From assembly GCA_963716175.1 (NCBI GenBank), contig OY970296.1:3488001-3552000 (forward strand): a stretch of DNA of 64,000 nt. The letters run 5' to 3'. Positions 1 to 64,000 of this stretch are shown here, in pieces (position 1 is the first letter of the stretch; the number at the start of each line of letters is the position of its first letter). The DNA comes from an uncultured Armatimonadetes bacterium. GTDB lineage: Bacteria > Armatimonadota > Hebobacteria > Hebobacterales > Hebobacteraceae. The position numbers and the translations under genes are program-made. Under the pieces are notes generated by a model. The model was not told where the DNA came from. It searched no databases and saw only the letters and a program-made list of their open reading frames with translations.

Positions 1-804
1 CGCATCAACCCGGGCAACCTGCGCCGGCGCGAGCAGGTGGAGGCAGTGGTCTCCGCGGCTGCGGAAAAGGGGATCCCGATTCGCGTCGGCGTGAATGCTG
101 GATCCGTCCCCGAGGCGATCCGCGCCCGTCACGAGGGTGAGGGGGATGTGCAGGAGCAGCTCGCGGCGGCCATGGTCGAGGCCGCCCTCGACCACGTCGA
201 ACTGCTGGAGCACCTCGACTACCGCGATATTGTGGTGTCCCTCAAGGCCTTCGACTTGCGCACTACCTGGCTGGCCAACCGGCGTTTCCGCCAGCAGCGC
301 GACTATCCGCTTCACCTCGGAGTGACCGAGGCCGGCTTGCCGCCCTCGGGGATCGCTCGCTCCGCCATCGGGATCGGAGTGCTGCTGAAGGAAGGCATCG
401 GCGAGACCATCCGCGTCTCACTCACCGGCGATCCCGTGCTGCAGGTGCGGGTGGGGCGCGAGATCCTGGCTTCCCTGGAGCTGAACACCGTTGGCATCAC
501 TCTCATCACCTGCCCCACTTGCGGCCGCTGCGAGCTCGACCTGGCGGGACTGGCGCGGGCGGCCGAGGAGCGGCTGCGCCCGATTGACCGGGGGCTGCGC
601 CAGGCCGGGCGCTCCCTGCGGGTGGCGGTGATGGGCTGTGTGGTGAACGGACCCGGAGAGGCGCGGGAGGCTGACGTGGGGATCGCTGGAGGAAGCGCCA
701 GAGGTGTGGTATTCGTGCAGGGAAAGCCGGTCGCGACCGTGCCAGAGGGCAAGCTGGTGGAGGCGCTCATCCGCGCCGTGCACGAGCAGTTGGGTCCCGT
801 CTAG
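1..804 (+). CDS. ispG: 4-hydroxy-3-methylbut-2-en-1-yl diphosphate synthase (5'-truncated by window)
   Basis: Frame is open from base 1 (RINPGN); motifs IRVGVNAGS, YPLHLGVTEAG, IRVSLT, CPTCGR, MGCVVNGPGEA. Confidence 0.95.
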   Translation, partial: RINPGNLRRREQVEAVVSAAAEKGIPIRVGVNAGSVPEAIRARHEGEGDVQEQLAAAMVEAALDHVELLEHLDYRDIVVSLKAFDLRTTWLANRRFRQQRDYPLHLGVTEAGLPPSGIARSAIGIGVLLKEGIGETIRVSLTGDPVLQVRVGREILASLELNTVGITLITCPTCGRCELDLAGLARAAEERLRPIDRGLRQAGRSLRVAVMGCVVNGPGEAREADVGIAGGSARGVVFVQGKPVATVPEGKLVEALIRAVHEQLGPV

Positions 805-900
805 CGGCGGGCATGGGTCCCTAGGTCTGAAGGCCGGGATGGCGGTCGCCCACTGGCGACCTAGCCACATGCCCGCCCTACAGCGGACAGGGAGAACGAG

Positions 901-1272
901 ATGCCACGGCCTAAGCAGAGGATGACGGCGGTCGAGAGGCTTATCGTGCTCGCCATCATTGGCATCTTGCTTTCCATCGTCATGCCCAATCTTCAGCGCG
1001 CCAAGCGGCAACATCTTCGGGCTCGCCCGTCCGGCGCCAGGGTCACACAGCACGGCGATGAGTCGGCGGGCCAGCTCAACACCATCGAGGTGACGGAAGT
1101 GTCTCGCAGCCAGAAGCAGGGAGGCCCCGCGGCCAGCGGCCGCGCCATCCGCTCCCTGGCGCGAGTGGCCCTGATTGCCATCGCTGTGATCGCCCTTGTC
1201 AACGCCTACCGGCGTCGTTTCTTGCGGCCAGGTCCTTCGGACCGCCGCCCCGGCCCGCAGCCGCGGGCCTAG
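901..1272 (+). CDS. small membrane protein with degenerate type IV pilin-like N-terminus
   Basis: MTAVERLIVLAIIGILLSIVMPNL resembles the N-methylation helix; second hydrophobic segment near the C-terminus. Confidence 0.55.
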   Translation: MPRPKQRMTAVERLIVLAIIGILLSIVMPNLQRAKRQHLRARPSGARVTQHGDESAGQLNTIEVTEVSRSQKQGGPAASGRAIRSLARVALIAIAVIALVNAYRRRFLRPGPSDRRPGPQPRA

Positions 1273-1279
1273 GGGCAGC

Positions 1280-2026
1280 GTGCTCAGCAATAGCTTCCTG
1301 CACATCCCGGGGGTGGGGACCAAGACCGAGCAGCGCATCTGGGCTCGCGGCCTCACTACCTGGCAGGCCTTCCTTACGAATCCACCTCAGGCCGGGCTGT
1401 CAGCGCGAGCGACCCAGCGCATCGCGGAAGCGGTGACGCTCTCGCTGGATTGCCTCCGGCAGGAAGACCATCGCTTCTTCGCGGCCAGGCTGGCGCGGCG
1501 CGAGCACTGGCGCGCCTACCCGGAATTCTCACATCGCGTCGCCTATCTCGATATCGAGACCACTGATCTCTACGGGGATAACGTCACTCTCGTCGGGCTC
1601 TATGACGGCCGGGATGTGCGCGTCTACCAGCAGGGGGAGGACCTGGAGCAGTTCCCGGAGGACATCGGCCGCTTCGGCCTGATCGTCACCTTCTTCGGCA
1701 CCTGCTTCGACCTGCCCTACCTGCGTCGTCGTTTCCCAGAGATCGCCTTCGATCAGCTCCATATTGACCTCTGCCACGTGTTTCGCCGACTGGGCTTGAC
1801 CGGAGGCCTGAAGCGCATCGAGCAGGCCCTGGGCATCGCGCGCAGCCCGGAGACTGAAGGTTTGGATGGGTGGGACGCAGTCCGCCTGTGGCGAGAATGG
1901 GAGCGCGGCAGCCAGGAAGCGCTGGACCTGCTGAAGGCCTACAACAAAGAGGACGTGGTGAATATGGAGGTGCTGATGCGGTACGCCTACCCGCGGCTGC
2001 GGGAGAGGAGCGGGTTCCCGGGGTAG
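1280..2026 (+). CDS. RNase H-like (YprB/DEDD-type) exonuclease domain protein with N-terminal HhH
   Basis: HIPGVG HhH; AYLDIETT, TFFGTCFDLPYL, LKRIEQALG, YNKEDV; GTG start at 1280 inferred. Confidence 0.8.
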   Translation: MLSNSFLHIPGVGTKTEQRIWARGLTTWQAFLTNPPQAGLSARATQRIAEAVTLSLDCLRQEDHRFFAARLARREHWRAYPEFSHRVAYLDIETTDLYGDNVTLVGLYDGRDVRVYQQGEDLEQFPEDIGRFGLIVTFFGTCFDLPYLRRRFPEIAFDQLHIDLCHVFRRLGLTGGLKRIEQALGIARSPETEGLDGWDAVRLWREWERGSQEALDLLKAYNKEDVVNMEVLMRYAYPRLRERSGFPG

Positions 2027-2265
2027 GCGCGAGGCACAGACCGGGGGACGGGCGAGCGCTCGCTCCAGGGGATTCCTTCACGAGCGCTGAAGCTCTGTGA
2101 TACCGTGGTGTTCCGCACTCAGTTTGTAGGGCGGCCATGCCGACCGCTTCGCAGAAGCAGAAGGCATCGCCGCCATGTGGTCGGGGTGGACGCCCAGCAT
2201 TGGCGTCCCGGAAGCTATTCGGCGGCTATGCGCCCTTCCCCGCCCGGGGCGGACAAGCGCTCACG

Positions 2266-2291
2266 CTGTAGGGCGCATGGCCGCCCTACAG
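2266..2291. repeat. GTAG-type REP-like palindrome
   Basis: CTGTAGGGCG-CATGGC-CGCCCTACAG; related half sites near 870 and 2125. Confidence 0.6.
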
Positions 2292-2435
2292 GAACGGCAG
2301 GGAAGCGCGTGTCCACCGAAACGAGAGCCGCGGGCGATGGGGGCGGGCAGGAGGCGAGCTCCTGCCCAACGGATAGCGACAAGGGACGCCCTGCTTGGGC
2401 GTCCCTGCTCGCGATATCAGTAAGATCAGGCCGGG

Positions 2436-3635
2436 CTAGTCGTTCTCGCCTTTCTTCCCATGCCCCTTGCCTCGGCCTCGGCCGGGAGGCGGGCCCTGCT
2501 GCTTGTCGCGGCCCTTGACCTTGCCGGGGGGCCCCTTCTCGTCCGGCGCGCCCAGGATCCTCAGCAGATCTTTGTCGTGCTTCTTCGCCTGCCCGGGTGG
2601 GAAAGGCTTGGGCTTGGCCGGGACGATGACCACAGGCGGAGCCTGCTTCTTGGCCAACCCCGGGGGCAAAAGCGGATTGCCGTGCTTGATCCAGCCTTCC
2701 TTCCGGCCCCGGTCCCATCCAGGTGGACGATAATGCGGGTCCTCGCCCAGGCCTACGAAGAGCGGGGCGCGCTGGAAGTAACCATAGTGGTCAGGGTACC
2801 GTTCGGCTTCCTTGGCACGCAGAACCATGGCGTCAACGAGCGCGGTGCACCCCACGCCCTTCACCCGGTGGATGGCGAGCGGGTTGATAGAGTCGCTCGG
2901 CACCAGGGCCCGCAGGCGGACCCGGCCGCTGTCGAAGAGCTGATCGTACTGCCAGACCGCCTTGACCTTGGCCACGCTGGCCTGAGGGCCGGCCACCTGC
3001 ATCATCCCGATATAGGCTTTGCTGCCCACATCCAGATAGGGCACCACCTTGGTGGCGCCGTCCGGCAGGCTGCCCTGATTGCGGAACACGGTGTTGATGA
3101 AGCCGTTGATCTGGCCGCCGAACTGGGTCGTCGCCACTGCGATCGCCCCGGCCTTCAGCACATCCCCGGCGTTACAACCGACCGACGGGGATAGCAGATA
3201 AGAGTTACGGCTGAGGGCGATATCGAGCAGGCCGGTGATGCCGACCCCCCGCACCCGCTTGGCCTTGAGCGGATTGCTGGAGTTGATCGGCATCAGGAGC
3301 TTGATGCGATATTGCCGATTGTCGAAATCCTTCTCGAATTGGAGCACGGCCTTGGTCTGGCTGACCAGCTTCTGCGATCCGGCGACCTGAGCCGCGCCGA
3401 CATAGCCCTTCTCTCCCAGGCTCAGCACCGGCACGACTCTGGTGCTGACTCCCGGCGCGTTGGCTGAACCGACCAGGCGGTTGATCCCGTCGTTGGCCGG
3501 CTTCGCCACCGCGTTGACCACCGCCCCCACGGCTACCGTCTTCACCAGCATTTCACCGACGTTGGCCGCCTGCGCAACCCCCGCGGCCAGCAGCACGGCC
3601 ACCACTGCCCACCAGATGAGTGATCTACGAGTCAC
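2436..3635 (-). CDS. exported protein with duplicated ~120-aa domain and basic PPG(L/Q)AKK tail
   Basis: Signal peptide ending AQA; two copies of (R/K)VVP..GxKxYxGxxQVAG..KAV..P..S.NPL..RVxGVG; PPGWDRG, PPGLAKK and PPGQAKK motifs. Confidence 0.75.
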   Translation of the reverse strand: MTRRSLIWWAVVAVLLAAGVAQAANVGEMLVKTVAVGAVVNAVAKPANDGINRLVGSANAPGVSTRVVPVLSLGEKGYVGAAQVAGSQKLVSQTKAVLQFEKDFDNRQYRIKLLMPINSSNPLKAKRVRGVGITGLLDIALSRNSYLLSPSVGCNAGDVLKAGAIAVATTQFGGQINGFINTVFRNQGSLPDGATKVVPYLDVGSKAYIGMMQVAGPQASVAKVKAVWQYDQLFDSGRVRLRALVPSDSINPLAIHRVKGVGCTALVDAMVLRAKEAERYPDHYGYFQRAPLFVGLGEDPHYRPPGWDRGRKEGWIKHGNPLLPPGLAKKQAPPVVIVPAKPKPFPPGQAKKHDKDLLRILGAPDEKGPPGKVKGRDKQQGPPPGRGRGKGHGKKGEND

Positions 3636-3897
3636 TGTGCGTCCCTCCCTGTCCAGCCTCGCCCGTCCGCCTGAGGCAGGCGAACCAGGCCTGGACGCCC
3701 CCCACCGCCTCGGCGCAGCCTAGGGGAATATACCACATATCCGGAGGGCGGCGGGTTCGGTGCATTCCAAGGGAGAGAGACCCTGCCCCTTCGATGGCCA
3801 GGCCCGCCTGCGGCGGGCCGCCGTGGTCCCTAGGCCCAGAGCCGGGATGGCGGCCTGCGAACCAGGCGTGGCCACGGTCGGCCTTGGGCGACCTACA

Positions 3898-4009
3898 GAT
3901 TCTCTTGCGTTACGGTTACAGCCGTAACGCAAGAGAATCGCCTGTGCAGGCGTCAGACTCTCCGCTGAAGCGTTTCTTGCATTATGGTTGGCGTCACCAT
4001 AATGCAAGA
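3898..4009. promoter_or_regulatory. two related long palindromes in a divergent intergenic region
   Basis: 18-bp perfect inverted repeat at 3898-3939 and 14-bp perfect inverted repeat at 3975-4009, sharing TCTTGCRTTAYGG. Confidence 0.6.
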
Positions 4010-4106
4010 GACCCTATAGCTATTCCCATCTCTCCTGGACTCCTGATGACACGCGGGCGCCGCCGTAGTATCATCTATGGGAAACGTCACGTGGGGGGAT
4101 GAGGTT

Positions 4107-5621
4107 ATGTCGAAGGACATCGTACCTACGATCACGGAGCTGAATCTCTACGTTGATGACGGGGCGCTGGAGTTACTGTCCCGGCGGGACGCCGCGCGCC
4201 TGCAGGTGCTGCCCCTGCACGTCACCGGGAATGTGCTGACGGTAGCGATGGTCAACCCTGGCGATCTGCTCAAGCTCGACGAGCTGCGCCGCCTTACTGG
4301 CAGGGAGATCAGGCCCGCCCGCGCCGACCTGCAGGTGATAGACCGGGGTGTTCAGCGCTTCTACGGGGAGCGGGACGACCTGGAGACAGGCAGCGGGCTG
4401 ATGGAGCCGGGGCTGGTGGTGCAGGCCGATGCCCGCAGCGGCGTGGCCTTCCGGGCGGGCGAGGATGCTCCCGCGGTGGCGCTGGTGAACGAGTTGCTGG
4501 AGACCGCGATTCTCTCTCGCGCCAGTGACGTGCACATCGAGGCCGGTGCCACCAAGCTCCAGGTCAGGCTGCGCGTGGATGGGGTGCTGTTCGATCACCA
4601 GAGTTACCCCATGGACCTGCACGCGCCCGTGCTCTCTCGCGTCAAGATCATGGCCGGCATGGACATCGGCGACCACCGCCTTCCGCAGGACGGGCGCTTC
4701 GATGCCCGCTTGCGGGGCAAGGTCTTCGATGTCCGCGCCTCTGTGGTCCCTTCCATTTTTGGCGAAGCTGCAGTCTTGCGCTTGCTCCCGAAGACGGCGA
4801 CTGGCCTCAAGCTGATCGAGCTGGGCTTCTCTCCCGGTCATCTGGCGGTGATGGAGGAGATCGTCCACCGCCCTCACGGCATGATCTTCGCTACTGGCCC
4901 CACCGGCTCCGGGAAGACCACCACCCTTTACGCCATCCTCAGCCGGCTGGACCGCGTGGGCCGCAATGTGGTCACGGTCGAGGACCCGGTGGAGTATCAG
5001 CTAACCCGCGCCACCCAGATTCAGGTTCATCCCAAGATCGGCCTCGACTTCGCCGCCGGGCTGCGATCTCTGCTGCGCCAGGACCCGGATGTGATCATGG
5101 TGGGCGAGATTCGCGACCCGGAGACTCTGCGGATGGCGATTCAGTCCGCCCTCACCGGTCATCTGGTGCTGACCACTGTCCACTGCAACGACGCCGCCAG
5201 CGGCGCCGCCCGCTTGATTGACATGGGGGCCGAGCCTTTCCTGGTCGCCTCCTCGGCCACCGCCTTTCTCTCCCAGCGCCTGGTGCGCAAGATCTGCGAG
5301 GAGTGTCGCGTGCACGACTATGAGCCGCCCCAGGAGATGCTCGATCTGCTCCAGATCGAGCGAGGCACCTTCCACCGGGGGCGGGGCTGCGACCACTGCC
5401 GGGGGACCGGCTACTACGGCCGCACCAGCGTGTTTGAGATCATGATGGTGAACGAGGTGATTGCCTCCGCCATCACCCGGCGCGAATCAGCCGGTGAGAT
5501 CCGCCGCCTCGCCCGCAGCCTGGGCGTGGCGAGCCTGCGCGACGATGCCATCCAGAAGGCGCGAGAAGGCATTACCGCGCTGGAAGAAGTGGTGCGGGCA
5601 GTCTGGGTGCAGGAGGACTAG
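4107..5621 (+). CDS. GspE/PulE/PilB family secretion ATPase
   Basis: ASDVHIE, RLPQDGRF, Walker A GPTGSGKTTT, EDPVEY, LRQDPDVIMVGEIRD, Zn tetracysteine. Confidence 0.93.
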   Translation: MSKDIVPTITELNLYVDDGALELLSRRDAARLQVLPLHVTGNVLTVAMVNPGDLLKLDELRRLTGREIRPARADLQVIDRGVQRFYGERDDLETGSGLMEPGLVVQADARSGVAFRAGEDAPAVALVNELLETAILSRASDVHIEAGATKLQVRLRVDGVLFDHQSYPMDLHAPVLSRVKIMAGMDIGDHRLPQDGRFDARLRGKVFDVRASVVPSIFGEAAVLRLLPKTATGLKLIELGFSPGHLAVMEEIVHRPHGMIFATGPTGSGKTTTLYAILSRLDRVGRNVVTVEDPVEYQLTRATQIQVHPKIGLDFAAGLRSLLRQDPDVIMVGEIRDPETLRMAIQSALTGHLVLTTVHCNDAASGAARLIDMGAEPFLVASSATAFLSQRLVRKICEECRVHDYEPPQEMLDLLQIERGTFHRGRGCDHCRGTGYYGRTSVFEIMMVNEVIASAITRRESAGEIRRLARSLGVASLRDDAIQKAREGITALEEVVRAVWVQED

Positions 5622-6841
5622 CCGGTCGTCGGACGGCCCAGGCGGTGAGCGACTTCGTCTGACATCGGCTCCACTCTGGTGCCGGCATAGTAGTGCGCGA
5701 GGATCTCGGCCGCGGTGCGGCCCGCCTTCGCCATGGCGTTCGCTCCCCACTGGCAGAGGCCGACGCCGTGCCCGCTCCCCCGCCCGGCGAAGACAATGGA
5801 ATCGCCGTTGGGCGCGGCGGTGAAGTCGGCGCTGGGCAGGGTGTTCCAGCCGAGAGCTGAGTTGGCGGCGGCTCGCAGCGCGCCCGCGAGGAGGGTGACT
5901 TCCCCCTGTGGGCCCGAGATGCGGAACTCCTTGGGCCGCCCGTTCTCATCGCGCGGCCCGGCCTCAATGGCCGAGATGGGAGCGCGCACCCCGAACTGCG
6001 CCAGGGCCGAGGCGAGTGAGAGCTGTGGGATCTGGCGCGTCCAGACCGCCCGTGGTGAGTGAGCGCACAGCGCGGCGCCGCCCTCCACATCCGGGACCGG
6101 TCGGAGGTAGGGCAGTGGCTGGCTTCCCGACCAGGCCGTCTCGTTCCCGGCAGTGCGGCCGCCGCAGCAGTCGTGATAGACGGCATGGATGGGCTTGCCC
6201 TGGTAGGTGATGATGAGGCCGGCGGTGTCTCGCACCGCGGCATCGGTTCGCGCGTCTTCTCGTGACACACCGGTGTAGACCTGGCAGTGAGGCGCGTCAC
6301 AGAGGTCGTACCCTTCGGCGCGGTGCCGGCCGACAGCGGATAGAGCATAGGTTCTTGCCGCCATCGCCTGCGCCCTCAGGGCCTCCGGGGCGAAGCTCGC
6401 CGGAATCTCTGAGGCCAGTACCCCCCTCAGGTAATCCTCCAACCCCACCCGGTTGATCAGCATCAGCCGGTCTGATCGCGCCGAGATGGCGATGCTGCCC
6501 CGGTAGGCGCGTGCGTTGCGCCCGTCCAGGGCGACCTGGATCGGTGCCGGCGCGGAGATCACATAAGCGGCTGAGCGGCCGCCCCCGCGCGGCTGCGCGC
6601 AGGAGATCACCACCACGCCAGCTTCAGTCTCTGCCTCGAGCTTGGCGGCGGCCGGGAAGCTGGCCAGGCGATCGCCCCGCTCGTCGTGGAGGGTCAGCGG
6701 CCCCTGGCTGGTGATGGTACAGGCGATGACTCGCTGGCCGGAGAAGAGACCCACGGCGACCGTGGGCGTGAGATCAGAGCCAGCCAGCGGCGACGAGAGT
6801 GTGATGAGCGCGAAGCCGGATAGGAAGAGCACGTAGCGCAT
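5618..6841 (-). CDS. SpoIID/LytB domain lytic transglycosylase-like protein
   Basis: LEDYLRGVLASE, ALRAQAMAARTY, CQVYTG, GHGVGLCQWGA, EILAHYY. Confidence 0.9.
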   Translation of the reverse strand: MRYVLFLSGFALITLSSPLAGSDLTPTVAVGLFSGQRVIACTITSQGPLTLHDERGDRLASFPAAAKLEAETEAGVVVISCAQPRGGGRSAAYVISAPAPIQVALDGRNARAYRGSIAISARSDRLMLINRVGLEDYLRGVLASEIPASFAPEALRAQAMAARTYALSAVGRHRAEGYDLCDAPHCQVYTGVSREDARTDAAVRDTAGLIITYQGKPIHAVYHDCCGGRTAGNETAWSGSQPLPYLRPVPDVEGGAALCAHSPRAVWTRQIPQLSLASALAQFGVRAPISAIEAGPRDENGRPKEFRISGPQGEVTLLAGALRAAANSALGWNTLPSADFTAAPNGDSIVFAGRGSGHGVGLCQWGANAMAKAGRTAAEILAHYYAGTRVEPMSDEVAHRLGRPTTG

Positions 6842-6921
6842 GGCGGTACCCAGGAGTGTGACTGACAGGCCATACCACAACCAGGCTCCATGCTACCATC
6901 GCCGGGGCGGGGAGCTCTCCC

Positions 6922-7527
6922 GTGCCTGGTGAGCACTACTTCAGTCGCCGCCCCGCCGCCCGCGGGGAGCGCCGGATCCTCACTGTCAGCCTTCGCGGGC
7001 GAGAGCTGCGGTTGGCCACTGAGGCCGGGGTGTTCTCCCGCTCCCGCGTGGATTGGGGCACGCGGTTGCTGATCGAGCACATGGAGATCGGAACGGCTGA
7101 CCGCGTGCTCGACCTGGGCTGTGGCTACGGCGTGGTCGGGCTGGTGGCGGCGGGCCTGGCAAGCGAAGGGCGAGTGACGCTGGTGGACATCAACGAGCGG
7201 GCGGCGGCGCTGGCACGGGAGAATCTGCGCGCCAACGGGATCGAGAACGCGGAGGCCTTCGCCGGCGACGGGTTCGCGCCGATTGCCAGCCGGATCTTCG
7301 ATGTCATTGCGTTCAACCCACCCATCCGGGCCGGGAACGCGGTGATCCATCAACTGATTGAGCAGGCCAAGGATCACCTCGCGCCGGCAGGCCGCTTCTA
7401 CCTGGTGGGCCGGACCCAACAAGGAGTGGTCCGGCTGGCGGCGAAGACGGCTCAGGTGTTCGGCCAGGTGCAAGAGGTGGCCAAGGGCGGCGGCTATCGC
7501 GTCTACCTGGCACATCGTCCCTCCTAG
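6922..7527 (+). CDS. RsmC-like (MTS domain) class I SAM methyltransferase
   Basis: EHYFS, GVFSRSRVDWGT, VLDLGCGYG, NPPIRAG. Confidence 0.88.
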   Translation: MPGEHYFSRRPAARGERRILTVSLRGRELRLATEAGVFSRSRVDWGTRLLIEHMEIGTADRVLDLGCGYGVVGLVAAGLASEGRVTLVDINERAAALARENLRANGIENAEAFAGDGFAPIASRIFDVIAFNPPIRAGNAVIHQLIEQAKDHLAPAGRFYLVGRTQQGVVRLAAKTAQVFGQVQEVAKGGGYRVYLAHRPS

Positions 7528-7543
7528 TCCAGAAAGGATGGCT

Positions 7544-8605
7544 ATGCGCAAAGAATCGTTCGTCTTCCTCCAGGACCTGGTGAATGCCTCCAGCCCCTCG
7601 GGCTTTGAGCAGCCCGCCCAGGCCGTGGTCCGCGGTTATCTCTCGCAGTACGCGCACGAGGTGCGCACCGATGTCATGGGCAATGTCATCGCCTCGCTCA
7701 ATCCCGATGGGCACCCTCGGGTGATGCTGGCCGGCCACTGTGATGAGATCGGGTTCATGGTCACCTATATCACCCCGGAGGGCTTCCTGCACTTCTCGCC
7801 CATCGGCGGTGTGGACGCGCACCTGGTGCCCGGCCAGAAGGTCCACATCCACGGGGCCAAGGGCCCGGTGCTGGGAGTGGTGGGGAAGAAGGCGATTCAC
7901 CTGATGGAGGCGGAGGAGCGCAAGAAGGTGCTCCAGTTCCACCAGCAGTGGATAGACATCGGCGCCCCCAACCGCAAGGAGGCGGAGAAGCGAGTCGCCA
8001 TCGGGGACTGCGCCACCTTCGCCACCACTTTCGACCGGCTGAAGGGCGACATGGCGGTCGCCCGCGGCTTCGATGACAAGATGGGAAGCTTCGTCGTGGC
8101 CGAGGCGCTGCGGCTGGCCTCTCAGGTCAAGCTGAAGGCCGCGCTCTTCGCCGTGTCTACGGTGCAGGAGGAGGTCGGCTTGCGCGGGGCCACCACCAGC
8201 GCCTTCTCGGTCGCCCCTGACTGTGCGGTGGCGGTGGATGTCACGCACGGCACGGATTACCCCGACGCGGACAAGAAGCGCTACGGGGAGATCAAGCTCG
8301 GCAGCGGGCCAGTGCTCCACCGCGGGGCCAACATGAACCCGGAGGTGGTGAGCCGGCTGATGGCTGCGGCCAAGAAGGCCCGCATCGCTCACCAGATCGA
8401 AGGGGTGCCAGGGGGTAGCGGCACCGACGCCTGGGCGATTCAGCTCGCCCGAGGCGGGGTGGCCACCGGCCTGGTCAGTGTTCCTCTCCGCTACATGCAC
8501 ACGCCGATTGAGGTGCTCAACCTGCGCGACGTGGAGAGCGCGGCCCGTCTCCTGGCGACCTTCGCGGAGGGGCTCAAACCAGACGCCAATTTCGTCCCCG
8601 GGTAG
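7544..8605 (+). CDS. M42 family metallopeptidase
   Basis: PSGFE, AGHCDEIG, FDDKMG, VQEEVGLRGA, GTDA, YMHTP. Confidence 0.92.
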   Translation: MRKESFVFLQDLVNASSPSGFEQPAQAVVRGYLSQYAHEVRTDVMGNVIASLNPDGHPRVMLAGHCDEIGFMVTYITPEGFLHFSPIGGVDAHLVPGQKVHIHGAKGPVLGVVGKKAIHLMEAEERKKVLQFHQQWIDIGAPNRKEAEKRVAIGDCATFATTFDRLKGDMAVARGFDDKMGSFVVAEALRLASQVKLKAALFAVSTVQEEVGLRGATTSAFSVAPDCAVAVDVTHGTDYPDADKKRYGEIKLGSGPVLHRGANMNPEVVSRLMAAAKKARIAHQIEGVPGGSGTDAWAIQLARGGVATGLVSVPLRYMHTPIEVLNLRDVESAARLLATFAEGLKPDANFVPG

Positions 8606-8697
8606 AGAGACCTACAGCAGCGGCGGGCAGGCGGTTCCGGGACTGGAGTTCCGAAACACCGCAATAGGAACGCCCGCCCCACAGCAAGGGAGGCGGG

Positions 8698-10146
8698 GTG
8701 ATGAGAGAGATCGTAGAGCAGGCGGTAGCTCGGGCCCAGGCAGCGGGGGCGAGCTATGCCGATGCTCGCGCCATCGCAAGCCGCCACCAGGCCATCCATA
8801 CCAAGAACGGGACCCCAGACGCGCTCACCGATGCCAGTGAAGTCGGCCTGGGGGTGCGGGTGATCGCGGAAGGCGCGTGGGGGTTTGCCAGCACGTCGTC
8901 ACTCACCCCCTCTGATATCGGCGTCACGGCCGAGCTGGCGGTTCGCATCGCTCGCGCCAGCGCCGCGCTTCGGGCGCAGCCGGTGGCGCTGGCGCCGCTC
9001 TCGCCGAGCCGAGAGGAATGGGCTTCGGAGTTCGAAGTGGATCCTTTCTCCGTGCCGCTGGAAAGGAGGCTCGCCCTCCTGCTGGAGGCCGACAGGGTGA
9101 TGCGGGAGGTGTCGGGGGTGCGCCTCGCCATTGGCCAGATGAACTTCATGCGGGAGGAGAAATGGTTCGCCAGCAGTGAAGGGGCGCAGACCCTCCAGAC
9201 GAGAGTTCAGTCCGGCGGCATGATACAGGCTGTTGCCGAGGGCAATGGCGAGGTGCAGCGCCGCTCCTACCCCAGCTCTTTGGACGGCGATAATGCCAAC
9301 CGGGGCTGGGAGTTCGTCGAAGGCCTGAACTTCCTTGCCCACGCCCGCCGGATAGGAGAGGAAGCAGTCGCCCTGCTGGCGGCCGACCCGTGCCCGGCCA
9401 AGGTCACGACGCTGATCATCGAGGGGAGCCAGCTCGCGCTCCAGGTGCACGAATCCTGCGGCCATCCCACCGAGCTGGATCGGGTGTTCGGGAGCGAGCG
9501 CAGCTATGCCGGCGCCTCCTTTCTCACGCCGGACAAGCTGGACCATTTCCAGTATGGGTCACCCCTGGTGAACCTCTACGCGGACGCCACGCTGCCGGGC
9601 GCGCTGGGCAGCTTCGGCTATGACGACGAGGGGGTGCCCGCCCAGCGGGTTGAGCTGGTGCGCGGCGGGCTGTTCACCGGGTATCTTTCGTCTCGCGAGA
9701 CCGCGGCCCGGCTCGGGAGGGGAGGCGGAGGGGCGATGCGGGCCAGCGGCTGGAACCGGGTGCCCATCATTCGCATGACCAACATCAACCTGGCGCCCGG
9801 CGATTCCAGCCTGGCGCGGATGATTGAGGAAACCGATGACGGCATCTACGCCGCCACCACCAAGAGCTGGAGCATTGACGACGTTCGCCTCAACTTCCAG
9901 TTCGCTTGTGAGATTGCCTGGGAGGTGAAGAAAGGCCAGCTTGGCCGCGTGCTGCGCAACACCACTTACCAGGGCGTCACCCCCGAATTCTGGGGGAGCT
10001 GTGACGCCATTGCCGGCCCCGATGAGTGGCGGCCCTGGGGGTTGCTCTCCTGCGGCAAAGGGGAGCCGGTGCAGATCATGTGGGTGGGCCACGGCGTGGC
10101 TCCCGCCCGTTTCCGCAAGGTGCGGGTGGGCATCGGAGGGGGGTAG
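8698..10146 (+). CDS. tldD: TldD family metalloprotease subunit
   Basis: HESCGHPTELD metal motif, YDDEG, PIIRMTN, CGKGEP. Confidence 0.9.
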   Translation: MMREIVEQAVARAQAAGASYADARAIASRHQAIHTKNGTPDALTDASEVGLGVRVIAEGAWGFASTSSLTPSDIGVTAELAVRIARASAALRAQPVALAPLSPSREEWASEFEVDPFSVPLERRLALLLEADRVMREVSGVRLAIGQMNFMREEKWFASSEGAQTLQTRVQSGGMIQAVAEGNGEVQRRSYPSSLDGDNANRGWEFVEGLNFLAHARRIGEEAVALLAADPCPAKVTTLIIEGSQLALQVHESCGHPTELDRVFGSERSYAGASFLTPDKLDHFQYGSPLVNLYADATLPGALGSFGYDDEGVPAQRVELVRGGLFTGYLSSRETAARLGRGGGGAMRASGWNRVPIIRMTNINLAPGDSSLARMIEETDDGIYAATTKSWSIDDVRLNFQFACEIAWEVKKGQLGRVLRNTTYQGVTPEFWGSCDAIAGPDEWRPWGLLSCGKGEPVQIMWVGHGVAPARFRKVRVGIGGG

Positions 10147-10200
10147 GGGCGCAGTTCACTGCGCCCTGGGAGGGCTGGGCGTGATGAATCACGCCCCTAC
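10143..10200. repeat. inverted pair of GTAG-family REP palindromes between convergent genes
   Basis: GTAGGGGCGCAGTTCACTGCGCCC ... GGGCGTGATGAATCACGCCCCTAC; the second unit recurs exactly at 32572-32595. Confidence 0.75.
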
Positions 10201-10778
10201 AGCGGCATGGCGAGGATGCGATGGATGTCCAGATCGAACAAGTTGGCGCTGGCCGCCGAGGTGGCGACGATGGCAGTGTCAGCGCCATGACCGGTGCCGG
10301 CGCAGGAGATGACCTGCACGCCCTCCGGCAGCACTCCCGCGTCCGCCGCCATGGCGATGATCTCGACGCAGACCTTCATCCCCTGGGAGAAGAGGTAGAG
10401 CGTCTCCGCTATGATGGCGCTGGGCGGGAAGCCCTCGAACTTGGCCCGCAGCGCGCGGTCCACTCCCCCGGTGAGAGCGTGCGTTCCGCACACCAGCTTG
10501 ACGCCGGCCTCGTCCATCAGCTTGCGGTAGCGGGGACTGAACTTCACCTCGTAGATGGCGTCCACGGCCGGGGCCATCTTCACTCCCACGAAGTTGACTT
10601 TCGGGTGGGCCCGGGCGAGAAGGGCGAACTGCGCGCCCACGTAGCCGGTGTTGGTTGCCAGCACCACGTGGCGCGTGCGATGGGAGTTCAGGTAGGCGCC
10701 GACCAGCTTCACGACCGCGCGGGTGTTAGCCTCGGCCTTCCCGGTGTCCTTGAAGTAGACGATCTCTCGCGTCTCCAT
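10197..10778 (-). CDS. pyruvate kinase C-terminal-like domain protein (COG1751/MTH1675-like)
   Basis: IVYFxxxGxxNT, VVLATNTG, THALTGG, IIAETLYLFSQGMKVCVEIxxMAADAG, GADTA. Confidence 0.8.
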   Translation of the reverse strand: METREIVYFKDTGKAEANTRAVVKLVGAYLNSHRTRHVVLATNTGYVGAQFALLARAHPKVNFVGVKMAPAVDAIYEVKFSPRYRKLMDEAGVKLVCGTHALTGGVDRALRAKFEGFPPSAIIAETLYLFSQGMKVCVEIIAMAADAGVLPEGVQVISCAGTGHGADTAIVATSAASANLFDLDIHRILAMPL

Positions 10779-10968
10779 GGCTTGCTCGCCCTCCCTGCTG
10801 TTTGGCTCAGCCGGGCAGGTCGCGTGGTTAGGCCCGCTGCCAGGGCCGCCACCCCGGCCGCTGCAAGCGGCCTAGGGGGACACGGCCTACCCTCACTTAC
10901 CGGCTGCTCATTTCGCCACTCGCGCGACTGCCCCTGCCGCTCCTATCCTGCCCACAAGGAGGCGCCCC

Positions 10969-12291
10969 ATGCTCGGTGAAGCCCAGTGCCTCGACTTGCT
11001 GAGCGCTGCTCTGGCCGCCTGCGAGGGCGACCAGGCGGAGGCGATGCTCTACCGCACCAACTCCGCTCTCACCCGGTTCGCCGAGTCGCGCATTCACCAG
11101 AATGTCGCCGAGCTGAGCACGCTCATCTCGGTGCGGGCCATTCTCGGGAAGCGCATCGGGTGCGCGCGCGGAAACCAGCTCGCGGTCGCGGAAGTGCAGT
11201 CGGTGGCGCGCCGCGCTCTGGACCTGGCGCGGGTGGCGGCCGAGGATGGGGCCTTCGTCTCACTGCCGGGGCCCGAGTCATTGCCATCTGTCGCCAGCTA
11301 TGCGGAAGCCACCGCCTCCTCTTCCCCCGAGCGGCGAGCGAAGGCTGCCCGCACCATCGTGGGGATCGCGGAGCGCGACGGCTGCCAGGCTTCCGGGTCG
11401 CTCTCGGCTGAGGCCTCCGAGCTGGCAGTGGCGAACTCACTGGGCGTGCGTGCCTATGCCCCAGCTACTCAGGCCTCACTCGTGCTGGTGGTCAATGACG
11501 AGGAGTCGAGCGGCTATGCGGACTGGCGGGGGATGGACATCTCGCGGGTCGAGCCGGGCGCGGCGGCCGAAAAGGCCGCCGAGAAGTGCCTGGCGGGTCG
11601 GGGCGCCGAGAGCATACCACCGGGCGAGTACCCGGTGATTCTGGAGCCGGCAGCCGTGGGCGATCTCATCATGTTCCTGGGCTACCTGGGGCTGGGCGCG
11701 CTCTCGCTTCAGGAGGGCCGCAGCTTCCTCACGGACCGCCTGGGCGAGAAGGTGATGGGCGAGAACATCACCATCTGGGACGACGCCACTGATCCGCGCG
11801 GCCTGGCCATTGCCTTCGACTGGGAGGGCCAGCCGAAGCGCAAGGTCGTGCTGATAGAGCATGGCGTGGCCCGCCAGGTGGTGTATGACTCCTACACCGC
11901 GAGCCGGGAGGGGAAGAAGACCACGGGCCACGCCTTGCCGGCCCCCAACACCGCCGGCCCTCTTCCCCTCAGTCTCTTCCTGGCCCCTGGGGAGGCGTCC
12001 CTGGACGAGATGATCGCCTCCACCGACCGCGGCCTGCTGGTCACCCGGTTCCATTACGTCAACGTGGTGCATGAGAAGCAGACCATCATCACGGGCATGA
12101 CGCGGGATGGCACGTTCCTGGTCGAGCATGGCAGGATCACCAGGCCGGTGAAAAACCTGCGCTTCACCCAGAGCATCGTGGAAGCGCTCAATCACGTGGA
12201 GATGATCGGCCGCGAGTGCCAGCTCGGCGATTACGCCTATGTGCCGGCGCTCAAGATCGGGAAGTTCGCGTTCACAAGTCAGCAGCCGTGA
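10969..12291 (+). CDS. TldE/PmbA family protein
   Basis: TRFAESRIHQN, YPVILEPAAV, FDWEG, TGMTRDG, VKNLRF; lacks HExxxH. Confidence 0.88.
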   Translation: MLGEAQCLDLLSAALAACEGDQAEAMLYRTNSALTRFAESRIHQNVAELSTLISVRAILGKRIGCARGNQLAVAEVQSVARRALDLARVAAEDGAFVSLPGPESLPSVASYAEATASSSPERRAKAARTIVGIAERDGCQASGSLSAEASELAVANSLGVRAYAPATQASLVLVVNDEESSGYADWRGMDISRVEPGAAAEKAAEKCLAGRGAESIPPGEYPVILEPAAVGDLIMFLGYLGLGALSLQEGRSFLTDRLGEKVMGENITIWDDATDPRGLAIAFDWEGQPKRKVVLIEHGVARQVVYDSYTASREGKKTTGHALPAPNTAGPLPLSLFLAPGEASLDEMIASTDRGLLVTRFHYVNVVHEKQTIITGMTRDGTFLVEHGRITRPVKNLRFTQSIVEALNHVEMIGRECQLGDYAYVPALKIGKFAFTSQQP

Positions 12292-13412
12292 CCCCGCGCC
12301 AGCGTTACGTCGAGACTCTCACCTTCGGGAAGCCGGATCGGATTCCGCTGGAACCCGGCTGGCCGCGGGAGTCCACGCTCGCGGCCTGGCATCAGCAGGG
12401 GCTGCCGGAACGCAAGGGCTTCCACCGGGCCCTGCTGGAAACCGTGGGCATCGAGCCCGATGTCACCCAGCCGCAGACCGCAGTGGAGGTCTCGTTCCGT
12501 ATGATCCCTGAGTTCGAGGAGAAGGTGCTGGCGCACGAGCACGGCCACTACCTGGTGCAAGACTGGATGGGCGCGATCGTCGAGATCTCCGACCGCTATG
12601 ACTACACCTACCTGCGGCACGCCAAAGACTTCGTCACCCGCAAGTGGCACCGGTTTCCGGTGCAGACTCGCGCCGACTGGGAGCGGATGAAGCAGCGCTA
12701 TCAGGCGCAGACACCGGGGCGGTTCCCGCAGGATTTCGAGGATAGATGCCGCGCTCTGCGCGGGCGGGATTACGTGGCCGGCATCAGCTTCAACGGGCCC
12801 TTCTGGCAATTGCGGGAGTGGTGTGGATTCGAGGGGCTGTGCCTGCTGATGGCCGACGATCCCGAGTTCGTGCAGGAGATGTGCGAGTTCTGGATCGAGT
12901 TCGTCTCTCAGACCATGGCCCCGATCCTGGCGCGGGTGCAGCTCGATTCCGTCGGCATCTCCGAGGACATGGCCTATAAGGAACACAGCATGATCTCACC
13001 GGAGATGACGCGGCGCTTCCTGCTGCCGGCTTACCAGCGCTGGGTGGGGGAGATCAAAGCCAGCGGCTGCCCCCTCATTGACATGGATTCGGATGGGTAC
13101 ATCGCCGACCTGATTCCGATCTGGATCGAGGCCGGCATCAACTGCTGCTGGCCCGTGGAGGTGGCCGCGGGCAATGACATCGTGGGATTTCGCCAGCGCT
13201 TCGGCAGGGACATGGCCTACCATGGTGGCGTGGACAAGCGCGCCATCGCCAAAGGCGGGGAGGTGATGCGGGCCGAGGTGATGCGAGTGGCCCCGCTGCT
13301 AAAGGACGGAGGCTTCATCCCCGGCTGCGACCACGGCGTGCCGCCGGACATCTCCTGGCCGAACTTCGTCGCGTACGCGCGGTTACTAGCTGAGTTGACC
13401 GGTTGGCTGTAG
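12288..13412 (+). CDS. uroporphyrinogen decarboxylase (URO-D/MtaA-like) family protein
   Basis: EDMAYK..MISP, DSDG, PVEVAAGND, GGVDK, GGFIPGCDHGVPP; GTG start overlaps the tldE stop. Confidence 0.85.
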   Translation: MTPRQRYVETLTFGKPDRIPLEPGWPRESTLAAWHQQGLPERKGFHRALLETVGIEPDVTQPQTAVEVSFRMIPEFEEKVLAHEHGHYLVQDWMGAIVEISDRYDYTYLRHAKDFVTRKWHRFPVQTRADWERMKQRYQAQTPGRFPQDFEDRCRALRGRDYVAGISFNGPFWQLREWCGFEGLCLLMADDPEFVQEMCEFWIEFVSQTMAPILARVQLDSVGISEDMAYKEHSMISPEMTRRFLLPAYQRWVGEIKASGCPLIDMDSDGYIADLIPIWIEAGINCCWPVEVAAGNDIVGFRQRFGRDMAYHGGVDKRAIAKGGEVMRAEVMRVAPLLKDGGFIPGCDHGVPPDISWPNFVAYARLLAELTGWL

Positions 13413-13458
13413 GGCGGGCATACCCTTCGACTTTGCTCAGGGCAGGCCTATGCCCGCC
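13409..13458. repeat. REP-like palindrome with nested CCCTTCGAC...GCTCAGGGCAGG hairpin
   Basis: GTAGGGCGGGCATA...TATGCCCGCC arms enclosing a second common repeat. Confidence 0.55.
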
Positions 13459-13502
13459 GCCGCGCCATCGGAAGATGCCCTCCTGCGGCCACCGCGCGGT
13501 CC

Positions 13503-14195
13503 TCAGGCCTGGTCCGGCCGCGCTTCCGAGACTGCCGCGCCGGTGGGCAGCACTCTCACCTCCTCCAGGCCGCGCAGGCGTTCGAGCAGTTGCTCCAGGT
13601 AGCTGCTGCGGATGGGCCCCCAGCCCTCGTCGTCCAGCCCGTGAGTGTTGTAGATCAGCCACCCGCTCGGCTGCGCCAGCAGAGCTTCGATCTCTGTGTC
13701 CAAATGGTGCTCGCAGTTCTCGGGGCCGTAGCCGCTTGTGGTCAGCTTCGCCGCGCCGGGATGGGGAAGGGGGTTGAGGCCGCCGCCAGAGGTCCGGAAG
13801 GCGCGCACCACCGACGGCAACCAGGCCTCCAGCTCCGGCGTGGAAGCATTGTAGGGGAAGTTGAAGACGGCCTGGTGGCGCTGGAAGCCCTCCAGCTTCT
13901 GCTCGAACTGATCCAGGCAGCGCAGGATCAGGTCCCTGGCCTCGGCGAATGGGAGCAAGCTCTTATTGGCGTGCTTCCAGCCGTGAGGCATGATCTCATG
14001 GCCGCGCGCCGCGAGTTCATTCCAGAGCTTGAAGTCGCCTCGGTCCGTTCCGTACTGGCGCTGCTCGACGGCCAATTCCTGTGGCGCGGCCAGCACGTTG
14101 CAGCAAGCGCGCAGCCCGAACTGCTCGTAGATCTCGGCCGTGCGCAGGCACGATCTGCGAAAACCATCGTCGAAGCTGAGGGAGATGATGTGCAT
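13503..14195 (-). CDS. polysaccharide deacetylase (NodB-like) family protein
   Basis: SLSFDDG, GHEIMPHGWKH, FNFPY, WLIYNTH. Confidence 0.82.
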   Translation of the reverse strand: MHIISLSFDDGFRRSCLRTAEIYEQFGLRACCNVLAAPQELAVEQRQYGTDRGDFKLWNELAARGHEIMPHGWKHANKSLLPFAEARDLILRCLDQFEQKLEGFQRHQAVFNFPYNASTPELEAWLPSVVRAFRTSGGGLNPLPHPGAAKLTTSGYGPENCEHHLDTEIEALLAQPSGWLIYNTHGLDDEGWGPIRSSYLEQLLERLRGLEEVRVLPTGAAVSEARPDQA

Positions 14196-14237
14196 GGTGG
14201 CACGATTCGCAGGCCAGACGCGAGTCTCCTGCCCTCC

Positions 14238-15353
14238 TCAGTAGTCGCGGAGCTTCACTCCGGTCTCGATCATCGCCAGGTAGTTGCTCACCGCGAGGTG
14301 GGATAGGGCAGGGGTGTGGGGCGAGGCGGAGGGGCAGAGGATGAAGCCTCCGCCAGGCCGGCCGGTCATGATCGCCTCCTCGACCAGGGCAGTCACCCTC
14401 TCGGTGGGAGCGGCGTAGAGCTCGCCGATCTGGATGTTCCCCTCCAGGCAGAGCTGCTTCCCCACCCGGCGCTTGGCATCGGCCAGATCAACATCCCCCA
14501 TGGGCGGCGGCTCGAGCGGATGGGTGATATCCCAACCCGCCTCCACGAAATCCTCCAGCAGTGCGCTCACCCTGTTGTGGCAGTGCACGTGCAGCATGCC
14601 GCCACGCTCGTGGATGCGCCTGGTCAGTTTCCGGAAATGAGGCAGCACGAACTCACGGTAGGTCTGGGGCGCATGCAGGGGAGGCGCGATCTGCTCGGAG
14701 CCATTAGTGGCGAATACCGGGCCCGCGCCGGCCTGGAGCATGAACTCGACCGCAGCAAGGACTCTCTCCTCGAAGGCCTCCAACAGCCGGAAGAGCAGGC
14801 TGCGATGCTCTACCCACCAGTAGGCAAAGGTCTCTGAGCCGAGCAGATCGTGCACGCACTCGGAGGCCTGCGGACAATTGCACATGGTCAGGTTGGCCGG
14901 CCAGCGCTCGCAAGTCTGGAAGTACTCGGAGAGGGCTATCGGCGGGGCGACATACGGCACGGACAGCGCGCGGTCCACATCCTCAGGCCGCTTCAGGAAG
15001 TAGCTCTTGGTGAGAGGGAGGTAGTCGAGCTTCGACTCCCAGTAGTCTTGGGAGAGGTCGCCTTTCGGAGTGTGGAGGATGGCGCGATGGATGGTCCAGT
15101 CGCCGGCGTCTACCGTCAGGGTCTCGGTGATCTCCTCCTCGGCCCGGGTGAACAGCGGCAGGCCCAGACCGCCGACGGGCGGATGGGGGATGACATCGCA
15201 GTGTTCCAGCACCGCATCTATCAGTGGCCGGTAGGAGCGGTCACGGGTGGCCACCCAATCGGGCTCCCAGACGCGCGCCCCGCGGATGTTGATCGGCATC
15301 CGGTCGGGCTGCTCCCGGCGCATGGCGGCCAGCACACGCTCTCGCGAGGTCAT
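14238..15353 (-). CDS. uroporphyrinogen decarboxylase family protein
   Basis: MTSRERVLAAMRREQPDRMP, HVHCH, HPLEPPPMGD, LEGNI, GGGFIL. Confidence 0.85.
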   Translation of the reverse strand: MTSRERVLAAMRREQPDRMPINIRGARVWEPDWVATRDRSYRPLIDAVLEHCDVIPHPPVGGLGLPLFTRAEEEITETLTVDAGDWTIHRAILHTPKGDLSQDYWESKLDYLPLTKSYFLKRPEDVDRALSVPYVAPPIALSEYFQTCERWPANLTMCNCPQASECVHDLLGSETFAYWWVEHRSLLFRLLEAFEERVLAAVEFMLQAGAGPVFATNGSEQIAPPLHAPQTYREFVLPHFRKLTRRIHERGGMLHVHCHNRVSALLEDFVEAGWDITHPLEPPPMGDVDLADAKRRVGKQLCLEGNIQIGELYAAPTERVTALVEEAIMTGRPGGGFILCPSASPHTPALSHLAVSNYLAMIETGVKLRDY

Positions 15354-15549
15354 GGAGACAGCTCTCCTAACGAATGCGCAGGCCTTCGCTGATCGCAGGG
15401 CGATACCTCCTGGCTGGTTCTTCTCAAGAGCAGGTGCGGACAGCCGGACGGCCAAGAGGCTCTATGGGTGTTCCGGAGCTTTGGGTGTTCCGGGACTTCC
15501 AGTCCCGAAACCGCGATGCATCGCCGGCGTGTGGGGAGCGAGGTGAGGC

Positions 15550-16245
15550 ATGGTGACAGTGCTGCTGGTCGAAGACGACGCTCAGGTCCGGGAGTTGGTG
15601 GCGCGATATCTGCAGCGAGAGGGGCTGACGACGGTGGCCGTCCCCACCGGCGGCGCCGGGCTGGAGGCGATGGCCTCCCGCCAGCCCGACCTGGTGATCC
15701 TGGATGTGAACCTGCCGGATCTTGACGGCTGGTCAATCCTGCGCCGGATTCGAGATGAGTGGGGCGATGCTCCGGCGGTGATCATGCTGACCGCGCGCAG
15801 CGATGAGCCGGACCGCCTGCTCGGCCTCGATCTGGGGGCAGATGATTACATCGTCAAGCCCTTCAGCCCGAGGGAGGTGGCGGCCCGGGTGAAGGCAGTG
15901 CTGCGACGGACCAAGCGAGCACCCGAGGCCCCGGAGGAGCTGTCTTTCCCCGGGCTGCGACTGGACCTGGCTGGTCACACCGTCTGGCGAGGCGAGGCCG
16001 TTGTCCCTCTCACCTCCAAGGAGTTCGACCTGCTCGCCCGGCTGGCCCAGCACGAGAACCGGGTGCTGCTGCGGGGTGACCTCTACGACGCGGTGTGGGG
16101 CGAGGAGGGACAGGGAGATGATCACACCCTGGATGTGCACATCAGCCGGCTGCGCCGAAAGCTGGCGGGGCCGGACGGGATCAGCTACCTCACCACGGTG
16201 AAGGGCGTGGGTTTCAAGTTCGAGGTGATGGAACGTGCTAGGTAA
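15550..16245 (+). CDS. OmpR-family response regulator
   Basis: VEDD, LDVNLP, GADDYIVKPF, winged-helix DVHISRLRRKL. Confidence 0.95.
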   Translation: MVTVLLVEDDAQVRELVARYLQREGLTTVAVPTGGAGLEAMASRQPDLVILDVNLPDLDGWSILRRIRDEWGDAPAVIMLTARSDEPDRLLGLDLGADDYIVKPFSPREVAARVKAVLRRTKRAPEAPEELSFPGLRLDLAGHTVWRGEAVVPLTSKEFDLLARLAQHENRVLLRGDLYDAVWGEEGQGDDHTLDVHISRLRRKLAGPDGISYLTTVKGVGFKFEVMERAR

Positions 16246-17668
16246 GCCGACGTTGGTTCGCAGCATCGTGCGCCAGCAGGTGTGGGCCACCGCCCTCACC
16301 TTGGGGGCGATCATGCTGGTGTTGCTGATCATCGCCGATGTCATGAACCTGCAGGTGCGGGGTCTGGCGCTGGTGCGGCAGCTCCGCTCCATCGAGTCCG
16401 TGGACATCAGCAGCGACGCGGAGATCGAGACCCGCTCCCGCGCCGGCCGGCAGCAGGTGGGCTTCATCCTGGTTGATGATTCCGGGCACTGGACCGCGGG
16501 CGAGGGCGAGAGAGGTGAGAAGCCACGAGGGCGGGCCGGCGCTCGCTGGCCAGAGGCAGCCACGGTGTTGACCAAAGGCGAACTGCAGGGGCGCGGCCAG
16601 CTCCCGTGGCTGTCCGAGCCCGTGGTGTGGGCGGCCCGGATGATGTATGACCCCGACGGCCAAAGGGTGATCTTGGTGGTGTGGCATCCCGTCAGCGCCA
16701 TTCGTGCCAGCGCCACCAGAACCAGCTATGGCTTTGTCATCCTGGGCACGGTGCTGATGGCCGCGGTGGGGGTAGGGCTGTCGCTGCGCTCCAGCCGGCG
16801 CATCACCCGCCTGCTGGACAGCATCGCCGACTCCAGCACCCGCATGGCCGCGGGCGATTACCGAGTTCATCTCCCGGCCCAGCCGGTGGCGGAGCTGGAC
16901 CGCGTTTCCGATGCCATCAACCGGCTGGCCCAGGACTTGACCACCACGGCCGCCGACCTGCAGGCCGAACACGAGCGACTGGTTCGGCTGGAGCAGCTGC
17001 AGCGGCAGTTCGTGGCCGACGCCTCCCACGAGCTGCGCGCTCCTCTCACCTCCATGCGGGTGACCCTGGAGGCCTGGCAGGACGGAGTGCTGCATCCGGA
17101 GGAGCAGCCGGCGGCGCTAGCCCAACTGCTGCACGAATGCGAGCACCTCTCGGGTCTGATCTCCAAGTTGCTCGATCTTTCTCGCATCGAGTCCGGGCGC
17201 GAGGCGGTGACGCTCACCGCGGTGGAGGTGCCGGCGGTAGTGGAAGAGGTGGTGGCCACCTTCAGGGATCTGCCTGGGGCGGCCATCGTGCTGGCGTTCG
17301 CGGCCGACCTCCCGCGCGCCCAGGCCGATCGCGAGGCGGTGCGGCGCGTGCTCCAGAACATGGTGGAGAATGCCCGCCGGTTCACCTCGGCGACGGGCTC
17401 GATCCGCATCTGGGGCGAGGTGAGAGAGGGCCGGCTCTGTCTCGGCGTGACCGACACCGGCTGCGGGATCGCACCTGAATACCTCCCCCGCATCTGGGAT
17501 CGGTTCGCTCGTGCGCCCCAGGCGCGGGGCGAGGGCAAGGCGGGCAGCGGCCTGGGGCTGGCGATTGTGAAGGCGCTGGTGGAGGCGATGGGGGGCGAGG
17601 TTGGCCTGGACAGCACCTTGGGCTCCGGGACCACGGTGTGGATGCTGCTAGACCAGGCGACCGGGTAG
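16235..17668 (+). CDS. HAMP-domain sensor histidine kinase
   Basis: Two TM segments, H-box ASHELRAPLT, N box, DTGCGI, GSGLGLAI. Confidence 0.93.
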   Translation: MLGKPTLVRSIVRQQVWATALTLGAIMLVLLIIADVMNLQVRGLALVRQLRSIESVDISSDAEIETRSRAGRQQVGFILVDDSGHWTAGEGERGEKPRGRAGARWPEAATVLTKGELQGRGQLPWLSEPVVWAARMMYDPDGQRVILVVWHPVSAIRASATRTSYGFVILGTVLMAAVGVGLSLRSSRRITRLLDSIADSSTRMAAGDYRVHLPAQPVAELDRVSDAINRLAQDLTTTAADLQAEHERLVRLEQLQRQFVADASHELRAPLTSMRVTLEAWQDGVLHPEEQPAALAQLLHECEHLSGLISKLLDLSRIESGREAVTLTAVEVPAVVEEVVATFRDLPGAAIVLAFAADLPRAQADREAVRRVLQNMVENARRFTSATGSIRIWGEVREGRLCLGVTDTGCGIAPEYLPRIWDRFARAPQARGEGKAGSGLGLAIVKALVEAMGGEVGLDSTLGSGTTVWMLLDQATG

Positions 17669-17758
17669 GGAGGTCCTCCTACCACCGTGATGACGGCGAT
17701 GCAGGCCCACGCGCTGGGCCAGCTTCGACCTGCCCCGTGGCGGCCGACAGCATGTTCG

Positions 17759-17888
17759 TAGAAGCTGTTTCATAACCTTCCCAGGGGAGGTTATGAGACA
17801 GCACTGCACAACGTCAGGCAGTGGCAGGCGCATTTCATGCGAGGGCGTGGTGCGGCCAGCCGGCAGGTAGGTTATGAAATGCGCTCTA
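17759..17888 (+). mobile_element. 130-bp MITE copy 1
   Basis: TAGAAGCTGTTTCATAACCT...AGGTTATGAAATGCGCTCTA; near-identical copies at 31185 and 59072; bounded by TA at both ends. Confidence 0.85.
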
Positions 17889-17951
17889 AGGAGCGTCGCC
17901 GAATGAAGTAACGCGGCGAAGCTCAAGAGGCGGCCCACACAGGCATAGGGC

Positions 17952-17984
17952 GATGTTCGCACATTACTTCGTTGTGCGAACATC
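17952..17984. promoter_or_regulatory. 12-bp perfect inverted repeat upstream of the Lys/Ala-rich gene
   Basis: GATGTTCGCACA-N9-TGTGCGAACATC in an AT-richer intergenic region. Confidence 0.4.
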
Positions 17985-18106
17985 ATTAGTACAGACGCGC
18001 GGTTAGTTGCCGCAAATATGAGACACAGTTGAAGTTCCTGAGAAGTACCTCTGCTACCATCTCCAGCACTCGGGCATCGCCCGAAGACTACCATTGGAGG
18101 TAGGAG

Positions 18107-18472
18107 ATGAAGAGGTTCCTGGTAGGGTGCACTGTTCTGGGTCTCCTCTTGGGCATGGCAAGCGGTGTCTTCGCTGTCCAGAAGAGAGCCAAGGGCAAGG
18201 CGGCAGCAAAGCCGGCCGCGGCTGCGACCAAGGCGGCGACGGCTGAGCCTGCGGCCGCCAAGGCCGCTCCCGCGGAGAAGGCCAAGCCGGCGATGAAGAA
18301 GGCCAAGGGCAAGGCTGTCGCCAAGAAAGCGACCAAGAAGGTCGCAGTGAAGGCGAAGAAGGCCAAGGGCAAGGCTGTCGCCAAGAAAGCGACCAAGAAG
18401 GTCGCAGTGAAGGCGAAGAAGGCCAAGGGCAAGGCCGAGGCCGCGAAGCCGGTCGAGAAGGCGCCCCAGTAG
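18107..18472 (+). CDS. exported Lys/Ala-rich (histone H1-like composition) protein
   Basis: GGAG RBS, signal peptide ending VFA, then only K/A/P/V-rich repeats. Confidence 0.75.
   Translation: MKRFLVGCTVLGLLLGMASGVFAVQKRAKGKAAAKPAAAATKAATAEPAAAKAAPAEKAKPAMKKAKGKAVAKKATKKVAVKAKKAKGKAVAKKATKKVAVKAKKAKGKAEAAKPVEKAPQ
18295..18435 (+). repeat. exact 60-bp in-frame tandem repeat (2.3 copies)
   Basis: 18301-18360 is identical to 18361-18420. Confidence 0.95.
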
Positions 18473-18498
18473 TAGCAGTCTGGATAGCTGGCGAATGG

Positions 18499-18538
18499 GT
18501 GATGACCTCCGCGGAAAGCGGGGGTCATCACGCTTTTG
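18499..18538 (+). terminator. intrinsic terminator
   Basis: GTGATGACCTCCGC-GGAAA-GCGGGGGTCATCAC followed by GCTTTT. Confidence 0.65.
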
Positions 18539-18555
18539 TGGGGAGAAAGGGCTGG

Positions 18556-18676
18556 TGTTTCGATAGGGTTTATTCTGGAACCACGCGCGCCGAAAACCAC
18601 ATCTCGGAGGGGATAACCTGGAATTGCGGGCGTCTGACGAATGCCTGTTCGCCGGTTTGGGAGTGCTAAGCCGGAA
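18556..18676 (+). repeat. transposon left end with three putative transposase-binding sites
   Basis: GGTTTATTCTGGAA 18567-80, GGGATAACCTGGAA 18610-23, GTGCTAAGCCGGAA 18663-76. Confidence 0.75.
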
Positions 18677-18953
18677 AAAGAATGCGGCCGCGCTCCTGAG
18701 AGCGAGGTGTGACATTGGGATCTGCAAACAGGGACCCTCGGCGAGCGCCCTTCCATCGGACCAGGCCGAACGCTGCGGCGCGCGCCTGGTGATCGCCCTG
18801 CAGAAGGATCTCGTCATTGACCGCTCCACTCTCTTTCGCTGCGTCCAATTCCATCAGGCTTTCTCCCTGGAGGAGATTCTTGCCACGGGGAGACAATCTC
18901 AGCGGGGCCTAACCTGGAGCAAGCTACGCCTCATTTTGGCTCTTGACACGTGA
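18624..18953 (+). pseudogene. DUF1016 N-terminal (YhcG-N)-like fragment
   Basis: RLVIALQKDL..RSTLFRCVQFHQAF..EILAT..Q..LTWSKLRLIL pattern; no convincing start and overlaps the end sites. Confidence 0.5.
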
Positions 18954-18979
18954 CGGGGCAAAGGGCCGCGGCAAGTCGT

Positions 18980-19008
18980 TGGACAGCGCGGGATTCATGT
19001 GGTATACT
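18980..19008 (+). promoter_or_regulatory. sigma70-type promoter with extended -10
   Basis: TGGACA-N17-TATACT preceded by TGG. Confidence 0.65.
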
Positions 19009-19013
19009 CCCTT

Positions 19014-19320
19014 GCGCTTGATTCCGGCGGCATAGGCTGATCGGCGCAGATAGACAACCTGGCGGCCCGGGTGCCGTGTAGCGGGGCATATGACAGCTCC
19101 GTGTCGACTCATCCGGGTGATCGGCTCCAGTAGGGCCGGGCGGGAAGCACTGGGAACGTCTCCCTTGTGGAGGGGCGCAGTGCAATCCGCCGGTCCAAAA
19201 CCGAATAGATGCGCAGCGCCTTGGGCACTGGCCTCCGTACCACAAAGGACTAAGGCCTCAGACCCGCGGTCAAAGGATGAAAGCTGCCATGACCCCATTG
19301 GGGTTATGGCAGCTTTTGCG
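19014..19320 (+). ncRNA. candidate structured leader or ncRNA ending in a terminator hairpin
   Basis: Lies between the promoter and the first RBS; several nested stems; 17-bp hairpin AAAGCTGCCATGACCCC-ATT-GGGGTTATGGCAGCTTT. Confidence 0.5.
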
Positions 19321-19338
19321 TTTACAGGAGATCATCCG

Positions 19339-19995
19339 ATGAGCAAAGCTACCAAGAAGCAAGGCACGCACGGCAGCGAGATCGACCAGCTTCAGACCGA
19401 GATCGCCCGCCTCAGCGCCCGCGTCGAAGAAGTGGGTGAGAAGGAGTCCGCGGCCGCGGCCGAGGAGCAACGGCTATCAGGTGCGCTCGGCGCATTGATC
19501 GGCCAGGCCAGGTCGCCCACTGAGATTGGAAAGACCCGGCGGCGGCTCCGGCAGATCGACGAGCAGCGCGCGGATCTGCGCGCTGGGCGGCAGTGGTTGT
19601 TGAGCTCATTGAGCGAAGCGGAGGCCCGCCTCGCCGCGGCGCGGAGGGAGAAGGGACTCCACCTCCTGGAGCGGGATGTGACGGAGCTTCGGAGCCTGGT
19701 GAAGAAACTCGTCGCGCTCGAGGCCGAGTCGGCCAGTACAGGGCAATTGCTGGTGGTTGCCTATGGATCTCTACTCACCCACGCGCGAGAGCTTCGCCAC
19801 GCGACGCCAGGAGGGGGCCTCGTTGACGTGCCGGATCTCGACGACGTGTTGTGGGGAGCCCTTACCAGCGGAGGGCCCGGCGGCAGTGACCACCGTGGAG
19901 CGCTCACGCTGGCGGCCGTCGCCTCCCGAAATGCGCATGCCGAGCTGCGACACTTGTTGGCGATAACCGTCCAAAGTCGGGGGAACGCCGAATGA
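19339..19995 (+). CDS. coiled-coil hypothetical protein
   Basis: AGGAG RBS; heptad-rich helical sequence; ATGA coupling to the next gene. Confidence 0.7.
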   Translation: MSKATKKQGTHGSEIDQLQTEIARLSARVEEVGEKESAAAAEEQRLSGALGALIGQARSPTEIGKTRRRLRQIDEQRADLRAGRQWLLSSLSEAEARLAAARREKGLHLLERDVTELRSLVKKLVALEAESASTGQLLVVAYGSLLTHARELRHATPGGGLVDVPDLDDVLWGALTSGGPGGSDHRGALTLAAVASRNAHAELRHLLAITVQSRGNAE

Positions 19996-20693
19996 TCGCC
20001 TCCCGGGAGACAGCCGTGGCCAGCCCAGCGCCCGGCGGGCCCGAGAAATCCGCCGGCGAATCCAGCCCGGGATCCGCCCTCCCCGGCGGCGGATCGAGCC
20101 GGCCCGACTCTCTCAGCCCAGAGGAGGCTGCGCTCTTCGAGCTCATCGTTGGTCGCCTGGACAATCCGGAACTTGTTGACTCTCCCTTCGGTAGGGCCGT
20201 GCTAGTTTACCTCTGCCTGCGGCGCAGGGCGCCGGGCCTACAATTACTCCCTATTCTGCGGTGGCCGGCCGATTTGCTCTCCTCCTGCACTACCTCTCGC
20301 TTCCTTCATTCGGCCGTGCCTGACCTGGTTCCCGCTCCCCCGCCAGAGGAAGAGGATCTCGACCGTCCAAACGTCTGGCCCCCGCTGGCGCCCTCAGCCG
20401 GTACGATCGTCATCGGCCTGGAAACTTTTCACTGGCAAACCCCTTCCCTGGGCGAACTTGAAGGTTGCGAGAACTCTGTCGGCAGCCTTCATGATGGCCG
20501 CGTGCGGAGCTCGGCAAAGGCGTGTATCCGCCTCGCTGTTCTGTTCCTTCGCGCAAAGCATCCTGAGGTGACCGCCGAAATTGTCGGCGGCTTTGCCGCC
20601 AATGCCTGGGGGCCGCTCACCGATATGTTTAAGCGAGCTCTTCCTCATCTTTGGGCCGAGGGTACAGACCAGAAGGAGGGGATCCATGCTTAA
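19992..20693 (+). CDS. protein with two tail-assembly-chaperone-like repeats
   Basis: Two segments align by eye to the products of 20686 and 21133. Confidence 0.55.
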   Translation: MIASRETAVASPAPGGPEKSAGESSPGSALPGGGSSRPDSLSPEEAALFELIVGRLDNPELVDSPFGRAVLVYLCLRRRAPGLQLLPILRWPADLLSSCTTSRFLHSAVPDLVPAPPPEEEDLDRPNVWPPLAPSAGTIVIGLETFHWQTPSLGELEGCENSVGSLHDGRVRSSAKACIRLAVLFLRAKHPEVTAEIVGGFAANAWGPLTDMFKRALPHLWAEGTDQKEGIHA

Positions 20694-21090
20694 GGACGAC
20701 TTCACCGTCATGGGAACAGACTACCTCTGGAGCCCGCCGACAGCAGCGGATCTGGCTGAGTGGGAGCGTGAGATCGGTCAGCGGCCGCTGACCGACCAGA
20801 CCGCCCTGCGTTCGGTTCACGGGAGGGGCTATTTGCTGTGGCTGCTTTTCCGGCGGGATCAACCTGATCTCACCCTCGATCGGGTTCTGGCCTGGGGCCC
20901 GAACGTCATCGCCTCCCCGAACATCTCTCGCCTCCTCAACAAAGCGTGCCCGCAGCTCGGGATCGAGGAGGTCAAGGCGGACCCCCGACACATGTATGGC
21001 AGACAGACGACCAACCGCCAGAAAGGTCTCGCAACGAACCGGTCCTCCGGAGTCGAGCGTCTCCTGGACATCGAGGGGCCAGCCCGATGA
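20686..21090 (+). CDS. tail-assembly-chaperone-like paralogue
   Basis: AAGGAGG RBS; YLWSPPTAADLAEWE..SVHGRGYLLW..QPDLTL. Confidence 0.6.
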   Translation: MLKDDFTVMGTDYLWSPPTAADLAEWEREIGQRPLTDQTALRSVHGRGYLLWLLFRRDQPDLTLDRVLAWGPNVIASPNISRLLNKACPQLGIEEVKADPRHMYGRQTTNRQKGLATNRSSGVERLLDIEGPAR

Positions 21091-21132
21091 ATCGTGCGAT
21101 CGACGGTCTCTGCTGAGAAAGGATCACAAGTC

Positions 21133-21519
21133 ATGCCTTCAACCGGCACCATCGAAGTCGATGGCCACACCTATACCTGGCTCTCGCCCACGCTTGGGGA
21201 CTTGGAGCGGTTCGAGGCTACCATCGGGCCAATCTCCGACTCCGCTGCCATAAACAGCGTCAAGGGCCGCATTTGGCTCTGCTGGGCCTGCCTCAGAGAG
21301 AGCCAGCCGGACCTAACCTTGAAGCAGATCGGCGAGTGGCCAGCGGATGCCTGGAACGCCATCTGGGCCACGATCCAGCAGGCAATTCCGCTGTGGGGCC
21401 CCGCCAGCGGCGAGGACGAGAAGAAGAAGGAGAAGACCTCGGCCTCGCCCGACACCTCTGCCTCGCCTGCGCCCGACTCTGGGGGTGGCCCCCTTCCGTC
21501 ACCCGTCGGGAGCGGGTAG
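21133..21519 (+). CDS. tail assembly chaperone-like protein (gpG-like), with probable -1 extension to 21635
   Basis: Directly upstream of the tape measure gene; IEVDGHTY..PTLGDLERFE; the -1 frame encodes ARLWGWPPS..RVGDLLDLL. Confidence 0.65.
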   Translation: MPSTGTIEVDGHTYTWLSPTLGDLERFEATIGPISDSAAINSVKGRIWLCWACLRESQPDLTLKQIGEWPADAWNAIWATIQQAIPLWGPASGEDEKKKEKTSASPDTSASPAPDSGGGPLPSPVGSG

Positions 21520-21555
21520 GCGATCTTCTCGACCTGCTCAGGGACTTAGAGAGCG

Positions 21556-23070
21556 ATGCCACAGACAGAGAAGCTCGAAATCCTAGTCCAGGCCCGCGAC
21601 CAGGCCAGCGCCGTCCTCAAGGGCGTCGCCGGTAACCTGCGCGGCGAGCTCAAAGCCGTCGAAGGCGCGAGTGCCGGTCTCGCCAGCACCAGCAGCCGCA
21701 TGGCCGGCACCACGGTCGCGGGATTCGGGCAGATGCGGGGCTCCGCCAAGGGGTTCACCTCCCAGCTCAATGCCACCAGGCTGGTGATGGCTGGTGTCGC
21801 CGTAGCCGCCGTCGGGATGGCCACCAAGTTCATTGAGAAGGCCGCCGAGGCCGAAGCCGTCGCCACCAAGCTCCGCGTCGCCATCGCCGCCAGCGGCCAG
21901 GGCATCAACCAGAAGGCGCTCGAGGAACTGGCCACCCATCTTGGGGAGGTGACTACCTTTAGCAAGGAAGCCGTCGAGGGTATGGAAGCGTTCCTTGTTG
22001 GCGCCCATCTGAATCAGGAACAGATCGAACGCCTCAGTCCGGCCATTATTGACATGGCTACCTACCTCGGCACCGACCTCACCTCTGCGGCCAAGGCCAT
22101 CGGCATGGCCCTCAAGAGAAACTCCACCATGCCCCTCATGCGCCTGAAGTTGGCGGTTGATAAGGCGAAGTTCGCGCTCGATCCGCTCGGCGCCATCCTC
22201 GATGCCATCAAAGGCAAGGCCGGCAACCTGGGTGAAGCCGCCGGCAGGGACGCTGGCGGCCAACTGGCCATCTTCACACACCAGGTGGAGCAACTCGAGA
22301 TCGCTCTCGGCACTATGCTCCTGCCGACACTCAAGCTCGTGGTTCCACTCATGAAAGACCTAGCCAAGGCCGCGACCGCGATCGCCCAGGTCCCGGGTGT
22401 CAGCCAGGTGGTGTCAGGCGGCATGCTTCTTGCTGGGGGCCTCGCGGTTGCCGGCCTGGTTGGTGGGCCCCTCGCAAAGGGGGCCAAAGGAGCGGCGGCA
22501 GTGGGCAAGTGGGCCCTTACCAGGGCGGGAGTCCTGGAGGCCGCCGCCCCCGTCGCCGAGGGCGTCGCCGAGGGCGCCGCCGTTGGCTTCGGCGCACGCG
22601 CGCTGGGGCTACTCGGCGGCCCGATCGGAGCGACCGCGGTCGTCGCCGGCACTGCCGCTACCATCGCCGGCCCGCCGCTCGCCCGCTGGAGGGAAGCCAG
22701 GCAGGAAGATGCCATCACTGCCCGCGCCCGGGCCTTCGTCGCCCGCAGGCGCGCTGCCGGCCTGCTAATCCCGGGCGAACCCTTCACCGGCCCGCCTCTC
22801 CAGGAGCCCGCCCGCGTGGCCCCTCCCACCGGCCCCGAGCCCACCCCCCAACAGCAATACGAATCCTTCCTCAGGGGCCAGGGCTGGGTGCTGCCCGCCC
22901 CCGCGCCCGCACCGGCGAAGATCACCAACACCGCCCCCAATGTCGCCGTCTCCCAGGCCGCCAACAACGACCTCCTCATCCGCGTCCAGATGCCCGAAGT
23001 CCCCCAGGGCCTGGTGGACGATTACACCAACGAATACCTCGAAGATGTTTCCTATGCCGAGGAGGAGTAA
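21556..23070 (+). CDS. short phage tape-measure-like protein (504 aa)
   Basis: N-terminal LEILVQARDQAS typical of tape measure proteins; Ala/Gly-rich helical body; IIDMATYLGTDLTSAAKAIGMAL and EQLEIALGTMLLP segments. Confidence 0.8.
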   Translation: MPQTEKLEILVQARDQASAVLKGVAGNLRGELKAVEGASAGLASTSSRMAGTTVAGFGQMRGSAKGFTSQLNATRLVMAGVAVAAVGMATKFIEKAAEAEAVATKLRVAIAASGQGINQKALEELATHLGEVTTFSKEAVEGMEAFLVGAHLNQEQIERLSPAIIDMATYLGTDLTSAAKAIGMALKRNSTMPLMRLKLAVDKAKFALDPLGAILDAIKGKAGNLGEAAGRDAGGQLAIFTHQVEQLEIALGTMLLPTLKLVVPLMKDLAKAATAIAQVPGVSQVVSGGMLLAGGLAVAGLVGGPLAKGAKGAAAVGKWALTRAGVLEAAAPVAEGVAEGAAVGFGARALGLLGGPIGATAVVAGTAATIAGPPLARWREARQEDAITARARAFVARRRAAGLLIPGEPFTGPPLQEPARVAPPTGPEPTPQQQYESFLRGQGWVLPAPAPAPAKITNTAPNVAVSQAANNDLLIRVQMPEVPQGLVDDYTNEYLEDVSYAEEE

Positions 23071-23110
23071 CCCTCAATGCCAGCGGCAAGCGGGAGTCGG
23101 GAGAGCCAGA

Positions 23111-23440
23111 ATGACAGAGCAGGTTGCAACGGCAGTCCGGGGAGTGGCGGCAATCAGAGCCTCCGTCGCGGTGAGAGTCAGGCCCGACCTTGTGGCGACA
23201 CTCAGTCCGGAGGTGGCCGCGAGGCTGTTCGGCCTTGGCGATGAGGAGAAGCCCCACGAGTATCTGACCGTCAACGAAGCGGCGGAAATGCTCCGCGTCG
23301 TGCCCCAGACCGTCCACCATATGATCCGTGATGGCCGCCTCCGGGCCCAACGCGTGTGCGACAAGCGCGTCCTCATTAAGCGCGAGGAGGTGTTGCGCTG
23401 CTTTGAGCCTATTGAGCCGCAGAGGTACGAGCTCGACTGA
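23111..23440 (+). CDS. excisionase-family (HTH_17) DNA-binding protein
   Basis: YLTVNEAAEMLRVVPQTVHHMIRDGRLRAQRV. Confidence 0.85.
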   Translation: MTEQVATAVRGVAAIRASVAVRVRPDLVATLSPEVAARLFGLGDEEKPHEYLTVNEAAEMLRVVPQTVHHMIRDGRLRAQRVCDKRVLIKREEVLRCFEPIEPQRYELD

Positions 23441-23444
23441 GGGA

Positions 23445-24224
23445 ATGACGGCTTCCATGGCAACGTCCACCGCAACATCGAAGAGCCCCCGGCCCCAGAT
23501 CGGTCTGCTCGAGTCCACCCCGAAGCAGGTGCTCCCGATCGGGGTGCGTGCTATCGGCCGGTCAGGCGTCCTCGAGCTGATGAGGATTGGCGGCGGACTC
23601 TCCTACAAAGAGGTCGGCAAGCGGGCCGGTATGCCACCCGTCAAAGCCATGCGCCTGATCCGCGGCCAGTACCTTAAGGCTCGCCACCGGGATCTCCGGC
23701 GGATCCTCGATGTCCTCTGGGCCGCGCTTCCGGCCATCCAGCAACCGGGTCCGCTGCAGGTAATCGAGGAGGCAGAGCGTCGCTTCGCCCTCCCGCGCAC
23801 CGCGAGGCCCATGTATCTTACCCTCGATGAGGCCGCCGACCTGCTCAAGGTGAACCGGGCGAAGATGCGCCGGCTCGCCAGCGACCGCCCCGAACTTCAC
23901 GCCATCAGGGTCGGGTGGGGCGTCAGGATTCCCCGCCAGGCGATAGAAGAGTATATCCTCGCCCCGCGCCGGGCCGCGGCCTCCTCGAAGTTCATGTCGC
24001 CGGCGGCTGTGGCCGCCCTGTTCCGAGTGCATGAAGATGTGATCGGGTATGCCATCCGCACTGGCCGCATCCGCGCCCAGCAGTCAACGAAACAGAAGTG
24101 GGGCCGCTGGCGCATTCCCATGGCCGAGGTCAGGCGCATCGCCCGCTTCGGAGTCACCAATCTGCCCCGGCTCAAAAGCTGGGGGCCCACACACAGAGAC
24201 CATGATCGCCGCCCTACTGCGTAG
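23445..24224 (+). CDS. multi-HTH protein (XRE-like plus two HTH_17 domains)
   Basis: GLSYKEVGKRAGM; YLTLDEAADLLKV..IRVG..VRIP; FMSPAAVAALFRV..IRTGRIRA..WRIP. Confidence 0.75.
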   Translation: MTASMATSTATSKSPRPQIGLLESTPKQVLPIGVRAIGRSGVLELMRIGGGLSYKEVGKRAGMPPVKAMRLIRGQYLKARHRDLRRILDVLWAALPAIQQPGPLQVIEEAERRFALPRTARPMYLTLDEAADLLKVNRAKMRRLASDRPELHAIRVGWGVRIPRQAIEEYILAPRRAAASSKFMSPAAVAALFRVHEDVIGYAIRTGRIRAQQSTKQKWGRWRIPMAEVRRIARFGVTNLPRLKSWGPTHRDHDRRPTA

Positions 24225-24659
24225 TCCTTCATATCTCGAGCGATCTGCCTCGGCCTTCCCATGCCGCGGCTCGGCGGAACCGCCTCTCGGGTTCGGGCGG
24301 AGCCTGGCGTGTCAGCGCCAGGCCGAGGGGTCGGCGGTGTTCCAGCACCGCCGACCCGCGCTCTCATCTGCCTTGATAGGGGTAGGGCGCCTGGCATGCG
24401 GACACCAGGCGCGGGGGCCAGTGGTGCTAGCACACGGCTGGCCCCGGATCTCGCTCACGCAGATTCACCCAGGGCAACGGCGGCTTTCCGCCTTGGCCGC
24501 CGATCTCCAGCCAGGGGCGAGGCCCGCACGCGGCCCGATCCCACCCCTCGCCCCCGGGCTGCCCTCATCCTTCTCTTTCTCGGGCCGGGGCGACTCTGCC
24601 CTCCCAGCTCTCGGCCAAACGACGCTCTACGAGGCCCCAGGAGAAGAGCATTGATCGGG

Positions 24660-25307
24660 ATGCACCCATACCCATCCCCTGCCCCGAACGCCTCTCCTAC
24701 CCCCCATGACACCCCGTCACAGGGGCATTCCCTGCGCGACCTCAAGTTGCAGGCCGGACTCTCCGTGCGCCAGATCGCCGATCGCACCCGGATCCACTAT
24801 CGCCGTGTCGCTCGCGTGCTTTCCGAGAGAGGGCGCCCCCGGCGCCGGGAACTCAGGGTCCTGCGGCAATGCCTGGATAATGAACTCCGCCGCCGGCGCA
24901 GCTCCGATCCCGGCTTCCTGCGCTCTATCCAGGAGGTGGCCGTTCCCTTCCTGCATGCCCGCCTGAGGCCTAGCGGTGACTGCGCTGCGGGTGAGGATCC
25001 CGCTTTGCATCGAGGGAGTTCACTATCTCCCGTCGAAGACGTCGTTGGCGGCGAGGGAATCGCAGCAGGCGGCCCCTGCGCTCGGCGGAATGGGTCCCGT
25101 CAGGCCGCGGGAGCTCCTGCGACACTATTCGGCCGGCGGCGGCTGAGTGGCAAGCGAGCACCTGCGATTCCCTCCCGCCGCTCTCATCCAGGGAATCAGA
25201 TTTCCCCGCTCCTGTGCGAGGCCACCACGGTCTGCCCCACCTCCACCGCGGAGGCGCTCAGGGCCCACGCGCCGGCGCCCGCCCCGGAGAGGAATCCGTC
25301 CGAATGA
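24660..25307 (+). CDS. XRE-family HTH protein with low-complexity tail
   Basis: LRDLKLQAGLSVRQIADRTRIHYRRVARVL; start uncertain. Confidence 0.55.
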   Translation: MHPYPSPAPNASPTPHDTPSQGHSLRDLKLQAGLSVRQIADRTRIHYRRVARVLSERGRPRRRELRVLRQCLDNELRRRRSSDPGFLRSIQEVAVPFLHARLRPSGDCAAGEDPALHRGSSLSPVEDVVGGEGIAAGGPCARRNGSRQAAGAPATLFGRRRLSGKRAPAIPSRRSHPGNQISPLLCEATTVCPTSTAEALRAHAPAPAPERNPSE

Positions 25308-25744
25308 GCGCGAGATCCTCCGCGGCCGCCACAACCACGCTCGCCCTCCCCGCCGCCGTCGCCCGGGGCCTCCTCGATTGGCGCCGGCGCCTGCAGCAGG
25401 TGGAGCTCGCTCGCCGTCTCTTCTCGCCGCAGGCCGACCAATTGCAGCGGGACCTGTGGGGCGAGGTGGCCCATGCCGTGCTCAGTGCTGGCGACGAGGA
25501 GGCGATCGCCCAGCTCCTGCCCGCCGTTGCGCGGCGGCTGCGGATCAGCCCCGCCAGCCTTTCCCGGGTACTGGAGGTGGGCCGGGCCTGGCCCCAGGAG
25601 ATCCCGGAGCGCCCCTGGATCGTTCTCTGCGCCCTCGCCCGCCTGCCCCAGGAAGAGCGAGATCGCCTGGACGCGGCCCTGCCTCTGGACGCGCCCCTGA
25701 GCGCGGTCACTTCGCCGGCACAAAAAGCGGACGGAGACGCTTGA
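25304..25744 (+). CDS. hypothetical protein, DUF1016-N-like
   Basis: ATGA-coupled; LWGE..LPAVARRLRISPASLSRVLEVGRAWP..PWIVLCALARL resembles the 26137 product. Confidence 0.55.
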   Translation: MSARSSAAATTTLALPAAVARGLLDWRRRLQQVELARRLFSPQADQLQRDLWGEVAHAVLSAGDEEAIAQLLPAVARRLRISPASLSRVLEVGRAWPQEIPERPWIVLCALARLPQEERDRLDAALPLDAPLSAVTSPAQKADGDA

Positions 25745-25768
25745 CAGGGCGAGGATATGGTATATAAT
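25741..25768 (+). promoter_or_regulatory. consensus sigma70 promoter of the transposition operon
   Basis: TTGACA-N16-TATAAT. Confidence 0.75.
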
Positions 25769-25799
25769 GCCTGATAATGCCAGATCAGAAGAAGATAGC

Positions 25800-26009
25800 A
25801 TGGCTGAGCGCCTGATCAAGGCTCGTGAGGCGGCCGCCATCCTTGGCGTGAAGCCGCTCACGATCTATAGGTGGGCTGCCCAGGGGAAACTAGCCTCGCT
25901 CCGCGTAGGCCCCGGGGGGAAGATGCTTCGCTTTCGCTATGCTGACATCAGGGCCTTGATCAAGGAGAGCCAGGCCCAGGACAAGCCCGGCGACGAGGGG
26001 GCTGGGTAA
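25800..26009 (+). CDS. excisionase-family (HTH_17) protein
   Basis: LIKAREAAAILGVKPLTIYRWAAQGKLASLRVG..LRF. Confidence 0.85.
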   Translation: MAERLIKAREAAAILGVKPLTIYRWAAQGKLASLRVGPGGKMLRFRYADIRALIKESQAQDKPGDEGAG

Positions 26010-26039
26010 TGGCCGCCCGCACGGAGAGGGCAAAGGTGC

Positions 26040-26136
26040 TGTCAGACGGTCTGACGGGCGCAATAGCGCGCCGAACCTGTGACATTCACCGTGTCAGACG
26101 GTCTGGCACGCGTAATAGCGCCCGAAAGTGTGACAT
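26040..26136. repeat. 52-bp-period tandem repeat related to the transposon end motifs
   Basis: TGTCAGACGGTCTG...AATAGCGC...TGTGACAT twice. Confidence 0.85.
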
Positions 26137-26829
26137 ATGAAGGCCCCCGCCAGGAAGCAGAGCGACAATCCCCAGATCCCGCTCCCCCTGGAGCTGGAGC
26201 GCGCTCTTCCGTCGCTGCGGGAGCGCCTCGCTCAGATTCAGTCCGCCCTCGGGGGCAAGCCGGATTACGCCGCGGTCAACCGCTGGCGCTGGGAGCTCGG
26301 GATCCAGATCTCGGACGCGTTGCGGAGCCATGCCCCGGAGGCCACCATGCGACCCCATGTGCTGGCGCTCGCGCCGCGCCTGGGGTGCAAGGCCTCCCTG
26401 CTTTACGGGTTCGTGAACGTCGCTAGGGCCTTCCCCGATGAGCCTCCGCCCCAGTATTGGGACACCCTCGTGCACCTTGCGGCCATCGAAGATCCGCAGC
26501 GGCGCCAGGAAGCTCTGCGTCGGCTTCCGGATTGGGCGCCAGTCCGCTTGTCCAGGCCCACCCGGGAAGAGGTCGAGTCCGAGAAGATGCTGCGAGAGAT
26601 CAAGCTCAGCGCCCAGCACGAGCTCGACGCGGCCCGCCATTTTGTCCACAAGCTTCCTTCCACACAGCAGCTCTTCGTCGCCCAGGAGATACTGGAAGGC
26701 TTCGACGAAAAGGCCGTCGCCGAACTCACCGACCCACCGCTCCAGATAGCTGAGATCTGCAAGGCCACCGAGAGGCTGAGAACGCTCCTGACCTGTGCCG
26801 CCGCAGGCCCCAATGAACCACCAACCTGA
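26137..26829 (+). CDS. DUF1016 N-terminal-like protein
   Basis: AVNRWRWELGIQI, FVNVARAFP, WDTLVHLAAIEDPQRR. Confidence 0.6.
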   Translation: MKAPARKQSDNPQIPLPLELERALPSLRERLAQIQSALGGKPDYAAVNRWRWELGIQISDALRSHAPEATMRPHVLALAPRLGCKASLLYGFVNVARAFPDEPPPQYWDTLVHLAAIEDPQRRQEALRRLPDWAPVRLSRPTREEVESEKMLREIKLSAQHELDAARHFVHKLPSTQQLFVAQEILEGFDEKAVAELTDPPLQIAEICKATERLRTLLTCAAAGPNEPPT

Positions 26830-28666
26830 TGAGACAATCGCCGCCCTCATAGCCCAGGTCAATGCGCTGCTCGCCGAAGGGGCGGGCCCCGAGATCGTCG
26901 GCCCCCTCCTCCAGCGGCTGAAGCAGTTATCGAAGCACGGTTCTTGCATCCACAACCTGCGGCGCATCGCCACCTTCCGCGCCGTGAAGAGAGATTCTGC
27001 GGTCAGTCAGGCCGCGCAGCGCTGGATCAAGCGCGGCCAGCGCGCCGCCCTCAAGCCGAGCAGGGCGGCGGGCCCGGTCACCAGGCAGCAGATAGGCCTC
27101 TGCCAGCAGTTCCTCGCGATAGATGCCCAGCCCGAGCCGCTCAGGTCCCGCCTCCTGGAGGCGAAGGCCCACGATCTGAACCTATCATTGCCGACCCTCC
27201 TCGGTAAGCTGAGGAAGGCGAAGGCACAGGGCCCGGATGGCCTCGCCCGCCGGCGCCGCCGCGATCGGGGGCGCTGCCGGGAGCCCGAGGAGGTTCAGGG
27301 GTTCTTCCGCGATCGGCGGATCAACAAGGCCACCCGCCACGAGCCGGTGCAGCTCTCCATCGATGCCACCCGGCGCGAGTTCCCCGATCTCCGGATCTCC
27401 GCCGATGCTTTGCGCCGCCTCGACCGGGGCATCGGGAGGCCGCTCACCATGAGCAAGGAAGAGAGGCGCCGGCGCTACCTCCCGAGCGGCCAGTGGGAGG
27501 TTGCGCACCCAAACCACACCTGGGTGCTCGACTGCACCGTCGCCGATCTCTTTGTCTGGGACGGCGATCCCGATGAGAAACCCTACCGGCCTCACCTCAC
27601 CGCCATCATAGATGAGTGCACCCAAAGCTGCATGTGGGCCATCTACACGAAGGAGACGCCCAGCACGGCCGTCCTCCAGGGCGTCCTTCTTCACGCCATT
27701 CTTCCCAAGAGCGATCCCGACTGGCCTCAGTGTGGTTTCCCCAGGTATCTGCACTGCGACAACGGCAAGGTTCAGACCTCGCACTGGCTCAGGCAAGTCT
27801 GTGCTGCCTGCCACACGAAGCTGGATCTCATGGGCGAAATCCGCCATGCCGGGATTCGCTCCCCCTGGCAGGACGGTCATATCGAAAGCTTCTTCGGCAT
27901 CGCCCACCGCCGTTTTGAGGGCCAGCTCGGGGCCTGCTATTGCGGGAATGACCCCAAGCGCCGGCCGGATTGCTTCGCCGACCCCGAGGGGAAAGGGCCT
28001 CGCGTCTGGCAGCAGTATCCGACGCTCGATATCCTCAATGAGGGCTTCCGCATCTGGATCAGCGCCGACTATCACCACGGCATGAAGCATAGCCGGCTGA
28101 AGATGAGCCGCGCCAGGTATTGGGACCTGCACGCGGATGGCTATGTCGCCGTGGTGCCGGAGGCTTACCTCCGGTACGAGCTGATGCAGCGCGACCAGCG
28201 CAATGTTGTCGGCCCCAGGGTTAGCATCTTCAATCGCGCCTACCGGCATGAGGATCTCATTGCCTATGACGGCATGAGACTCGAGGTCCGTTGGGATCCC
28301 GCTGATCTCACCAAAGTGGGCGTGGTCAGCCCCAGCGGGGCCGTCATTGTCGCCGCGCGAGAGCCGGTCGGCTCAGTGGATGATCCCAAGGATCTCTCCG
28401 CCCTCAAGGGCTGGCGCCGGCGCAGCAAGGCCAAGCTGGAGGCCATTGACACCGCCGCGCGGGTGCTGGCGGGAGGCACTGAGGCTGATCGCCGCACCTT
28501 CGAGGAGAGACTGACGAAGCATCGGGAGAGGCAGCCGATCCGCTTCACCGGCCGGCGCCCCCAGGTTCTCAAGCCAAAGCAGGAAGAGCAACCGGACGCC
28601 ACTGAGGCGCTCGACCTGATCCGGGGCGCAGGGCAGCGCGGCGTGGCCATGGCGGAGCGAGTCTAA
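26813..28666 (+). CDS. MuA/TnsB-like DDE transposase
   Basis: PNHTWVLDCT (D), LHCDNG (D), GHIESFF (E); Mu-transposase C-terminal-like EVRWDPADL. Confidence 0.92.
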   Translation: MNHQPDETIAALIAQVNALLAEGAGPEIVGPLLQRLKQLSKHGSCIHNLRRIATFRAVKRDSAVSQAAQRWIKRGQRAALKPSRAAGPVTRQQIGLCQQFLAIDAQPEPLRSRLLEAKAHDLNLSLPTLLGKLRKAKAQGPDGLARRRRRDRGRCREPEEVQGFFRDRRINKATRHEPVQLSIDATRREFPDLRISADALRRLDRGIGRPLTMSKEERRRRYLPSGQWEVAHPNHTWVLDCTVADLFVWDGDPDEKPYRPHLTAIIDECTQSCMWAIYTKETPSTAVLQGVLLHAILPKSDPDWPQCGFPRYLHCDNGKVQTSHWLRQVCAACHTKLDLMGEIRHAGIRSPWQDGHIESFFGIAHRRFEGQLGACYCGNDPKRRPDCFADPEGKGPRVWQQYPTLDILNEGFRIWISADYHHGMKHSRLKMSRARYWDLHADGYVAVVPEAYLRYELMQRDQRNVVGPRVSIFNRAYRHEDLIAYDGMRLEVRWDPADLTKVGVVSPSGAVIVAAREPVGSVDDPKDLSALKGWRRRSKAKLEAIDTAARVLAGGTEADRRTFEERLTKHRERQPIRFTGRRPQVLKPKQEEQPDATEALDLIRGAGQRGVAMAERV

Positions 28667-29397
28667 TGCAGGAATGGCGGCTGGGCAGTCAGATCATCTA
28701 TGCCATCGGTCCCCTCGAGGAGTATCTCGCGGCGCTTGATCTCTCGCCGCGCCTGGAGGGATGCGAGCAGCGCATCATCCTCGTGGTGGGCGATCCCGGC
28801 ACAGGGAAAACCGTTGCCGCTCGCATCTATGCCCGAGACTGTGACCGCCATCCGATCTACATCGCCATGCCCGCGGCCGAGATGCTCCGCCCCCGGGATC
28901 TCCTCGATATCCTCGGCCGCCCGGTCGGGCTCAGCTTCGACCTCCATTACCCCCGCTATGAGGTGGGGCAGCAGCTCGCCCGTGACAGCCTCGATCGCCC
29001 CCGCATCTTCCTTCTCGATGATGCCCATGCCATGGCCAGGGGCGGCTTGCTCGACATGCTCAGGTGGTTGCATGATGCCGGCGGCCACACCTTCGTGCTC
29101 ATCGGGCCGCCATCCCTGGAGAGGGAGTTTGTGGCCCGGCGCGACCTCGCCGGTCGCGTCGCCCTGCGCCACCAGGTCCGCTTACCCAGTGTAGACGAGA
29201 TCGCTCCCCTCTTCGACAGCCTCTCTGCTGAGGCACTGGAGCAGATCCACCAGGAGACAGGCGGCCGCATGCGCCAGGTGATAGCGCTCGAGAAATGGCT
29301 CGGCGAGCTCATCGAGCAGCGCAAGCTCGCCCCCTCGGATCTCGTGCCGAAGCAGGTGCAGATGGTGGCCCGGCACTTCATGGTGAAGGTGGCGTGA
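28666..29397 (+). CDS. MuB/TnsC-like AAA+ ATPase
   Basis: Walker A GDPGTGKT, Walker B FLLDDAH, FVLIG, LAGRV, TGGRMR; TAATG coupling to the transposase. Confidence 0.88.
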   Translation: MQEWRLGSQIIYAIGPLEEYLAALDLSPRLEGCEQRIILVVGDPGTGKTVAARIYARDCDRHPIYIAMPAAEMLRPRDLLDILGRPVGLSFDLHYPRYEVGQQLARDSLDRPRIFLLDDAHAMARGGLLDMLRWLHDAGGHTFVLIGPPSLEREFVARRDLAGRVALRHQVRLPSVDEIAPLFDSLSAEALEQIHQETGGRMRQVIALEKWLGELIEQRKLAPSDLVPKQVQMVARHFMVKVA

Positions 29398-29430
29398 TCC
29401 CTCAGCCATGGAGCGAAATGGGAAGGAGCA

Positions 29431-29670
29431 ATGAGCGGCACGAAAAGGGTGCGGGTCGATCACACAGCGGGCAGCCTAGCCAAGGTCGGAGTCGGGATCT
29501 TAGAAGGCGGGGGCGGCTACCTTCTAGAGTGCCGCATCTGTCTCCAGATATGGTCGCCGATGCAGGACATCCCGCTGGAAGAACTGACGACGAGGCGGCG
29601 GTTGCCCCGCGGCTGGTGGCATTGCCCCAACGGGCGCAATCATCCCAGCAAGGAGCCAGCGAGTAGCTAA
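29431..29670 (+). CDS. small putative zinc-ribbon protein
   Basis: AAGGAG RBS; CRIC..WSP..LPRGWWHCPNG. Confidence 0.6.
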   Translation: MSGTKRVRVDHTAGSLAKVGVGILEGGGGYLLECRICLQIWSPMQDIPLEELTTRRRLPRGWWHCPNGRNHPSKEPASS

Positions 29671-29999
29671 TGGGCACGAAGCGGCTTCCCCGAGATACAG
29701 AGAAGCAGAAGGCCTGGGCCCGCAAGCTCGGCGCCCAGGCAATCATCCCGCCAATCTGCTGCTTCCGTTACTACCGGGAGAGCATCGGGCAGTATTACCC
29801 CCGGCTCTTCCGCCGTGCCTTCGAGCTCGGCGCCGTCGCCGCGCTCAAGCAGGTGCTGCAGGAGATCGCCCAGCCCGATGATCCCTGCGCCGGGCTCCCC
29901 CCACACCTGGTCAAGTCTGCCCGGGCCACCAAGCGCGCCCGGGAGAGGAAGGCGGCACAGATCCACCCCGGCCGGGGGTCTAAGAGGGCGGCAGCATGA
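29670..29999 (+). CDS. basic hypothetical protein
   Basis: TAATG-coupled to the upstream ORF. Confidence 0.55.
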   Translation: MGTKRLPRDTEKQKAWARKLGAQAIIPPICCFRYYRESIGQYYPRLFRRAFELGAVAALKQVLQEIAQPDDPCAGLPPHLVKSARATKRARERKAAQIHPGRGSKRAAA

Positions 30000-30089
30000 T
30001 CCGAAGCAGACCGGGGCACCCTAAGGGGTTCTCCGGTTCACAGATAGCTGGCGGCGGCAGGGGCAACCAATGCGAGGAGGAAATCGCCC

Positions 30090-30473
30090 ATGCCTGAGAG
30101 GACGGTCGAGGGGTCGGACCCGGCGCGGCCAGCCGGGGTAGAGGAGCAGGAGGCGAAGATCATGCAGCGGTACTGGCGCCTGGAGATCATCACCGACGAA
30201 CCCGAGAGGGGACCGTGGCAGGAACTTCGCGACTTCTGGGCCCAGCTCAGCGGACGGATCCAGTCAGACATCGCGAAAGTGAGGGCGTTCTCGGCGAGCC
30301 CCGGAGCGCCTGAGAGCAAGAGAGCATGGATCGCGGTGTGCGCACAGGATGCCGAGCACGACCTCGGCGACGCTGCGGTGCTAGTGCGGTTCGCGATCGC
30401 GGAGCTGGAGCGGCTGGATTCCTCGCTAGGGGAAGCCGCAGAGGAAATGTCGCAGGCGCTCAAGGCCAGGTAG
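30090..30473 (+). CDS. hypothetical helical protein
   Basis: GAGGAGG RBS. Confidence 0.6.
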   Translation: MPERTVEGSDPARPAGVEEQEAKIMQRYWRLEIITDEPERGPWQELRDFWAQLSGRIQSDIAKVRAFSASPGAPESKRAWIAVCAQDAEHDLGDAAVLVRFAIAELERLDSSLGEAAEEMSQALKAR

Positions 30474-30725
30474 CAGGGGCCGGAAGGCCCCAAGAGGTTC
30501 GTGAAAGCTCATCAGTAGCCAAATCCGACCCCTGCCGTCGCCATCATAACAGGACCGGGCCGCTCCCACAAGCCCCATACAGAGGGCCGCGCTCTCCTCT
30601 GAACGCAGGCGGCGATCGCCCTGCAGATCCCGCCCTCCTGGGCCCCAGATCCGGGCGATCCCAGCGCCCTCCCGGGTCCTCGCCGGGGCTCCGAATCCCC
30701 TCTTCACCCCCCTCATCCCCGCCCC

Positions 30726-30820
30726 GTGTCAGACGTCCGCAGCGTCGAAATAGCACCACAGTATTCCGGGTCAACTCGCGCGACAGACGTCCGTATTCCA
30801 CTTTATCCCCGCGCGCCACA
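30726..30820 (-). repeat. transposon right end
   Basis: Reverse strand reads TGT-N8-GGGATAAAGTGGAA (30796-809) and GAGTTGACCCGGAA (30764-77); CAGACGTCCG occurs twice. Confidence 0.8.
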
Positions 30821-30835
30821 GCTGGGGGGATAATG

Positions 30836-30886
30836 TAAGCATTTGTTTGCAGAAGCCTTGACATAGAAACATGTGTTTGCTATACT
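30836..30886 (+). promoter_or_regulatory. sigma70 promoter with two LexA/SOS-like boxes
   Basis: TTGACA(30858)-N17-TATACT(30881); AAAC-ATGT-GTTT in the spacer and AAGC-ATTT-GTTT upstream. Confidence 0.7.
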
Positions 30887-30904
30887 TCGGTCAGGCATCA
30901 GACG

Positions 30905-31165
30905 ATGGCTAGTCTGGAAGTGATCGGGGAGGCGGTCCGGGTCTGCGCCTATTTTCCGTGGGGGCGGATCTCGCCGCGGTGGTTTGAGTGGAAAGGTCGC
31001 TGCTACCGGGTAGCAGAGATTCGGAGCCGCTGGGTGACTAACGAAGGGGTGGGCCGGTGCTATCACTTCGCGGTCACGGTGGAGGGACGCGCCGACCTCT
31101 ACGAGTTGTGCCTGCGTTCCGAGACCATGGGATGGCACTTGGGAGGCATTGACGTGACTGGATGA
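30905..31165 (+). CDS. DUF6504-like small protein
   Basis: PRWFEWKGRCYRVAEIRSRW..HFAV..LYEL..WHL. Confidence 0.7.
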   Translation: MASLEVIGEAVRVCAYFPWGRISPRWFEWKGRCYRVAEIRSRWVTNEGVGRCYHFAVTVEGRADLYELCLRSETMGWHLGGIDVTG

Positions 31166-31184
31166 GGACCGGCGATCTGCAGAT

Positions 31185-31314
31185 TAGAAGCTGTTTCATA
31201 ACCTTCCCAGGGGAGGTTATGAAACAGCCCTGCACAACGTCAGGCAGTGGCAGGCGCATTTTATGCGAGGGCGTGGTGCGGCCAGCCAGCAGGTAGGTTA
31301 TGAAATGCGCTCTA
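31185..31314 (+). mobile_element. 130-bp MITE copy 2
   Basis: Same element as 17759; splits a GCAGATTACGCAGAT repeat at its TA. Confidence 0.85.
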
Positions 31315-31356
31315 CGCAGATGGCATAGATGCAGGGGAGTCTGTAGGGCCAGCGGC

Positions 31357-32565
31357 ATGAGCGATACTAAGCCAAAGGTAAGACGGGTTTTCGCTCACGT
31401 GCGGGTGCACGGCCTGGGCGCTTCGGTGGAGGCGCGAGCGCACGGCGGAGGCAAGCCCGCGGTGCTGTGGGATGAGACCGGGCAGCGCGTGATGAGCGCC
31501 TCCGCCGCGGCCTGGCAGCGCGGGGTGCGGCCGGGTCATTCTCGCTGGGAGGCGGAGCGCCGATGCCCGGAGCTGATCGCGCCGCAGCCGGACCCGGAGA
31601 AGTATGAGTATTTCTGGCAGCGCCTCTTGGATATTTGCGAGGACTATGCGCCGGAGGTGCGAGTAGGAAAAGGATCCGCAGATTACGCAGAGATTCCGCT
31701 CGACCTCACTGGCACCGAGCGCTTGCTCGGACCTGCGAAGGTCGTCGGGTTGGAGATTCGCAACCGGCTGCGGGTGGAGGTGGGGCTGACGGCTTCCGTG
31801 GGCATTGGCCCCAACCGGATGGTGGCGTGGCTGGCCTGTGGGTCGGCGCGGCCCGGCGAAGTAGTCGAAGTGTCGTCGGAGGAGGCGGCCCGATTCGTGG
31901 GAGGGCTGCGCATCGGCGCGCTGCCCGGGGCGGATGCGGAGTGGATCGCGCGGCTGGGTGAAATGGGGATCAGGAGGGCGGAGGAGCTGGCCAAGCTGCC
32001 GGCCGTGACCGTGGAGAGAGCGCTGGGGGAGTGGGGGAGGAGGCTGTGGGAAATCGCGTGGGGTGGCGACCCCAGCCCCGGCGCGCAGGTTGCCTCCGAC
32101 GCGAGGGGCTGTGGGGAAGGAGAGGCGATCTCGGCCCAATGCGACCTTCGCCCCCCCACCGAGGCGCGGGAGCGGATCGGCGCGGCGGCGAGAAAGGCGG
32201 CCGAAGAAGCCGCTCGCAAGCTGCGGGGGCAGGGGCAGGTGGGCCGGCAGGTGAGAATAGAGCTGGTGTTTCGCGATCTGCGCGGGGTGGGAGCGCGGCG
32301 AACCCTGCCGCAGCCCACGCGCTCCGGCGAGGTGATCTTTCACGCCGCTCGCGCGCTGCTCGATCGCATGAAGCTGAACGGTCGCCTGGTGCGGCGGGTG
32401 CGGGTGCGCGTGGCGCGGCTGGCGCTGGCGCCGGACGGGGGCCAGCTCGCCCTGCCCCTGCTGGAGCGAGAGGCGCGCCGGGAGCGGCTGGCGGAGGTGG
32501 TGGATCGCATTAAAGATCGCTTCGGCGAAACCGCGGTGGCCCGCGCCAGCTTGCTGCGCGTCTGA
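31357..32565 (+). CDS. Y-family DNA polymerase-like protein, predicted inactive (ImuB-like)
   Basis: DinB fold motifs (ASVE, GVRPG, LDLTG, TASVGIGPN, VDRIKDRFG); catalytic acidic residues absent. Confidence 0.85.
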   Translation: MSDTKPKVRRVFAHVRVHGLGASVEARAHGGGKPAVLWDETGQRVMSASAAAWQRGVRPGHSRWEAERRCPELIAPQPDPEKYEYFWQRLLDICEDYAPEVRVGKGSADYAEIPLDLTGTERLLGPAKVVGLEIRNRLRVEVGLTASVGIGPNRMVAWLACGSARPGEVVEVSSEEAARFVGGLRIGALPGADAEWIARLGEMGIRRAEELAKLPAVTVERALGEWGRRLWEIAWGGDPSPGAQVASDARGCGEGEAISAQCDLRPPTEARERIGAAARKAAEEAARKLRGQGQVGRQVRIELVFRDLRGVGARRTLPQPTRSGEVIFHAARALLDRMKLNGRLVRRVRVRVARLALAPDGGQLALPLLEREARRERLAEVVDRIKDRFGETAVARASLLRV

Positions 32566-32720
32566 ATCCATGGGCGTGATGAATCACGCCCCTACCATGG
32601 CGGGCCGCCAAGCCCAGATTCCCCGGTCACACCCCCCTGGTTCGGTGACAGTTGAAAGAGCGCTTGGCTTGTGGCAACATATCGTATACTATGAGCTGAG
32701 GGGGAAGGATAGGAGGCGCC

Positions 32721-33287
32721 ATGGCCGCGATCGGAACCGCGGGATGGATTGTGATCGGTGTCGTCGCCTTGGTGGTGCTGTGGGCGATCATCACCTACAA
32801 CAGCATGATCACGCTGCGCAACCGTATTGACAATGCCTGGTCGCAGATTGATGTCCAGCTCCGGCGGCGCTACGACCTGATCCCCAACCTGGTGGAGACG
32901 GTGAAGGGCTATGCCGCACACGAGCGGCAGACCTTCGAGGCCGTGACCAAAGCGCGGCAGGCCGGCATTGACGCCCGCACCGTGCAGGATCAGGCGGCGG
33001 CGGAGAACATGATCACACAGGCCCTGCGCCGGCTGTTCGCGGTGGCCGAGGCCTATCCGCAGCTGCGGGCCACCGAGAACTTCCAGATGCTGCAAGAAGA
33101 GCTGTCGGGCACCGAGAGCAAGATCGCCTATGCCCGGCAGTTCTACAACGACTCCGTGCTCGGCTACCACAACCTGATCCAGTCCTTCCCGGCCCGCATC
33201 ATCGCCAACATGGGCGGGTTCAAGGTGCGGGACTACTTCGAGATCGAGGAGCCGGAGGCGCGGGCGCCGGTGAAGGTGCAGTTCTAG
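32721..33287 (+). CDS. lemA: LemA family protein
   Basis: [38 protein letters not shown]. Confidence 0.95.
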
Positions 33288-33376
33288 GAACCCCATCCGC
33301 AGATTACGCAGATCGGCGCAGATCACGGCGGGCATGCTGCGCATGTCCGCCGCGGAGTTGGTCAGGCCAGGCAGCT

Positions 33377-34261
33377 ATGTACGACCAGATAGCTAGCAAC
33401 AAGCGGCGGTCTTACCTGCTGATCTTCGCGTTCATCGTGGTGATCATCGGGATCGGCTACGTGTTCTCGCTCTACACGGAGCTGGGTCAGTATGCTTTGG
33501 TGGCGGCAGTGGCCTTCGCGCTGCTCATGAGTTGGGGGGGCTACTACTACAGTGACCGGCTCGTGCTCAGCATGAGCGGGGCGAGCGCGGTGACGAAAGA
33601 GCAGGAGCCCCACCTCTGGAACGTGGTGGAGGGGTTGAGTCTGGCCGCGGGTGTGCGCATGCCGCGGCTCTACGTGATTGAGGACACCGCGCCCAATGCC
33701 TTCGCCACCGGGCGGGATCCGCAGCATGCCGCGCTGGCAGTGACGCGGGGACTGCTTCAGAAGATGAACCGGATTGAACTGGAGGGCGTGGTCGGCCACG
33801 AGATGGCCCATATCCGGGACTACGACATTCGCTTCATGATGCTGGTCACAGTCCTGGTCGGCACGGTGGTGCTGCTCTCGGACTGGATGACCCGCAGCCT
33901 CTGGTATGGCGGCGGGCGGCGGCGCAGCTCCCGGGGCGGAGGCGGCGGCATCCTGCTGCTGTTTGGGCTGATCTTCGTGATCCTCTCACCTATCATCGCG
34001 CAGTTGATGCAGCTCGCCGTCTCCCGCCGGCGGGAGTTCCTAGCCGACGCGGAAGGCGCGCGTCTGACCCGCTACCCCGAGGGCCTGGCCAGCGCGCTGC
34101 AGAAGATCGCGGCTGATACCGAGCCCCTAGAGGTAGCGAACAAGGCCACCGCGCAGCTCTATATCTACAACCCGCTGCGGGACCACAAGGGCTGGCTGAA
34201 TGGGCTCTTCGACACCCATCCCCCGGTGGAGGAGAGGATCAAGCGGCTGAGGAAGATGTGA
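33377..34261 (+). CDS. htpX: M48 zinc metalloprotease HtpX
   Basis: PNAFATG, HEMAH, SRRREFLAD, THPPVEERI. Confidence 0.93.
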   Translation: MYDQIASNKRRSYLLIFAFIVVIIGIGYVFSLYTELGQYALVAAVAFALLMSWGGYYYSDRLVLSMSGASAVTKEQEPHLWNVVEGLSLAAGVRMPRLYVIEDTAPNAFATGRDPQHAALAVTRGLLQKMNRIELEGVVGHEMAHIRDYDIRFMMLVTVLVGTVVLLSDWMTRSLWYGGGRRRSSRGGGGGILLLFGLIFVILSPIIAQLMQLAVSRRREFLADAEGARLTRYPEGLASALQKIAADTEPLEVANKATAQLYIYNPLRDHKGWLNGLFDTHPPVEERIKRLRKM

Positions 34262-34301
34262 GGGGCAGGCTCAGGGAGTCGTTCCGTAAGAGACATCTCC
34301 G

Positions 34302-35437
34302 ATGGATCGGCGGGCGTTTATCAAACTGACGGGTATGGGCTTGGCGGCGGGGTGGCTGGACCGCGTGGGCTTTGCGGCGGAGGAGAGAGCAATGGGTGAG
34401 CAGGCGAATAGAATCATGATCGGCGTGAGCGCATATCCGAATGCCGACATCGGGTTGATGCGGGAGGCCGGGATCGAGTGGGTCCGGCACGGATTCTCGG
34501 TCCCGTTCACAGACCGGCTGAATGGAGAGGTGAGCGAGGCCTACCGCGAGGAGAAGGCGGAGGCGGAGCGGTGGGTGGCGGCCGGCATGAAGCTGATGGG
34601 CATCACGCCGGGGCCGGGATCGCAGACATTCGAGCGGGATGCGGCCGGGCAGCTCCGGCCGGTGTGGCACAACGGCATGCCGGACTGGTGCGGCCCGCTT
34701 GGCAGTGAGCAGAATCTCCGGAGCTTAGAGGCGATCTGCGCCTGGATGGCCAGGGATCTGAAGGGCATGGTGGCGGCCTGGCAGGTGTGCAATGAGCTGG
34801 AATGCCCCAACTTCGCGGGCCCGCTCAACCTGCGCCAGGCCTGCGAGCTGATCTTGGCTGCGCGCGCGGGCTGAAGGCAAGCGATGGCTCGCTCTTCGCG
34901 GGGATGAACACAGGTGGCGACCCGGAGGGATACTATCTGTTCGGCCGATTGTTCGCGGACCCAGCGGCGCCGCTGGACTACTGCGGGGATGACGAGTACT
35001 ACGGGAGCTGGCATCCGGGCGGCCCAGAGCAGATGGCGGACCGCATCGCGGAGCTGCACGCGATCACAGGCAAGCCGGTGGTGCTGAACGAGTTCGGCTT
35101 CTCCTCCGCGGGGGAACCGAAACGGGACGCGAGCGGGAGGCTGCCAGAGGGGGGAGGGTGTGAGACGAAGTCGTGGTGGCGGACCTGGGGCCCTGGGCAT
35201 ACGCCGGAAGGCCAGGCGGAGTTCGTGCGCGTGATCTTCGATGCCTTCCGCGCCCAGCGAGACAAGCTGGCTGGCGTGTTCTTCTACCGTTGGGAGGATC
35301 AGGAGCGCTGCTGGAGCTGCGGGTCGCCGGACTGTCCGATCGAGACCCGGTGGGGGCTGGTGGACCTGAAAGGTAAGCCCAAGCCGGCCTACCATGCGTT
35401 CAAGGAGGGGGTGCGCAGGTTGAGGGCAACCGATTAG
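34302..35437 (+). CDS. Tat-exported clan-A glycoside hydrolase-like protein, frameshifted near 34861
   Basis: MDRRAFIK Tat motif, WQVCNE acid/base, VLNEFG nucleophile, WGLVD..PKPAY; two overlapping ORFs. Confidence 0.7.
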
Positions 35438-35522
35438 GCGCCGGGCAGTTACAGAGGGCGCGGCGGAGAAATCGCGCTTGACGATTCCCCGCACTTTGTG
35501 GTACAAAGTCAACGGTACTGAA

Positions 35523-35621
35523 ATGTCAGTGCGATCTCTCATCAATCTGGGCCGCTGGGTGTGGCGTGGCGAAGGCCTCGGCTTGCCGGGCTCCCGCGCG
35601 CACAGCTACCCCATGAGATAG
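35523..35621 (+). CDS. trpL: trp operon leader peptide (32 aa)
   Basis: MSVRSLINLGRWVWRG... with two Trp codons upstream of the antiterminator and terminator. Confidence 0.75.
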   Translation: MSVRSLINLGRWVWRGEGLGLPGSRAHSYPMR

Positions 35622-35656
35622 AGATCGCGCAAACAGAATAGACGGCGGAAGAACCA

Positions 35657-35693
35657 GACCAGCCCGGCAAGCCCGGGCTGGTCGTTTTCGTTT
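35657..35693 (+). terminator. trp attenuator terminator
   Basis: GACCAGCCCGG-CAAGC-CCGGGCTGGTC-GTTTTCGTTT; 35581-92 is complementary to 35661-72. Confidence 0.85.
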
Positions 35694-35754
35694 GGCGGGG
35701 ACGGCGATCCGCAGATTGCGCAGATTAGAGAGAATGGTAGCGGTGGAGGCTGAA

Positions 35755-37239
35755 ATGTACTATCCGACGAGGGCGGAGTTCAAAGAGAAGGCGCGTCAGG
35801 GCAATCTGATCCCGGTCTGGAAGGAGATCCTGCTCGACACCGAGACCCCGGTATCGGCGTTCCGCAAGATCGGCGGCAGTCAGTATGCCTTCCTGCTGGA
35901 GAGCGTCGAGGGCGGCGCCACCGTAGGCCGCCATTCCTTCCTCGGGTCAGAGCCCTTCGCCGTGTTCAGCTCCAAGGGTGATAACCTGACCGTGAGCCGC
36001 AACGGCCGCCAGCAGACCCGCCGGCTGGCGCCGGGCGAGGATCCGCTCACCGCCCTCAAGGCGCTGCTCTCCGAGTACCAGTTCATGCCGATGGAGGGGC
36101 TGCCGCGCTTCTGCGGCGGGGCGGTGGGGTTCATCGGCTACGACGTGGTGCGCTACTTCGAGCGGCTGCCGGAGCTGGCGGTGGACGACTTGGGCTTGCC
36201 CGACTGCGTGCTGGTGCTCACCGACACCTGCCTCATCTTCGATCATGCGTTCCACCGCGGCAAGGTGCTTTCGAATGCGCTGGTCAACGGCGACCCGGAC
36301 CGCGCTTACGACGAGGCGGTGCGCAAGATCGAAGCACTCTCGGCGCGGTTGGCGGCTCCCGCCCCAGCGGTGCTGCCCCCGCGGCCCCGCCCCAAGGACA
36401 CGCGGCTGGCGACGAACCTCACCCGCGAGGACTACGAGGCCGCGGTGGTCAGAGGCAAGGAGTACATCGCCGCGGGGGATCTCATCCAGGTGGTGCTCTC
36501 CCAGCGGCTGTCACGGCAAGTGGCGGCGGACTCCTTCGACATCTACCGCGCCCTGCGCTCGCTCAACCCCTCTCCCTATATGTACTACCTGACCTATGGT
36601 GATGTGAAGATCATAGGCAGCTCGCCGGAGCGGCTGGTCTCGATGTACGACGGGGAGGTGGTGACCCGTCCCATCGCCGGCTCCCGCCCCCGGGGCAAGA
36701 CGCTGGAGGAGGACGAGGCGCTGGCGGCGGAACTGCTGGCGGACGAAAAGGAGCGGGCCGAGCACGTGATGCTGTTGGACCTGGGCCGCAATGACATCGG
36801 CCGAGTCTGCCGCTACGGCACGGTGCGGGTGGATGAGCAGATGGTGATCGAGAAGTACTCGCACGTGCAGCACCTGGTCTCGAATGTGCGCGGGCAGCTC
36901 CGCGCCGACCGCGATCAGTTCGACGTGCTGCGCGCCTGCTTCCCCGCGGGCACTCTATCGGGCGCGCCCAAGGTGCGGGCGATGGAGATCATCGAGGAGC
37001 TGGAGCCCACCCGCCGCGGACCCTATGGAGGCGTGATTGGCTACTTCAGCTTCTCCGGCAACATGGACACTGCCATCACCATCCGCACCATCGTCTGCGC
37101 CAACGGCACTGCCCACTGGCAAGTGGGCGCGGGCATTGTGGCGGACTCCGTTCCCTCTCGCGAGTACGAGGAATGCGTGCTGCTGAAGGGTGGAGCATTG
37201 TTGAAGGCGATTGAGATGGCGGAGGCGGGGTTAGAGTGA
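35755..37239 (+). CDS. trpE: anthranilate synthase component I
   Basis: [44 protein letters not shown]. Confidence 0.95.
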
Positions 37240-37283
37240 CTCACCGGAGAGGCGCAAAGGACGCGGAGAAGGGAGGCTCTCTG

Positions 37284-37847
37284 ATGCTGGCAATGGTTGA
37301 TAACTACGATTCGTTCACCTACAACCTGGTGCAATACCTGGGTGAGCTGGGGCAGGTGATCAAGGTCTACCGCAATGACCAGATCACCGCGGATGAGCTG
37401 GAGCGGGTTGGTCCCGAGCGCATCGTGATCTCGCCGGGGCCTTGCAGCCCGCTCGAGGCCGGGGTCTCGAATGAGATCATCCGCAGGTTCGCGGGCAAGG
37501 TGCCGCTGCTCGGCGTCTGTCTGGGGCATCAGTGCATCGGCCATGTCTTCGGGGGCGAGGTGGTGAGAGCGCCCCGGTTGATGCACGGCAAGACCTCCAT
37601 GATCCACCACGATGGCAAGACCATCTACCGGGGCCTGCCCAATCCGTTCTGCGCCACCCGTTATCACTCCCTGATCATCCGGCGAGAGACTCTCCCCAGC
37701 TGTCTGGAGATCACCGCCGAGACCGACCAGGGGGAGATCATGGGCGTACGACATAGGGAGCACACGGTTGAGGGTGTGCAATTCCATCCGGAGTCCATCC
37801 TCACCGAATGTGGGAAGGATCTGCTCAGGAATTTCCTGGCGCTGTGA
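37284..37847 (+). CDS. trpG: anthranilate synthase component II
   Basis: [27 protein letters not shown]. Confidence 0.93.
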
Positions 37848-37903
37848 ATGGGATTCATCCGCCGATTGCGCAGATTGGACAGATGAATCGAAAGGAAGAG
37901 GAC

Positions 37904-38911
37904 ATGATCGCGGAGCTGATTCGGAAGGTGAGCGATAGGCAGGATCTGGCCGGCGGGGAGGCGCACGCGGCGATGGCCGAGATCATGTCCGGGGCTGCGA
38001 CTCCGGTTCAGATCGCGGCCTTCCTGGTGGCGATGCGGATGAAGGGAGAGACGGTGGACGAGGTGACCGCGTTCGCGCAGGTGATGAGGGAGCACGCACT
38101 TCCGGTGCGAACCTCCAGGCAGCCGGTGGTGGACACCTGCGGCACCGGCGGCGATGCCATCAAGACCTTCAACGTCTCCACCGCAGCCGCCTTCGTCGCC
38201 GCCGGGGCCGGGGTGGCGGTGGCGAAACATGGCAACCGATCCGTCACCAGCAAGTGCGGCAGCGCGGATGTGCTGGAGGCGCTTGGCATCCGTTTCGACC
38301 TGCCGCCCGAAAGCGTGGCGCGCTGTGTGGACGAGATCGGCATCGGCTTTATGTTCGCGCCCGCCTACCATCCCGCGATGAAGCATGCCGCCCCCGTGAG
38401 ACGCGAGCTGGGCCTGCGCACCGTGTTCAACGCGCTGGGGCCGCTGACCAACCCGGCCGGAGCGCAGGCGCAGGTGCTCGGAGTCTACGCGCCGGAGTTG
38501 ACCGAGCTGCACGCCGGGGTCCTGCGCAACCTGGGATCGCGGCGCGCCTTCGTGGTGCACGGCGTGGGCGGGCTAGATGAGCTGTCCACGCTGGGCGAAA
38601 CCAGGATCACGGAACTGTACGAGGGACAGCTTCGCACCTACCAGCTCGCGCCGGAAGAGCTGGGACTGGGTCGCGCCCGCGCCGAGGAGATCCGGGGCCG
38701 CACGCCCGAGGAGAACGCGCGGTTGCTGGTCCAAGTGCTGGAGGGAGAAGAAGGACCGGCGCGCGACATCGTGCTCCTGAACGCGGCGGCGGCGATCGCG
38801 GCCGGCGGCAAGACCGACACCCTGGCGGAGGCGATACCGATGGCGGCCGAGTCGGTAGACTCAGGCGCCGCGCTGGGCAAGCTGCGCGACCTGCAGGCGG
38901 TCACGGGATAG
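37904..38911 (+). CDS. trpD: anthranilate phosphoribosyltransferase
   Basis: DTCGTGGD, NVST, KHGNRS, GSAD, GPLTNP. Confidence 0.96.
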   Translation: MIAELIRKVSDRQDLAGGEAHAAMAEIMSGAATPVQIAAFLVAMRMKGETVDEVTAFAQVMREHALPVRTSRQPVVDTCGTGGDAIKTFNVSTAAAFVAAGAGVAVAKHGNRSVTSKCGSADVLEALGIRFDLPPESVARCVDEIGIGFMFAPAYHPAMKHAAPVRRELGLRTVFNALGPLTNPAGAQAQVLGVYAPELTELHAGVLRNLGSRRAFVVHGVGGLDELSTLGETRITELYEGQLRTYQLAPEELGLGRARAEEIRGRTPEENARLLVQVLEGEEGPARDIVLLNAAAAIAAGGKTDTLAEAIPMAAESVDSGAALGKLRDLQAVTG

Positions 38912-38952
38912 GCGGTCCGCAGATTGCGCAGATTACACAGAGAGAAAGAGCT

Positions 38953-39723
38953 TTGATCCTGGATCGCATTCTGGTCGAAAAGCGGAAGGAAGTGGAGGCC
39001 CTACGCGAGCGCTACCGCGATTGGCGGCCTCCCGCGGCCCCGCCGGTGCGGCGGGATTTCCGGGCGGCGCTGCGCGGCGAGGGCATCGCGCTGATCGCGG
39101 AGTTCAAGCGCAGATCGCCCTCTCGCGGCGAGATCCGGCCGGCTGCGGACCCCATCGGTATGGCGAGAAGCTACGAAGCGGCTGGGGCTGCCGCGCTCTC
39201 TGTGCTCACCGATGAGCGCTTCTTCGGGGGCAGCCTGGCCGATCTGAACGTCGTCCGGGGCGCGGTGGAGCTGCCGGTGTTGCGAAAGGATTTCATCACA
39301 GACCCCTGCCAGGTGGCGGAGTCAGCGCTACCGGAGGGACCGGATGCCTTGCTGCTCATTGTCGTAGCGCTCGAGGGGGAGCGGCTCCGGTCCCTCCGGC
39401 GAATGGCCGAGCTGTGCGGCCAGGCCGCCCTGGTCGAGGTGCACACCGAACAGGAAGTGGATCGAGCGCTGGAGAGTGGGGCCGAGATCATTGGCATCAA
39501 CAACCGCGATCTGCGTACCTTCGAGGTGTCGCTCGACACCACCTTTCGGCTGCGACCGCGCATTCCGTCCACAGTGACCGTGGTGGCGGAGAGCGGTGTC
39601 CACGGCCGGGACGATGTGGTGCGGCTAAGCGATGCGGGTGTGGACGCGGTGCTGGTGGGGGAGGCATTGATGACGGCGGACGATCCTGCCGCGAAGATCA
39701 GAGAGCTATTGGGTCAAGCATGA
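38953..39723 (+). CDS. trpC: indole-3-glycerol phosphate synthase
   Basis: IAEFKRRSPSRG, LRKDF, GINNRDL, AESG. Confidence 0.95.
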   Translation: MILDRILVEKRKEVEALRERYRDWRPPAAPPVRRDFRAALRGEGIALIAEFKRRSPSRGEIRPAADPIGMARSYEAAGAAALSVLTDERFFGGSLADLNVVRGAVELPVLRKDFITDPCQVAESALPEGPDALLLIVVALEGERLRSLRRMAELCGQAALVEVHTEQEVDRALESGAEIIGINNRDLRTFEVSLDTTFRLRPRIPSTVTVVAESGVHGRDDVVRLSDAGVDAVLVGEALMTADDPAAKIRELLGQA

Positions 39724-40352
39724 CCAGGGTGAAAGTCTGTGGCATCACGAATAGGGACGATGCCGATACCTGCATCCGCTGCGGCGCCGATGCTATTGGC
39801 TTCGTGTTCGCGGCCAGTCCCCGGCGGATTAGCCCCCAGGAGGCGCGTGAAATCCTACAGGGCTGCGCGCCCTTTGTCACTTCCGTAGGAGTGTTCGTGG
39901 ATTGGCCCGTCAAGGAAGTGACACGCGCACTGGAGGTGAGCGGCTGTGCGCTTGCCCAGCTTCATGGTGCTGAGTCTCCGGAGTATGTGCAGGCGCTCTC
40001 GCCCCACCGGGTGATCAAGGCCATCCGCGTTGGACAAGACCTTGACGAGACGCTGGCGAGAAGCTATAAAGGAGTGAGTGCGATTCTGCTGGACACCTAT
40101 GTGGCAGGACTCGCAGGCGGGACTGGCCGGCGGTTCGACGTCAGGCTCGCGGTCCGCCTGGTGCAGGAAGGATGGCGGGTGATCCTGGCTGGTGGTCTGA
40201 CCCCACAGAATGTGGGTGAGGTGGTGGCTTCAGTGCGGCCCTACGGTGTTGATGTGAGCAGTGGGGTGGAGTCGGCGCCAGGTCGCAAGGACCCTGAGAA
40301 GGTGGCGCGGTTCATCGCGGCAGTGCGCGAGGCCGACCGCGCAGGCGCCTGA
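39720..40352 (+). CDS. trpF: phosphoribosylanthranilate isomerase
   Basis: KVCGIT, QLHG, GGTG, LAGGL, DVSSGVE. Confidence 0.95.
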
Positions 40353-40353
40353 C

Positions 40354-41565
40354 ATGGGCGCCCAGGCCAGGCCCGCGGGCAACGCCGCGCCCGGCCACTT
40401 CGGCCCCTTTGGCGGCATCTTCGTCCCCGAGACCTTGATGGCCCCACTGCTGGAGGTGGCCGCGGCCTACGAAACGGCTCGCCAGGACCCCGATTTCCAG
40501 CAGGAGCTGGCTGCCTATCTGCGCGACTATGTGGGCCGCCCCACGCCGCTCTACTTATGCTCTCGCCTCACCGAGCACGCCGGTGGCGCGAGCATCTACT
40601 TGAAGCGGGAGGACCTGGCCCACACCGGCTCGCACAAGCTCAACAACGCCACCGGGCAGGCGCTGCTGGCGCGGCGTATGGGTCGCCAGAACCTGCTGGC
40701 CGAGACCGGGGCCGGACAGCACGGGGTGGCCACCGCCACCGTGGCCGCGCTCTTCGGCTTCGGTTGCTGTGTCTACATGGGCGAGGAGGATGTGCGTCGG
40801 CAGGCGCTCAACGTCTACCGCATGCGGCTGCTCGGGGCCGAGGTGGTGCCGGTCACCTCCGGCAGCCGCACCCTGAAGGATGCCATCAACGAGGCCTTTC
40901 GGGTCTGGATGGCCACCGCCGAGACCACCTACTATCTCTTCGGCACCGCGGCGGGGCCGCACCCCTATCCCACCATGGTGCGAGATTTTCAGTCAGTGGT
41001 GGGGCGGGAGGCGAGGGGGCAGATGCTGGCCCACGAGGGGCGGCTGCCCGACTACCTGGTGGCCTGCGTGGGTGGAGGCAGTAATGCCATCGGGCTCTTT
41101 CATCCTTTCCTCGGCGATGACACGGTGAAGATGGTAGGCGTGGAGGCGGCGGGCAGGGGGTTGAGCTCCGGCCAGCACGCGGCCTCCCTGTCGGCGGGAA
41201 GCGCGGGCGTGCTGCACGGCGCGCGGAGCAAAGTCCTCCAGACGCCGGAGGGTCAGATTCGCAGCACCCATTCGGTGGCGGCGGGCCTGGATTACCCCGG
41301 CGTGGGCCCGGAGCACGCCTACCTGCAGGCGAGCGGCCGCGCCGAGTATGTCGCGGCGAGCGACGAGGCGGCCCTGGGTGCCTTTGAGCTGCTGTGCCGG
41401 TATGAGGGCATCATGCCGGCGCTGGAAAGCGCACATGCCGTCGCCTACGCGGTGGAACTGGCGAAGACGCTGCCCCGTGAGGCGATCATCCTGGTGAACC
41501 TCTCGGGGCGGGGAGACAAGGATGTGGCGGAGGTGCAGCGGGTGCTGGCGGAGCGGGGACGATGA
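40354..41565 (+). CDS. trpB: tryptophan synthase beta chain
   Basis: [45 protein letters not shown]. Confidence 0.97.
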
Positions 41566-42412
41566 CCGAGTGCGCTCTGCCCACGGCCGGCCATGGCAGC
41601 CGGATCGAGGCCCGTTTCACCGCGCTGCGCGAGCGTGGGAGGGCGCGCTGATCGTGTTCGTGGTGGCCGGCCATCCGCACGCAAGCACCACCAGCGAACT
41701 CCTGATCGCGATCGCGGAGGCGGGCGCGGATATCATCGAGCTGGGCCTTCCGTTCTCCGATCCATTGGCCGACGGACCCGTGATCCAGGCCGCCTCCCAG
41801 CAGGCGCTGCGCGACGGAGTGACGCCGGCGCAAGTGTTGGAGATGGCGACAGCATTTCGTCGCGCCTGCCAGGTCCCACTGGTGCTGATGACGTGCTATA
41901 ATCCTATTCAGCAGTTCGGCGTGGAGCAGTTCGCGCGTCAGAGCGCGGCGGCGGGAGTGGAAGGTGTGATCGTGACTGATCTCCCTCCAGAGGAAGCCGG
42001 GGAATGGGTGCCGGCGGCGAGAGCCAACCGGCTGGACACCATTTTCCTGTTGGCGCCGACCAGTCCGGCCCATCGCATCAAGAAGGTAGTTGATCTTGCG
42101 ACCGGTTTTGTGTACTGTGTTTCTCGGATGGGAGTGACCGGCGCGCGGGCCGAACTCCCCGCGGACCTACGGGCCCTGGTGGGAAGGATTCGGGAGCACA
42201 CCGCGAAGCCGGTGGCGGTTGGATTCGGGATCTCTCGGCCGGAGCATGTGGCCGAGGTGTGCAGACTGGCGGATGGCGCGGTCGTAGGGAGCGCCGTGGT
42301 GTCACTGGTGGACCGCGCCCAGGGCTCGGCGGGGCCCGGGCGAGCGGCGGCGGACTTCGTGCGAGAGCTGAAGGCGGCCACGAAGGTCTCGTCGTCAGCG
42401 CGGTTTGGCTGA
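41562..42412 (+). CDS. trpA: tryptophan synthase alpha chain (1-nt frameshift at the G run 41637-39)
   Basis: SRIEARF in one frame, then [23 protein letters not shown] and GFGIS in the next. Confidence 0.92.
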
Positions 42413-42531
42413 AAGCAGCCCACGCGGTCCCGGGCTGGCGAGGCGGAGCCGGGCTCGTGCCACGTAGCTGGGGCGCGCGGTCCGGTGGCGGCGCCGTTGG
42501 TGCTAGTTCGCAGAGTAGCAAAGGGGAAGGC

Positions 42532-43254
42532 ATGTTTTCGAAGATCGCCCTGGCGAAGATGATTGACCACTCTCTGCTTCGACCCGATGCCACGGAGGAC
42601 GACGTCACTCGCTGCTGTGAGGAAGCCAAGGAGCTCCATTTCGCGTGCCTGATGGTGCTGCCCTATTGGTGTCAGGTGGCGGAGCGGCGGCTGCGGGACT
42701 CCGACGTGAAAGTGGGCACGGTGGTCGCCTATCCCTTCGGCGTCCTGCCCACCTCCGTCAAAGCCTACGAGGCGCGGCAGTCCATCGGGAATGGCGCCGT
42801 CGAGCTGGACATTGTGATCAATCTGGGTGCAGTCAAGTCCCGCGACTACACTACGGTGCAGCGAGACCTCGAGGAAGTGGTGACCGTAGCCAAGCTCGCC
42901 GGCCTCACTGAGGACGGCGACGACATCTTGGCCAAAGTCATTATCGAGGTCGGGCTGACCAGCCGGGAGGAGCAAACCCGGGTCTGCCGCATTGCCAAGT
43001 CGGTGCGCGCGGATTTCATCAAGACCTGCACCGGGCAGGGGCCGCGGGGGGTGACGGTGCAGGACGTGAAGCACATCCGCCAGGTGGTGGGCAGAGAGAT
43101 GGGGGTCAAGGCTTCGGGCGGCATCCGCACCATCCAGCAGGCGATGGCCCTGATCAACGCGGGAGCCAATCGCATCGGCACCAGCACGGGCGTGCAGATC
43201 GTGGCGTGCTACGACCAGTCGCAGGGGGCGATGACGGAGGAAGTCCTGCGATAG
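42532..43254 (+). CDS. deoC: deoxyribose-phosphate aldolase
   Basis: IDHSLL, ELDIV, KVIIE, DFIKTCTG, VKASGGIR, RIGTS. Confidence 0.93.
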   Translation: MFSKIALAKMIDHSLLRPDATEDDVTRCCEEAKELHFACLMVLPYWCQVAERRLRDSDVKVGTVVAYPFGVLPTSVKAYEARQSIGNGAVELDIVINLGAVKSRDYTTVQRDLEEVVTVAKLAGLTEDGDDILAKVIIEVGLTSREEQTRVCRIAKSVRADFIKTCTGQGPRGVTVQDVKHIRQVVGREMGVKASGGIRTIQQAMALINAGANRIGTSTGVQIVACYDQSQGAMTEEVLR

Positions 43255-43321
43255 CTTGCCAGACGACCGGCGGGCGAGTCCGTCCTGCCGCCGGACGCCC
43301 CAGGCCGGGAAGGGGGTGGCA

Positions 43322-44066
43322 GTGAGCCGGGCTCGGGTCTATCGGGTATCGGCCCTCCTCATCCGGCAGCGTAACTTCGGCGAGGCCGACCGCATCGTCA
43401 CTCTCCTCACCCGGGAGCGCGGCAAGCTCTCCGCCATCGCCAAGGGCGTGAAAAAGGCTCGGAGCAAGTTCGCCGGGGGGCTCCAGCTCTTTTCCCTGGC
43501 TCGCCTCCAACTCGCCGTCGGGCGCTCTCTGGAGGTGGTCACACAGGTGGAGCCCACGGCCGGCTTCTATCACCTCCGCGAGGACCTGGGCCGCTTCGCC
43601 CACGCCTCCTACCTTTGCGAGCTGGTGGATGTGCTCACCGAAGAGCAGGCGCCGGACTCCGCGATCTTCGACCTTCTGGTGGCTGCGCTGGGCGCCCTGG
43701 ATGCAGGCGGCGATCCCCCCACCGTCACCCGGGGATTCGAGCTCAAGCTGCTCACTCACTTGGGCTATGGCCCGGAGATGAACACGTGTGTGGCCTGCGG
43801 CACCGAGGTGGAGGGGGGAGAGGCAGGATTCTCCGCCGCGGAGGGAGGAATTCTGTGCCAGTCCTGCCGCAGGGGGCAGGGCGCGCCTGAGCTGGGCGCT
43901 GGCGCGGCTCGCGGCGATGAGGGACTTGATCCGCCTCCCGTTGGAGGAGCTCGCCGGGCGGCGGCTCAAGGCCGGGGTGCAGCAGGAGCTGGAGCGGATC
44001 ATGCGCGCCTACGTGGACTACCGACTCGAGCGGCCGCTGCGCAGCACGGCCCTGCTAGTGCGCTGA
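43322..44066 (+). CDS. recO: DNA repair protein RecO (1-nt frameshift near 43906)
   Basis: FGEADRIV, GKLSAIAKG, FELKLL..LGY, CxxC..CxxC; C-terminus lies in the 43788-44066 frame. Confidence 0.88.
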
Positions 44067-44077
44067 GGCTCTGTGCT

Positions 44078-45809
44078 GTGCGCAATGCTGATGTCGCCAG
44101 AGTGATCTCCGAGATCGCTGCCATCCTCACCGTGAGAGGGGAGAACCTTTTCAAGGTGCGCGCTTATCGAGCGCGCCGCGGAGGCGATCGGCAACCTCCC
44201 GGATGACCTCAGCGACATCCGCGAGCGCGGCGAGTTACGCACCATCCCGGGCGTTGGAGCCAGCATCGCCGAGAAGATCGAGGAGCTGCTCGACACCGGC
44301 CAGTGCCGGTTTCATCAGGATCTGCTGCGCGAGTTCCCGGCCACCGCCCTCGAGTTCTTCCGCATCCCCGGGATTGGTCCCAAGACGGTCAAGGTGCTGC
44401 TGGATAGGGGGATAGACACCATTGAGGGCCTGGAGCGGGCCGCGGCCGGTGGAGAACTGCGCGCCTTGCGCGGGTTGGGCGAGAAGACCGAGCAGGAAAT
44501 CCTGCGTGGCATCGCCCACATGCGCGAGTACAGCAAGCGTGCTAGCCTGGGTGTGGCCTGGTCCATGGCGCAGGCGATCATGGAGCGGATTCGTGCCTCC
44601 GCTCCCGTTGATCAGATGGAGGCCGCCGGCAGCCTGCGGCGGATGAAGGAGACGATAGGCGACATTGACATTCTCGTGACTTCCGAGCAGCCGGAGGCGG
44701 TGATGCGGTCCTTTGTGGCCCTCGATGCGGTGGATCAGGTGCTGGCGCACGGGCCCACCAAGTCCAGCATTCTCACCCATGCCGGCATCCAGGCCGACAT
44801 CCGGGTGATGGCGCCGGAATCCTTCGGCGCCGCGCTCCAGTACTTCACCGGGTCCAAGCAGCACAATATCAAGCTGCGGGACCTGGCGGTGCGCAAGAAG
44901 CTCAAGCTGAACGAGTACGGCGTCTTCAAGCTGGCCCGAGGCAAGGAGGAGCGCATTGGCGGCCGGCTGGAGGAGGAGATGTACGCGGCCTTGGGTCTCC
45001 CTATGATGCCACCGGAGATGCGGGAGGACCAGGGGGAAATCGAGGCGGCGCGAGCCGGAAACCTGCCCCAGCTCGTGGCGCTGTCAGACATCCGGGGCGA
45101 CCTGCACGTGCACAGCAACTGGAGCGATGGCCACGTCACCATCGCGGAGATGGCGCGCGCGGCCAAGGCCCTCGGCTATGCGTACCTCGCGCTCACAGAT
45201 CACTCGCCCTCCGAGACCGTCGCCAACGGGCTCTCGGTGGAACGGCTGAGACAGCGGTTCGACGAGCTGAAGGCCGCCCGCAAGGCAGTGAAGGGAATCG
45301 CCATCCTGAATGGCAGCGAAGTTGACATTAAGCGGGATGGCTCGCTGGATTACCCTGACGAAGTGCTGGCCGAGCTGGATTTCGTGGTGGCCTCGGTCCA
45401 CTCCGGATGGAAGATGGAGCGAGCGGCCATGACTGCTCGCATCATCGAGGCGATGGAGAACCCGTGGGTGGACTGCATCGCGCATCCTACCGGCCGGCTG
45501 ATCGGGCGCCGCGAGCCATATGAGGTGGACATGGAGGAGTTGCTCCAGGCCGCGGCGCGGCTGAAGGTGGCCCTGGAGATCAATGCCTATCCCGAACGGC
45601 TCGACCTGAAGGACGTGCATGCGCGGCGCGCCAAGGAGCTGGGTGTGAAGATGCTGATCAACACTGACGCCCACGCCCCTGACCACTTCCCCCTGATGCG
45701 CTTTGGGGTGGCTACCGCACGGCGCGGCTGGCTAGAGCCTGCGGATGTGCTCAACACCTTGCCTCTCTCCCAACTTAAGGTGCGGCTTCGGCGCGGGCGG
45801 GGGCACTAG
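44078..45809 (+). CDS. polX: DNA polymerase X / PHP exonuclease (1-nt frameshift near 44170)
   Basis: GENLFKVRAY, AGSLRR, GDIDIL, YFTGSKQHN, GDLHVH, TDHS, TDAH. Confidence 0.92.
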
Positions 45810-45923
45810 GCAACAGGCAGGCCGTCAGCAGCTTTCTGCTCTCACGGGAAGGAGAGTCTGCCGGAGGGTGGAACAGGTCTGCGCCGCCCGCCTCAGGCGG
45901 GCTGTCGGCGACTGCTCCGGGAG

Positions 45924-46232
45924 GTGAGTGGCTTGACCAAGGCAGAGCTGATCGACGCGGTGGCAGAGAGAACGCGTCTCAAGAAGAAAGACTTGGACCC
46001 GATCCTCGACGCGGTGCTGGCGGTGATTGCGGGCACTCTCAGGAAGCACGAGAAGGTGCAGATCAGCGGGTTCGGCACTTTCGAGGCCCGCCGCCGCAAA
46101 GCGCGCACCGCGCGCAATCCCCGTACCCAGGAAACCATCAAGGTTGGCCCGAGCTGGTCCCTCGGTTTTCGTCCCGGCAAACAGCTCAGGGAGCTAGTCA
46201 GCGGGAGGCCCGGCTCCGCCGGCCTCCGCTGA
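45924..46232 (+). CDS. hup: HU family DNA-binding protein
   Basis: TKAELI, GFGTF, ARNPRT, FRPGK. Confidence 0.92.
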   Translation: MSGLTKAELIDAVAERTRLKKKDLDPILDAVLAVIAGTLRKHEKVQISGFGTFEARRRKARTARNPRTQETIKVGPSWSLGFRPGKQLRELVSGRPGSAGLR

Positions 46233-46274
46233 GATGATGCCGGCGGCGAGGCCGGCGCCGCCGGCCTCGCCGCG

Positions 46275-46302
46275 TTGACACAGCTCTGCCCCATGCTATA
46301 AT
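46275..46302 (+). promoter_or_regulatory. tRNA promoter
   Basis: TTGACA-N16-TATAAT with TGn extension. Confidence 0.8.
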
Positions 46303-46312
46303 GGCCAGGCCA

Positions 46313-46389
46313 CGGGGCGTGGCGCAATTTGGTAGCGCACCGGAATGGGGTTCCGGTGGTTGTCGGTTCGAGTCCGGCCGCCCCGACCA
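46313..46389 (+). tRNA. tRNA-Pro(GGG)
   Basis: CGGGGCG/CGCCCCG acceptor, CCGGA-ATGGGGT-TCCGG anticodon arm, GTTCGAGTC, encoded CCA. Confidence 0.96.
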
Positions 46390-46554
46390 GCTTCCTGCCG
46401 CTGTCTCTCGAGCCCCCGCCCGGACGAGTCGCGATTCCCTTTGGGCCGACTCCCACGAGCTGGCCGCGGCGCGCCTGGAGATCCCGGTTCTGGGGTCTCC
46501 CTCGCACATTGCTCATTGCATTCCCAGCCAGGATGTGCTAGTATCTGAGTAGAC

Positions 46555-46740
46555 AAGTTAGCCCTGCGGTGTACGTGATTGTCTCGGAAGTTTTGAGCCA
46601 ACACTTACGTCTTGGGAGCCAGAGTCTAGCTGCCAAGTGGTAGCCCGCCTTCGGCGGGATTCACGCGGTATGCAGCGCGGTTCCCACCTGCTTAGGCAGG
46701 TTCAAAAACTCATGAGGCACACGGCATGCGCGGGGCTTGC
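46555..46740 (+). ncRNA. ssrS: 6S RNA
   Basis: Rod-like pairing AGCCCTGCG/CGCGGGGCT, TTTTGAGCC/GGTTCAAAA and GGGAGCC/GGTTCCC around a central bubble; followed by a terminator. Confidence 0.8.
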
Positions 46741-46757
46741 TGTGGATGCGCCAAGGT

Positions 46758-46786
46758 AAAGCGGGCCTGCACGGCAGGCCCGCTTT
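46758..46786 (+). terminator. intrinsic terminator after 6S RNA
   Basis: AAAGCGGGCCTGC-ACG-GCAGGCCCGCTTT. Confidence 0.75.
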
Positions 46787-46874
46787 CGCGTGCGTGCTCG
46801 CGGGCCTGGTTGCGCTGACCCGGCTGCACCCACTATAATAGCCGCCGGTCGTCATCGCACACGCGGGGGGAAAC

Positions 46875-48071
46875 GTGGAAGCTGTCGCTCGTGGCCTGGA
46901 AGCAGGAGCTGTGCCTCAAACCGCGCGGATCCTGCTGGTGGCGCCACCCGCGCGTGGCGGGCTTGCCCGGCACGTGATCTCCCTGCTCGCGGCGCTTCAC
47001 CAGGAAGGCTACGAGCTGGGTGTTGCCTCCGACCCGGAGGGGCCCATTGCCGAGGCGGCGAGAGAGCGATCGCTTCCCTTCTATGGCGTTTCGGTCTCCG
47101 GGGTGAATCCCTCGCGCGCGGCGGTGGGAGCGCTCCAGATCGCGGGAGCGATCTCCGGCCTCCAGGCCCAGATCATCCACTCCCATTCCTTCAGCGCCAG
47201 CCTGATCAGCGCCCTCGCCGCTCCCTTGGCCCGCTCAGCGCGACTGGTGGCTACCATTCACAACTACCCTCCAGATGCCACCGGTATGCGCGCCGCCCGC
47301 GCTCAGCATCGGTGGGCGCTGCGCCAGGTGGTCCGCCGAGCGGCTCGCCTGATCACAGTCTCCGATGCGCTGCGCAGCGACTTGCTCGCGCTCTACCCGG
47401 GCGTCGCCGACAAGGCGATCACGATCCCTAACGGCATCGAGATCCGTGCCAGGACGGCCCGTGATCCAGCAGCAGCGAGGTCGGCCCTGGGGCTTCCGGG
47501 CGATGCCGCGCTGGTGGGCATGGTGGCGCGGTTGGCCCCGCAGAAGGGCATCCCCGAGTTCATCCGCGCCTGCCGGCTGGTGGCGGACCGCTGGCCTGAG
47601 GTGCAGTTCGTGCTGGCCGGCGAGGGTCCGCTCAGAGAAGAGGCCGTTTCATTGCAGGACGAGCTGGCGCTAGGTGAGAGGCTGCATCTGGTGGGAGCGG
47701 TGAACTCGACCGGTGACCTGATCGCCGCCCTGGACTTGCTGGTGGTTGCCTCCACCTCCGAGGGCTCCTCGCTGGTAGCGATGGAGGCGATGGCTAGGGA
47801 GAAACCGGTGGTGGCCACCCGCGTTGGCGGGGTTCCCGAGGTGGTCGCTGACGGCAACACCGGCGTCCTGGTGCAGCCAGGCGATCCGGCCGCGCTGGCG
47901 GAGGGGATTGAAGCGCTGCTGCGGGATCCGGAGCGCGCCCAGCGGATGGGTGAACGGGGGCGACGCCGAGTGGCGGAGAGATTCGACCTCCACCAGATGC
48001 TCGAACGCACCAAACAGGTCTACGCCGATCTTCTCAGGGAGCAGATCAAGACCAAAGGCGGCGCCACGTGA
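46875..48071 (+). CDS. GT4 family glycosyltransferase
   Basis: IIHSH, IPNGI, ARLAPQKG, EGSSLVAMEAM, VATRVGGVPE. Confidence 0.9.
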   Translation: MEAVARGLEAGAVPQTARILLVAPPARGGLARHVISLLAALHQEGYELGVASDPEGPIAEAARERSLPFYGVSVSGVNPSRAAVGALQIAGAISGLQAQIIHSHSFSASLISALAAPLARSARLVATIHNYPPDATGMRAARAQHRWALRQVVRRAARLITVSDALRSDLLALYPGVADKAITIPNGIEIRARTARDPAAARSALGLPGDAALVGMVARLAPQKGIPEFIRACRLVADRWPEVQFVLAGEGPLREEAVSLQDELALGERLHLVGAVNSTGDLIAALDLLVVASTSEGSSLVAMEAMAREKPVVATRVGGVPEVVADGNTGVLVQPGDPAALAEGIEALLRDPERAQRMGERGRRRVAERFDLHQMLERTKQVYADLLREQIKTKGGAT

Positions 48072-50260
48072 GGCCCGCCCTGGTAGCAATACTGGCGGTC
48101 GCCTGCATGGCGACCGGGCTGTCCGGCAGTGCTCTGGCTGGCGGGCGGAAGCTCGTCCTCGGCATCGTTGACCAGGTGACGTGGAGCGACCTGCTGAGCG
48201 ACGAGGTCCAGGCGCCAACGCTGAAGGGATTGGCCAGGAACAGCGGCGCCGGCCTGATGTGCGTGCGCACCGGGCGGGCTTCGGGTGGCGGCTATCTCAC
48301 CATCGGGGCCGGCGCCCGCGCCAGCGCCTCCCAGCCCCAATCCCAGCCCGGCCCTGAGGGAAGAGCCTTCCTGAGGAACGAGATCGTGGGCGGCGAGGCC
48401 GCTGGTCGCGCATACGCTGCCTACACTGGGTGGCCGGTGGGCGCGAATGGCATCGTCCACCTGGGGATTGGCAACCTGGTGCGCCAGAATCAGCCCACTA
48501 CGTATCCCATCACCCTCGGCCTGCTGGGAAGCGCTCTGCACCGGTCGGGCCTGCACGTCGCCTGTGTCGGCAACGCCGACCTTCCGGACTCACCGCATCG
48601 GGAGCTGGCGGCCGTGGCCATGGATGAGCGGGGCCGGGTGGAGTTCGGCGACATCGGCGCCGGGCTGCTGGAGCGTGATCCCAGGCTGCCTTACCTGCTC
48701 ACCACCCGCGGTGACCGCCTGCTCTCGGCCTTTCGGCGCGCGTTGGCCGTGGCCGATCTGATCGTGGTTGACTTCGGCGAGACCTCGCGGGTGGGAGAGT
48801 ACGCCGATGCGATGCCTCCTGCCGCCGCCCAGGCTGCGCGGCGCCGCGCTGTCGAGCGGGTGGATAGCCTGCTCGCAGGTGTGCTGAGAGAACTCCCGCC
48901 GACTGGCTGGGGGCTGATGCTGCTGGCGCCCACCGCGCGCGCCGCAGATCCCGAGGAGCAGTTCGCCAATCTGACCCCGGTCATCTTCTATCTGCCCGGG
49001 GCCGAGCCGGGTCTTCTGACTTCACCCTCAACTCGCCGTCCCGGGCTGGTAGTGAACACGGATGTCGCTCCCACCATTCTCGGCTACTTCAGCCTCCAGA
49101 CCCCCCCGGCCGCGGTCGGGCGGCCGATGCGGGTTGAGCCGACCAGGGGCGACTTGCTGGCCCGGGTGAAGAGCGACGAGGCTCGCCAGGCTGGGGTTGA
49201 GGTGGCGAGGCGCTATGCCTTCCGCTGGCTGGCCGTGCTGGCTGCCATTGCCCTCTGGGCGGCCGCGGGGATGTTCGCGCTGGGAGAGGGGGCGGCGCGC
49301 TGGGCGCGCGTGCTGGTGCGAGGATTGCTGCTAGCCCTGTTGGCCGCGCCGCCGGCGCTGCTCCTGGTGGGCCTGCGCCCCATGTCGGCGGCGCAGATGC
49401 TGGCGGGCGCGGTGGCGATCTCGCTGGTGATCGCGTTCCTCGGCGCGGCGGCGACTCGCTGGAGGGCCGGGCATGCCCCGCCGGCGCTGCTCCTGGTGGC
49501 CTTGCTCGTCTACGACCTGGTGAAGGGGCAGACTATGCTCCAGTGGTCGCCGTTGAGCTACTCCGCGGCCGCTGGCGCTCGCTTCTACGGCCTCGGCAAC
49601 GAGTACGGGGGAGCGCTCCTGGGCGGCGCGCTGGTGAGCGTAGCGAGTCTGCTACCAGCGCGTGAACGCGGGGGCGCCGTCGGGCGCTTGCTGGTCGGTG
49701 TGGTGCTGCTGGGCATCGCAGGCCTGGCAGGCTATCCCCGATTCGGCGCGAATCTGGGGATGGCTCTCGCCTGCGCCATCGGGTTTGCGGCCTTCATCGT
49801 CTACCTGTGGAGCGAGCGGCCCACCTGGGCCGATGCCGTCGCGGCGCTGCTGGTGGCGCTGCTGGTGGCCGGGGCGGCCATGGCAGTAGATGTGTTCCGC
49901 CACGGAGCCGAGGCCTCGCACCTTGGCCTGTTCGCCGCCTCTCTCCGGTCTCAGGGATGGGGTGCGCTGGGCCAAGTAGCGATCCGCAAATGGACCCTGA
50001 ACTGGTTGCTGGTGCGCACCTCGCTGTGGACGGATGCCGCGCTGGCCGGGTTTGGGGTGGTGGGTGTGCTGCTGCTGGCACGGCCTCGCCGTGGCGTTGC
50101 TGCCATGGCAGAGCGCCCGTGGCTGGCGCCGGCTCTCACCGCCTGCGTGGTCGGGGCCATCGCCTCCTGGGCTCTCAACGACTCCGGCATCGTCGCTGCC
50201 GCGCTGGTGCTGCTGTATGGCGCCGGCTCCTTCGCCTACCTGGGGCTGGGCGAGGCCTGA
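48068..50260 (+). CDS. multi-pass membrane protein with N-terminal alkaline-phosphatase-like extracytoplasmic domain
   Basis: LLTSPSTRRPGLVVNTDVAPTIL, GARFYGLGNEY, NDSG; many TM helices. Confidence 0.7.
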   Translation: MRPALVAILAVACMATGLSGSALAGGRKLVLGIVDQVTWSDLLSDEVQAPTLKGLARNSGAGLMCVRTGRASGGGYLTIGAGARASASQPQSQPGPEGRAFLRNEIVGGEAAGRAYAAYTGWPVGANGIVHLGIGNLVRQNQPTTYPITLGLLGSALHRSGLHVACVGNADLPDSPHRELAAVAMDERGRVEFGDIGAGLLERDPRLPYLLTTRGDRLLSAFRRALAVADLIVVDFGETSRVGEYADAMPPAAAQAARRRAVERVDSLLAGVLRELPPTGWGLMLLAPTARAADPEEQFANLTPVIFYLPGAEPGLLTSPSTRRPGLVVNTDVAPTILGYFSLQTPPAAVGRPMRVEPTRGDLLARVKSDEARQAGVEVARRYAFRWLAVLAAIALWAAAGMFALGEGAARWARVLVRGLLLALLAAPPALLLVGLRPMSAAQMLAGAVAISLVIAFLGAAATRWRAGHAPPALLLVALLVYDLVKGQTMLQWSPLSYSAAAGARFYGLGNEYGGALLGGALVSVASLLPARERGGAVGRLLVGVVLLGIAGLAGYPRFGANLGMALACAIGFAAFIVYLWSERPTWADAVAALLVALLVAGAAMAVDVFRHGAEASHLGLFAASLRSQGWGALGQVAIRKWTLNWLLVRTSLWTDAALAGFGVVGVLLLARPRRGVAAMAERPWLAPALTACVVGAIASWALNDSGIVAAALVLLYGAGSFAYLGLGEA

Positions 50261-50350
50261 GCCGTTCTCAGCACAAACCGAGCAGCGCCAGCAGGCTCGC
50301 CTCCTTGCCCTGCTGCCAGCCGGACGGTAAAATCGCCGTGGGGTACGGCT

Positions 50351-51358
50351 ATGGGTGACGCGGGGCTGAAAGAGGCGCTGTACTGGGAGGCGGCAGAAGG
50401 CGGACGGGTGCACTGCCTGCTCTGCCCGCATGGCTGCCGCATCGGGGAAGGGCAGGTGGGGCTGTGCCGGGTGCGGCGCAACGTCGGCGGAGTGCTGCGA
50501 AGCCTCAACTACGGCCGCGTCTCGGCCGTCAACTGGGACCCCATCGAGAAGAAGCCGCTATTCCACTTCCACCCCGGCTCGATCATTCTCTCCCTGGGCA
50601 GCATCGGCTGCAATCTCGCCTGCTCCTTCTGCCAGAACTGGTCCATCTCCCAGGAAGAGGCCGGGACGCGCCGGCTGTCGCCAGAGCAAGCCGTGGCCAT
50701 GGCGCGAGGCGATAGGGCCAACTTAGGCCTAGCCTATACCTACAACGAGCCGTTTGTCTGGTACGAGTTTGTGCTCGAGACCGCGCAGCTGGCAAGAGCG
50801 GCCGGGCTGAAGAACGTGCTGGTGACCAATGGCTATATCCGAGAGGAGCCCCTGCGCCAGCTCCTTCCTTTCGTTGATGCCATGAATGTTGACATCAAAG
50901 CGATGAGCGACAGCTTCTACCGGGAGCTGTGCCAGGGCCGCGCCGAGCCGCCTCGCCGCACGGTCGAGATCGCCAAGGAGCAGGGCTGCCTGGTGGAGGT
51001 GACCAACCTGGTGATTCCGAACTGGAACGACTCCGAGGAAGCTATCGCCGGCTTCATCGCATGGACGGCCAGCGTAGACCCGGAGATGCCGGTCCACTTC
51101 TCGCGCTATCACCCGGATTATCAGCTCTCGGAGCCGCCCACGCCGCCCGAGACCCTGGCGCGGGCCCGGGAGATGGCACGCCAGAAGCTGCGCTATGTCT
51201 ATGTGGGCAACCTATGGGGCGGAGAGGGAGAGGACACCGTCTGCCCAGGTTGTGACAAGGTGGTGGTGGAACGCCGCGGGTTCGCGGTGTCTCGGGTGTC
51301 CGTGCGCGGCGGACGCTGCGAGTTCTGCGGGGCCGAGATCAAGATTCTGGGCACGTGA
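50351..51358 (+). CDS. amrS: AmmeMemoRadiSam system radical SAM enzyme
   Basis: CLLCPHGC, DPIEKKPLFHF, CNLACSFCQNW, YTYNEP. Confidence 0.92.
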   Translation: MGDAGLKEALYWEAAEGGRVHCLLCPHGCRIGEGQVGLCRVRRNVGGVLRSLNYGRVSAVNWDPIEKKPLFHFHPGSIILSLGSIGCNLACSFCQNWSISQEEAGTRRLSPEQAVAMARGDRANLGLAYTYNEPFVWYEFVLETAQLARAAGLKNVLVTNGYIREEPLRQLLPFVDAMNVDIKAMSDSFYRELCQGRAEPPRRTVEIAKEQGCLVEVTNLVIPNWNDSEEAIAGFIAWTASVDPEMPVHFSRYHPDYQLSEPPTPPETLARAREMARQKLRYVYVGNLWGGEGEDTVCPGCDKVVVERRGFAVSRVSVRGGRCEFCGAEIKILGT

Positions 51359-51393
51359 TGGAGCGTGCCTGAGTGAAAGGAGACATTTGAGCC

Positions 51394-51759
51394 ATGCCAG
51401 AACAGCCGAAGACAGTGTCGTGGCGGGATCTGTTTGAGAAGACGGTTGACCTTGGACTAGGGGCAGCCTTGCTGACCAAGGAAGCAGCCTCCAAGCTGGT
51501 GGAGGATGTGGTGAAGCGCGGCTCCATGAGCAAGGAGGAGGGCCAGAAACTGATCTCCGATATGCTGGAGAAGGGCAAGCAGCAGAAGGATAAGATGGAA
51601 GCCCTGATTCGGCGGACCATCGAGCGCATGCTGGCGCAATCGGACCTCGCCCGGCAGTCCACGGTAGAGAAGCTGGAGCGGCGTGTGTTCGAGCTGGAGG
51701 AGGAGCTGAGGCGGAGGCGAGAGCAAAGTGAGGCTCCCGCCGACCCGGACTGTCTATGA
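51394..51759 (+). CDS. phasin-like / PHA granule-associated family protein
   Basis: LGLGAALLTKE..VKRGSMSKEEG..LERRV; adjacent to an ABC1 kinase. Confidence 0.75.
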   Translation: MPEQPKTVSWRDLFEKTVDLGLGAALLTKEAASKLVEDVVKRGSMSKEEGQKLISDMLEKGKQQKDKMEALIRRTIERMLAQSDLARQSTVEKLERRVFELEEELRRRREQSEAPADPDCL

Positions 51760-53411
51760 ACCTGCCCATCGGTCTGCCCAACCTGGGGCGAGTGCGACAG
51801 ATCCTTTCGGTTCTGGTTCTCGACTATGGGTTTGGCTTCTTCTTCGACCAGCTTGGCCTCGGCAGTCTGCTGCCGGTGGGCCGGCGGCGCGGCGTAGCAC
51901 GACAATACGCCCGGCTCTCGGGCCCCGCTCGGCTTCGCCTGGCGCTGGCCGAGCTGGGGCCCACTTTCATCAAGCTCGGCCAGGTGCTGAGCGCGCGCGC
52001 CGACCTGCTCCCGGCCGCGGTGGTGGCGGAACTCCGGCACCTGCAGGACGAGGCGCCGGCCGTCCCCTTCGACCAGATCAGGGGCCGGATCGAGACCGAA
52101 CTGGGCCGGCCGGTGGAGAGGTGCTTCGCCCGGCTCGATGCCGCGCCGCTTTCCGCCGCTTCTCTGGGCCAGGTGCATGCCGCGGCGCTGCCGGACGGGC
52201 GCGAGGTGACAGTGAAGGTGCTCCGCCCCGGCGCCCGCCACATGGTGGAGGCCGATCTCCAGATTCTGTCGGAGGTAGCGCGGCTGCTGCATCGGCAGGT
52301 GCCAGCCCTCCAGGTGTACGATCTGCCGGGGCTCATGCGGCAGTTCTCCAACCAGATGCAGGATGAGCTGATCTATACCCTGGAGGCGCACAACGCCGAC
52401 CGCCTCCGGCAGATCCTCGGAGACGCGGGCATTCAAGTGCGCATTCCAGAGGTGATATGGGAGCTGACGACGCGCCGCGTCCTGACCACAGCGCGGGTCT
52501 ATGGGCGGCGCGTAGACCGCCTCTCTGGGGTGGCTTTCGACCGGGCGGCGGCGGCGCGCGCCCTGGGCCAGGGCCTGCTCCACCAGATGTTTGTGGACGG
52601 CTTCTTCCACGGCGACCCGCACCAGGGCAATGTGCTCTTCGGCGACCAGGGCGAGATCGTGATGCTCGATTTCGGCATCATGGGCTACCTCGACCCTCGG
52701 GATCGCGTCTTGCTCGGCCAGATCATGCGCCACCTGTACCGGCAGGATGTGGATGGGGTGATGGACGCCATGTTCGAACTGGGGAGTGTGGGTCCCGAGA
52801 CCGATCCCGTGGCCCTGCGCAGCGAGCTCACCGGCATCGTCAGCCGATTCGTCACCCTCCCCCGCCGAGACTTCCCGCTGGGCGAGATGCTCACCCGCAT
52901 GCTGCGTGTGCTCTGGCTCAACCAGGTGCGAGTCTCTCCGGAGCTGTCGCTGTCGGTCAAGGCCGTGCTCATGACCGAAGCGATATGCAGCGAGCTGGAT
53001 CCCGATTTCGACTTCCGGGAGCTGGTGCAGCCGGTGGTGGAGGAGGCGCGGGCGCAGCAGCTCAGCGCACACGCCATCTACGACCGGGTGGCGCGGGCGG
53101 CAGAGGCCACCGGCCACCATCTCGGCAAGCTGCCGGGGCAGATAGACCGTCTTCTCTCTCTCGCCGGCCGCGGCGGCCTGCGGCTGCGGCTGGATGATCC
53201 GGGCGCCGAGGCGCGTTGGGCCGGCCTGGGGCGAGCGCTCAACCGCCTCTCCCTCAGTCTACTGGCAGCCGTGCTGTTCTTGAGCAGCGCCATCTACCTC
53301 TCCGGCGCCCGGCATCCCGCCCATGTGGGCCTGGGCGTGGCGGCGGTGGCGGCAGGCGTGGTCCTGGGCCTGGTCGTGGTCTTCTCTCTGCTTCGCCCCG
53401 GTCGCTTGTAG
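51756..53411 (+). CDS. UbiB/AarF (ABC1) atypical kinase
   Basis: LGPTFIKLGQ, AASLGQVH, VKV, GFFHGDPHQGN, LDFG. Confidence 0.92.
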   Translation: MNLPIGLPNLGRVRQILSVLVLDYGFGFFFDQLGLGSLLPVGRRRGVARQYARLSGPARLRLALAELGPTFIKLGQVLSARADLLPAAVVAELRHLQDEAPAVPFDQIRGRIETELGRPVERCFARLDAAPLSAASLGQVHAAALPDGREVTVKVLRPGARHMVEADLQILSEVARLLHRQVPALQVYDLPGLMRQFSNQMQDELIYTLEAHNADRLRQILGDAGIQVRIPEVIWELTTRRVLTTARVYGRRVDRLSGVAFDRAAAARALGQGLLHQMFVDGFFHGDPHQGNVLFGDQGEIVMLDFGIMGYLDPRDRVLLGQIMRHLYRQDVDGVMDAMFELGSVGPETDPVALRSELTGIVSRFVTLPRRDFPLGEMLTRMLRVLWLNQVRVSPELSLSVKAVLMTEAICSELDPDFDFRELVQPVVEEARAQQLSAHAIYDRVARAAEATGHHLGKLPGQIDRLLSLAGRGGLRLRLDDPGAEARWAGLGRALNRLSLSLLAAVLFLSSAIYLSGARHPAHVGLGVAAVAAGVVLGLVVVFSLLRPGRL

Positions 53412-53412
53412 T

Positions 53413-54015
53413 GTGCCATTCGGCTCGCTTGGAGCGCGCGACTTGCTGATCCTCGCCTCCCGATCACCTCGCCGCCAGAGCCTGCTGCGGTCGGCGGGGA
53501 TTGACTTCCGGGTAGTGGCGCCCCCAATGGAGGACGCTACCTCGCGCCGCGTTCGCGGCAGCTACGCGGTGTGGGTGCGGCGGGCGGCTCTGCAGAAGGC
53601 GCTGGCGGTGGCCGCCCACGCGCGCGGCGTGGTGCTGGGCGCGGATACCATCGTGGTGTGCGAGGGCGAGGTGCTGGGCAAGCCCTCCGGCCCCAGTGAT
53701 GCGCGCCGCATGCTCCGAAAGCTAAGCGGGAAGTGGCACCGAGTGTACACTGGCGTGGCGCTGGTATGTGGGAGGCAGCGTCTCCTGGACTACGAGCGAA
53801 CGGAGGTGGCCTTTCGGCGGCTGTCGAAGCGGGAGGTTGATTGGTATGTCGAGACCGGGGAGCCCATGGACAAGGCCGGCGCCTATGCTATCCAGGAACA
53901 GGGTGCAGGCCTGGTGCAGGCGGTGCGAGGCTGCTATACCAATGTGATCGGGCTGCCGCTGCCCACGGTGCTCAAAATGCTGGCTCAGTTCCGGCCTGAA
54001 GATCGAGCCCGATGA
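53413..54015 (+). CDS. maf: Maf nucleotide pyrophosphatase
   Basis: ILASRSPRR, GADT, LGKP, DKAGAY, NVIGLP. Confidence 0.92.
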   Translation: MPFGSLGARDLLILASRSPRRQSLLRSAGIDFRVVAPPMEDATSRRVRGSYAVWVRRAALQKALAVAAHARGVVLGADTIVVCEGEVLGKPSGPSDARRMLRKLSGKWHRVYTGVALVCGRQRLLDYERTEVAFRRLSKREVDWYVETGEPMDKAGAYAIQEQGAGLVQAVRGCYTNVIGLPLPTVLKMLAQFRPEDRAR

Positions 54016-54098
54016 CGGGACCCAGGCTGCGGCCGGTGAGCGCGAACCGCCGAGGCGCGGCTCGTGCTACGTAGCGAAGCTACTACGCAGAGTAGCAT

Positions 54099-54938
54099 AT
54101 GATCATCCAGCTTCGGAAGCAGTGGAGCCGCTCCCTGTTGCTGCTGGGCATCCTCTGTCTGGCCGCGCTCGGGCTGGAGGGCTGGCAGCGGGCGGCCCAG
54201 CGAGCTGGCGGCGCCATGTGGCTCGATCAGCTGGTCTGCACGGCCGCGTCCCCTGTTCAGCGCGCGCTGCTCCGCGCCTCCCGGGGTGCGGAAGGGGCCT
54301 GGCTGACGCTGGCGGGATCGCGTCGCCTGGCGCGAGAGAACGCTCGCCTGTCGCAGGAGGTGGCCGCTCTCCGCGCCAGACTCGACCGCCTGCAAGAGCG
54401 GTCGGCCGTACTCCGCCGGGAGAACGTCCTGCGCGCCGCCTATCCGACCGCGAATCGCCCCGAGCGGATCGCCCACATCATCGGGATCACGGCCGATGGG
54501 TGGGAGTCTTACCTGGTGCTGGATCGGGGAAGCTCGCAGGGGGTCCGGGTGCGCGATGTGGCGGTAGCGAGAGACGGCCTGGTGGGCCAGGTCTATGCCG
54601 TCGCCGCCCACAGCGCGCGGGTGCTGCCCATCACCGATCCCGCCAGCGGCGTGGCAGTGCGAGTGCAGAGGTCGCGGGAGGCGGGCATCGTCAAGGGCGC
54701 GGGCGAATGGCGCTGCGAGCTGCGCTACCTGGGGCCGCAGGCGCAAGTGCGCGCCGGGGATACGCTCCTGAGCGCCGGGACTGGAGGCGTGTTCCCGAAA
54801 GGGCTGCGGGTAGGCACCGTGGTCTCGGTGAGTTCGGACGCGAGCACCTCCGGAAAGATGGCCGTGGTGGCGCCCGCGGTCAGAATGCAGGAGGTGGAAG
54901 AGGTGCTGCTGCTGCCCCGGTCCGGGCCCAGTGGATGA
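54099..54938 (+). CDS. mreC: rod shape-determining protein MreC
   Basis: TM segment plus coiled coil, LDRGS..GV, GLVGQV, GGVFPKGL.VG. Confidence 0.9.
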   Translation: MIIQLRKQWSRSLLLLGILCLAALGLEGWQRAAQRAGGAMWLDQLVCTAASPVQRALLRASRGAEGAWLTLAGSRRLARENARLSQEVAALRARLDRLQERSAVLRRENVLRAAYPTANRPERIAHIIGITADGWESYLVLDRGSSQGVRVRDVAVARDGLVGQVYAVAAHSARVLPITDPASGVAVRVQRSREAGIVKGAGEWRCELRYLGPQAQVRAGDTLLSAGTGGVFPKGLRVGTVVSVSSDASTSGKMAVVAPAVRMQEVEEVLLLPRSGPSG

Positions 54939-54988
54939 GCGTTGGATTCGCCGCAACCGCGAGCAGCGCCGGTCGAGGAGATGATGGC

Positions 54989-56176
54989 ATGTTCCATACC
55001 GCCAGTGACAGTGACATCAAGCAGGGCCGGGTGAGCGATGTCTACTTCCAGCACGCGGTCGAGGTGCTGCGGGCGAAGGGCATCAAGCGCCAGGTGCTGG
55101 CTGAGGTACGCGCCTCCTCCCTGCCGGATCGATACCGATGGGGGGTGCTCGCCGGGGTGGAGGAGGTAGCGCAGCTGGCAGCCGGGCTGCCTGCCACCGT
55201 GCGGTGCATGCCCGAGGGGAGCGTGTTCGAGGCGAATGAGCCCGTGCTCTCGATTGAGGGGGAGTACACGGAGTGGGGAGTCTACGAGACGGCGCTGCTG
55301 GGCCTGCTCTGCCAGGCCTCAGGGGTGGCGACCAAAGCGGCGCGCTGCCGGCTCGCCGCGGGCAATCGGGCGTTGATCAGCTTCGGCGCCAAGCGCATGC
55401 ACCCCGCGCTCGCTCCTATGATCGAGCGGAACGCCTACCTGGGCGGCTGTGATGGAGTGGCCGTGATCGCCAGCGCCGACCTGCTGGGGATACCGGCCTC
55501 CGGCACCATGCCGCACGCACTGATCTTGGTGGTGGGGGATGCAGTGAAGGCCTTCGAGATGTTCGACCAGGTCTTGCCCGCGAGCGTCCCACGCATCTGC
55601 CTGGTGGATACCCTGTGTGATGAGAAGAGGGAGGCGGTGGCCGCGGCCGAGGCCCTGGGGCCGGCGCTGGAGGCGGTGCGTCTGGACACGCCCGGCTCCC
55701 GCCGCGGTGACATGGCCGCCATCCTGCGGGAGGTGCGGTGGGAGCTGGACCTGCGCGGCCACCGTCAGGTCAAGCTGATGGTCTCTGGCGGCCTCGACGA
55801 GCAGTCTATCGTGGACCTGAATCCCTATGCCGATGGCTACGGCGTAGGCACCGCGATCAGCAACGCGGCCGTGGTGAACTTCGCGCTGGACATCGTGGAG
55901 ATTGAGCGGAAGCCATTCACCAAGCGCGGCAAGACCTCCGGCCGCAAGGAAGTGCTGCGCTGCCCGGCCTGCGGCCAGCGGCGCATCGTGCCCGCGGGCG
56001 CACCCGCCCAGGCGGACCAAGCCCAGCAGGTGGCGGATCGCAAGTGCCTGTGCGGGGCCGAGATGGAGCAGTTGCTCCAGCCCTTGACCAAGGAGGGCAA
56101 GGCGGTCCGCGAGCTCAGGCCGGTGAAGGAGCTGCGGAGCTATGTGCTGGAGCAGACCGCGGGCCTGGGGCTGTGA
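54989..56176 (+). CDS. pncB: nicotinate phosphoribosyltransferase
   Basis: SDVYF, FGAKR, GTMPH, LVDT, VRLDT, SGGL, GVGT. Confidence 0.88.
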   Translation: MFHTASDSDIKQGRVSDVYFQHAVEVLRAKGIKRQVLAEVRASSLPDRYRWGVLAGVEEVAQLAAGLPATVRCMPEGSVFEANEPVLSIEGEYTEWGVYETALLGLLCQASGVATKAARCRLAAGNRALISFGAKRMHPALAPMIERNAYLGGCDGVAVIASADLLGIPASGTMPHALILVVGDAVKAFEMFDQVLPASVPRICLVDTLCDEKREAVAAAEALGPALEAVRLDTPGSRRGDMAAILREVRWELDLRGHRQVKLMVSGGLDEQSIVDLNPYADGYGVGTAISNAAVVNFALDIVEIERKPFTKRGKTSGRKEVLRCPACGQRRIVPAGAPAQADQAQQVADRKCLCGAEMEQLLQPLTKEGKAVRELRPVKELRSYVLEQTAGLGL

Positions 56177-56179
56177 CGT

Positions 56180-56785
56180 TCACAGCCCAGCCACGATCAC
56201 ATACCCGACCTGGGGGTCGCCCGAGTAGGTGACGATGGCGTCTCCCGCGCGGGGCGTGCCGCTGCGCAGGTAGAGCTCGTAGCTCACGCGGACATCGGAG
56301 GAATCAGGCAGCTCTTCCGGCTCTCCGATCTTGGCCAACCGCACCGGGGGATTGCTGCCGAACTGCTCTTTCAACCGCTCCCCGGCCTGCTTGCGACTGC
56401 CGTACTTGTCTACCATCGCCGGGCAGTAGAACGCGGCCGCCTCATACTTGCCGGCGATCATCGCGCGCCAGAAACCGCTGACTGCCTCCCGCGCCGAGGC
56501 CGCCGGAGGGGGCGGCGGCTCTGGGCGGGTGAACGCAAAGAGCGCGCCGATCGCGGCCACCGCGACCAGCGCGACCGCGCCCCAGGTGAGCCAGGCCGGC
56601 CGCCGCGGGCGCGGCTTCTTCGCCGCCGCCGCTACCTTCTGCTGCTCGGCGAGCTCCCGTACCGCCTCTTCCACCTCGGCGGCCGGCTGCTCGGCAGTGG
56701 GTTTGCGGGGCCGTTGGAGCTGGCGAAGCGCCTCCTCCAGGTCATCCTGCGACCCGTCGCCGCCCAGATCAATGCGCCTTCGCAT
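56180..56785 (-). CDS. single-pass membrane hypothetical protein
   Basis: Charged N-terminus, one TM helix, poly-Pro linker, globular C-terminal domain. Confidence 0.65.
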   Translation of the reverse strand: MRRRIDLGGDGSQDDLEEALRQLQRPRKPTAEQPAAEVEEAVRELAEQQKVAAAAKKPRPRRPAWLTWGAVALVAVAAIGALFAFTRPEPPPPPAASAREAVSGFWRAMIAGKYEAAAFYCPAMVDKYGSRKQAGERLKEQFGSNPPVRLAKIGEPEELPDSSDVRVSYELYLRSGTPRAGDAIVTYSGDPQVGYVIVAGL

Positions 56786-56883
56786 GCTTATCCGCACTTC
56801 CCCTACAGGTTCGTTTCCGGCGAGGCGACTCGCTTTCCTGCTCGGCTTGACGTGCACGAACCGGGCTGTTAGACTCGATCTAC

Positions 56884-56960
56884 GCCCCCGTAGCTCAGGC
56901 GGATAGAGCAGGGCTCTCCTAAGGCCCGTGTCGCGCGTTCGAGTCGCGCCGGGGGCTCCA
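56884..56960 (+). tRNA. tRNA-Arg(CCT)
   Basis: GCCCCCG/CGGGGGC acceptor, CTCCTAA loop, GTTCGAGTC, CCA; promoter TTGACG-N17-TAGACT at 56847-75. Confidence 0.95.
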
Positions 56961-57218
56961 CTCAGCCAGCTGCGAGGCCGAACGCGGCGCCGCATGGAGC
57001 CCAGGCCTCAGTGCAGTCCCGGCCAGCCTGGTGCGTGCAGGCTCTTGTTCCACACCGACATGGTTCTTTCCAAGACCGGCTTCTCGGCCTTGGGGCAGCC
57101 TGTGCCGCGCGCATCAGTCCCGCCGGGCTATAGCAAGCCAGCCTCGCTGTGAGGTAGGAGAAAGCGCGGGCAGCGGGAATGGTACGGCGGCACTTCCCGC
57201 GGGGATGGTCGCGCTGCT

Positions 57219-58460
57219 ATGGGAAAGGGCGGAACTCGCGACTGGCGTCGGCTTCTCATCACCCTCGGCGTGGTGCTGGCGCTGGCCCAACTGTTCCGCG
57301 CTTTCCACGGAGCACAGACCCGGTTCATCGCCAATGACGGCGACTGGTACTACGCTCACCTTGCCTCCCTGTACTTCGACCACGATCTCGATCTGAGCAA
57401 TCAGATGGCGACCTGGCAGAAGACGGTGGGGGGGCCGCCGCTCGCGGTGGCGACCGGGCGCCCGACGCCCACCGCGTTCACGGTGGGACCGGCGGTGCTG
57501 TGGCTCCCCGCGTTCGCGCTGGCCGATGCTGTGGTGTGGGTGGCTGATAAGGTCCGGCCTCTGATACCCCGCAACGGCTGCAGCATGCCGTATCAGCTTG
57601 CAGTGGCCTGGGCCACGCTGCTCTACGGCCTGATCGGCGTGTGGTTCTCCTTCCAGGCCGCGCTCTGGTGGTGTGGAAGCGAGATGAGGCGGTGGCGAGA
57701 CGGCCCGGCGCTGGCGATTGCTGCCTCCCTCCTGGCCAGCCCCGCGCTCTACTATCTGTTCTTCGAGCCCACCATGGCCCATGGCCTCAGCATCTTCACG
57801 GCCTCGCTTCTGGTCTGGCTGTGGCTGAGGACGGGTCATTCCGGCCGCTGGTGGCGATGGGCCCTGGTCGGTCTCGCCGGGGGGCTGTGCGCGCTGATCC
57901 GGCCCCAGGATGGCATCTTGCTGCTGCTGCCCGCGAGCACCATCTTGCTGTTCCGGTCGTCCGGCCTGCTGGTGCGAGCAAGCGCCCTGGTCGCGGGCGC
58001 CGCCATTGCCTTCCTACCCCAGGCCCTGGTCTGGCAGGCCACCTTCGGGCGGCCTGTGGCCCTGCCTCAGGGACCTGACTTTCTGGTCTGGATCAGGCCG
58101 GCCCTGCTCCAGGTCTGGTTCTCGCCTCACCATGGGCTGTTCACTTGGACCCCGATCTGGCTCGCCGGATTGGTGGGCCTGCGCTTCGTCCCGCCGGAGA
58201 GGCGGCGAGACAGCGTCGCCCTGCTCCTGGTCTTTCTGCTGGAATCTTATGTGAACGCTGCCGCCCGCGACTGGTGGGCCGGCGACGCGTTCGGTGCCCG
58301 GCGTTTCCTCGGCCTTTTCCCTGTCTTCGCCCTCGGGCTCAGCTCACTCGCGTGCTGCCTGAGTCGGCGATCTTACGCCTACGCGGCGGCGGGCATCACC
58401 ATCGCCGCCAATCTTGCTCTCATGGCGGCCTATGTGACCGGGCGCATTCCGCACGGGTGA
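57219..58460 (+). CDS. GT-C superfamily membrane glycosyltransferase-like protein
   Basis: NDGDWYY..FDHDLDL, multiple TMs, HGLFTWTP, WWAGDAFGARRF. Confidence 0.75.
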   Translation: MGKGGTRDWRRLLITLGVVLALAQLFRAFHGAQTRFIANDGDWYYAHLASLYFDHDLDLSNQMATWQKTVGGPPLAVATGRPTPTAFTVGPAVLWLPAFALADAVVWVADKVRPLIPRNGCSMPYQLAVAWATLLYGLIGVWFSFQAALWWCGSEMRRWRDGPALAIAASLLASPALYYLFFEPTMAHGLSIFTASLLVWLWLRTGHSGRWWRWALVGLAGGLCALIRPQDGILLLLPASTILLFRSSGLLVRASALVAGAAIAFLPQALVWQATFGRPVALPQGPDFLVWIRPALLQVWFSPHHGLFTWTPIWLAGLVGLRFVPPERRRDSVALLLVFLLESYVNAAARDWWAGDAFGARRFLGLFPVFALGLSSLACCLSRRSYAYAAAGITIAANLALMAAYVTGRIPHG

Positions 58461-58513
58461 GGGTGATCGCCGGCCGCGAGGAGGAACCTCCGCCGCTGCC
58501 GAAGCCTGGTGGC

Positions 58514-59074
58514 GTGAAGATCGCCGTCGGCCTGGGCAACCCGGGAATCACCTACCGCAGAACCCGGCACAATATCGGTTACCTGGTGCTGAACGCGCTG
58601 GCCCGGCAGCGCGACATCCGCATTCGTCGCGGCCGGTTCCGATGCAGCCAGGGCGAAGGCGAGATCGGCAAGGAGCAGGTAGTGCTGGCGCGGCCTCTAA
58701 CCTTCATGAACGAGAGCGGGGCCTGCGTCGCCGGCCTGGTGCGGCACTTCGACTGCGCCCTCGGCGACCTGCTGGTGGTCTGCGATGATGTCAATCTCGA
58801 TCTCGGGAAGATGCGCCTGCGGCGAGCCGGGAGCGCGGGAGGCCACAAAGGCCTGATCTCCATCATCCAGCACCTGCACAGCGAGGAGTTCCCGCGGCTG
58901 CGCATCGGTATCAACCGCCCGCCCGAGGGGATGGACATGATGAGTTATGTGTTGGGGCCCTTCCGCCGGGGCGAGTGGCCGACGGTGAACGAGACCATCG
59001 CCCGGGCGGCGCAAGCCGTCGAGACCTGGGTCTATCACGGGATCGAAGAGGCGATGAACCGGTTCAACGCCTAG
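58514..59074 (+). CDS. pth: peptidyl-tRNA hydrolase
   Basis: VGLGNPG, TRHNIG, TFMNESG, GSAGGHKG, RLRIGI. Confidence 0.95.
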   Translation: MKIAVGLGNPGITYRRTRHNIGYLVLNALARQRDIRIRRGRFRCSQGEGEIGKEQVVLARPLTFMNESGACVAGLVRHFDCALGDLLVVCDDVNLDLGKMRLRRAGSAGGHKGLISIIQHLHSEEFPRLRIGINRPPEGMDMMSYVLGPFRRGEWPTVNETIARAAQAVETWVYHGIEEAMNRFNA

Positions 59075-59201
59075 AAGCTGTTTCATAACCTTCCCAGGGA
59101 AGGTTATGAAACAGCACCGCACAACCTCAGGCCGTGGTAGGCGCATTTCATGCGAGGGCGCGGTGCGGCCAGCCAGCAGATAGGTTACGAAATGCGCTCT
59201 A
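59072..59201 (+). mobile_element. 130-bp MITE copy 3
   Basis: More diverged copy; begins in the pth stop codon; CTAG context on both sides. Confidence 0.85.
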
Positions 59202-59258
59202 GGCCCGCCTGCGGCGGGCCGGCGCGGCGGTGCGGACCGAGCACCTAGCCACTGAGAG

Positions 59259-60038
59259 GTGAGCATGAAGAGTATCAGGCAGCGGGTGTTGAGTGGTGAA
59301 CTCATGGTCGGGACCTGGCTCAATCTCGGCTCCAGCCTCACCGCCGAGATTGCGGGCAGGGCAGGATTCGACTGGGTGCTGGTTGACCTGGAGCACGGCG
59401 CGGGGGATCACGAGAGCCTGGTGCACCAGTTGCAGGCAGTGGAAGGCACGCCGGCGGCGGCGCTGGTGCGCATCGCTTGGAACGAGCCCGCGCGCTTCAA
59501 GCGGGTGCTCGACCTGGGGGCTTCCGGCATCGTGGTGCCCTGGGTGACCACGGCAGCGGAGGCCGCGCAGGCGGTGGCCGCCATGCGCTATCCGCCGCAG
59601 GGGATCAGAGGCGTGGCCAAGCTGAACCGCGCCAACGCCTTCGGCGAGGGCTTCGAGCATTACCTGGCCACCGCCAATGAGGAGCTTCTCACCGTGGTGC
59701 AGATCGAGACCGAACCGACGCTTGAGCGCGTGGGCGAGATCGCGGCCGTGGATGGAGTGGATGTGCTCTTCGTGGGCCCCCTCGACCTGAGCGTCAGCCT
59801 GGGCATCCCCCAGCAGTTCGACCATCCCAGCTTTCGCGTCGCCCTGGCGAAGGTGGTCTCGGCCGCACGGGCGGCCGGCAAGGCCGCGGGTATCTTGCTG
59901 GCCCGACCCGAGCAGGTGGCGCAGACCGTGGCCGATGGCTTCACCTTCGTGGGCCTGGGCTCGGACGGCGGCCTGATGGCCGAGGGCATGAAGCGGCTGG
60001 CCGCCGCTCTGCTCAGCCACAAACAGAGCCCAGCGTGA
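59259..60038 (+). CDS. HpcH/HpaI aldolase family protein
   Basis: FDWVLVDLEHG, RYPPQGIRG, QIET, FVGPLDLS. Confidence 0.9.
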   Translation: MSMKSIRQRVLSGELMVGTWLNLGSSLTAEIAGRAGFDWVLVDLEHGAGDHESLVHQLQAVEGTPAAALVRIAWNEPARFKRVLDLGASGIVVPWVTTAAEAAQAVAAMRYPPQGIRGVAKLNRANAFGEGFEHYLATANEELLTVVQIETEPTLERVGEIAAVDGVDVLFVGPLDLSVSLGIPQQFDHPSFRVALAKVVSAARAAGKAAGILLARPEQVAQTVADGFTFVGLGSDGGLMAEGMKRLAAALLSHKQSPA

Positions 60039-61000
60039 ACCGGGCCAGAATCGCGGCGACAGGCCCGGTGGATCCGATCGCGGCCGAGATTCTGGCGCCC
60101 TTCGGCGAGATCGTGACTGCGGCCAACACTAGCATGCAGTCACTGCTTCCACTCCTGAAAGGCGCGGTGGCCCTGATCGTCCGCGGCGATGGCCTGGCGA
60201 ATGCGAGCATCATCGAGGCCGCTACGGATCTGAAGGTGATCGGGCGTACCGGCGTCGGCCACGACAATGTGGACATTGCCGCCGCTACCCGCCGGGGGAT
60301 ACCAGTGGTCTTCACACCGGGAGCGTCCGATAGGGCCGTCGCCGAGGGAGCGTTGGCGCTGATGCTGGCCCTGTGCAAGAACCTGTCCTACTGGGATCGG
60401 CAACTCAAGCAGGGGAACTGGCAGAGCCGGCACCAGTCCCGGCCCAGGGACCTGGATGGAGCGACCCTGGGCATCATCGGATTCGGCCGCATCGGGCAGA
60501 TGCTGGCCGCGCTGGTGCGGCCGTTCAACATGACTACCGTGGCCTACGATCCCTATGTCCCCGCGGAGAAGGCGGAAGCGGTCGGGGCCAAGCTGGCTGA
60601 TCTCGATGTGCTGCTCAGAAGCTCTGACTTCATCTCCCTCCACGCTGCCCTCACGGACGAAACGCGGGGCCTGATCAACCGCGAGCGGGTGGCCCTGGTG
60701 AAGCCCGGCGCCTATCTCATCAACCTGGCGCGGGGTGGGATCGTCGCCAGCCTGGACGTCCTCTATCAGGCCTTGCAGGAGGGCCGGCTGGCCGGAGTCG
60801 GGCTGGACGTGTTCGACCCCGAGCCGCCCGATGTGAGCCATCCCATCTTCAAGCTGCCCAACTGCCTCGCCTCGCCGCATGCCCTGGCCATGTCCGAGGG
60901 AGCCATGAAACGAATCTTCAGCTCCATGGCCGAGGACATGGCCGCGGTGCTGCGAGGTGAGCGCCCGCGCTTCGTAGTGAACCCGGAGGTGCTCGGGTAG
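60035..61000 (+). CDS. D-isomer 2-hydroxyacid dehydrogenase
   Basis: GVGHDNVD, GIIGFGRIG, INLARG, LDVFDPEP, SPH. Confidence 0.9.
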   Translation: MNRARIAATGPVDPIAAEILAPFGEIVTAANTSMQSLLPLLKGAVALIVRGDGLANASIIEAATDLKVIGRTGVGHDNVDIAAATRRGIPVVFTPGASDRAVAEGALALMLALCKNLSYWDRQLKQGNWQSRHQSRPRDLDGATLGIIGFGRIGQMLAALVRPFNMTTVAYDPYVPAEKAEAVGAKLADLDVLLRSSDFISLHAALTDETRGLINRERVALVKPGAYLINLARGGIVASLDVLYQALQEGRLAGVGLDVFDPEPPDVSHPIFKLPNCLASPHALAMSEGAMKRIFSSMAEDMAAVLRGERPRFVVNPEVLG

Positions 61001-61294
61001 TCTGCGGCGGGTGTCATCGGCTTCTCGGGCTCTACCGCAGACGCCTCCGGTGTCAGGCTGAGTCCGCCAGAGGCGGACGAAGCATCACGCCGCGCGGAAG
61101 AGCCGAACGGCGGGATTCTTCGCTTCCTCCTTCTCCGAGGCTTCGCAGCACGAGCCGCTCAGAATGACAGCTGACGCGGGCCTGGCTCCTGCGATCACGT
61201 CCCGGCGGCCTCAACATTGACAACCTCCTCCGCCTTCGGGCATAATCCGGGTGCGCCGCGCGGGGCGGCGCATATCCTTCTGGGAGGATTCAGC

Positions 61295-62443
61295 GTGGAA
61301 GAGAAGCAGCTCTTGATGATCCCTGGCCCGACGCCGGTGCCGCAGTCCATCTTGCTGGCCGGGGCCAAACCGATGATCAACCACCGCGGCCCGGAGTTCA
61401 AGGCCGCCTTGGAGGAGTGCACCCAGGGCCTGAAGCGAGTCTTCCAAACCTCACATGAGGTCTATATCCTGACCGCCTCCGGCACCGGGGGCCTGGAGGC
61501 GGCCGTGGTGAACACGCTCTCGCCCGGCGATCCGGTGCTGTCCGTCAGCATCGGGGTGTTCGGCGATCGCTTCGCCACCATTGCCTCCACCTACGGCGCG
61601 AAGGTCGAGAAGCTGGACTTCGAGATGGGCACGGCCGCCGATCCGGCCAAGATTCGGGAGCGCCTCGCGGCCGACAAGAAGAAGGAGATCAAGGCTGTCC
61701 TGGTCACCCAGAACGAGACTTCCACTGGCGTGACCAATGACCTCAAGACCATCGGCAGCGTGGTGCACGAGCATGGTGCCCTCCTCTTGGTGGATGGCAT
61801 CAGCTCTGTGGTGGCGATGGACTGCCAGATGGACGCGTGGCACGTGGATGTGCTGGTCGCGGGCTCTCAGAAAGCCTTTATGATCCCGCCCGGGCTCTGC
61901 TTCATCGCCGTCAACGACCGCGCCCAGGCAGCGATGCAGCAGGCGAAGATGCCGCGGTTCTACTTCGACTTGGGCCAGGCGAAGCGGTACCTGGCCGAAG
62001 GGCAGACTCCGTGGACACCAGCCGTGCCCCAGGTGCTGCAGCTGCGGGAGGCCTTGAAGCTGCTGGAGAAGGAGGGGCTAAGGAACTGCATCGCCCGCCA
62101 CGCCAGGCTGGCAAGGGCTACTCGCGAGGGGGTGAAAGCCCTGGGCCTGAAGCTGCTCGCCGACGAGTCCTGCGCCAGCAATGCCGTCACCTCCGTGCGC
62201 AACCCGGAGGGAGTGGATGGCGCGGCCCTGCGCAAGGTGATGCGAGAGAAGTACGGCGTGGTGCTGGCCGGCGGACAGGGCGCCCTGCGCAATGATATCT
62301 TCCGCATCGGGCATCTCGGGTTGGTCAGCGAGACCGATATCATCGCGGTGCTGGGGACACTGGGCCTGGCGCTCAAAGAGCTGGGTGCAGAGGTGGATCC
62401 GGGGGCTGGAGTGACTGCCGCAGTGGCCGTGTTCGGGGGCTGA
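61295..62443 (+). CDS. class V (alanine-glyoxylate/serine) aminotransferase
   Basis: MIPGPT, HRGPEF, SGTG, NETSTG, GSQKA, FRIGH; upstream of serA. Confidence 0.9.
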   Translation: MEEKQLLMIPGPTPVPQSILLAGAKPMINHRGPEFKAALEECTQGLKRVFQTSHEVYILTASGTGGLEAAVVNTLSPGDPVLSVSIGVFGDRFATIASTYGAKVEKLDFEMGTAADPAKIRERLAADKKKEIKAVLVTQNETSTGVTNDLKTIGSVVHEHGALLLVDGISSVVAMDCQMDAWHVDVLVAGSQKAFMIPPGLCFIAVNDRAQAAMQQAKMPRFYFDLGQAKRYLAEGQTPWTPAVPQVLQLREALKLLEKEGLRNCIARHARLARATREGVKALGLKLLADESCASNAVTSVRNPEGVDGAALRKVMREKYGVVLAGGQGALRNDIFRIGHLGLVSETDIIAVLGTLGLALKELGAEVDPGAGVTAAVAVFGG

Positions 62444-62446
62444 GGG

Positions 62447-64000
62447 ATGGCACGGACGTGGCGGGTTCTGGTCAGCGACCAGCTCTCCGAGGAAGGGCTT
62501 GCCGCCCTACGGGGCGATAACCAGGTCGAGGTGGTGGTGAAGACCGGCCTGGCGCCCGAGGAGCTGAAGCAGGAGATCGCCGAGGCCCATGCGCTGCTGG
62601 TGCGGAGCGCGACCAAGGTTACGGCAGAGGTGATCGCGGCCGGGGCAAAGCTGATGGTGATCGGGCGCGCCGGGGTGGGAGTGGACAACATTGACGTGCC
62701 GGCCGCCACCCGCCGCGGCATCGTGGTCTGCAACTCCCCCGAGGGCAACACCGTGGCCGCCGCCGAGCACACCTGGGCCCTCATCCTGGCGCTCGCCCGC
62801 AGCATTCCCGCGGCCAGCGCCTCGGTGGCCGCGGGTGAGTGGAAGCGCAGCGCCTTCATGGGTGTGGAGCTGTTCAACAAGACCCTGGGGGTCATCGGGC
62901 TGGGCAAGATCGGAAGAGAAGTCGCCCTGCGCGCCGCCGCCTTCGGCATGAGGGTCGTAGCTGACGATCCCTTCGTCTCTGCCGACCAGGCCGCTCGCCT
63001 GGGGACGGAGATCGTGGCGCTCCCGGAACTGCTGGCACGCTCCGATTTCATCACCATCCACGTGCCCCTCAATCGCGATACGCGGCATCTCCTGGATGCG
63101 GCTGCGCTGGCTCAGGTCAAGCCCGGGGTGCGCATTATCAACTGCGCGCGAGGAGGCATTGTGGACGAGGCCGCCCTGGCGCGGGCCATCAAGGAGGGGC
63201 GAGTGGCCGGGGCGGGCCTGGATGTGTTCGAGAAGGAGCCGCCGGCCGATAGCTCGCTGCTAGGCCTGAGCAATGTGGTGCTCACCCCGCACTTGGGCGC
63301 CTCCACCGAGGAAGCGCAGCTCAAGGTGGCGGTGGACGTGGCGCAGCAGGTGCTGGACGTGCTGCATGGGAGGCCGGCGCGGAGCGCGGTCAACGTGCTG
63401 CCTGTCAGCGCCGAGTCCATGCGCACGCTGGAGCCCTACCTCCCGCTCGCCGAGAAGATGGGGCGGCTTCAGGGCCAGCTCGCGGAGGGTCCGCTCACTG
63501 TGGTGGAGCTGATCTATGCGGGCCAGTTAGCGGAAGAGGACTCCCGGCTGCTCACTCCGGCATTTCTGAAGGGGATGCTGGAGCCCGTCCTGGATGAGCC
63601 GGTCAACCTGGTGAACGCGGCCCTGGTGGCTCAGGCGCGAGGCATCAGGGTAGTCGAGTCTCGCAGCCGCGAGGCGGAGGACTTCGTCAGTTTGATCACC
63701 TCGCGAGCCAGTACGGAGGAGGCGGAGCGAGTGATCGCCGGGACTCTGTTCGGGCGGAGCGAACCCCGCATCGTGCTGATGGACCGCTACCGCGTGGACT
63801 TTGTTCCCTCCGGCTATATGCTGGTCTCGATGCACATTGATAAGCCCGGCATCATCGGCAAGGTCGGCACGCTGCTGGGCCAGCATAGCATCAACATCGC
63901 CGGCATGCAGGTAGGCCGGGGCCAGCCCAAACCTGGCGGGCTGTCGGTGATGGTGTTGGCCCTGGACAACCCGGTGCCGCCCGAGGTCCTGGCCCAGTTG
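62447..64000 (+). CDS. serA: D-3-phosphoglycerate dehydrogenase (3'-truncated by window; absent from the ORF track)
   Basis: Manual translation: VRSATKV, GRAGVGVDNID, AAEH, TPHLGAST, VNLVNA, ACT domain DKPGIIG. Confidence 0.92.
   Translation, partial: MARTWRVLVSDQLSEEGLAALRGDNQVEVVVKTGLAPEELKQEIAEAHALLVRSATKVTAEVIAAGAKLMVIGRAGVGVDNIDVPAATRRGIVVCNSPEGNTVAAAEHTWALILALARSIPAASASVAAGEWKRSAFMGVELFNKTLGVIGLGKIGREVALRAAAFGMRVVADDPFVSADQAARLGTEIVALPELLARSDFITIHVPLNRDTRHLLDAAALAQVKPGVRIINCARGGIVDEAALARAIKEGRVAGAGLDVFEKEPPADSSLLGLSNVVLTPHLGASTEEAQLKVAVDVAQQVLDVLHGRPARSAVNVLPVSAESMRTLEPYLPLAEKMGRLQGQLAEGPLTVVELIYAGQLAEEDSRLLTPAFLKGMLEPVLDEPVNLVNAALVAQARGIRVVESRSREAEDFVSLITSRASTEEAERVIAGTLFGRSEPRIVLMDRYRVDFVPSGYMLVSMHIDKPGIIGKVGTLLGQHSINIAGMQVGRGQPKPGGLSVMVLALDNPVPPEVLAQL

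Follow-up and report, generated by a model that had tools for sequence, protein, structure and literature searches.

A compact Mu-type transposable element with tail-related cargo, possibly a helper-dependent satellite of Mu-like phages

Relation to described mobile elements

Transposable Mu-like siphophages are known from Pseudomonas, e.g. phages B3 and D3112, and coliphage Mu is a further point of comparison. In a 64,000 nt window, i.e. the whole stretch of DNA analysed, we characterized an element of 12,265 bp (18556-30820) that shares with such phages a MuA-type transposase, a MuB-like ATPase, TG...CA ends, several subterminal sites and a 5-bp duplication, as well as homologous chaperone, tape-measure and, in its relatives, capsid genes. 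The Mu-like phages used for this comparison are uncultured, namely class B contigs L015, L020, L028 and L035 and the viral contigs L049-L052. The element differs from them in its size of approximately 12 kb compared to at least 30 kb, as estimated for class B by overlapping L028 with a 22.2-kb viral contig, and in the absence of Gam, terminase, portal, protease, neck, tube, tail tip and lysis genes. Furthermore, its transposase and ATPase genes lie near the right end, are read towards it and follow late-type genes, and it has an ATPase of a separate clade, the lineage genes g10/g12, g16 and g17, and a set of HTH_17 genes. Cultured phages are distant: among 50,697 phage records the transposase had one weak match (25% identity) and the tape measure had none. 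A search of the literature revealed no account of an element of this kind.

Mini-Mu genomes are packaged by helper Mu. Laboratory mini-Mus are presented, in the account consulted, as derivatives of Mu in which the ends are retained, A and B may or may not be present, and most of the genome is missing (PMC3145075). The element likewise combines both ends and transposition functions with the lack of a virion gene set, and a helper would be needed for particle formation. In contrast to mini-Mu, it is natural, belongs to a conserved and diverged lineage, and brings along regulators of its own and a selected part of the morphogenesis genes.

Among phage satellites, some shrink helper capsids and others build their own small capsids, as outlined in one treatment of the subject (PMC11389934). 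Similar to P4, PICI, capsid-forming PICI and PLE, the element is small and has its own mobility module, few helper-type morphogenesis genes and an incomplete virion set, and its relatives encode their own capsid protein. Its DDE transposase and AAA+ ATPase set it apart from P4, PICI and PLE, where an integrase of the tyrosine or serine type is combined with a primase or replicase, and so do its chaperone and tape measure, which we know from no described satellite. Its helper dependence is putative. Transposons of the Tn7 and Tn5053/Tn402 families also possess an rve/Mu-transpos_C-type transposase and an adjacent AAA+ regulator, and generate a 5-bp duplication.

Termini, transposition genes and regulatory region

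The element starts with TGT (18556-18558), ends with ACA (30818-30820) and is flanked by the two copies of a GCTGG target-site duplication (18551-18555 and 30821-30825, no strand assigned), which was made at an insertion place between two host genes. TG...CA together with a 5-bp repeat is by itself not rare, since three pairs were present in two 500-nt zones (shuffle mean 0.98). The 18551/30821 pair was distinguished by terminal inverted positions matching at 16 of 30, reached by only 0.5% of 2000 shuffles. In addition, the site GGGnnTAnnnTGGAA occurs at both ends in identical register at positions 11-25, and the motif CGGRCGTCTGWC has only three exact matches in the 64 kb, at 18627 (+), 30728 (-) and 30782 (-), all of them inward-facing. 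The left end (18556-18640, + strand) comprises, after the TGT terminus, the sites L1 GGGTTTATTCTGGAAC (18566-18581) and L2 GGGGATAACCTGGAAT (18608-18623) and CGGGCGTCTGAC (18627-18638). The right end (30727-30820, - strand) comprises CGGACGTCTGAC (30728-30739), CGGACGTCTGTC (30782-30793), site R1 GGGGATAAAGTGGAAT (30795-30810, - strand) and the ACA terminus.

The left-end site type of the window was also found at the left ends of L036 and L015. In L036 the terminal TGT is at nt 27 and the site GGAGATAACCTGGAAT starts at 55, a similar offset to the 53 in the window, while L015 reads TGT-N7-GGGGATAATCTGGAAT in a register identical to the window right end. L027, L024 and L039 have right termini of the form ...CGCG(N)ACA, followed by unrelated flanks. 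These five contigs back the window termini, and the boundaries and matching end sites described in an earlier note on this DNA are thereby corroborated. The termini of compact relatives come from different contigs, the left one from L036 and the right one from L024, L027 and L039, no single contig showing both. In the sequencing runs holding the element no variant junction was detected, only the occupied left junction (low depth, contigs only).

Seventeen ORFs were accepted as genes; they have coding-type GC3 and, in agreement with the earlier note, are all on the + strand, and minus-strand ORFs within the element are shadow-like. The Mu-type DDE transposase of 623 aa (26795-28666, + strand) contains rve and Mu-transpos_C domains and matched phrog_310 at 6.8e-56, and its candidate DDE residues are invariant across 17 homologues. 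The MuB-like AAA+ ATPase of 243 aa (28666-29397, + strand) matched AAA_22 (2.1e-13) and phrog_296 (1.5e-13) and has the Walker A motif GDPGTGKT. The motifs of both proteins are intact, as had been claimed. The transposase domain set, the adjacent AAA+ ATPase, the TG...CA ends and the 5-bp duplication are all shared with the Tn7 and Tn5053/Tn402 families, and would fit a cargo transposon with a TnsB/TniA and TnsC/TniB pair that is unconnected with phage life cycles. We consider this highly improbable, as TnsA, TniQ/TnsD or a resolvase was found in no ORF, the best PHROG matches were to phrog_310, a phage transposase family, and to phrog_296, and the relatives with enough context are all either compact phage-gene elements or Mu-like phages that carry Gam and terminase, which largely refutes it. 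Thus, of the initial designation as Mu/Tn7-like, the Mu part holds and the Tn7 part is unsupported.

Between the cargo and the transposase gene lie several genes for HTH proteins. These are g07 (22940-23440, + strand; HTH_17, Pfam 1.1e-11), whose true start is probably later than annotated since the ORF start overlaps g06, the class A-conserved g08 (23328-24224, + strand; HTH_17 and HTH_31; 33-52% identity in L017, L025, L026/L027 and L036), g09 (24261-25307, + strand), an ORF of uncertain limits with an HTH_31-like segment, and g11 (25767-26009, + strand), encoding a small HTH_17 or excisionase-like DNA-binding protein (phrog_66 at 3.2e-12). The paralogues g10 (25214-25744, + strand) and g12 (26137-26829, + strand; 230 aa) are conserved in class A, the latter in its position directly before the transposase. 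Downstream of the ATPase gene follow g15 (29431-29670, + strand; 79 aa; homologues in L036 and L039), g16 (29670-29999, + strand; 109 aa) and g17 (30090-30473, + strand; 127 aa; homologues in L024 and L039). As a signature of the compact lineage, g16 shows 51-54% identity and 31 invariant columns in five class A loci and has no counterpart among the class B matches.

A promoter-like sequence, TGGACA-17-TATACT with a TG extension (18980-19008, + strand), was assigned by its match to the consensus at 10 of 12 positions, and an 18-bp hairpin (pair I19, 94% complementary; 19280-19316, + strand) lies just 5' of g02. A perfect sigma-70 consensus, TTGACA-16-TATAAT (25741-25768, + strand; 12/12 positions), precedes g11, g12, transposase and ATPase. 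Two 30-nt repeats of family D1, situated 52 nt apart (26040-26121, + strand), constitute a candidate operator or enhancer. Each begins with the palindrome TGTCAGACGGTCTG, the GTCAGACG core being common to the end sites, and a third copy is placed inside the right end (30727-30756). The two promoter-like sites at 18980 and 25741 would drive two operons, probably controlled by the HTH proteins of the element via the palindromic repeats at 26040-26121.

Tail-related cargo

The left part of the element starts with g01 (18624-18953, + strand), an ORF of 109 aa homologous to part of a ~240-aa pre-transposase gene of class B contigs. It had no Pfam or PHROG match. Among the 30 loci L014-L043, homologues with 38-52% identity were present in 15 class B loci and in no class A locus. 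The 218-aa coiled-coil protein encoded by g02 (19339-19995, + strand) gave no sequence match in the searches made; its location, equivalent to that of the pre-capsid coiled-coil genes in L027 and L036, suggests a scaffold-like role.

Next come three ORFs that together encode four chaperone-like domains, and a single tape-measure-like ORF. g03 (19992-20693, + strand; 233 aa) contains two tail-assembly-chaperone-like domains (20061-20369 and 20394-20654), corresponding to two matched stretches in a profile search (P0029). Its first domain is without the conserved N-terminal hairpin motif and its coding bias is weaker (GC3 of 0.67 compared to ~0.8 elsewhere), and with this degenerate domain and weaker bias the window copy may be decaying. 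g04 (20686-21090, + strand; 134 aa) is 51% identical to the L036 copy. g05 (21133-21519, + strand; 128 aa) matched a tail protein family (phrog_2115, 2.6e-4) and is 40-44% identical to the gene directly upstream of the tape measure in the phage contigs L050-L052. Its AF2 model (pLDDT 84.8) had the HK97 tail assembly chaperone 2ob9 as best PDB fold match, which is weak fold evidence (E 0.13, probability 0.89; best value against viral models 1.9e-3), and none of 43 family members had a Pfam match. The tape-measure-like g06 (21556-23070, + strand; 504 aa; phrog_1533 at 4.5e-4) is 33% identical to the 582-aa gene in tape-measure position of phage contig L052. Pfam TMP_2 was detected in 3/9 family members, the tape-measure HMM matches remaining below the curated cut-off (29.6 vs 30.2 bits). 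With a full phage homologue of 582 aa, a short tape measure as satellite adaptation was rejected. Both kinds of cargo gene, chaperone-like and tape-measure-like, have homologues in viral metagenome contigs that adjoin each other within the tail module of full-size Mu-like phages, which substantiates the proposed relation of the cargo to tail assembly.

Searches of the element against Pfam and PHROGs gave no match to capsid, portal, terminase, tube, lysis, integrase, TnsA, TniQ or resolvase, and tblastn with the capsid proteins of its relatives was equally negative, consistent with the absence of other virion genes noted before. A cargo restricted to tail genes is thus a property of this copy only, since the relatives covering the region carry a Mu gpT-type capsid gene.

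Chaperone and tape-measure proteins could also act as decoys that poison tail assembly in infecting Mu-like phages, to the benefit of host or element. The four tandem chaperone-like domains, present only in the window copy, could fit a diversification against several targets, and proteins 33-44% identical to those of phages might still bind phage partners. We regard such an anti-phage function as unlikely, given that none of 10 cargo proteins matched a PADLOC defence family, that no toxin, nuclease or abortive-infection domain was found with Pfam, and that a capsid up to 92% identical to that of phages, as in the relatives, is better suited to co-assembly than to blocking.

Compact relatives, full-size phages and possible helper dependence

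To compare gene order, all 17 proteins of the element were used as tblastn queries on the loci L014-L043 (30 loci). Besides the window, metagenome contigs contain at least three further distinct, diverged compact elements with the common order coiled-coil gene, capsid, chaperone, tape measure, HTH regulators, transposase, ATPase and g16. The arrangement of chaperone-like, tape-measure-like, HTH, g10/g12, transposase, ATPase and g16 genes was found in L025, L026/L027 and L036, and partially in L017, L024, L030, L039 and L041. In L036 the left terminus is only ~680 nt upstream of the coiled-coil gene, and L027 has a host greA gene upstream. The seven class A ATPases including that of the window form their own clade (support 100/100) apart from ten class B sequences. 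The window copy differs from its compact relatives in having four chaperone-like domains and in the absence of the capsid gene, kept in all three relatives that cover this region. The identification as a compact Mu-type transposable element with tail-related cargo is well supported, and the one-off internal deletion that the earlier note had named beforehand as fatal to its reading is contradicted by the recurrence of the layout.

Nevertheless, the compact lineage might consist of relics of Mu-like prophages, i.e. deletion derivatives persisting as low-activity transposons or inert islands with leftover cargo. In favour of this, wherever the origin of the cargo can be recognised, it corresponds to part of the phage late region, and the window copy is marked by loss of the capsid gene and by a partly degenerate-looking g03. 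The element is single-copy in the host genome, which yielded no second transposase match, no helper prophage and neither head nor packaging genes of helper type; searching it for PF10124 and PF05876 gave no match. Moreover, none of 400 sampled genomes of the phylum contained a class A ATPase at E <= 1e-20, indicating that the lineage is rare among reference genomes. However, a non-phage gene order with intact long ORFs was kept among elements sharing only 30-59% protein identity. Long ORFs (119-664 aa) have remained open at protein identities of only 30-50%, which argues for selection. The capsid-to-chaperone spacing is 3-91 nt in L027 and L036 compared to 3.7-4.0 kb in phages, and this common junction implies that the deletion is old and that the genes stayed open afterwards. 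Together with lineage-specific conserved genes such as g16 and the intact transposition proteins, this makes the relic explanation rather doubtful, although it deserves serious consideration.

L028 and L035 combine transposase, ATPase, Gam and large terminase, and are linked through Gam and TerL to the viral contigs L049-L052 (TerL 52-86% identical, 84-86% in L049 and L052). The latter continue with portal (phrog_113, 1.3e-56), minor head protein, protease and capsid, and neck protein, followed by a chaperone homologue immediately 5' of the 582-aa tape-measure homologue and by an endolysin-like gene. The window and L017 transposases nest among those of class B (support 94/96), the capsid protein of L027 shares 78-92% identity with phage capsids, the window end sites match class B contig L015, and g01 has its homologues exclusively in class B, all of which points to ongoing exchange with phages. 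We take class A to descend from full-size Mu-like siphophages, with which it still exchanges genes.

We therefore assign the element to class A, an undescribed compact Mu-type lineage of ~12-13 kb, and somewhat favour that it spreads as a helper-dependent satellite. Lacking terminase, portal, tube, tail tip and lysis genes, and here also the capsid gene, the element is unable to form particles by itself. Helper dependence as such, in the manner of a transposable satellite or natural 'mini-Mu', is the best reading, with chances for and against it about balanced. According to this model the transposase would bind both ends at the GGGGATAAnnTGGAAT and CGGRCGTCTGWC sites and the ATPase would deliver the target, insertion then proceeding by 5-bp staggered cuts. 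Upon infection of the cell by a related Mu-like phage, the element would be replicated by its own or the phage transposition machinery and packaged by the helper, and its chaperone and tape measure would join helper tail assembly. We know of no clear benefit for a satellite in having its own tape measure and chaperone, which counts against the satellite reading; the absent capsid gene of the window copy and the rarity among reference genomes were counted likewise. The class B phages originate from sediment and freshwater metagenomes.

Boundaries, gene set and transposition module

An earlier note gave the element exact boundaries of the form GCTGG/TGT...ACA/GCTGG, and these held up. The left flank GCTGG (18551-18555) is followed by TGT starting at 18556, and ACA ending at 30820 is followed by a second GCTGG (30821-30825), which delimits an element of 12,265 bp present in one copy in the 4.56-Mb single-contig genome. 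Taken alone, a combination of TG...CA ends and a 5-bp repeat carries little weight: three such pairs occurred in the two 500-nt zones tested, compared to a shuffle mean of 0.98. What sets the 18551/30821 pair apart is the agreement of its termini at 16 of 30 inverted positions, a level reached by only 0.5% of 2000 shuffles. Positions 11-25 of the left and right ends are alike and form the GGGnnTAnnnTGGAA site, and the CGGRCGTCTGWC motif has three exact matches in the 64 kb, one at the left and two at the right end, all facing inward. TG...CA termini, several subterminal sites, which are predicted transposase sites, and a 5-bp target duplication are features that the element shares with Mu-like phages.

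A terminator-like hairpin lies to the left of the insertion (18499-18531) and a promoter-like site to its right (30858-30886), and we therefore place the insertion between two host genes. Both bordering host genes have homologues in related genomes; an empty site was not found among 40 of these, which are family-level or more distant relatives and non-syntenic at this locus. Outside the element, copies of a dispersed repeat of ~130 bp with an internal palindrome, MITE- or REP-like in appearance, flank it at ~670 nt on the left (17759-17888) and ~350 nt on the right (31170-31320); at least 40 copies with 94-98% identity occur in the genome. The stretch 18107-18472 is a host gene for a histone-like product rich in Lys and Ala, and it contains internal repeats. 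A metagenome contig of one sequencing run (X1) lacks 60 nt of it (18295-18354), which suggests repeat-number polymorphism in this gene.

Genes were accepted on the basis of ORF lists, GC3 frame analysis, Pfam and PHROGs. The transposase (26795-28666) matched the rve core (PF00665, 2.3e-6, 28.2 bits, below the cut-off of 32.6), Mu-transpos_C (PF09299, 3.3e-9, above cut-off) and phrog_310 (6.8e-56), and the candidate catalytic residues D, D and E were invariant in its alignment of 17 homologues. The AAA+ ATPase (28666-29397) matched AAA_22 (2.1e-13) and phrog_296, 'DNA transposition protein' (1.5e-13), and has the Walker A sequence GDPGTGKT. This confirms the DDE transposase and AAA+ ATPase recognised earlier, as well as the single orientation of the genes, since all 17 accepted genes (g01-g17) are on the + strand. 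As in Mu-like phages, a DDE transposase with rve core and Mu C-terminal domain adjoins a MuB-like ATPase.

The element departs from Mu-like phages in its virion gene set and gene order. Pfam and PHROGs found no capsid, portal, terminase, tube, baseplate or lysis gene and no integrase, primase, TnsA, TniQ or Cas gene among its ORFs, in agreement with the absences listed in the earlier note. It thus lacks the complete virion and lysis set of a Mu-like phage; contigs of full-size Mu-like phages (class B, described below) have such genes. The transposase and ATPase genes (26795-29397) lie 1.4 kb from the right end and read toward it, after the tail module as had been remarked, and not by the left end, reading inward ahead of the late genes, which is the canonical arrangement seen in class B. 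The earlier label of a partly Tn7-like transposon did not survive this survey. A Tn7-like or Tn5053-like identity is scarcely credible and was rejected, because no ORF gave a match to TnsA, a TniQ/TnsD selector or a TniR resolvase.

Three ORFs (g07, g08 and g11) contain HTH_17, and weaker HTH_31 matches were obtained for g08 and g09. Promoter-like sites on the + strand are located at 18980-19008 and at 25741-25768, the latter with a perfect consensus (12 of 12 positions), and an 18-bp hairpin stands immediately ahead of the coiled-coil gene g02. Two palindrome-bearing repeats (26040-26121) have the GTCAGACG core in common with the element ends. Rfam and tRNA scans gave no match in or around the element.

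Compact relatives and full-size Mu-like phages

Transposase homologues in a set of 5.8 billion proteins comprised 19 close (38-65% identity) and two distant ones (24-26%). Scans yielded one genome locus in an Armatimonadota MAG, 28 metagenome loci and one viral contig, and the 17 window proteins were placed on these 30 loci by tblastn; a single-protein scan of viral contigs gave no match. The loci include two classes. Class B is a canonical transposable phage with the order ~240-aa gene containing the g01 homologue, transposase, ATPase, early genes, Mu Gam (PF07352) and GpA-type large terminase, the last two seen in L028 and L035. Its ATPases are only ~30% identical to that of the window.

Class A (L017, L024/L025, L026/L027, L030, L036, L039 and L041) has the order of the window element: chaperone-like gene, tape-measure-like gene, HTH genes, g10/g12, transposase, ATPase, g16 and g17, with ATPases 42-59% identical to the window's. 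Where a class A locus extends sufficiently to the left, the chaperone-like gene is directly preceded by a gene for a major head protein of the Mu gpT type (L027: PF10124 9.6e-33, phrog_371 1.6e-40; L036: PF10124 2.5e-27; L025: only the last ~25 residues on the contig), and coiled-coil proteins are encoded ahead of this capsid gene. L036 has its left terminus at nt 27, with the GGAGATAACCTGGAAT site starting at 55 (53 in the window element), and its coiled-coil gene is only ~680 nt away from this terminus. On the right, L027, L024 and L039 have termini like that of the window element (...CGCG(N)ACA), and the flanks beyond them are unrelated. The shared order, the L036 left terminus and these right termini with unrelated flanks imply that the compact form is real and recurrent. 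The search for elements with like ends and order, proposed as a check in the earlier note, thus showed a layout that is not unique to the window copy. A tandem-prophage or assembly artefact was rejected, since the genome is a finished single contig and the order recurs in independent assemblies.

L027, which comes from a 35.8-kb record, has a host greA gene upstream; for its left terminus we found a candidate TGTCGG at ~nt 659, with no 5-bp repeat matching the right flank. Upstream of the L027 coiled-coil gene, TTAAGCCCCACACGCGACA (L027:1270-1297) resembles the right terminus in direct orientation and could represent either the remnant of an end or an additional binding site. P0023, a tape measure with 71% identity, is encoded on a 21.9-kb contig. 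In another locus (L033:2068-3558), the ~190 N-terminal residues of an ATPase of class B type and a capsid protein with 84% identity to the L027 one are fused in a single 496-aa ORF, with phage head and endolysin-like genes behind it; this locus is a deleted phage or else an assembly chimera.

The ATPase tree separates class A (7 rows, the window among them) from class B (10 rows), with support of 100/100 for each clade. Among the transposases, the window and L017 are placed within the class B rows (94/96), and the remaining five rows of class A form a group (80/99); the near-duplicates L019, L021, L024, L026 and L043 were excluded from the trees. Homologues of g01 were present in 15 of the 30 loci, every one class B. 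The nearest transposase to that of the window (51% identity) is found in the class B locus L015, whose left terminus, TGT-N7-GGGGATAATCTGGAAT, is in the register of the right end of the window element and is followed by three more CTATTCTGGAAT sites. The L027 capsid is 78-92% identical to phage capsids, compared with just 38-49% identity between its chaperone and tape measure and those of the phage. The tree conflict, the distribution of g01, the L015 left terminus and the L027 capsid argue that compact elements and phages keep exchanging modules, which implies that they meet in the same cells.

Tail-related cargo and the window copy

Matches of the window proteins themselves were weak (g05: phrog_2115, 2.6e-4; g06: tape-measure PHROGs, 4.5e-4). 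A profile of the chaperone-like domain retrieved 44 representative proteins among 1.84 billion, and no Pfam family was matched in 43 aligned members. TMP_2 was detected in 3 of 9 tape-measure-like members, at best with 7.1e-7 and 29.6 bits, under the curated cut-off of 30.2; tape-measure PHROG families matched weakly (1e-4 to 2e-3). Searches of the chaperone and tape-measure family profiles against PDB sequences gave chance-level matches only. Longer tape-measure homologues (883-2520 aa) were not found, which is weak evidence. The predicted complex of tape measure and chaperone scored 0.00 in a run without controls, a value that counts neither for nor against binding.

Fold searches, which the earlier note had also proposed, covered the chaperone-like protein and g16. 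The AF2 model of the chaperone-like protein (pLDDT 84.8) consists of a beta hairpin and five helices. Of the PDB entries, 2ob9, a tail assembly chaperone from HK97, matched it best, but the match is weak (E 0.13, probability 0.89, TM 0.42-0.48). Nine of the 50 viral-model matches listed were named tail assembly chaperone or protein, all with E of at least 1.9e-3. For g16, the 109-aa signature gene of the compact lineage, the model was poorer (pLDDT 71, pTM 0.40), nothing below E 0.6 was found in the fold search, and an Atlas search returned no usable match.

The decisive evidence that the cargo is tail-related, drawn from gene order, is synteny with a phage tail module. Four viral contigs of full phages (L049-L052) were located by the L027 capsid protein and tape-measure alignment. 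They carry Gam, a 292-aa gene, TerL, portal, minor head protein, protease and capsid, then a phrog_1731 virion structural protein, Neck1 (phrog_26) and further tail genes, and finally homologues of g05 and g06, tail-tip-sized ORFs and an endolysin-like gene. Their TerL is 52-86% identical to that of the class B locus L028 (84-86% in L049 and L052), and their portal matched phrog_113 (1.3e-56). The phage g05 homologue is 40-44% identical and lies directly before the g06 homologue (33% identical; 582 aa in L052), that is, in the position of a tail assembly chaperone, in L050 and L052/L045; the L051 contig ends within the chaperone homologue. The g06 homologue in turn occupies the tail-module position of a tape measure. 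With g05 and g06 homologues adjacent in a phage tail module, the tail-assembly nature of the cargo claimed at the outset can be accepted. The distance between capsid and chaperone genes is 3.7-4.0 kb in the phages versus 3-91 nt in class A.

The 582-aa phage tape measure indicates that a short tape measure is native to the phage group, and its interpretation as a satellite adaptation was rejected. In the window, a -1 frame ORF relative to g05 (21273-21635) runs past the g05 stop into the tape-measure start, with the geometry of a candidate G/GT-type frameshift product. The HTH_31-like part of g09 (residues ~151-236; 24700-24970) is 38-44% identical to a stretch of full phages at the start of the minor-head-protein gene region, between portal and capsid (L052:5828-6040, L050:7662-7916, L051:5953-6204). 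Protease (phrog_328) and major head protein (phrog_371) share a single 684-aa open frame in L052 (6691-8745), which may be a fusion or two genes merged by the ORF call.

The capsid and coiled-coil proteins of the relatives gave no tblastn match in the window. The slot between coiled-coil and tape-measure genes measures 1561 nt in the window, versus 1401 nt in L036 and 1705 nt in L027, and holds three ORFs with four chaperone-like domains; the first of these domains is without the conserved hairpin motif, and the codon bias of g03 is weaker. The window copy could be in decay, or it could represent a further step of reduction. That the element is a functionless relic we consider rather unlikely. 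An action of the cargo as a tail-interference or defence module is improbable, and none of the ten cargo proteins matched a PADLOC defence family.

A possible satellite lifestyle

The element is very probably a compact Mu-type transposable element with phage tail-assembly cargo. Whether it depends on a helper, a related Mu-like phage supplying the missing virion parts, is close to an even call. In gene content it appears satellite-like: it is without a full virion set and carries morphogenesis genes, its chaperone-like and tape-measure-like genes being homologous to those of the phage and its relatives having a capsid gene. Searches of the rest of the host genome found no class-B-type transposase, gpT capsid or GpA terminase; a portal search (PF06074) was blank, but control genomes were blank too, so that this result is uninformative.

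We propose that the element would transpose by its own A/B pair and that its regulators would act at the 26040-26121 repeats. Spread from cell to cell would require a related Mu-like phage as the source of terminase, portal, capsid and tail parts, and the chaperone and tape measure of the element would join the tail assembly of the helper. Such dependence on phage-supplied parts would make the element the natural counterpart of laboratory mini-Mu. Tentatively, at somewhat less than even odds for the whole, class A elements may be the first satellites that use Mu-type transposition instead of an integrase, with insertion at nearly any site and replicative amplification upon infection by a related Mu-like siphophage. 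They would share ends and swap transposase and capsid genes with this helper, be packaged by its terminase and contribute their own chaperone, tape measure and usually capsid to the particles, with the window copy as a reduced form relying on the helper capsid.

P4, PICI and PLE integrate site-specifically via an integrase; the element differs in having no integrase domain and a transposon-type 5-bp duplication instead. To our knowledge, all well-described satellites integrate by tyrosine or serine recombinases. The literature searched held no account of satellites that use a Mu-type transposase, and in passages of a 2024 review of hitcher elements transposases are tied only to IS and MITE elements (PMC11389934). 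Cultured phages are distant: among 50,697 records, the transposase had one match at 25% identity and the tape measure none.

If the satellite reading is true, a satellite lineage built on MuA/MuB would be a new way of parasitising phages. Mu-type packaging takes flanking host DNA into particles; such a satellite would do so at each insertion site and would be a strong agent of gene transfer. Class A is also an experiment of nature that shows which late genes are retained by a minimal hitcher: chaperone and tape measure in every case, the capsid gene in most. This retention suggests that the tape measure has an unrecognised part in delivering the packaged DNA or in defining its identity. On a more modest reading, the element provides a MuA/MuB pair that is compact and diverged, has defined ends and stems from an uncultured group without a close cultured relative.

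Parts of the element were recovered as contigs identical to the window, at depth 2-4, in four runs of one freshwater sediment metagenome study. No variant junction or joint across the element was listed in these runs, a depth of 2-4 being unable to show absence. One contig spans the occupied left junction (18407-18614) with no differences. In run X2, positions 31691 and 19035 are joined across 13 unrelated letters in a contig of depth 2.1, which may be an assembly chimera.

Follow-up and report, generated by a model that had tools for sequence, protein, structure and literature searches.

[quoted passage not shown] The four domains belong to one rare family with a TAC fold. The −1-frame extension of C is the G/GT hallmark of TAC genes; what is new here is that, among the three genes, solely C keeps one. 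New as well are the separate TAC lineage of B and the fast-evolving domain fusion in A. On balance, we think that the genes probably belong to a transposase-driven, satellite-like element that supplies its own TMP and TAC and builds chimeric tails.

Four domains of one rare family with a chaperone fold

A first-pass annotation of this DNA had described a repeat unit in four copies in the reading frames of A, B, and C, and both the copies and the proposed motif were recovered. Pairwise BLASTP, with E values that apply to a single comparison, linked A2 with C (1e-17), B with C (2e-15, 44% over 63 aa), A1 with C (3e-10), and A1 with B (3e-8), the exception being A2 with B (0.21), and 10 invariant columns in the alignment of all four copies agree with the motif. 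A1 is devoid of the N-terminal hairpin part of the unit, 'I.V.G..Y.W'. A profile of the four copies retrieved 41 proteins at E≤0.001 among the 1.84 billion representatives searched, nearly all of them 100–163 aa long, and matches to the family occur in 3 of the 401 Armatimonadota genomes searched, G000 included. Among 36 family members, four match the PHROG family phrog_2115, 'tail protein' (best 2.6e-9), and one matches phrog_15555, 'tail assembly chaperone'. Two of the 41 profile matches, at 697 and 1359 aa, are long and multi-stretch.

The AF2 model of C (mean pLDDT 83) was compared with 48,161 chains, and the best four matches were all TAC-type structures: YqbN (3klu; Z 7.7, rmsd 3.1, 82 aligned), the HK97 TAC (2ob9; Z 6.1, rmsd 3.7, 80 aligned), 3fgx (Z 4.9), and PLE1 ORF19 (5ir0; Z 4.5), with the next chain at 4.1, and Z values of 6–8 lie in the range that the structure-comparison tool rates as common. 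The model of A has a pLDDT of about 96 for A2, which matches the same four structures (3klu Z 6.6, 3fgx 5.1, 2ob9 5.1, 5ir0 4.5), and of 74–80 for A1, which consists of helices only, with no hairpin and no specific structural match. Foldseek against the PDB returned nothing at E≤0.001 (top hit 2ob9 at E 0.17), and 12 of the 50 BFVD rows listed are named tail assembly chaperone or protein. The possibility that the predicted folds would turn out to be unrelated to TACs was thus not borne out for C and A2; B is counted as a putative TAC by its similarity to the other copies.

Gene order gives the same picture. In L015, a phage-like metagenomic locus, a Phage_tube_2 gene, one family member, and a TMP homologue follow each other, with Phage_tail_S upstream and tail proteins downstream of this block, and in the window all three TAC genes lie directly upstream of D, with no tube gene. 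With the one TAC gene present in each of L011, L013, L014, and L015, C shares 51–58% identity, at dN/dS values of 0.27–0.42.

D is the tape-measure protein of this TAC family. Over residues 5–504, it is 32% identical to the L015 protein that follows the tube and TAC genes, and this homology to a protein of a tail gene cluster bears out the earlier naming of D as a tape measure. With the L011 TMP, it shares 69% identity over residues 5–309, at a dN/dS of 0.21. PHROG TMP families match D weakly (phrog_1533 at 4.5e-4, phrog_1272 at 2.4e-3) and the L011 homologue better (4.3e-7), and there is no Pfam family match to D. The length of 504 aa was confirmed, and the 'shortness' ascribed to the protein is relative: six relatives have 278–652 aa, and the one with 278 aa is probably truncated, as it is encoded on a 1,155-bp contig and its alignment ends near column 280.

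Table 1. Features of the element, with positions in the window.
Feature	Position	Strand	Description
109-aa ORF	18624..18953	+	Leftmost element gene; after host terminator 18499-18531
Promoter-like site	18980..19008	+	TGGACA-17-TATACT with TG extension; ahead of cc-A-B-C-D operon
cc	19339..19995	+	218-aa coiled-coil protein; stop overlaps start of A
A	19992..20693	+	233 aa; two-domain TAC paralogue (copies A1 and A2)
B	20686..21090	+	134 aa counted from in-frame ATG; TAC paralogue, 'B-type' lineage
C	21133..21519	+	128 aa; canonical TAC of the family (G form)
Candidate slippery heptamer G GGC CCC	21396..21402	+	End of C's folded domain; unproven
−1-frame extension of C	21402..21635	+	T-like part; conserved core 21450-21545
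D	21556..23070	+	504-aa tape-measure protein
Two HTH_17 genes	23111..24224	+	Excisionase/MerR-like; 23111-23440 and 23328-24224 (start uncertain)
x	24995..25744	+	Paralogue of y; 41% identical to L014_x
Consensus promoter	25741-25768	+	TTGACA-16-TATAAT
hth3	25767 or 25800 to 26009	+	HTH_17 gene
Two GTCAGACGGTCTGAC palindromes	26040, 26092 (region 25741..26121)	+	Putative operators
y	26137..26829	+	x/y family protein
Mu-type DDE transposase	26795..28666	+	phrog_310 at 6.8e-56
MuB-like AAA ATPase	28666..29397	+	AAA_22 at 2.1e-13; phrog_296 'DNA transposition protein' at 1.5e-13
z1	29670-29999	+	Small gene; homologue after tnpB in L014, 59% identical
z2	30090-30473	+	Small gene; with z1, last genes of the element
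z3	30905-31165		Weak DUF6504 match; adjoins host polymerase gene

A conserved −1-frame extension behind C

C, the canonical family member, has in common with the lone TAC genes of its relatives a conserved peptide that is encoded in the −1 frame and extends past the stop codon. The −1 frame runs on for 116 nt beyond the stop of C, 80 nt of which lie inside D. Its core motif is kept in six loci and continues past the 0-frame stop, the −1 frame having a mean pairwise identity of 0.46 vs 0.31 for frame 0 and 0.28 for frame +1. The six loci correspond to about four independent sequences, as L012 is almost identical to L013, and L014 and L016 do not differ in the extension part. In the window, the T motif is matched solely by the −1 frame of C (3e-32; next best 0.31), with no match in any frame of A or B, and the T core of C is nearly identical to those of the phage-like L015 and of L011. 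It is this conservation that suggests that C may make a −1 frameshift product. Heptamers of different sequence are found in L015, L014, and L013 at the same place or up to about 10 codons from it; no slippery heptamer was found at the corresponding place in L011, and no stable RNA structure was found downstream of the candidate heptamer of C (z 0.36).

A conserved −1 frameshift in the tail-chaperone genes of dsDNA phages was reportedly described by Xu, Hendrix and Duda in 2004. The arrangement of C resembles that of lambda gpG/gpGT in that a small gene with a 2ob9-like fold (Z 6.1) immediately precedes the TMP gene and carries an extension, in an overlapping −1 frame, that is conserved among relatives. 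In the lambda paradigm, the tube is recruited by the frameshift extension of gpGT. Unlike in lambda, the extension is short (about 45–80 aa), and both here and in L014 it overlaps the start of the TMP gene; the slippery site varies among loci, and two more T-less paralogues precede the canonical gene.

A second chaperone lineage and a fused, fast-evolving paralogue

B represents a second, separately conserved TAC lineage without the T peptide. It has its own in-frame tail of 40 aa, is 87% identical to P0012, 49% to P0020, and 45% to P0035, and falls into a B-type clade with a support of 96/91, the B-type and C-type groups having been named after the tree had been seen. The contigs that encode P0012 (B-type) and P0059 (C-type) both measure 2,493 bp and have the same sources, from which we guess that they are one contig.

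A is a fused, fast-evolving protein in which a hairpin-less helical domain (A1, approximately residues 43–108), probably B-like, is followed by a complete C-like domain (A2, residues 134–222) with the complete TAC fold. In the tree, A1 groups with the B-type clade (96/91) and A2 lies inside the C-type clade. Since the two domains are placed in this way, A could be a younger duplicate of a B–C pair that was fused and is now diverging. A1 and A2 as sister domains were not rejected (AU p 0.147); a single clade of all four copies was rejected (AU p 3.7e-31). The branches of A are long (2.08 and 1.54), its GC3 is 0.67 (0.60 in A2) vs 0.76–0.82 for B, C, and D, and no homologue of A was found other than A itself and a variant in run X4. 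When A is compared with this variant, synonymous changes account for 6 of the 10 differences listed, and the contig of the variant contains 15 differences. The suspicion that the extra copies might be decaying pseudogenes does not hold for B, given the 87% identity to P0012, and is partly addressed for A, where the open frame and the synonymous differences stand against long branches and low GC3.

The element and its metagenomic relatives

The element lies within ~18.5–30.9 kb of the window and thus comprises at most about 12.4 kb, limits that are set solely by host synteny, which is back by 31005 at the latest, and by the host terminator (Table 1). No terminal inverted repeats were found between 18.4–19.4 kb and 29.4–31.3 kb, nor was a target duplication, so that the boundaries given here are putative, as is the mobility of this copy. 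The 109-aa ORF, whose homologue lies upstream of a Mu transposase on contig C354 of G045 (38% over 61 aa), is probably a fragment or paralogue of the x/y gene family, a likeness judged by eye only. The promoter-like site ahead of the first operon has 10 of 12 matches, and three sites were found in this region vs 0.7 expected from shuffles. The coiled-coil protein cc matched no Pfam or PHROG family; L011 and L016 have coiled-coil genes at its position, to which cc has no BLAST similarity at E 0.01. The transposase, a single copy of the Mu type in the genome, scores 37.1 bits with Mu-transpos_C (cut-off 21.7) and 28.2 bits with rve, below the cut-off of 32.6.

Among Pfam and PHROG families, no tube, tail-tip, capsid, portal, or terminase gene was detected in the element, which is thus without a complete head and tail morphogenesis gene set. 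This agrees with the first reading that no tube gene is present, and the element is not an ordinary phage. Across the 4.56-Mb genome, Phage_tube_2 matches just once, about 2 Mb from the element, no match to Mu gpT or Phage_Mu_F was found in the genome, and the genome search with Portal_Mu carries no weight, as its control matched nowhere. No Mu-like prophage was found in this genome.

Similar layouts occur in metagenomes. L014 has the gene order of the element (TAC-TMP-HTH-x-tnpA-tnpB-z1), and HTH_17 homologues come after the TMP gene in L011 and L014. L011 and L016 carry Mu gpT capsid and coiled-coil genes, one TAC gene, and a TMP gene, with no tube, portal, or terminase gene in view. L011, L014, and L016 each have a single TAC gene and a Mu gpT capsid gene, and the latter is missing from the copy in the window, which would also fit decay. 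TMP identities of 35–69% point to a layout that is old and conserved.

Discussion

The presence of TAC and TMP genes without tube, capsid, portal, or terminase genes suggests a phage parasite with part of its own tail-building kit, and we propose a satellite-like element that is driven by transposition and parasitizes Mu-like siphoviruses of the L015 kind, a type of phage known from metagenomes alone. During helper growth, C would give two products, a short G form and a longer G-T form that results from −1 ribosomal frameshifting; the former would coat the element's own TMP, the T part would recruit the tube protein of the helper, and the outcome would be chimeric tails that hold the TMP of the element, as demonstrated in 2026 for the Vibrio PLE satellites (PMC12987554, Nature 2026). 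B and A would be T-less chaperone variants that may bind a TMP and could not recruit a tube. We favor a role of A and B as accessory or selectivity factors on the TMP, be it that of the element or that of the helper, over pure decay, and B may be a functional partner of C. The element is a candidate satellite, its helper phage, virion, induction, and transposition being putative, and the organism is uncultured. Our literature search found no transposase-driven satellite.

With Mu-like transposable siphoviruses, which are phages of the D3112/B3 type, the element shares the transposase/ATPase pair and HTH regulators, and with L015 the homologous TAC and TMP, L015 having Mu-type Phage_tail_S and tube genes in addition. 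Unlike these phages, the element has at most the size given above and no head, tube, or tail-tip genes. The tail genes of Mu are at the far end of the genome, whereas the element has them upstream of its transposition genes, with both sets on one strand.

One of the closest parallels, drawn by fold and gene content, is the tmp-tac-bhuB cluster of the PLEs of Vibrio cholerae, whose helper is ICP1. PLE satellites have genes for a TMP, a TAC, and a baseplate hub, and the tails that they build are chimeric (PMC12987554). Both are small elements, mobile in the PLEs and putatively so here, with their own TMP and TAC and with no tube, sheath, or fibre genes, and the PLE TAC, named as such for 5IR0 in the legend of Extended Data Fig. 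7 (PMC12987554), ranks within the top four structure matches for both C and A2. Chimeric tails of satellite TMP and helper parts have been shown for PLE and are proposed here from the gene content. PLEs differ in that they parasitize a myovirus and, in the portions of the source that describe them, encode a baseplate hub and one tac gene (PMC12987554), whereas the element combines Mu-type transposase and MuB-like ATPase genes with three TAC genes, one of which has a conserved −1-frame extension. Tape-measure genes are also found in EPIP satellites of Mycolicibacterium, which according to parts of the source carry a major capsid gene as well (PMC12822802), as do L011, L014, and L016, and putative tmp genes are listed for cf-PICIs in the legend of Extended Data Fig. 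10 (PMC12987554). EPIPs are described in those parts with a serine integrase, a small terminase subunit, and head–tail adaptors (PMC12822802), whereas the element has Mu-type transposition genes for its mobility and no packaging gene.

A rather unlikely alternative is that the element is a decaying remnant of a Mu-like prophage in which the structural genes have mostly been deleted and the extra TACs, above all A, are drifting toward functionless pseudogenes. Such decay would account for the absence of capsid, portal, terminase, and tube genes, for the failure to find terminal repeats, for the low GC3, long branches, and truncated first domain of A, and for the rarity of the family among Armatimonadota genomes. 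However, L011, L014, and L016 have the same reduced layout at considerable TMP divergence, C and D are under purifying selection, and B has a close homologue from elsewhere. Furthermore, all frames are open, with stop/start overlaps at cc/A and A/B, neither the transposase gene nor the ATPase gene is disrupted, there are two strong promoter-like sites, and most of the listed differences in A are synonymous.

It was also suggested that the diversified chaperones act as dominant-negative decoys. In this case, A and B, as TAC domains that have no tube-recruiting extension, would bind the helper TMP and keep it from tails, so that solely the TMP of the element, served by C, would be built in, a role like that of Rta of PLE11 and here derived from a chaperone. 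A missing T part does not imply inhibition, however, since in ordinary phages the T-less G form is the main TMP chaperone, and L011, L014, and L016 manage with one TAC gene. The restriction of the T motif to C fits decoys, as does B as a distinct conserved lineage that could match a different TMP, and PLE11 blocks the helper TMP and uses its own, with PLE TMP selectivity described as unknown in the relevant part of the source (PMC12987554). We regard the decoy role as unlikely, and we are equally doubtful of a more novel, extended version. If true, the element would represent a novel satellite class in which Mu-type transposition, and not an integrase, serves replication and movement, and which steals helper tails by means of its own tape measure and a frameshifting chaperone; in this lineage, duplicated chaperones that have no extension (B and the fused A) would in addition have become decoys or sorting factors that exclude the helper TMP from tails, and it would be a chaperone derivative that makes the assembly of chimeric tails selective.

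The other original suggestion, that the diversified chaperones fit the TMP of the element to the tubes of different helpers, could draw on the two TAC lineages across three genes of one operon and on the missing tube gene, but it has been weakened to the point of being very improbable, as the tube-binding part, by analogy with lambda gpGT, is the frameshift extension that exists solely behind C, and its near-identical core in L015 and L011 points to one tube type.

The four domain copies and their tape measure gene

Three adjacent genes, A, B and C, hold four copies of a tail assembly chaperone (TAC) domain, two of them in A (A1 and A2), and they stand between a coiled-coil gene, cc, and the tape-measure protein (TMP) gene D in a tight plus-strand row, in which the stop of cc overlaps the start of A, and the stop of A overlaps the start of B by 8 nt. 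The genome is a single contig of 4.56 Mb. The first-pass annotation had described the four units by a repeated motif, and this observation as a whole is confirmed: the motif is matched by 10 invariant columns in the four-copy alignment, and pairwise BLASTP relates the copies to each other (E 1e-17 for A2/C, 2e-15 for B/C, 3e-10 for A1/C and 3e-8 for A1/B), the pair A2/B being weak, with an E-value of only 0.21. Copy A1 is missing the N-terminal hairpin. No protein family was found for cc, and its Atlas matches were limited to phage-rich clusters without names and a weak Psu lead.

Gene row and downstream genes of the element
Feature	Position	Strand	Remark
cc	19339-19995	+	coiled-coil gene
A	19992-20693	+	TAC copies A1 and A2
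B	20686-21090	+	one TAC copy
C	21133-21519	+	one TAC copy
D	21556-23070	+	TMP
HTH_17 genes; x and y	downstream of D		x and y: unknown paralogues
Mu-type transposase	downstream of D		phrog_310, 6.8e-56
MuB-like ATPase, then small genes z1 and z2	downstream of D		

Both identities, TAC and TMP, have good support. The TAC family of A, B and C is rare: a search of 1.84 billion representatives with the four-copy profile yielded 41 proteins at E<=0.001, with few exceptions single-domain proteins of 100-163 aa, and a word-based search with C found two relatives besides C itself. Pfam gave no significant family for the copies; Phage_TAC_11 was considered and rejected, as it matched 1 of 36 members at an insignificant E of 0.041. 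In PHROGs, the 36 aligned members matched phrog_7947 of unknown function (7/36), the "tail protein" families phrog_2115 (4/36, best 2.6e-9) and phrog_17335 (1/36), and the "tail assembly chaperone" family phrog_15555 (1/36), and neither the TMP nor the TAC profile had a meaningful match among PDB sequences. The AlphaFold2 model of C (pLDDT 83) has two strands and five helices followed by a disordered tail. Foldseek against the PDB gave no match at E<=0.001, the top-ranked structure being 2ob9, the tail assembly chaperone of HK97 (E 0.17, probability 0.87). The TAC-like character claimed for the domain was borne out by an exhaustive VIA-align search with the model of C, where TAC structures take the top four places (3klu YqbN with Z 7.7, 2ob9 with 6.1, 3fgx with 4.9 and 5ir0 with 4.5) and are followed by unrelated chains at Z 4.1 or less. 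5IR0 is a protein of PLE1, one of the Vibrio cholerae satellites termed PLE, and is identified as the PLE tail assembly chaperone (PMC12987554). Among the 50 BFVD matches listed for C, 12 are named tail assembly chaperone or tail assembly protein, including N15 GT, and three are named tail tube protein, the remainder being unnamed. The identity is settled by the phage-like metagenomic locus L015, because its single family member sits between a Phage_tube_2 gene and a homologue of D, with a Mu-type Phage_tail_S gene upstream of this tube/TAC/TMP group and tail proteins downstream.

The assignment of D as a tape measure likewise stands, as D is 32% identical to the L015 protein over residues 5-504 and, over its first 300 residues, 69% identical to the protein of L011, a satellite-like metagenomic locus. 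Its middle is hydrophobic and rich in Gly and Ala, its C-terminus is conserved, and PHROG TMP matches are weak for D and better for the L011 homologue. The description of this tape measure as short had to be given up: since relatives span 278-652 aa, the shortest being probably truncated, 504 aa is normal for the lineage. At the usual tail length of about 0.15 nm per residue, D would specify a tail of about 75 nm.

A putative frameshift extension behind C

Three-frame translation of the TAC gene 3' ends from the window and the metagenomic loci L011, L013, L014 and L015 revealed a conserved peptide in the -1 frame (core FFRxAxWPPSRTRRERxxDL..LL), which runs on past the 0-frame stop, where frame 0 is low-complexity Ser/Pro sequence. 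Averaged over sequence pairs, identity across 32 codons reaches 0.46 in the -1 frame versus 0.31 in frame 0 and 0.28 in frame +1. An HMM of the peptide also found it in L012 and L016, and about four of the sequences are independent, since L012 and L013 hardly differ and this part is the same in L016 and L014. Candidate slippery heptamers occur in four of the five loci, where the folded domain ends or a short way beyond, and their sequences differ (G GGC CCC in the window, C CCT TTT in L015, C CCC CCG in L014 and L013); none was found at the TAC gene of L011. No RNA structure stands out downstream of the candidate site in the window (z-score 0.36). The peptides had no match in PHROGs.

The frameshifting gene G/GT of phage lambda is the classical paradigm of a tail chaperone gene, T being the C-terminal part added by a -1 frameshift. 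Over the whole window, the T-peptide HMM matches the -1 frame of C only (3e-32; next best 0.31), and no T part was found for A and B; for the tail of B, hhalign gave a probability of 1%. By analogy, C thus looks like a classical G/GT gene, accompanied by A and B without T part. The predicted frameshift product of C would be about 165 aa long. A and B are possibly accessory chaperones or decoys. It had also been proposed that the diversified chaperones adapt the tape measure to several tubes, which is unlikely, because only C carries the putative T extension.

Relations and maintenance of the copies

In a maximum-likelihood tree of 42 domains, B and the database proteins P0012, P0020 and P0035 (87%, 49% and 45% identical to B) form a B-type clade with A1 (96/91), and a large C-type clade holds C, together with P0002, and A2, with both A1 and A2 on long branches. 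With both tested groups named after the tree had been seen, a single clade of all four window copies was rejected (AU p 3.7e-31) and a sister grouping of A1 and A2 was not (AU p 0.147). The contigs of P0012 and of the C-type protein P0059 are both 2,493 bp long and come from the same sources, and they are probably one contig. P0020 lies on a contig of 11,284 bp, and the family member P0006 on one of 21,954 bp. The simplest history would be an ancestral B-C pair, of which an upstream duplicate was fused into A and then diverged. An alternative would be a duplication internal to A.

In the AlphaFold2 model of A, residues 134-222, corresponding to A2, form a complete TAC fold with high confidence and have the same fold matches as C (3klu, 3fgx, 2ob9 and 5ir0), and residues 43-108 form a helices-only domain of moderate confidence; both the N-terminus and the linker lack order. 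The dN/dS ratio came to 0.27-0.42 for C against the single TAC genes of its relatives and to 0.21 for D against L011, which are rough values with synonymous sites near saturation, and the evidence for maintenance of B is P0012, which has the same length at 87% identity. It is possible that A is decaying. Its GC3 is 0.67 versus 0.76-0.82 in B, C and D. Run X4, a sediment metagenome from another study, contains contigs 92-98% identical over A, B/C, the HTH_17 gene hth2 and x; A is represented there by one contig of depth about 4, with 15 differences in the contig, 6 of the 10 listed for A being synonymous, which is a small sample. Among the sequencing runs listed as containing the locus, none is of RNA. 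Upstream of 20066, the sequence of this contig is unrelated to the window; low-side joints of X4 (side 21) were ignored as unreliable.

Comparison with satellites

The satellite-like relatives share a reduced architecture. L014 has the end of gpT, one TAC, the TMP, a small tail-like ORF, HTH genes, x, the transposase and ATPase genes tnpA and tnpB, and z1; L011 has a Mu gpT capsid gene, two coiled-coil genes, one TAC, the TMP and HTH genes; and L016 has two coiled-coil genes, gpT, TAC and TMP, with a reverse-strand membrane protein upstream. L016 has no portal or protease gene, and no tube gene is seen in any of the three loci. That no tube gene accompanies the window's chaperones proved correct, as the only one in the genome lies about 2 Mb away in an unrelated tail-like cluster. 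The window holds no gpT or gpT remnant, Mu gpT and Phage_Mu_F have no match in the whole genome, and the Mu-type transposase is the single one in the genome. Searches of genome_contigs with TMP and B-type alignments gave no further loci; in viral_contigs, the TMP search had four matches, all weak and N-terminal, and TAC alignments matched nothing; D had no tblastn match in 50,697 phage records.

The PLE satellites encode a TMP, a TAC and a baseplate hub, which form chimeric tails with helper parts, and Rta of PLE11 blocks the helper TMP; the same source states as unknown how the satellite TMP is selectively incorporated over that of the helper, and gives the first experimental demonstration of satellites with their own tape measure and chaperone, only in 2026 (PMC12987554, Nature 2026). 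EPIP satellites carry a TMP as well (PMC12822802). From gene content, the conserved reduced architecture and the PLE precedent, we infer that the present element may be a satellite. It would extend the PLE theme to a distant, uncultured phylum and to a transposase-driven element type: literature searches, judged by titles and abstract openings, found no transposase-driven satellites among the matches listed, and no tandem TAC paralogues. The copies amount to a natural dissection of the chaperone: one has the putative frameshift extension, another is conserved and lacks it, and the third is a tandem fusion. They offer handles on which TAC part binds the tape measure and which the tube, and on whether T-less TACs help or poison tail assembly.

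A small, conserved ORF of the tail region, 45% identical between L014 (2309-2653) and L015 (6180-6596), is missing from the window; it follows the TMP in the satellite-like L014 and stands between larger tail genes in the phage-like L015.

Borders of the element and neighbouring features

The element lies within about 18.5-30.9 kb, because a host terminator (18499-18531) and synteny with the same-family genome G045, whose flanking contigs align up to 18374 and from 31005, bound it on both sides. No terminal inverted repeats were found at its borders, and no tRNA genes near it. GTCAGAC motifs were rejected as transposon ends: the 11 matches in the window versus 6.1 expected are not clearly above chance (4 of 100 shuffles reached 11), and the two strong ones, both palindromic, lie between hth3, another HTH_17 gene, and y, and we read them as operators. 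A direct repeat of about 130-135 nt that brackets the region (17759-17893 and 31185-31319), MITE-like and with a 19-bp hairpin, was rejected as att sites and does not mark the element ends, because 40 near-full copies occur across the genome.

For an empty-site comparison, G045 alone had orthologous flanks, and both its contigs end at the borders. These two contigs (C490 and C376; loci L037 and L038) stop where the element begins or ends. A Mu-type transposase of G045, sharing about 50% identity with that of the window, is found on a 5-kb contig of its own (C354, locus L039), downstream of an x/y-family gene, and in G045 the site may be taken by another Mu-type element.

Within the element, the transposase operon is preceded by a perfect (12/12) sigma-70 consensus promoter and, behind it, a pair of 15-bp palindromes separated by 52 bp (25741-26121), together probably the regulatory switch of the element. 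Between the promoter-like site of the chaperone operon and the start codon of cc lies a perfect 18-bp inverted repeat (19280-19316), which may act as an operator or as an RNA element.

Next to the left border, a gene for a Lys/Ala-rich 121-aa protein with 60-nt tandem repeats (18107-18472) precedes the strong host terminator, and a contig of run X1 has one 60-nt unit fewer. At the right border, a Y-family polymerase gene is immediately preceded by a small ORF whose DUF6504 match is weak (E 4e-4) and does not reach the family cut-off, and this region (30905-32565) looks like a host mutagenesis cassette. The distant cluster with the genome's tube gene (G000:C1:1515000-1534999, genes at 10825-19682 of that stretch) encodes an Ig-like major tail protein, a tail terminator, Phage_tube_2 and a 916-aa tail protein. 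Its GC3 is very high, head genes are absent from the part seen, and the cluster is possibly tailocin-like or a domesticated tail.
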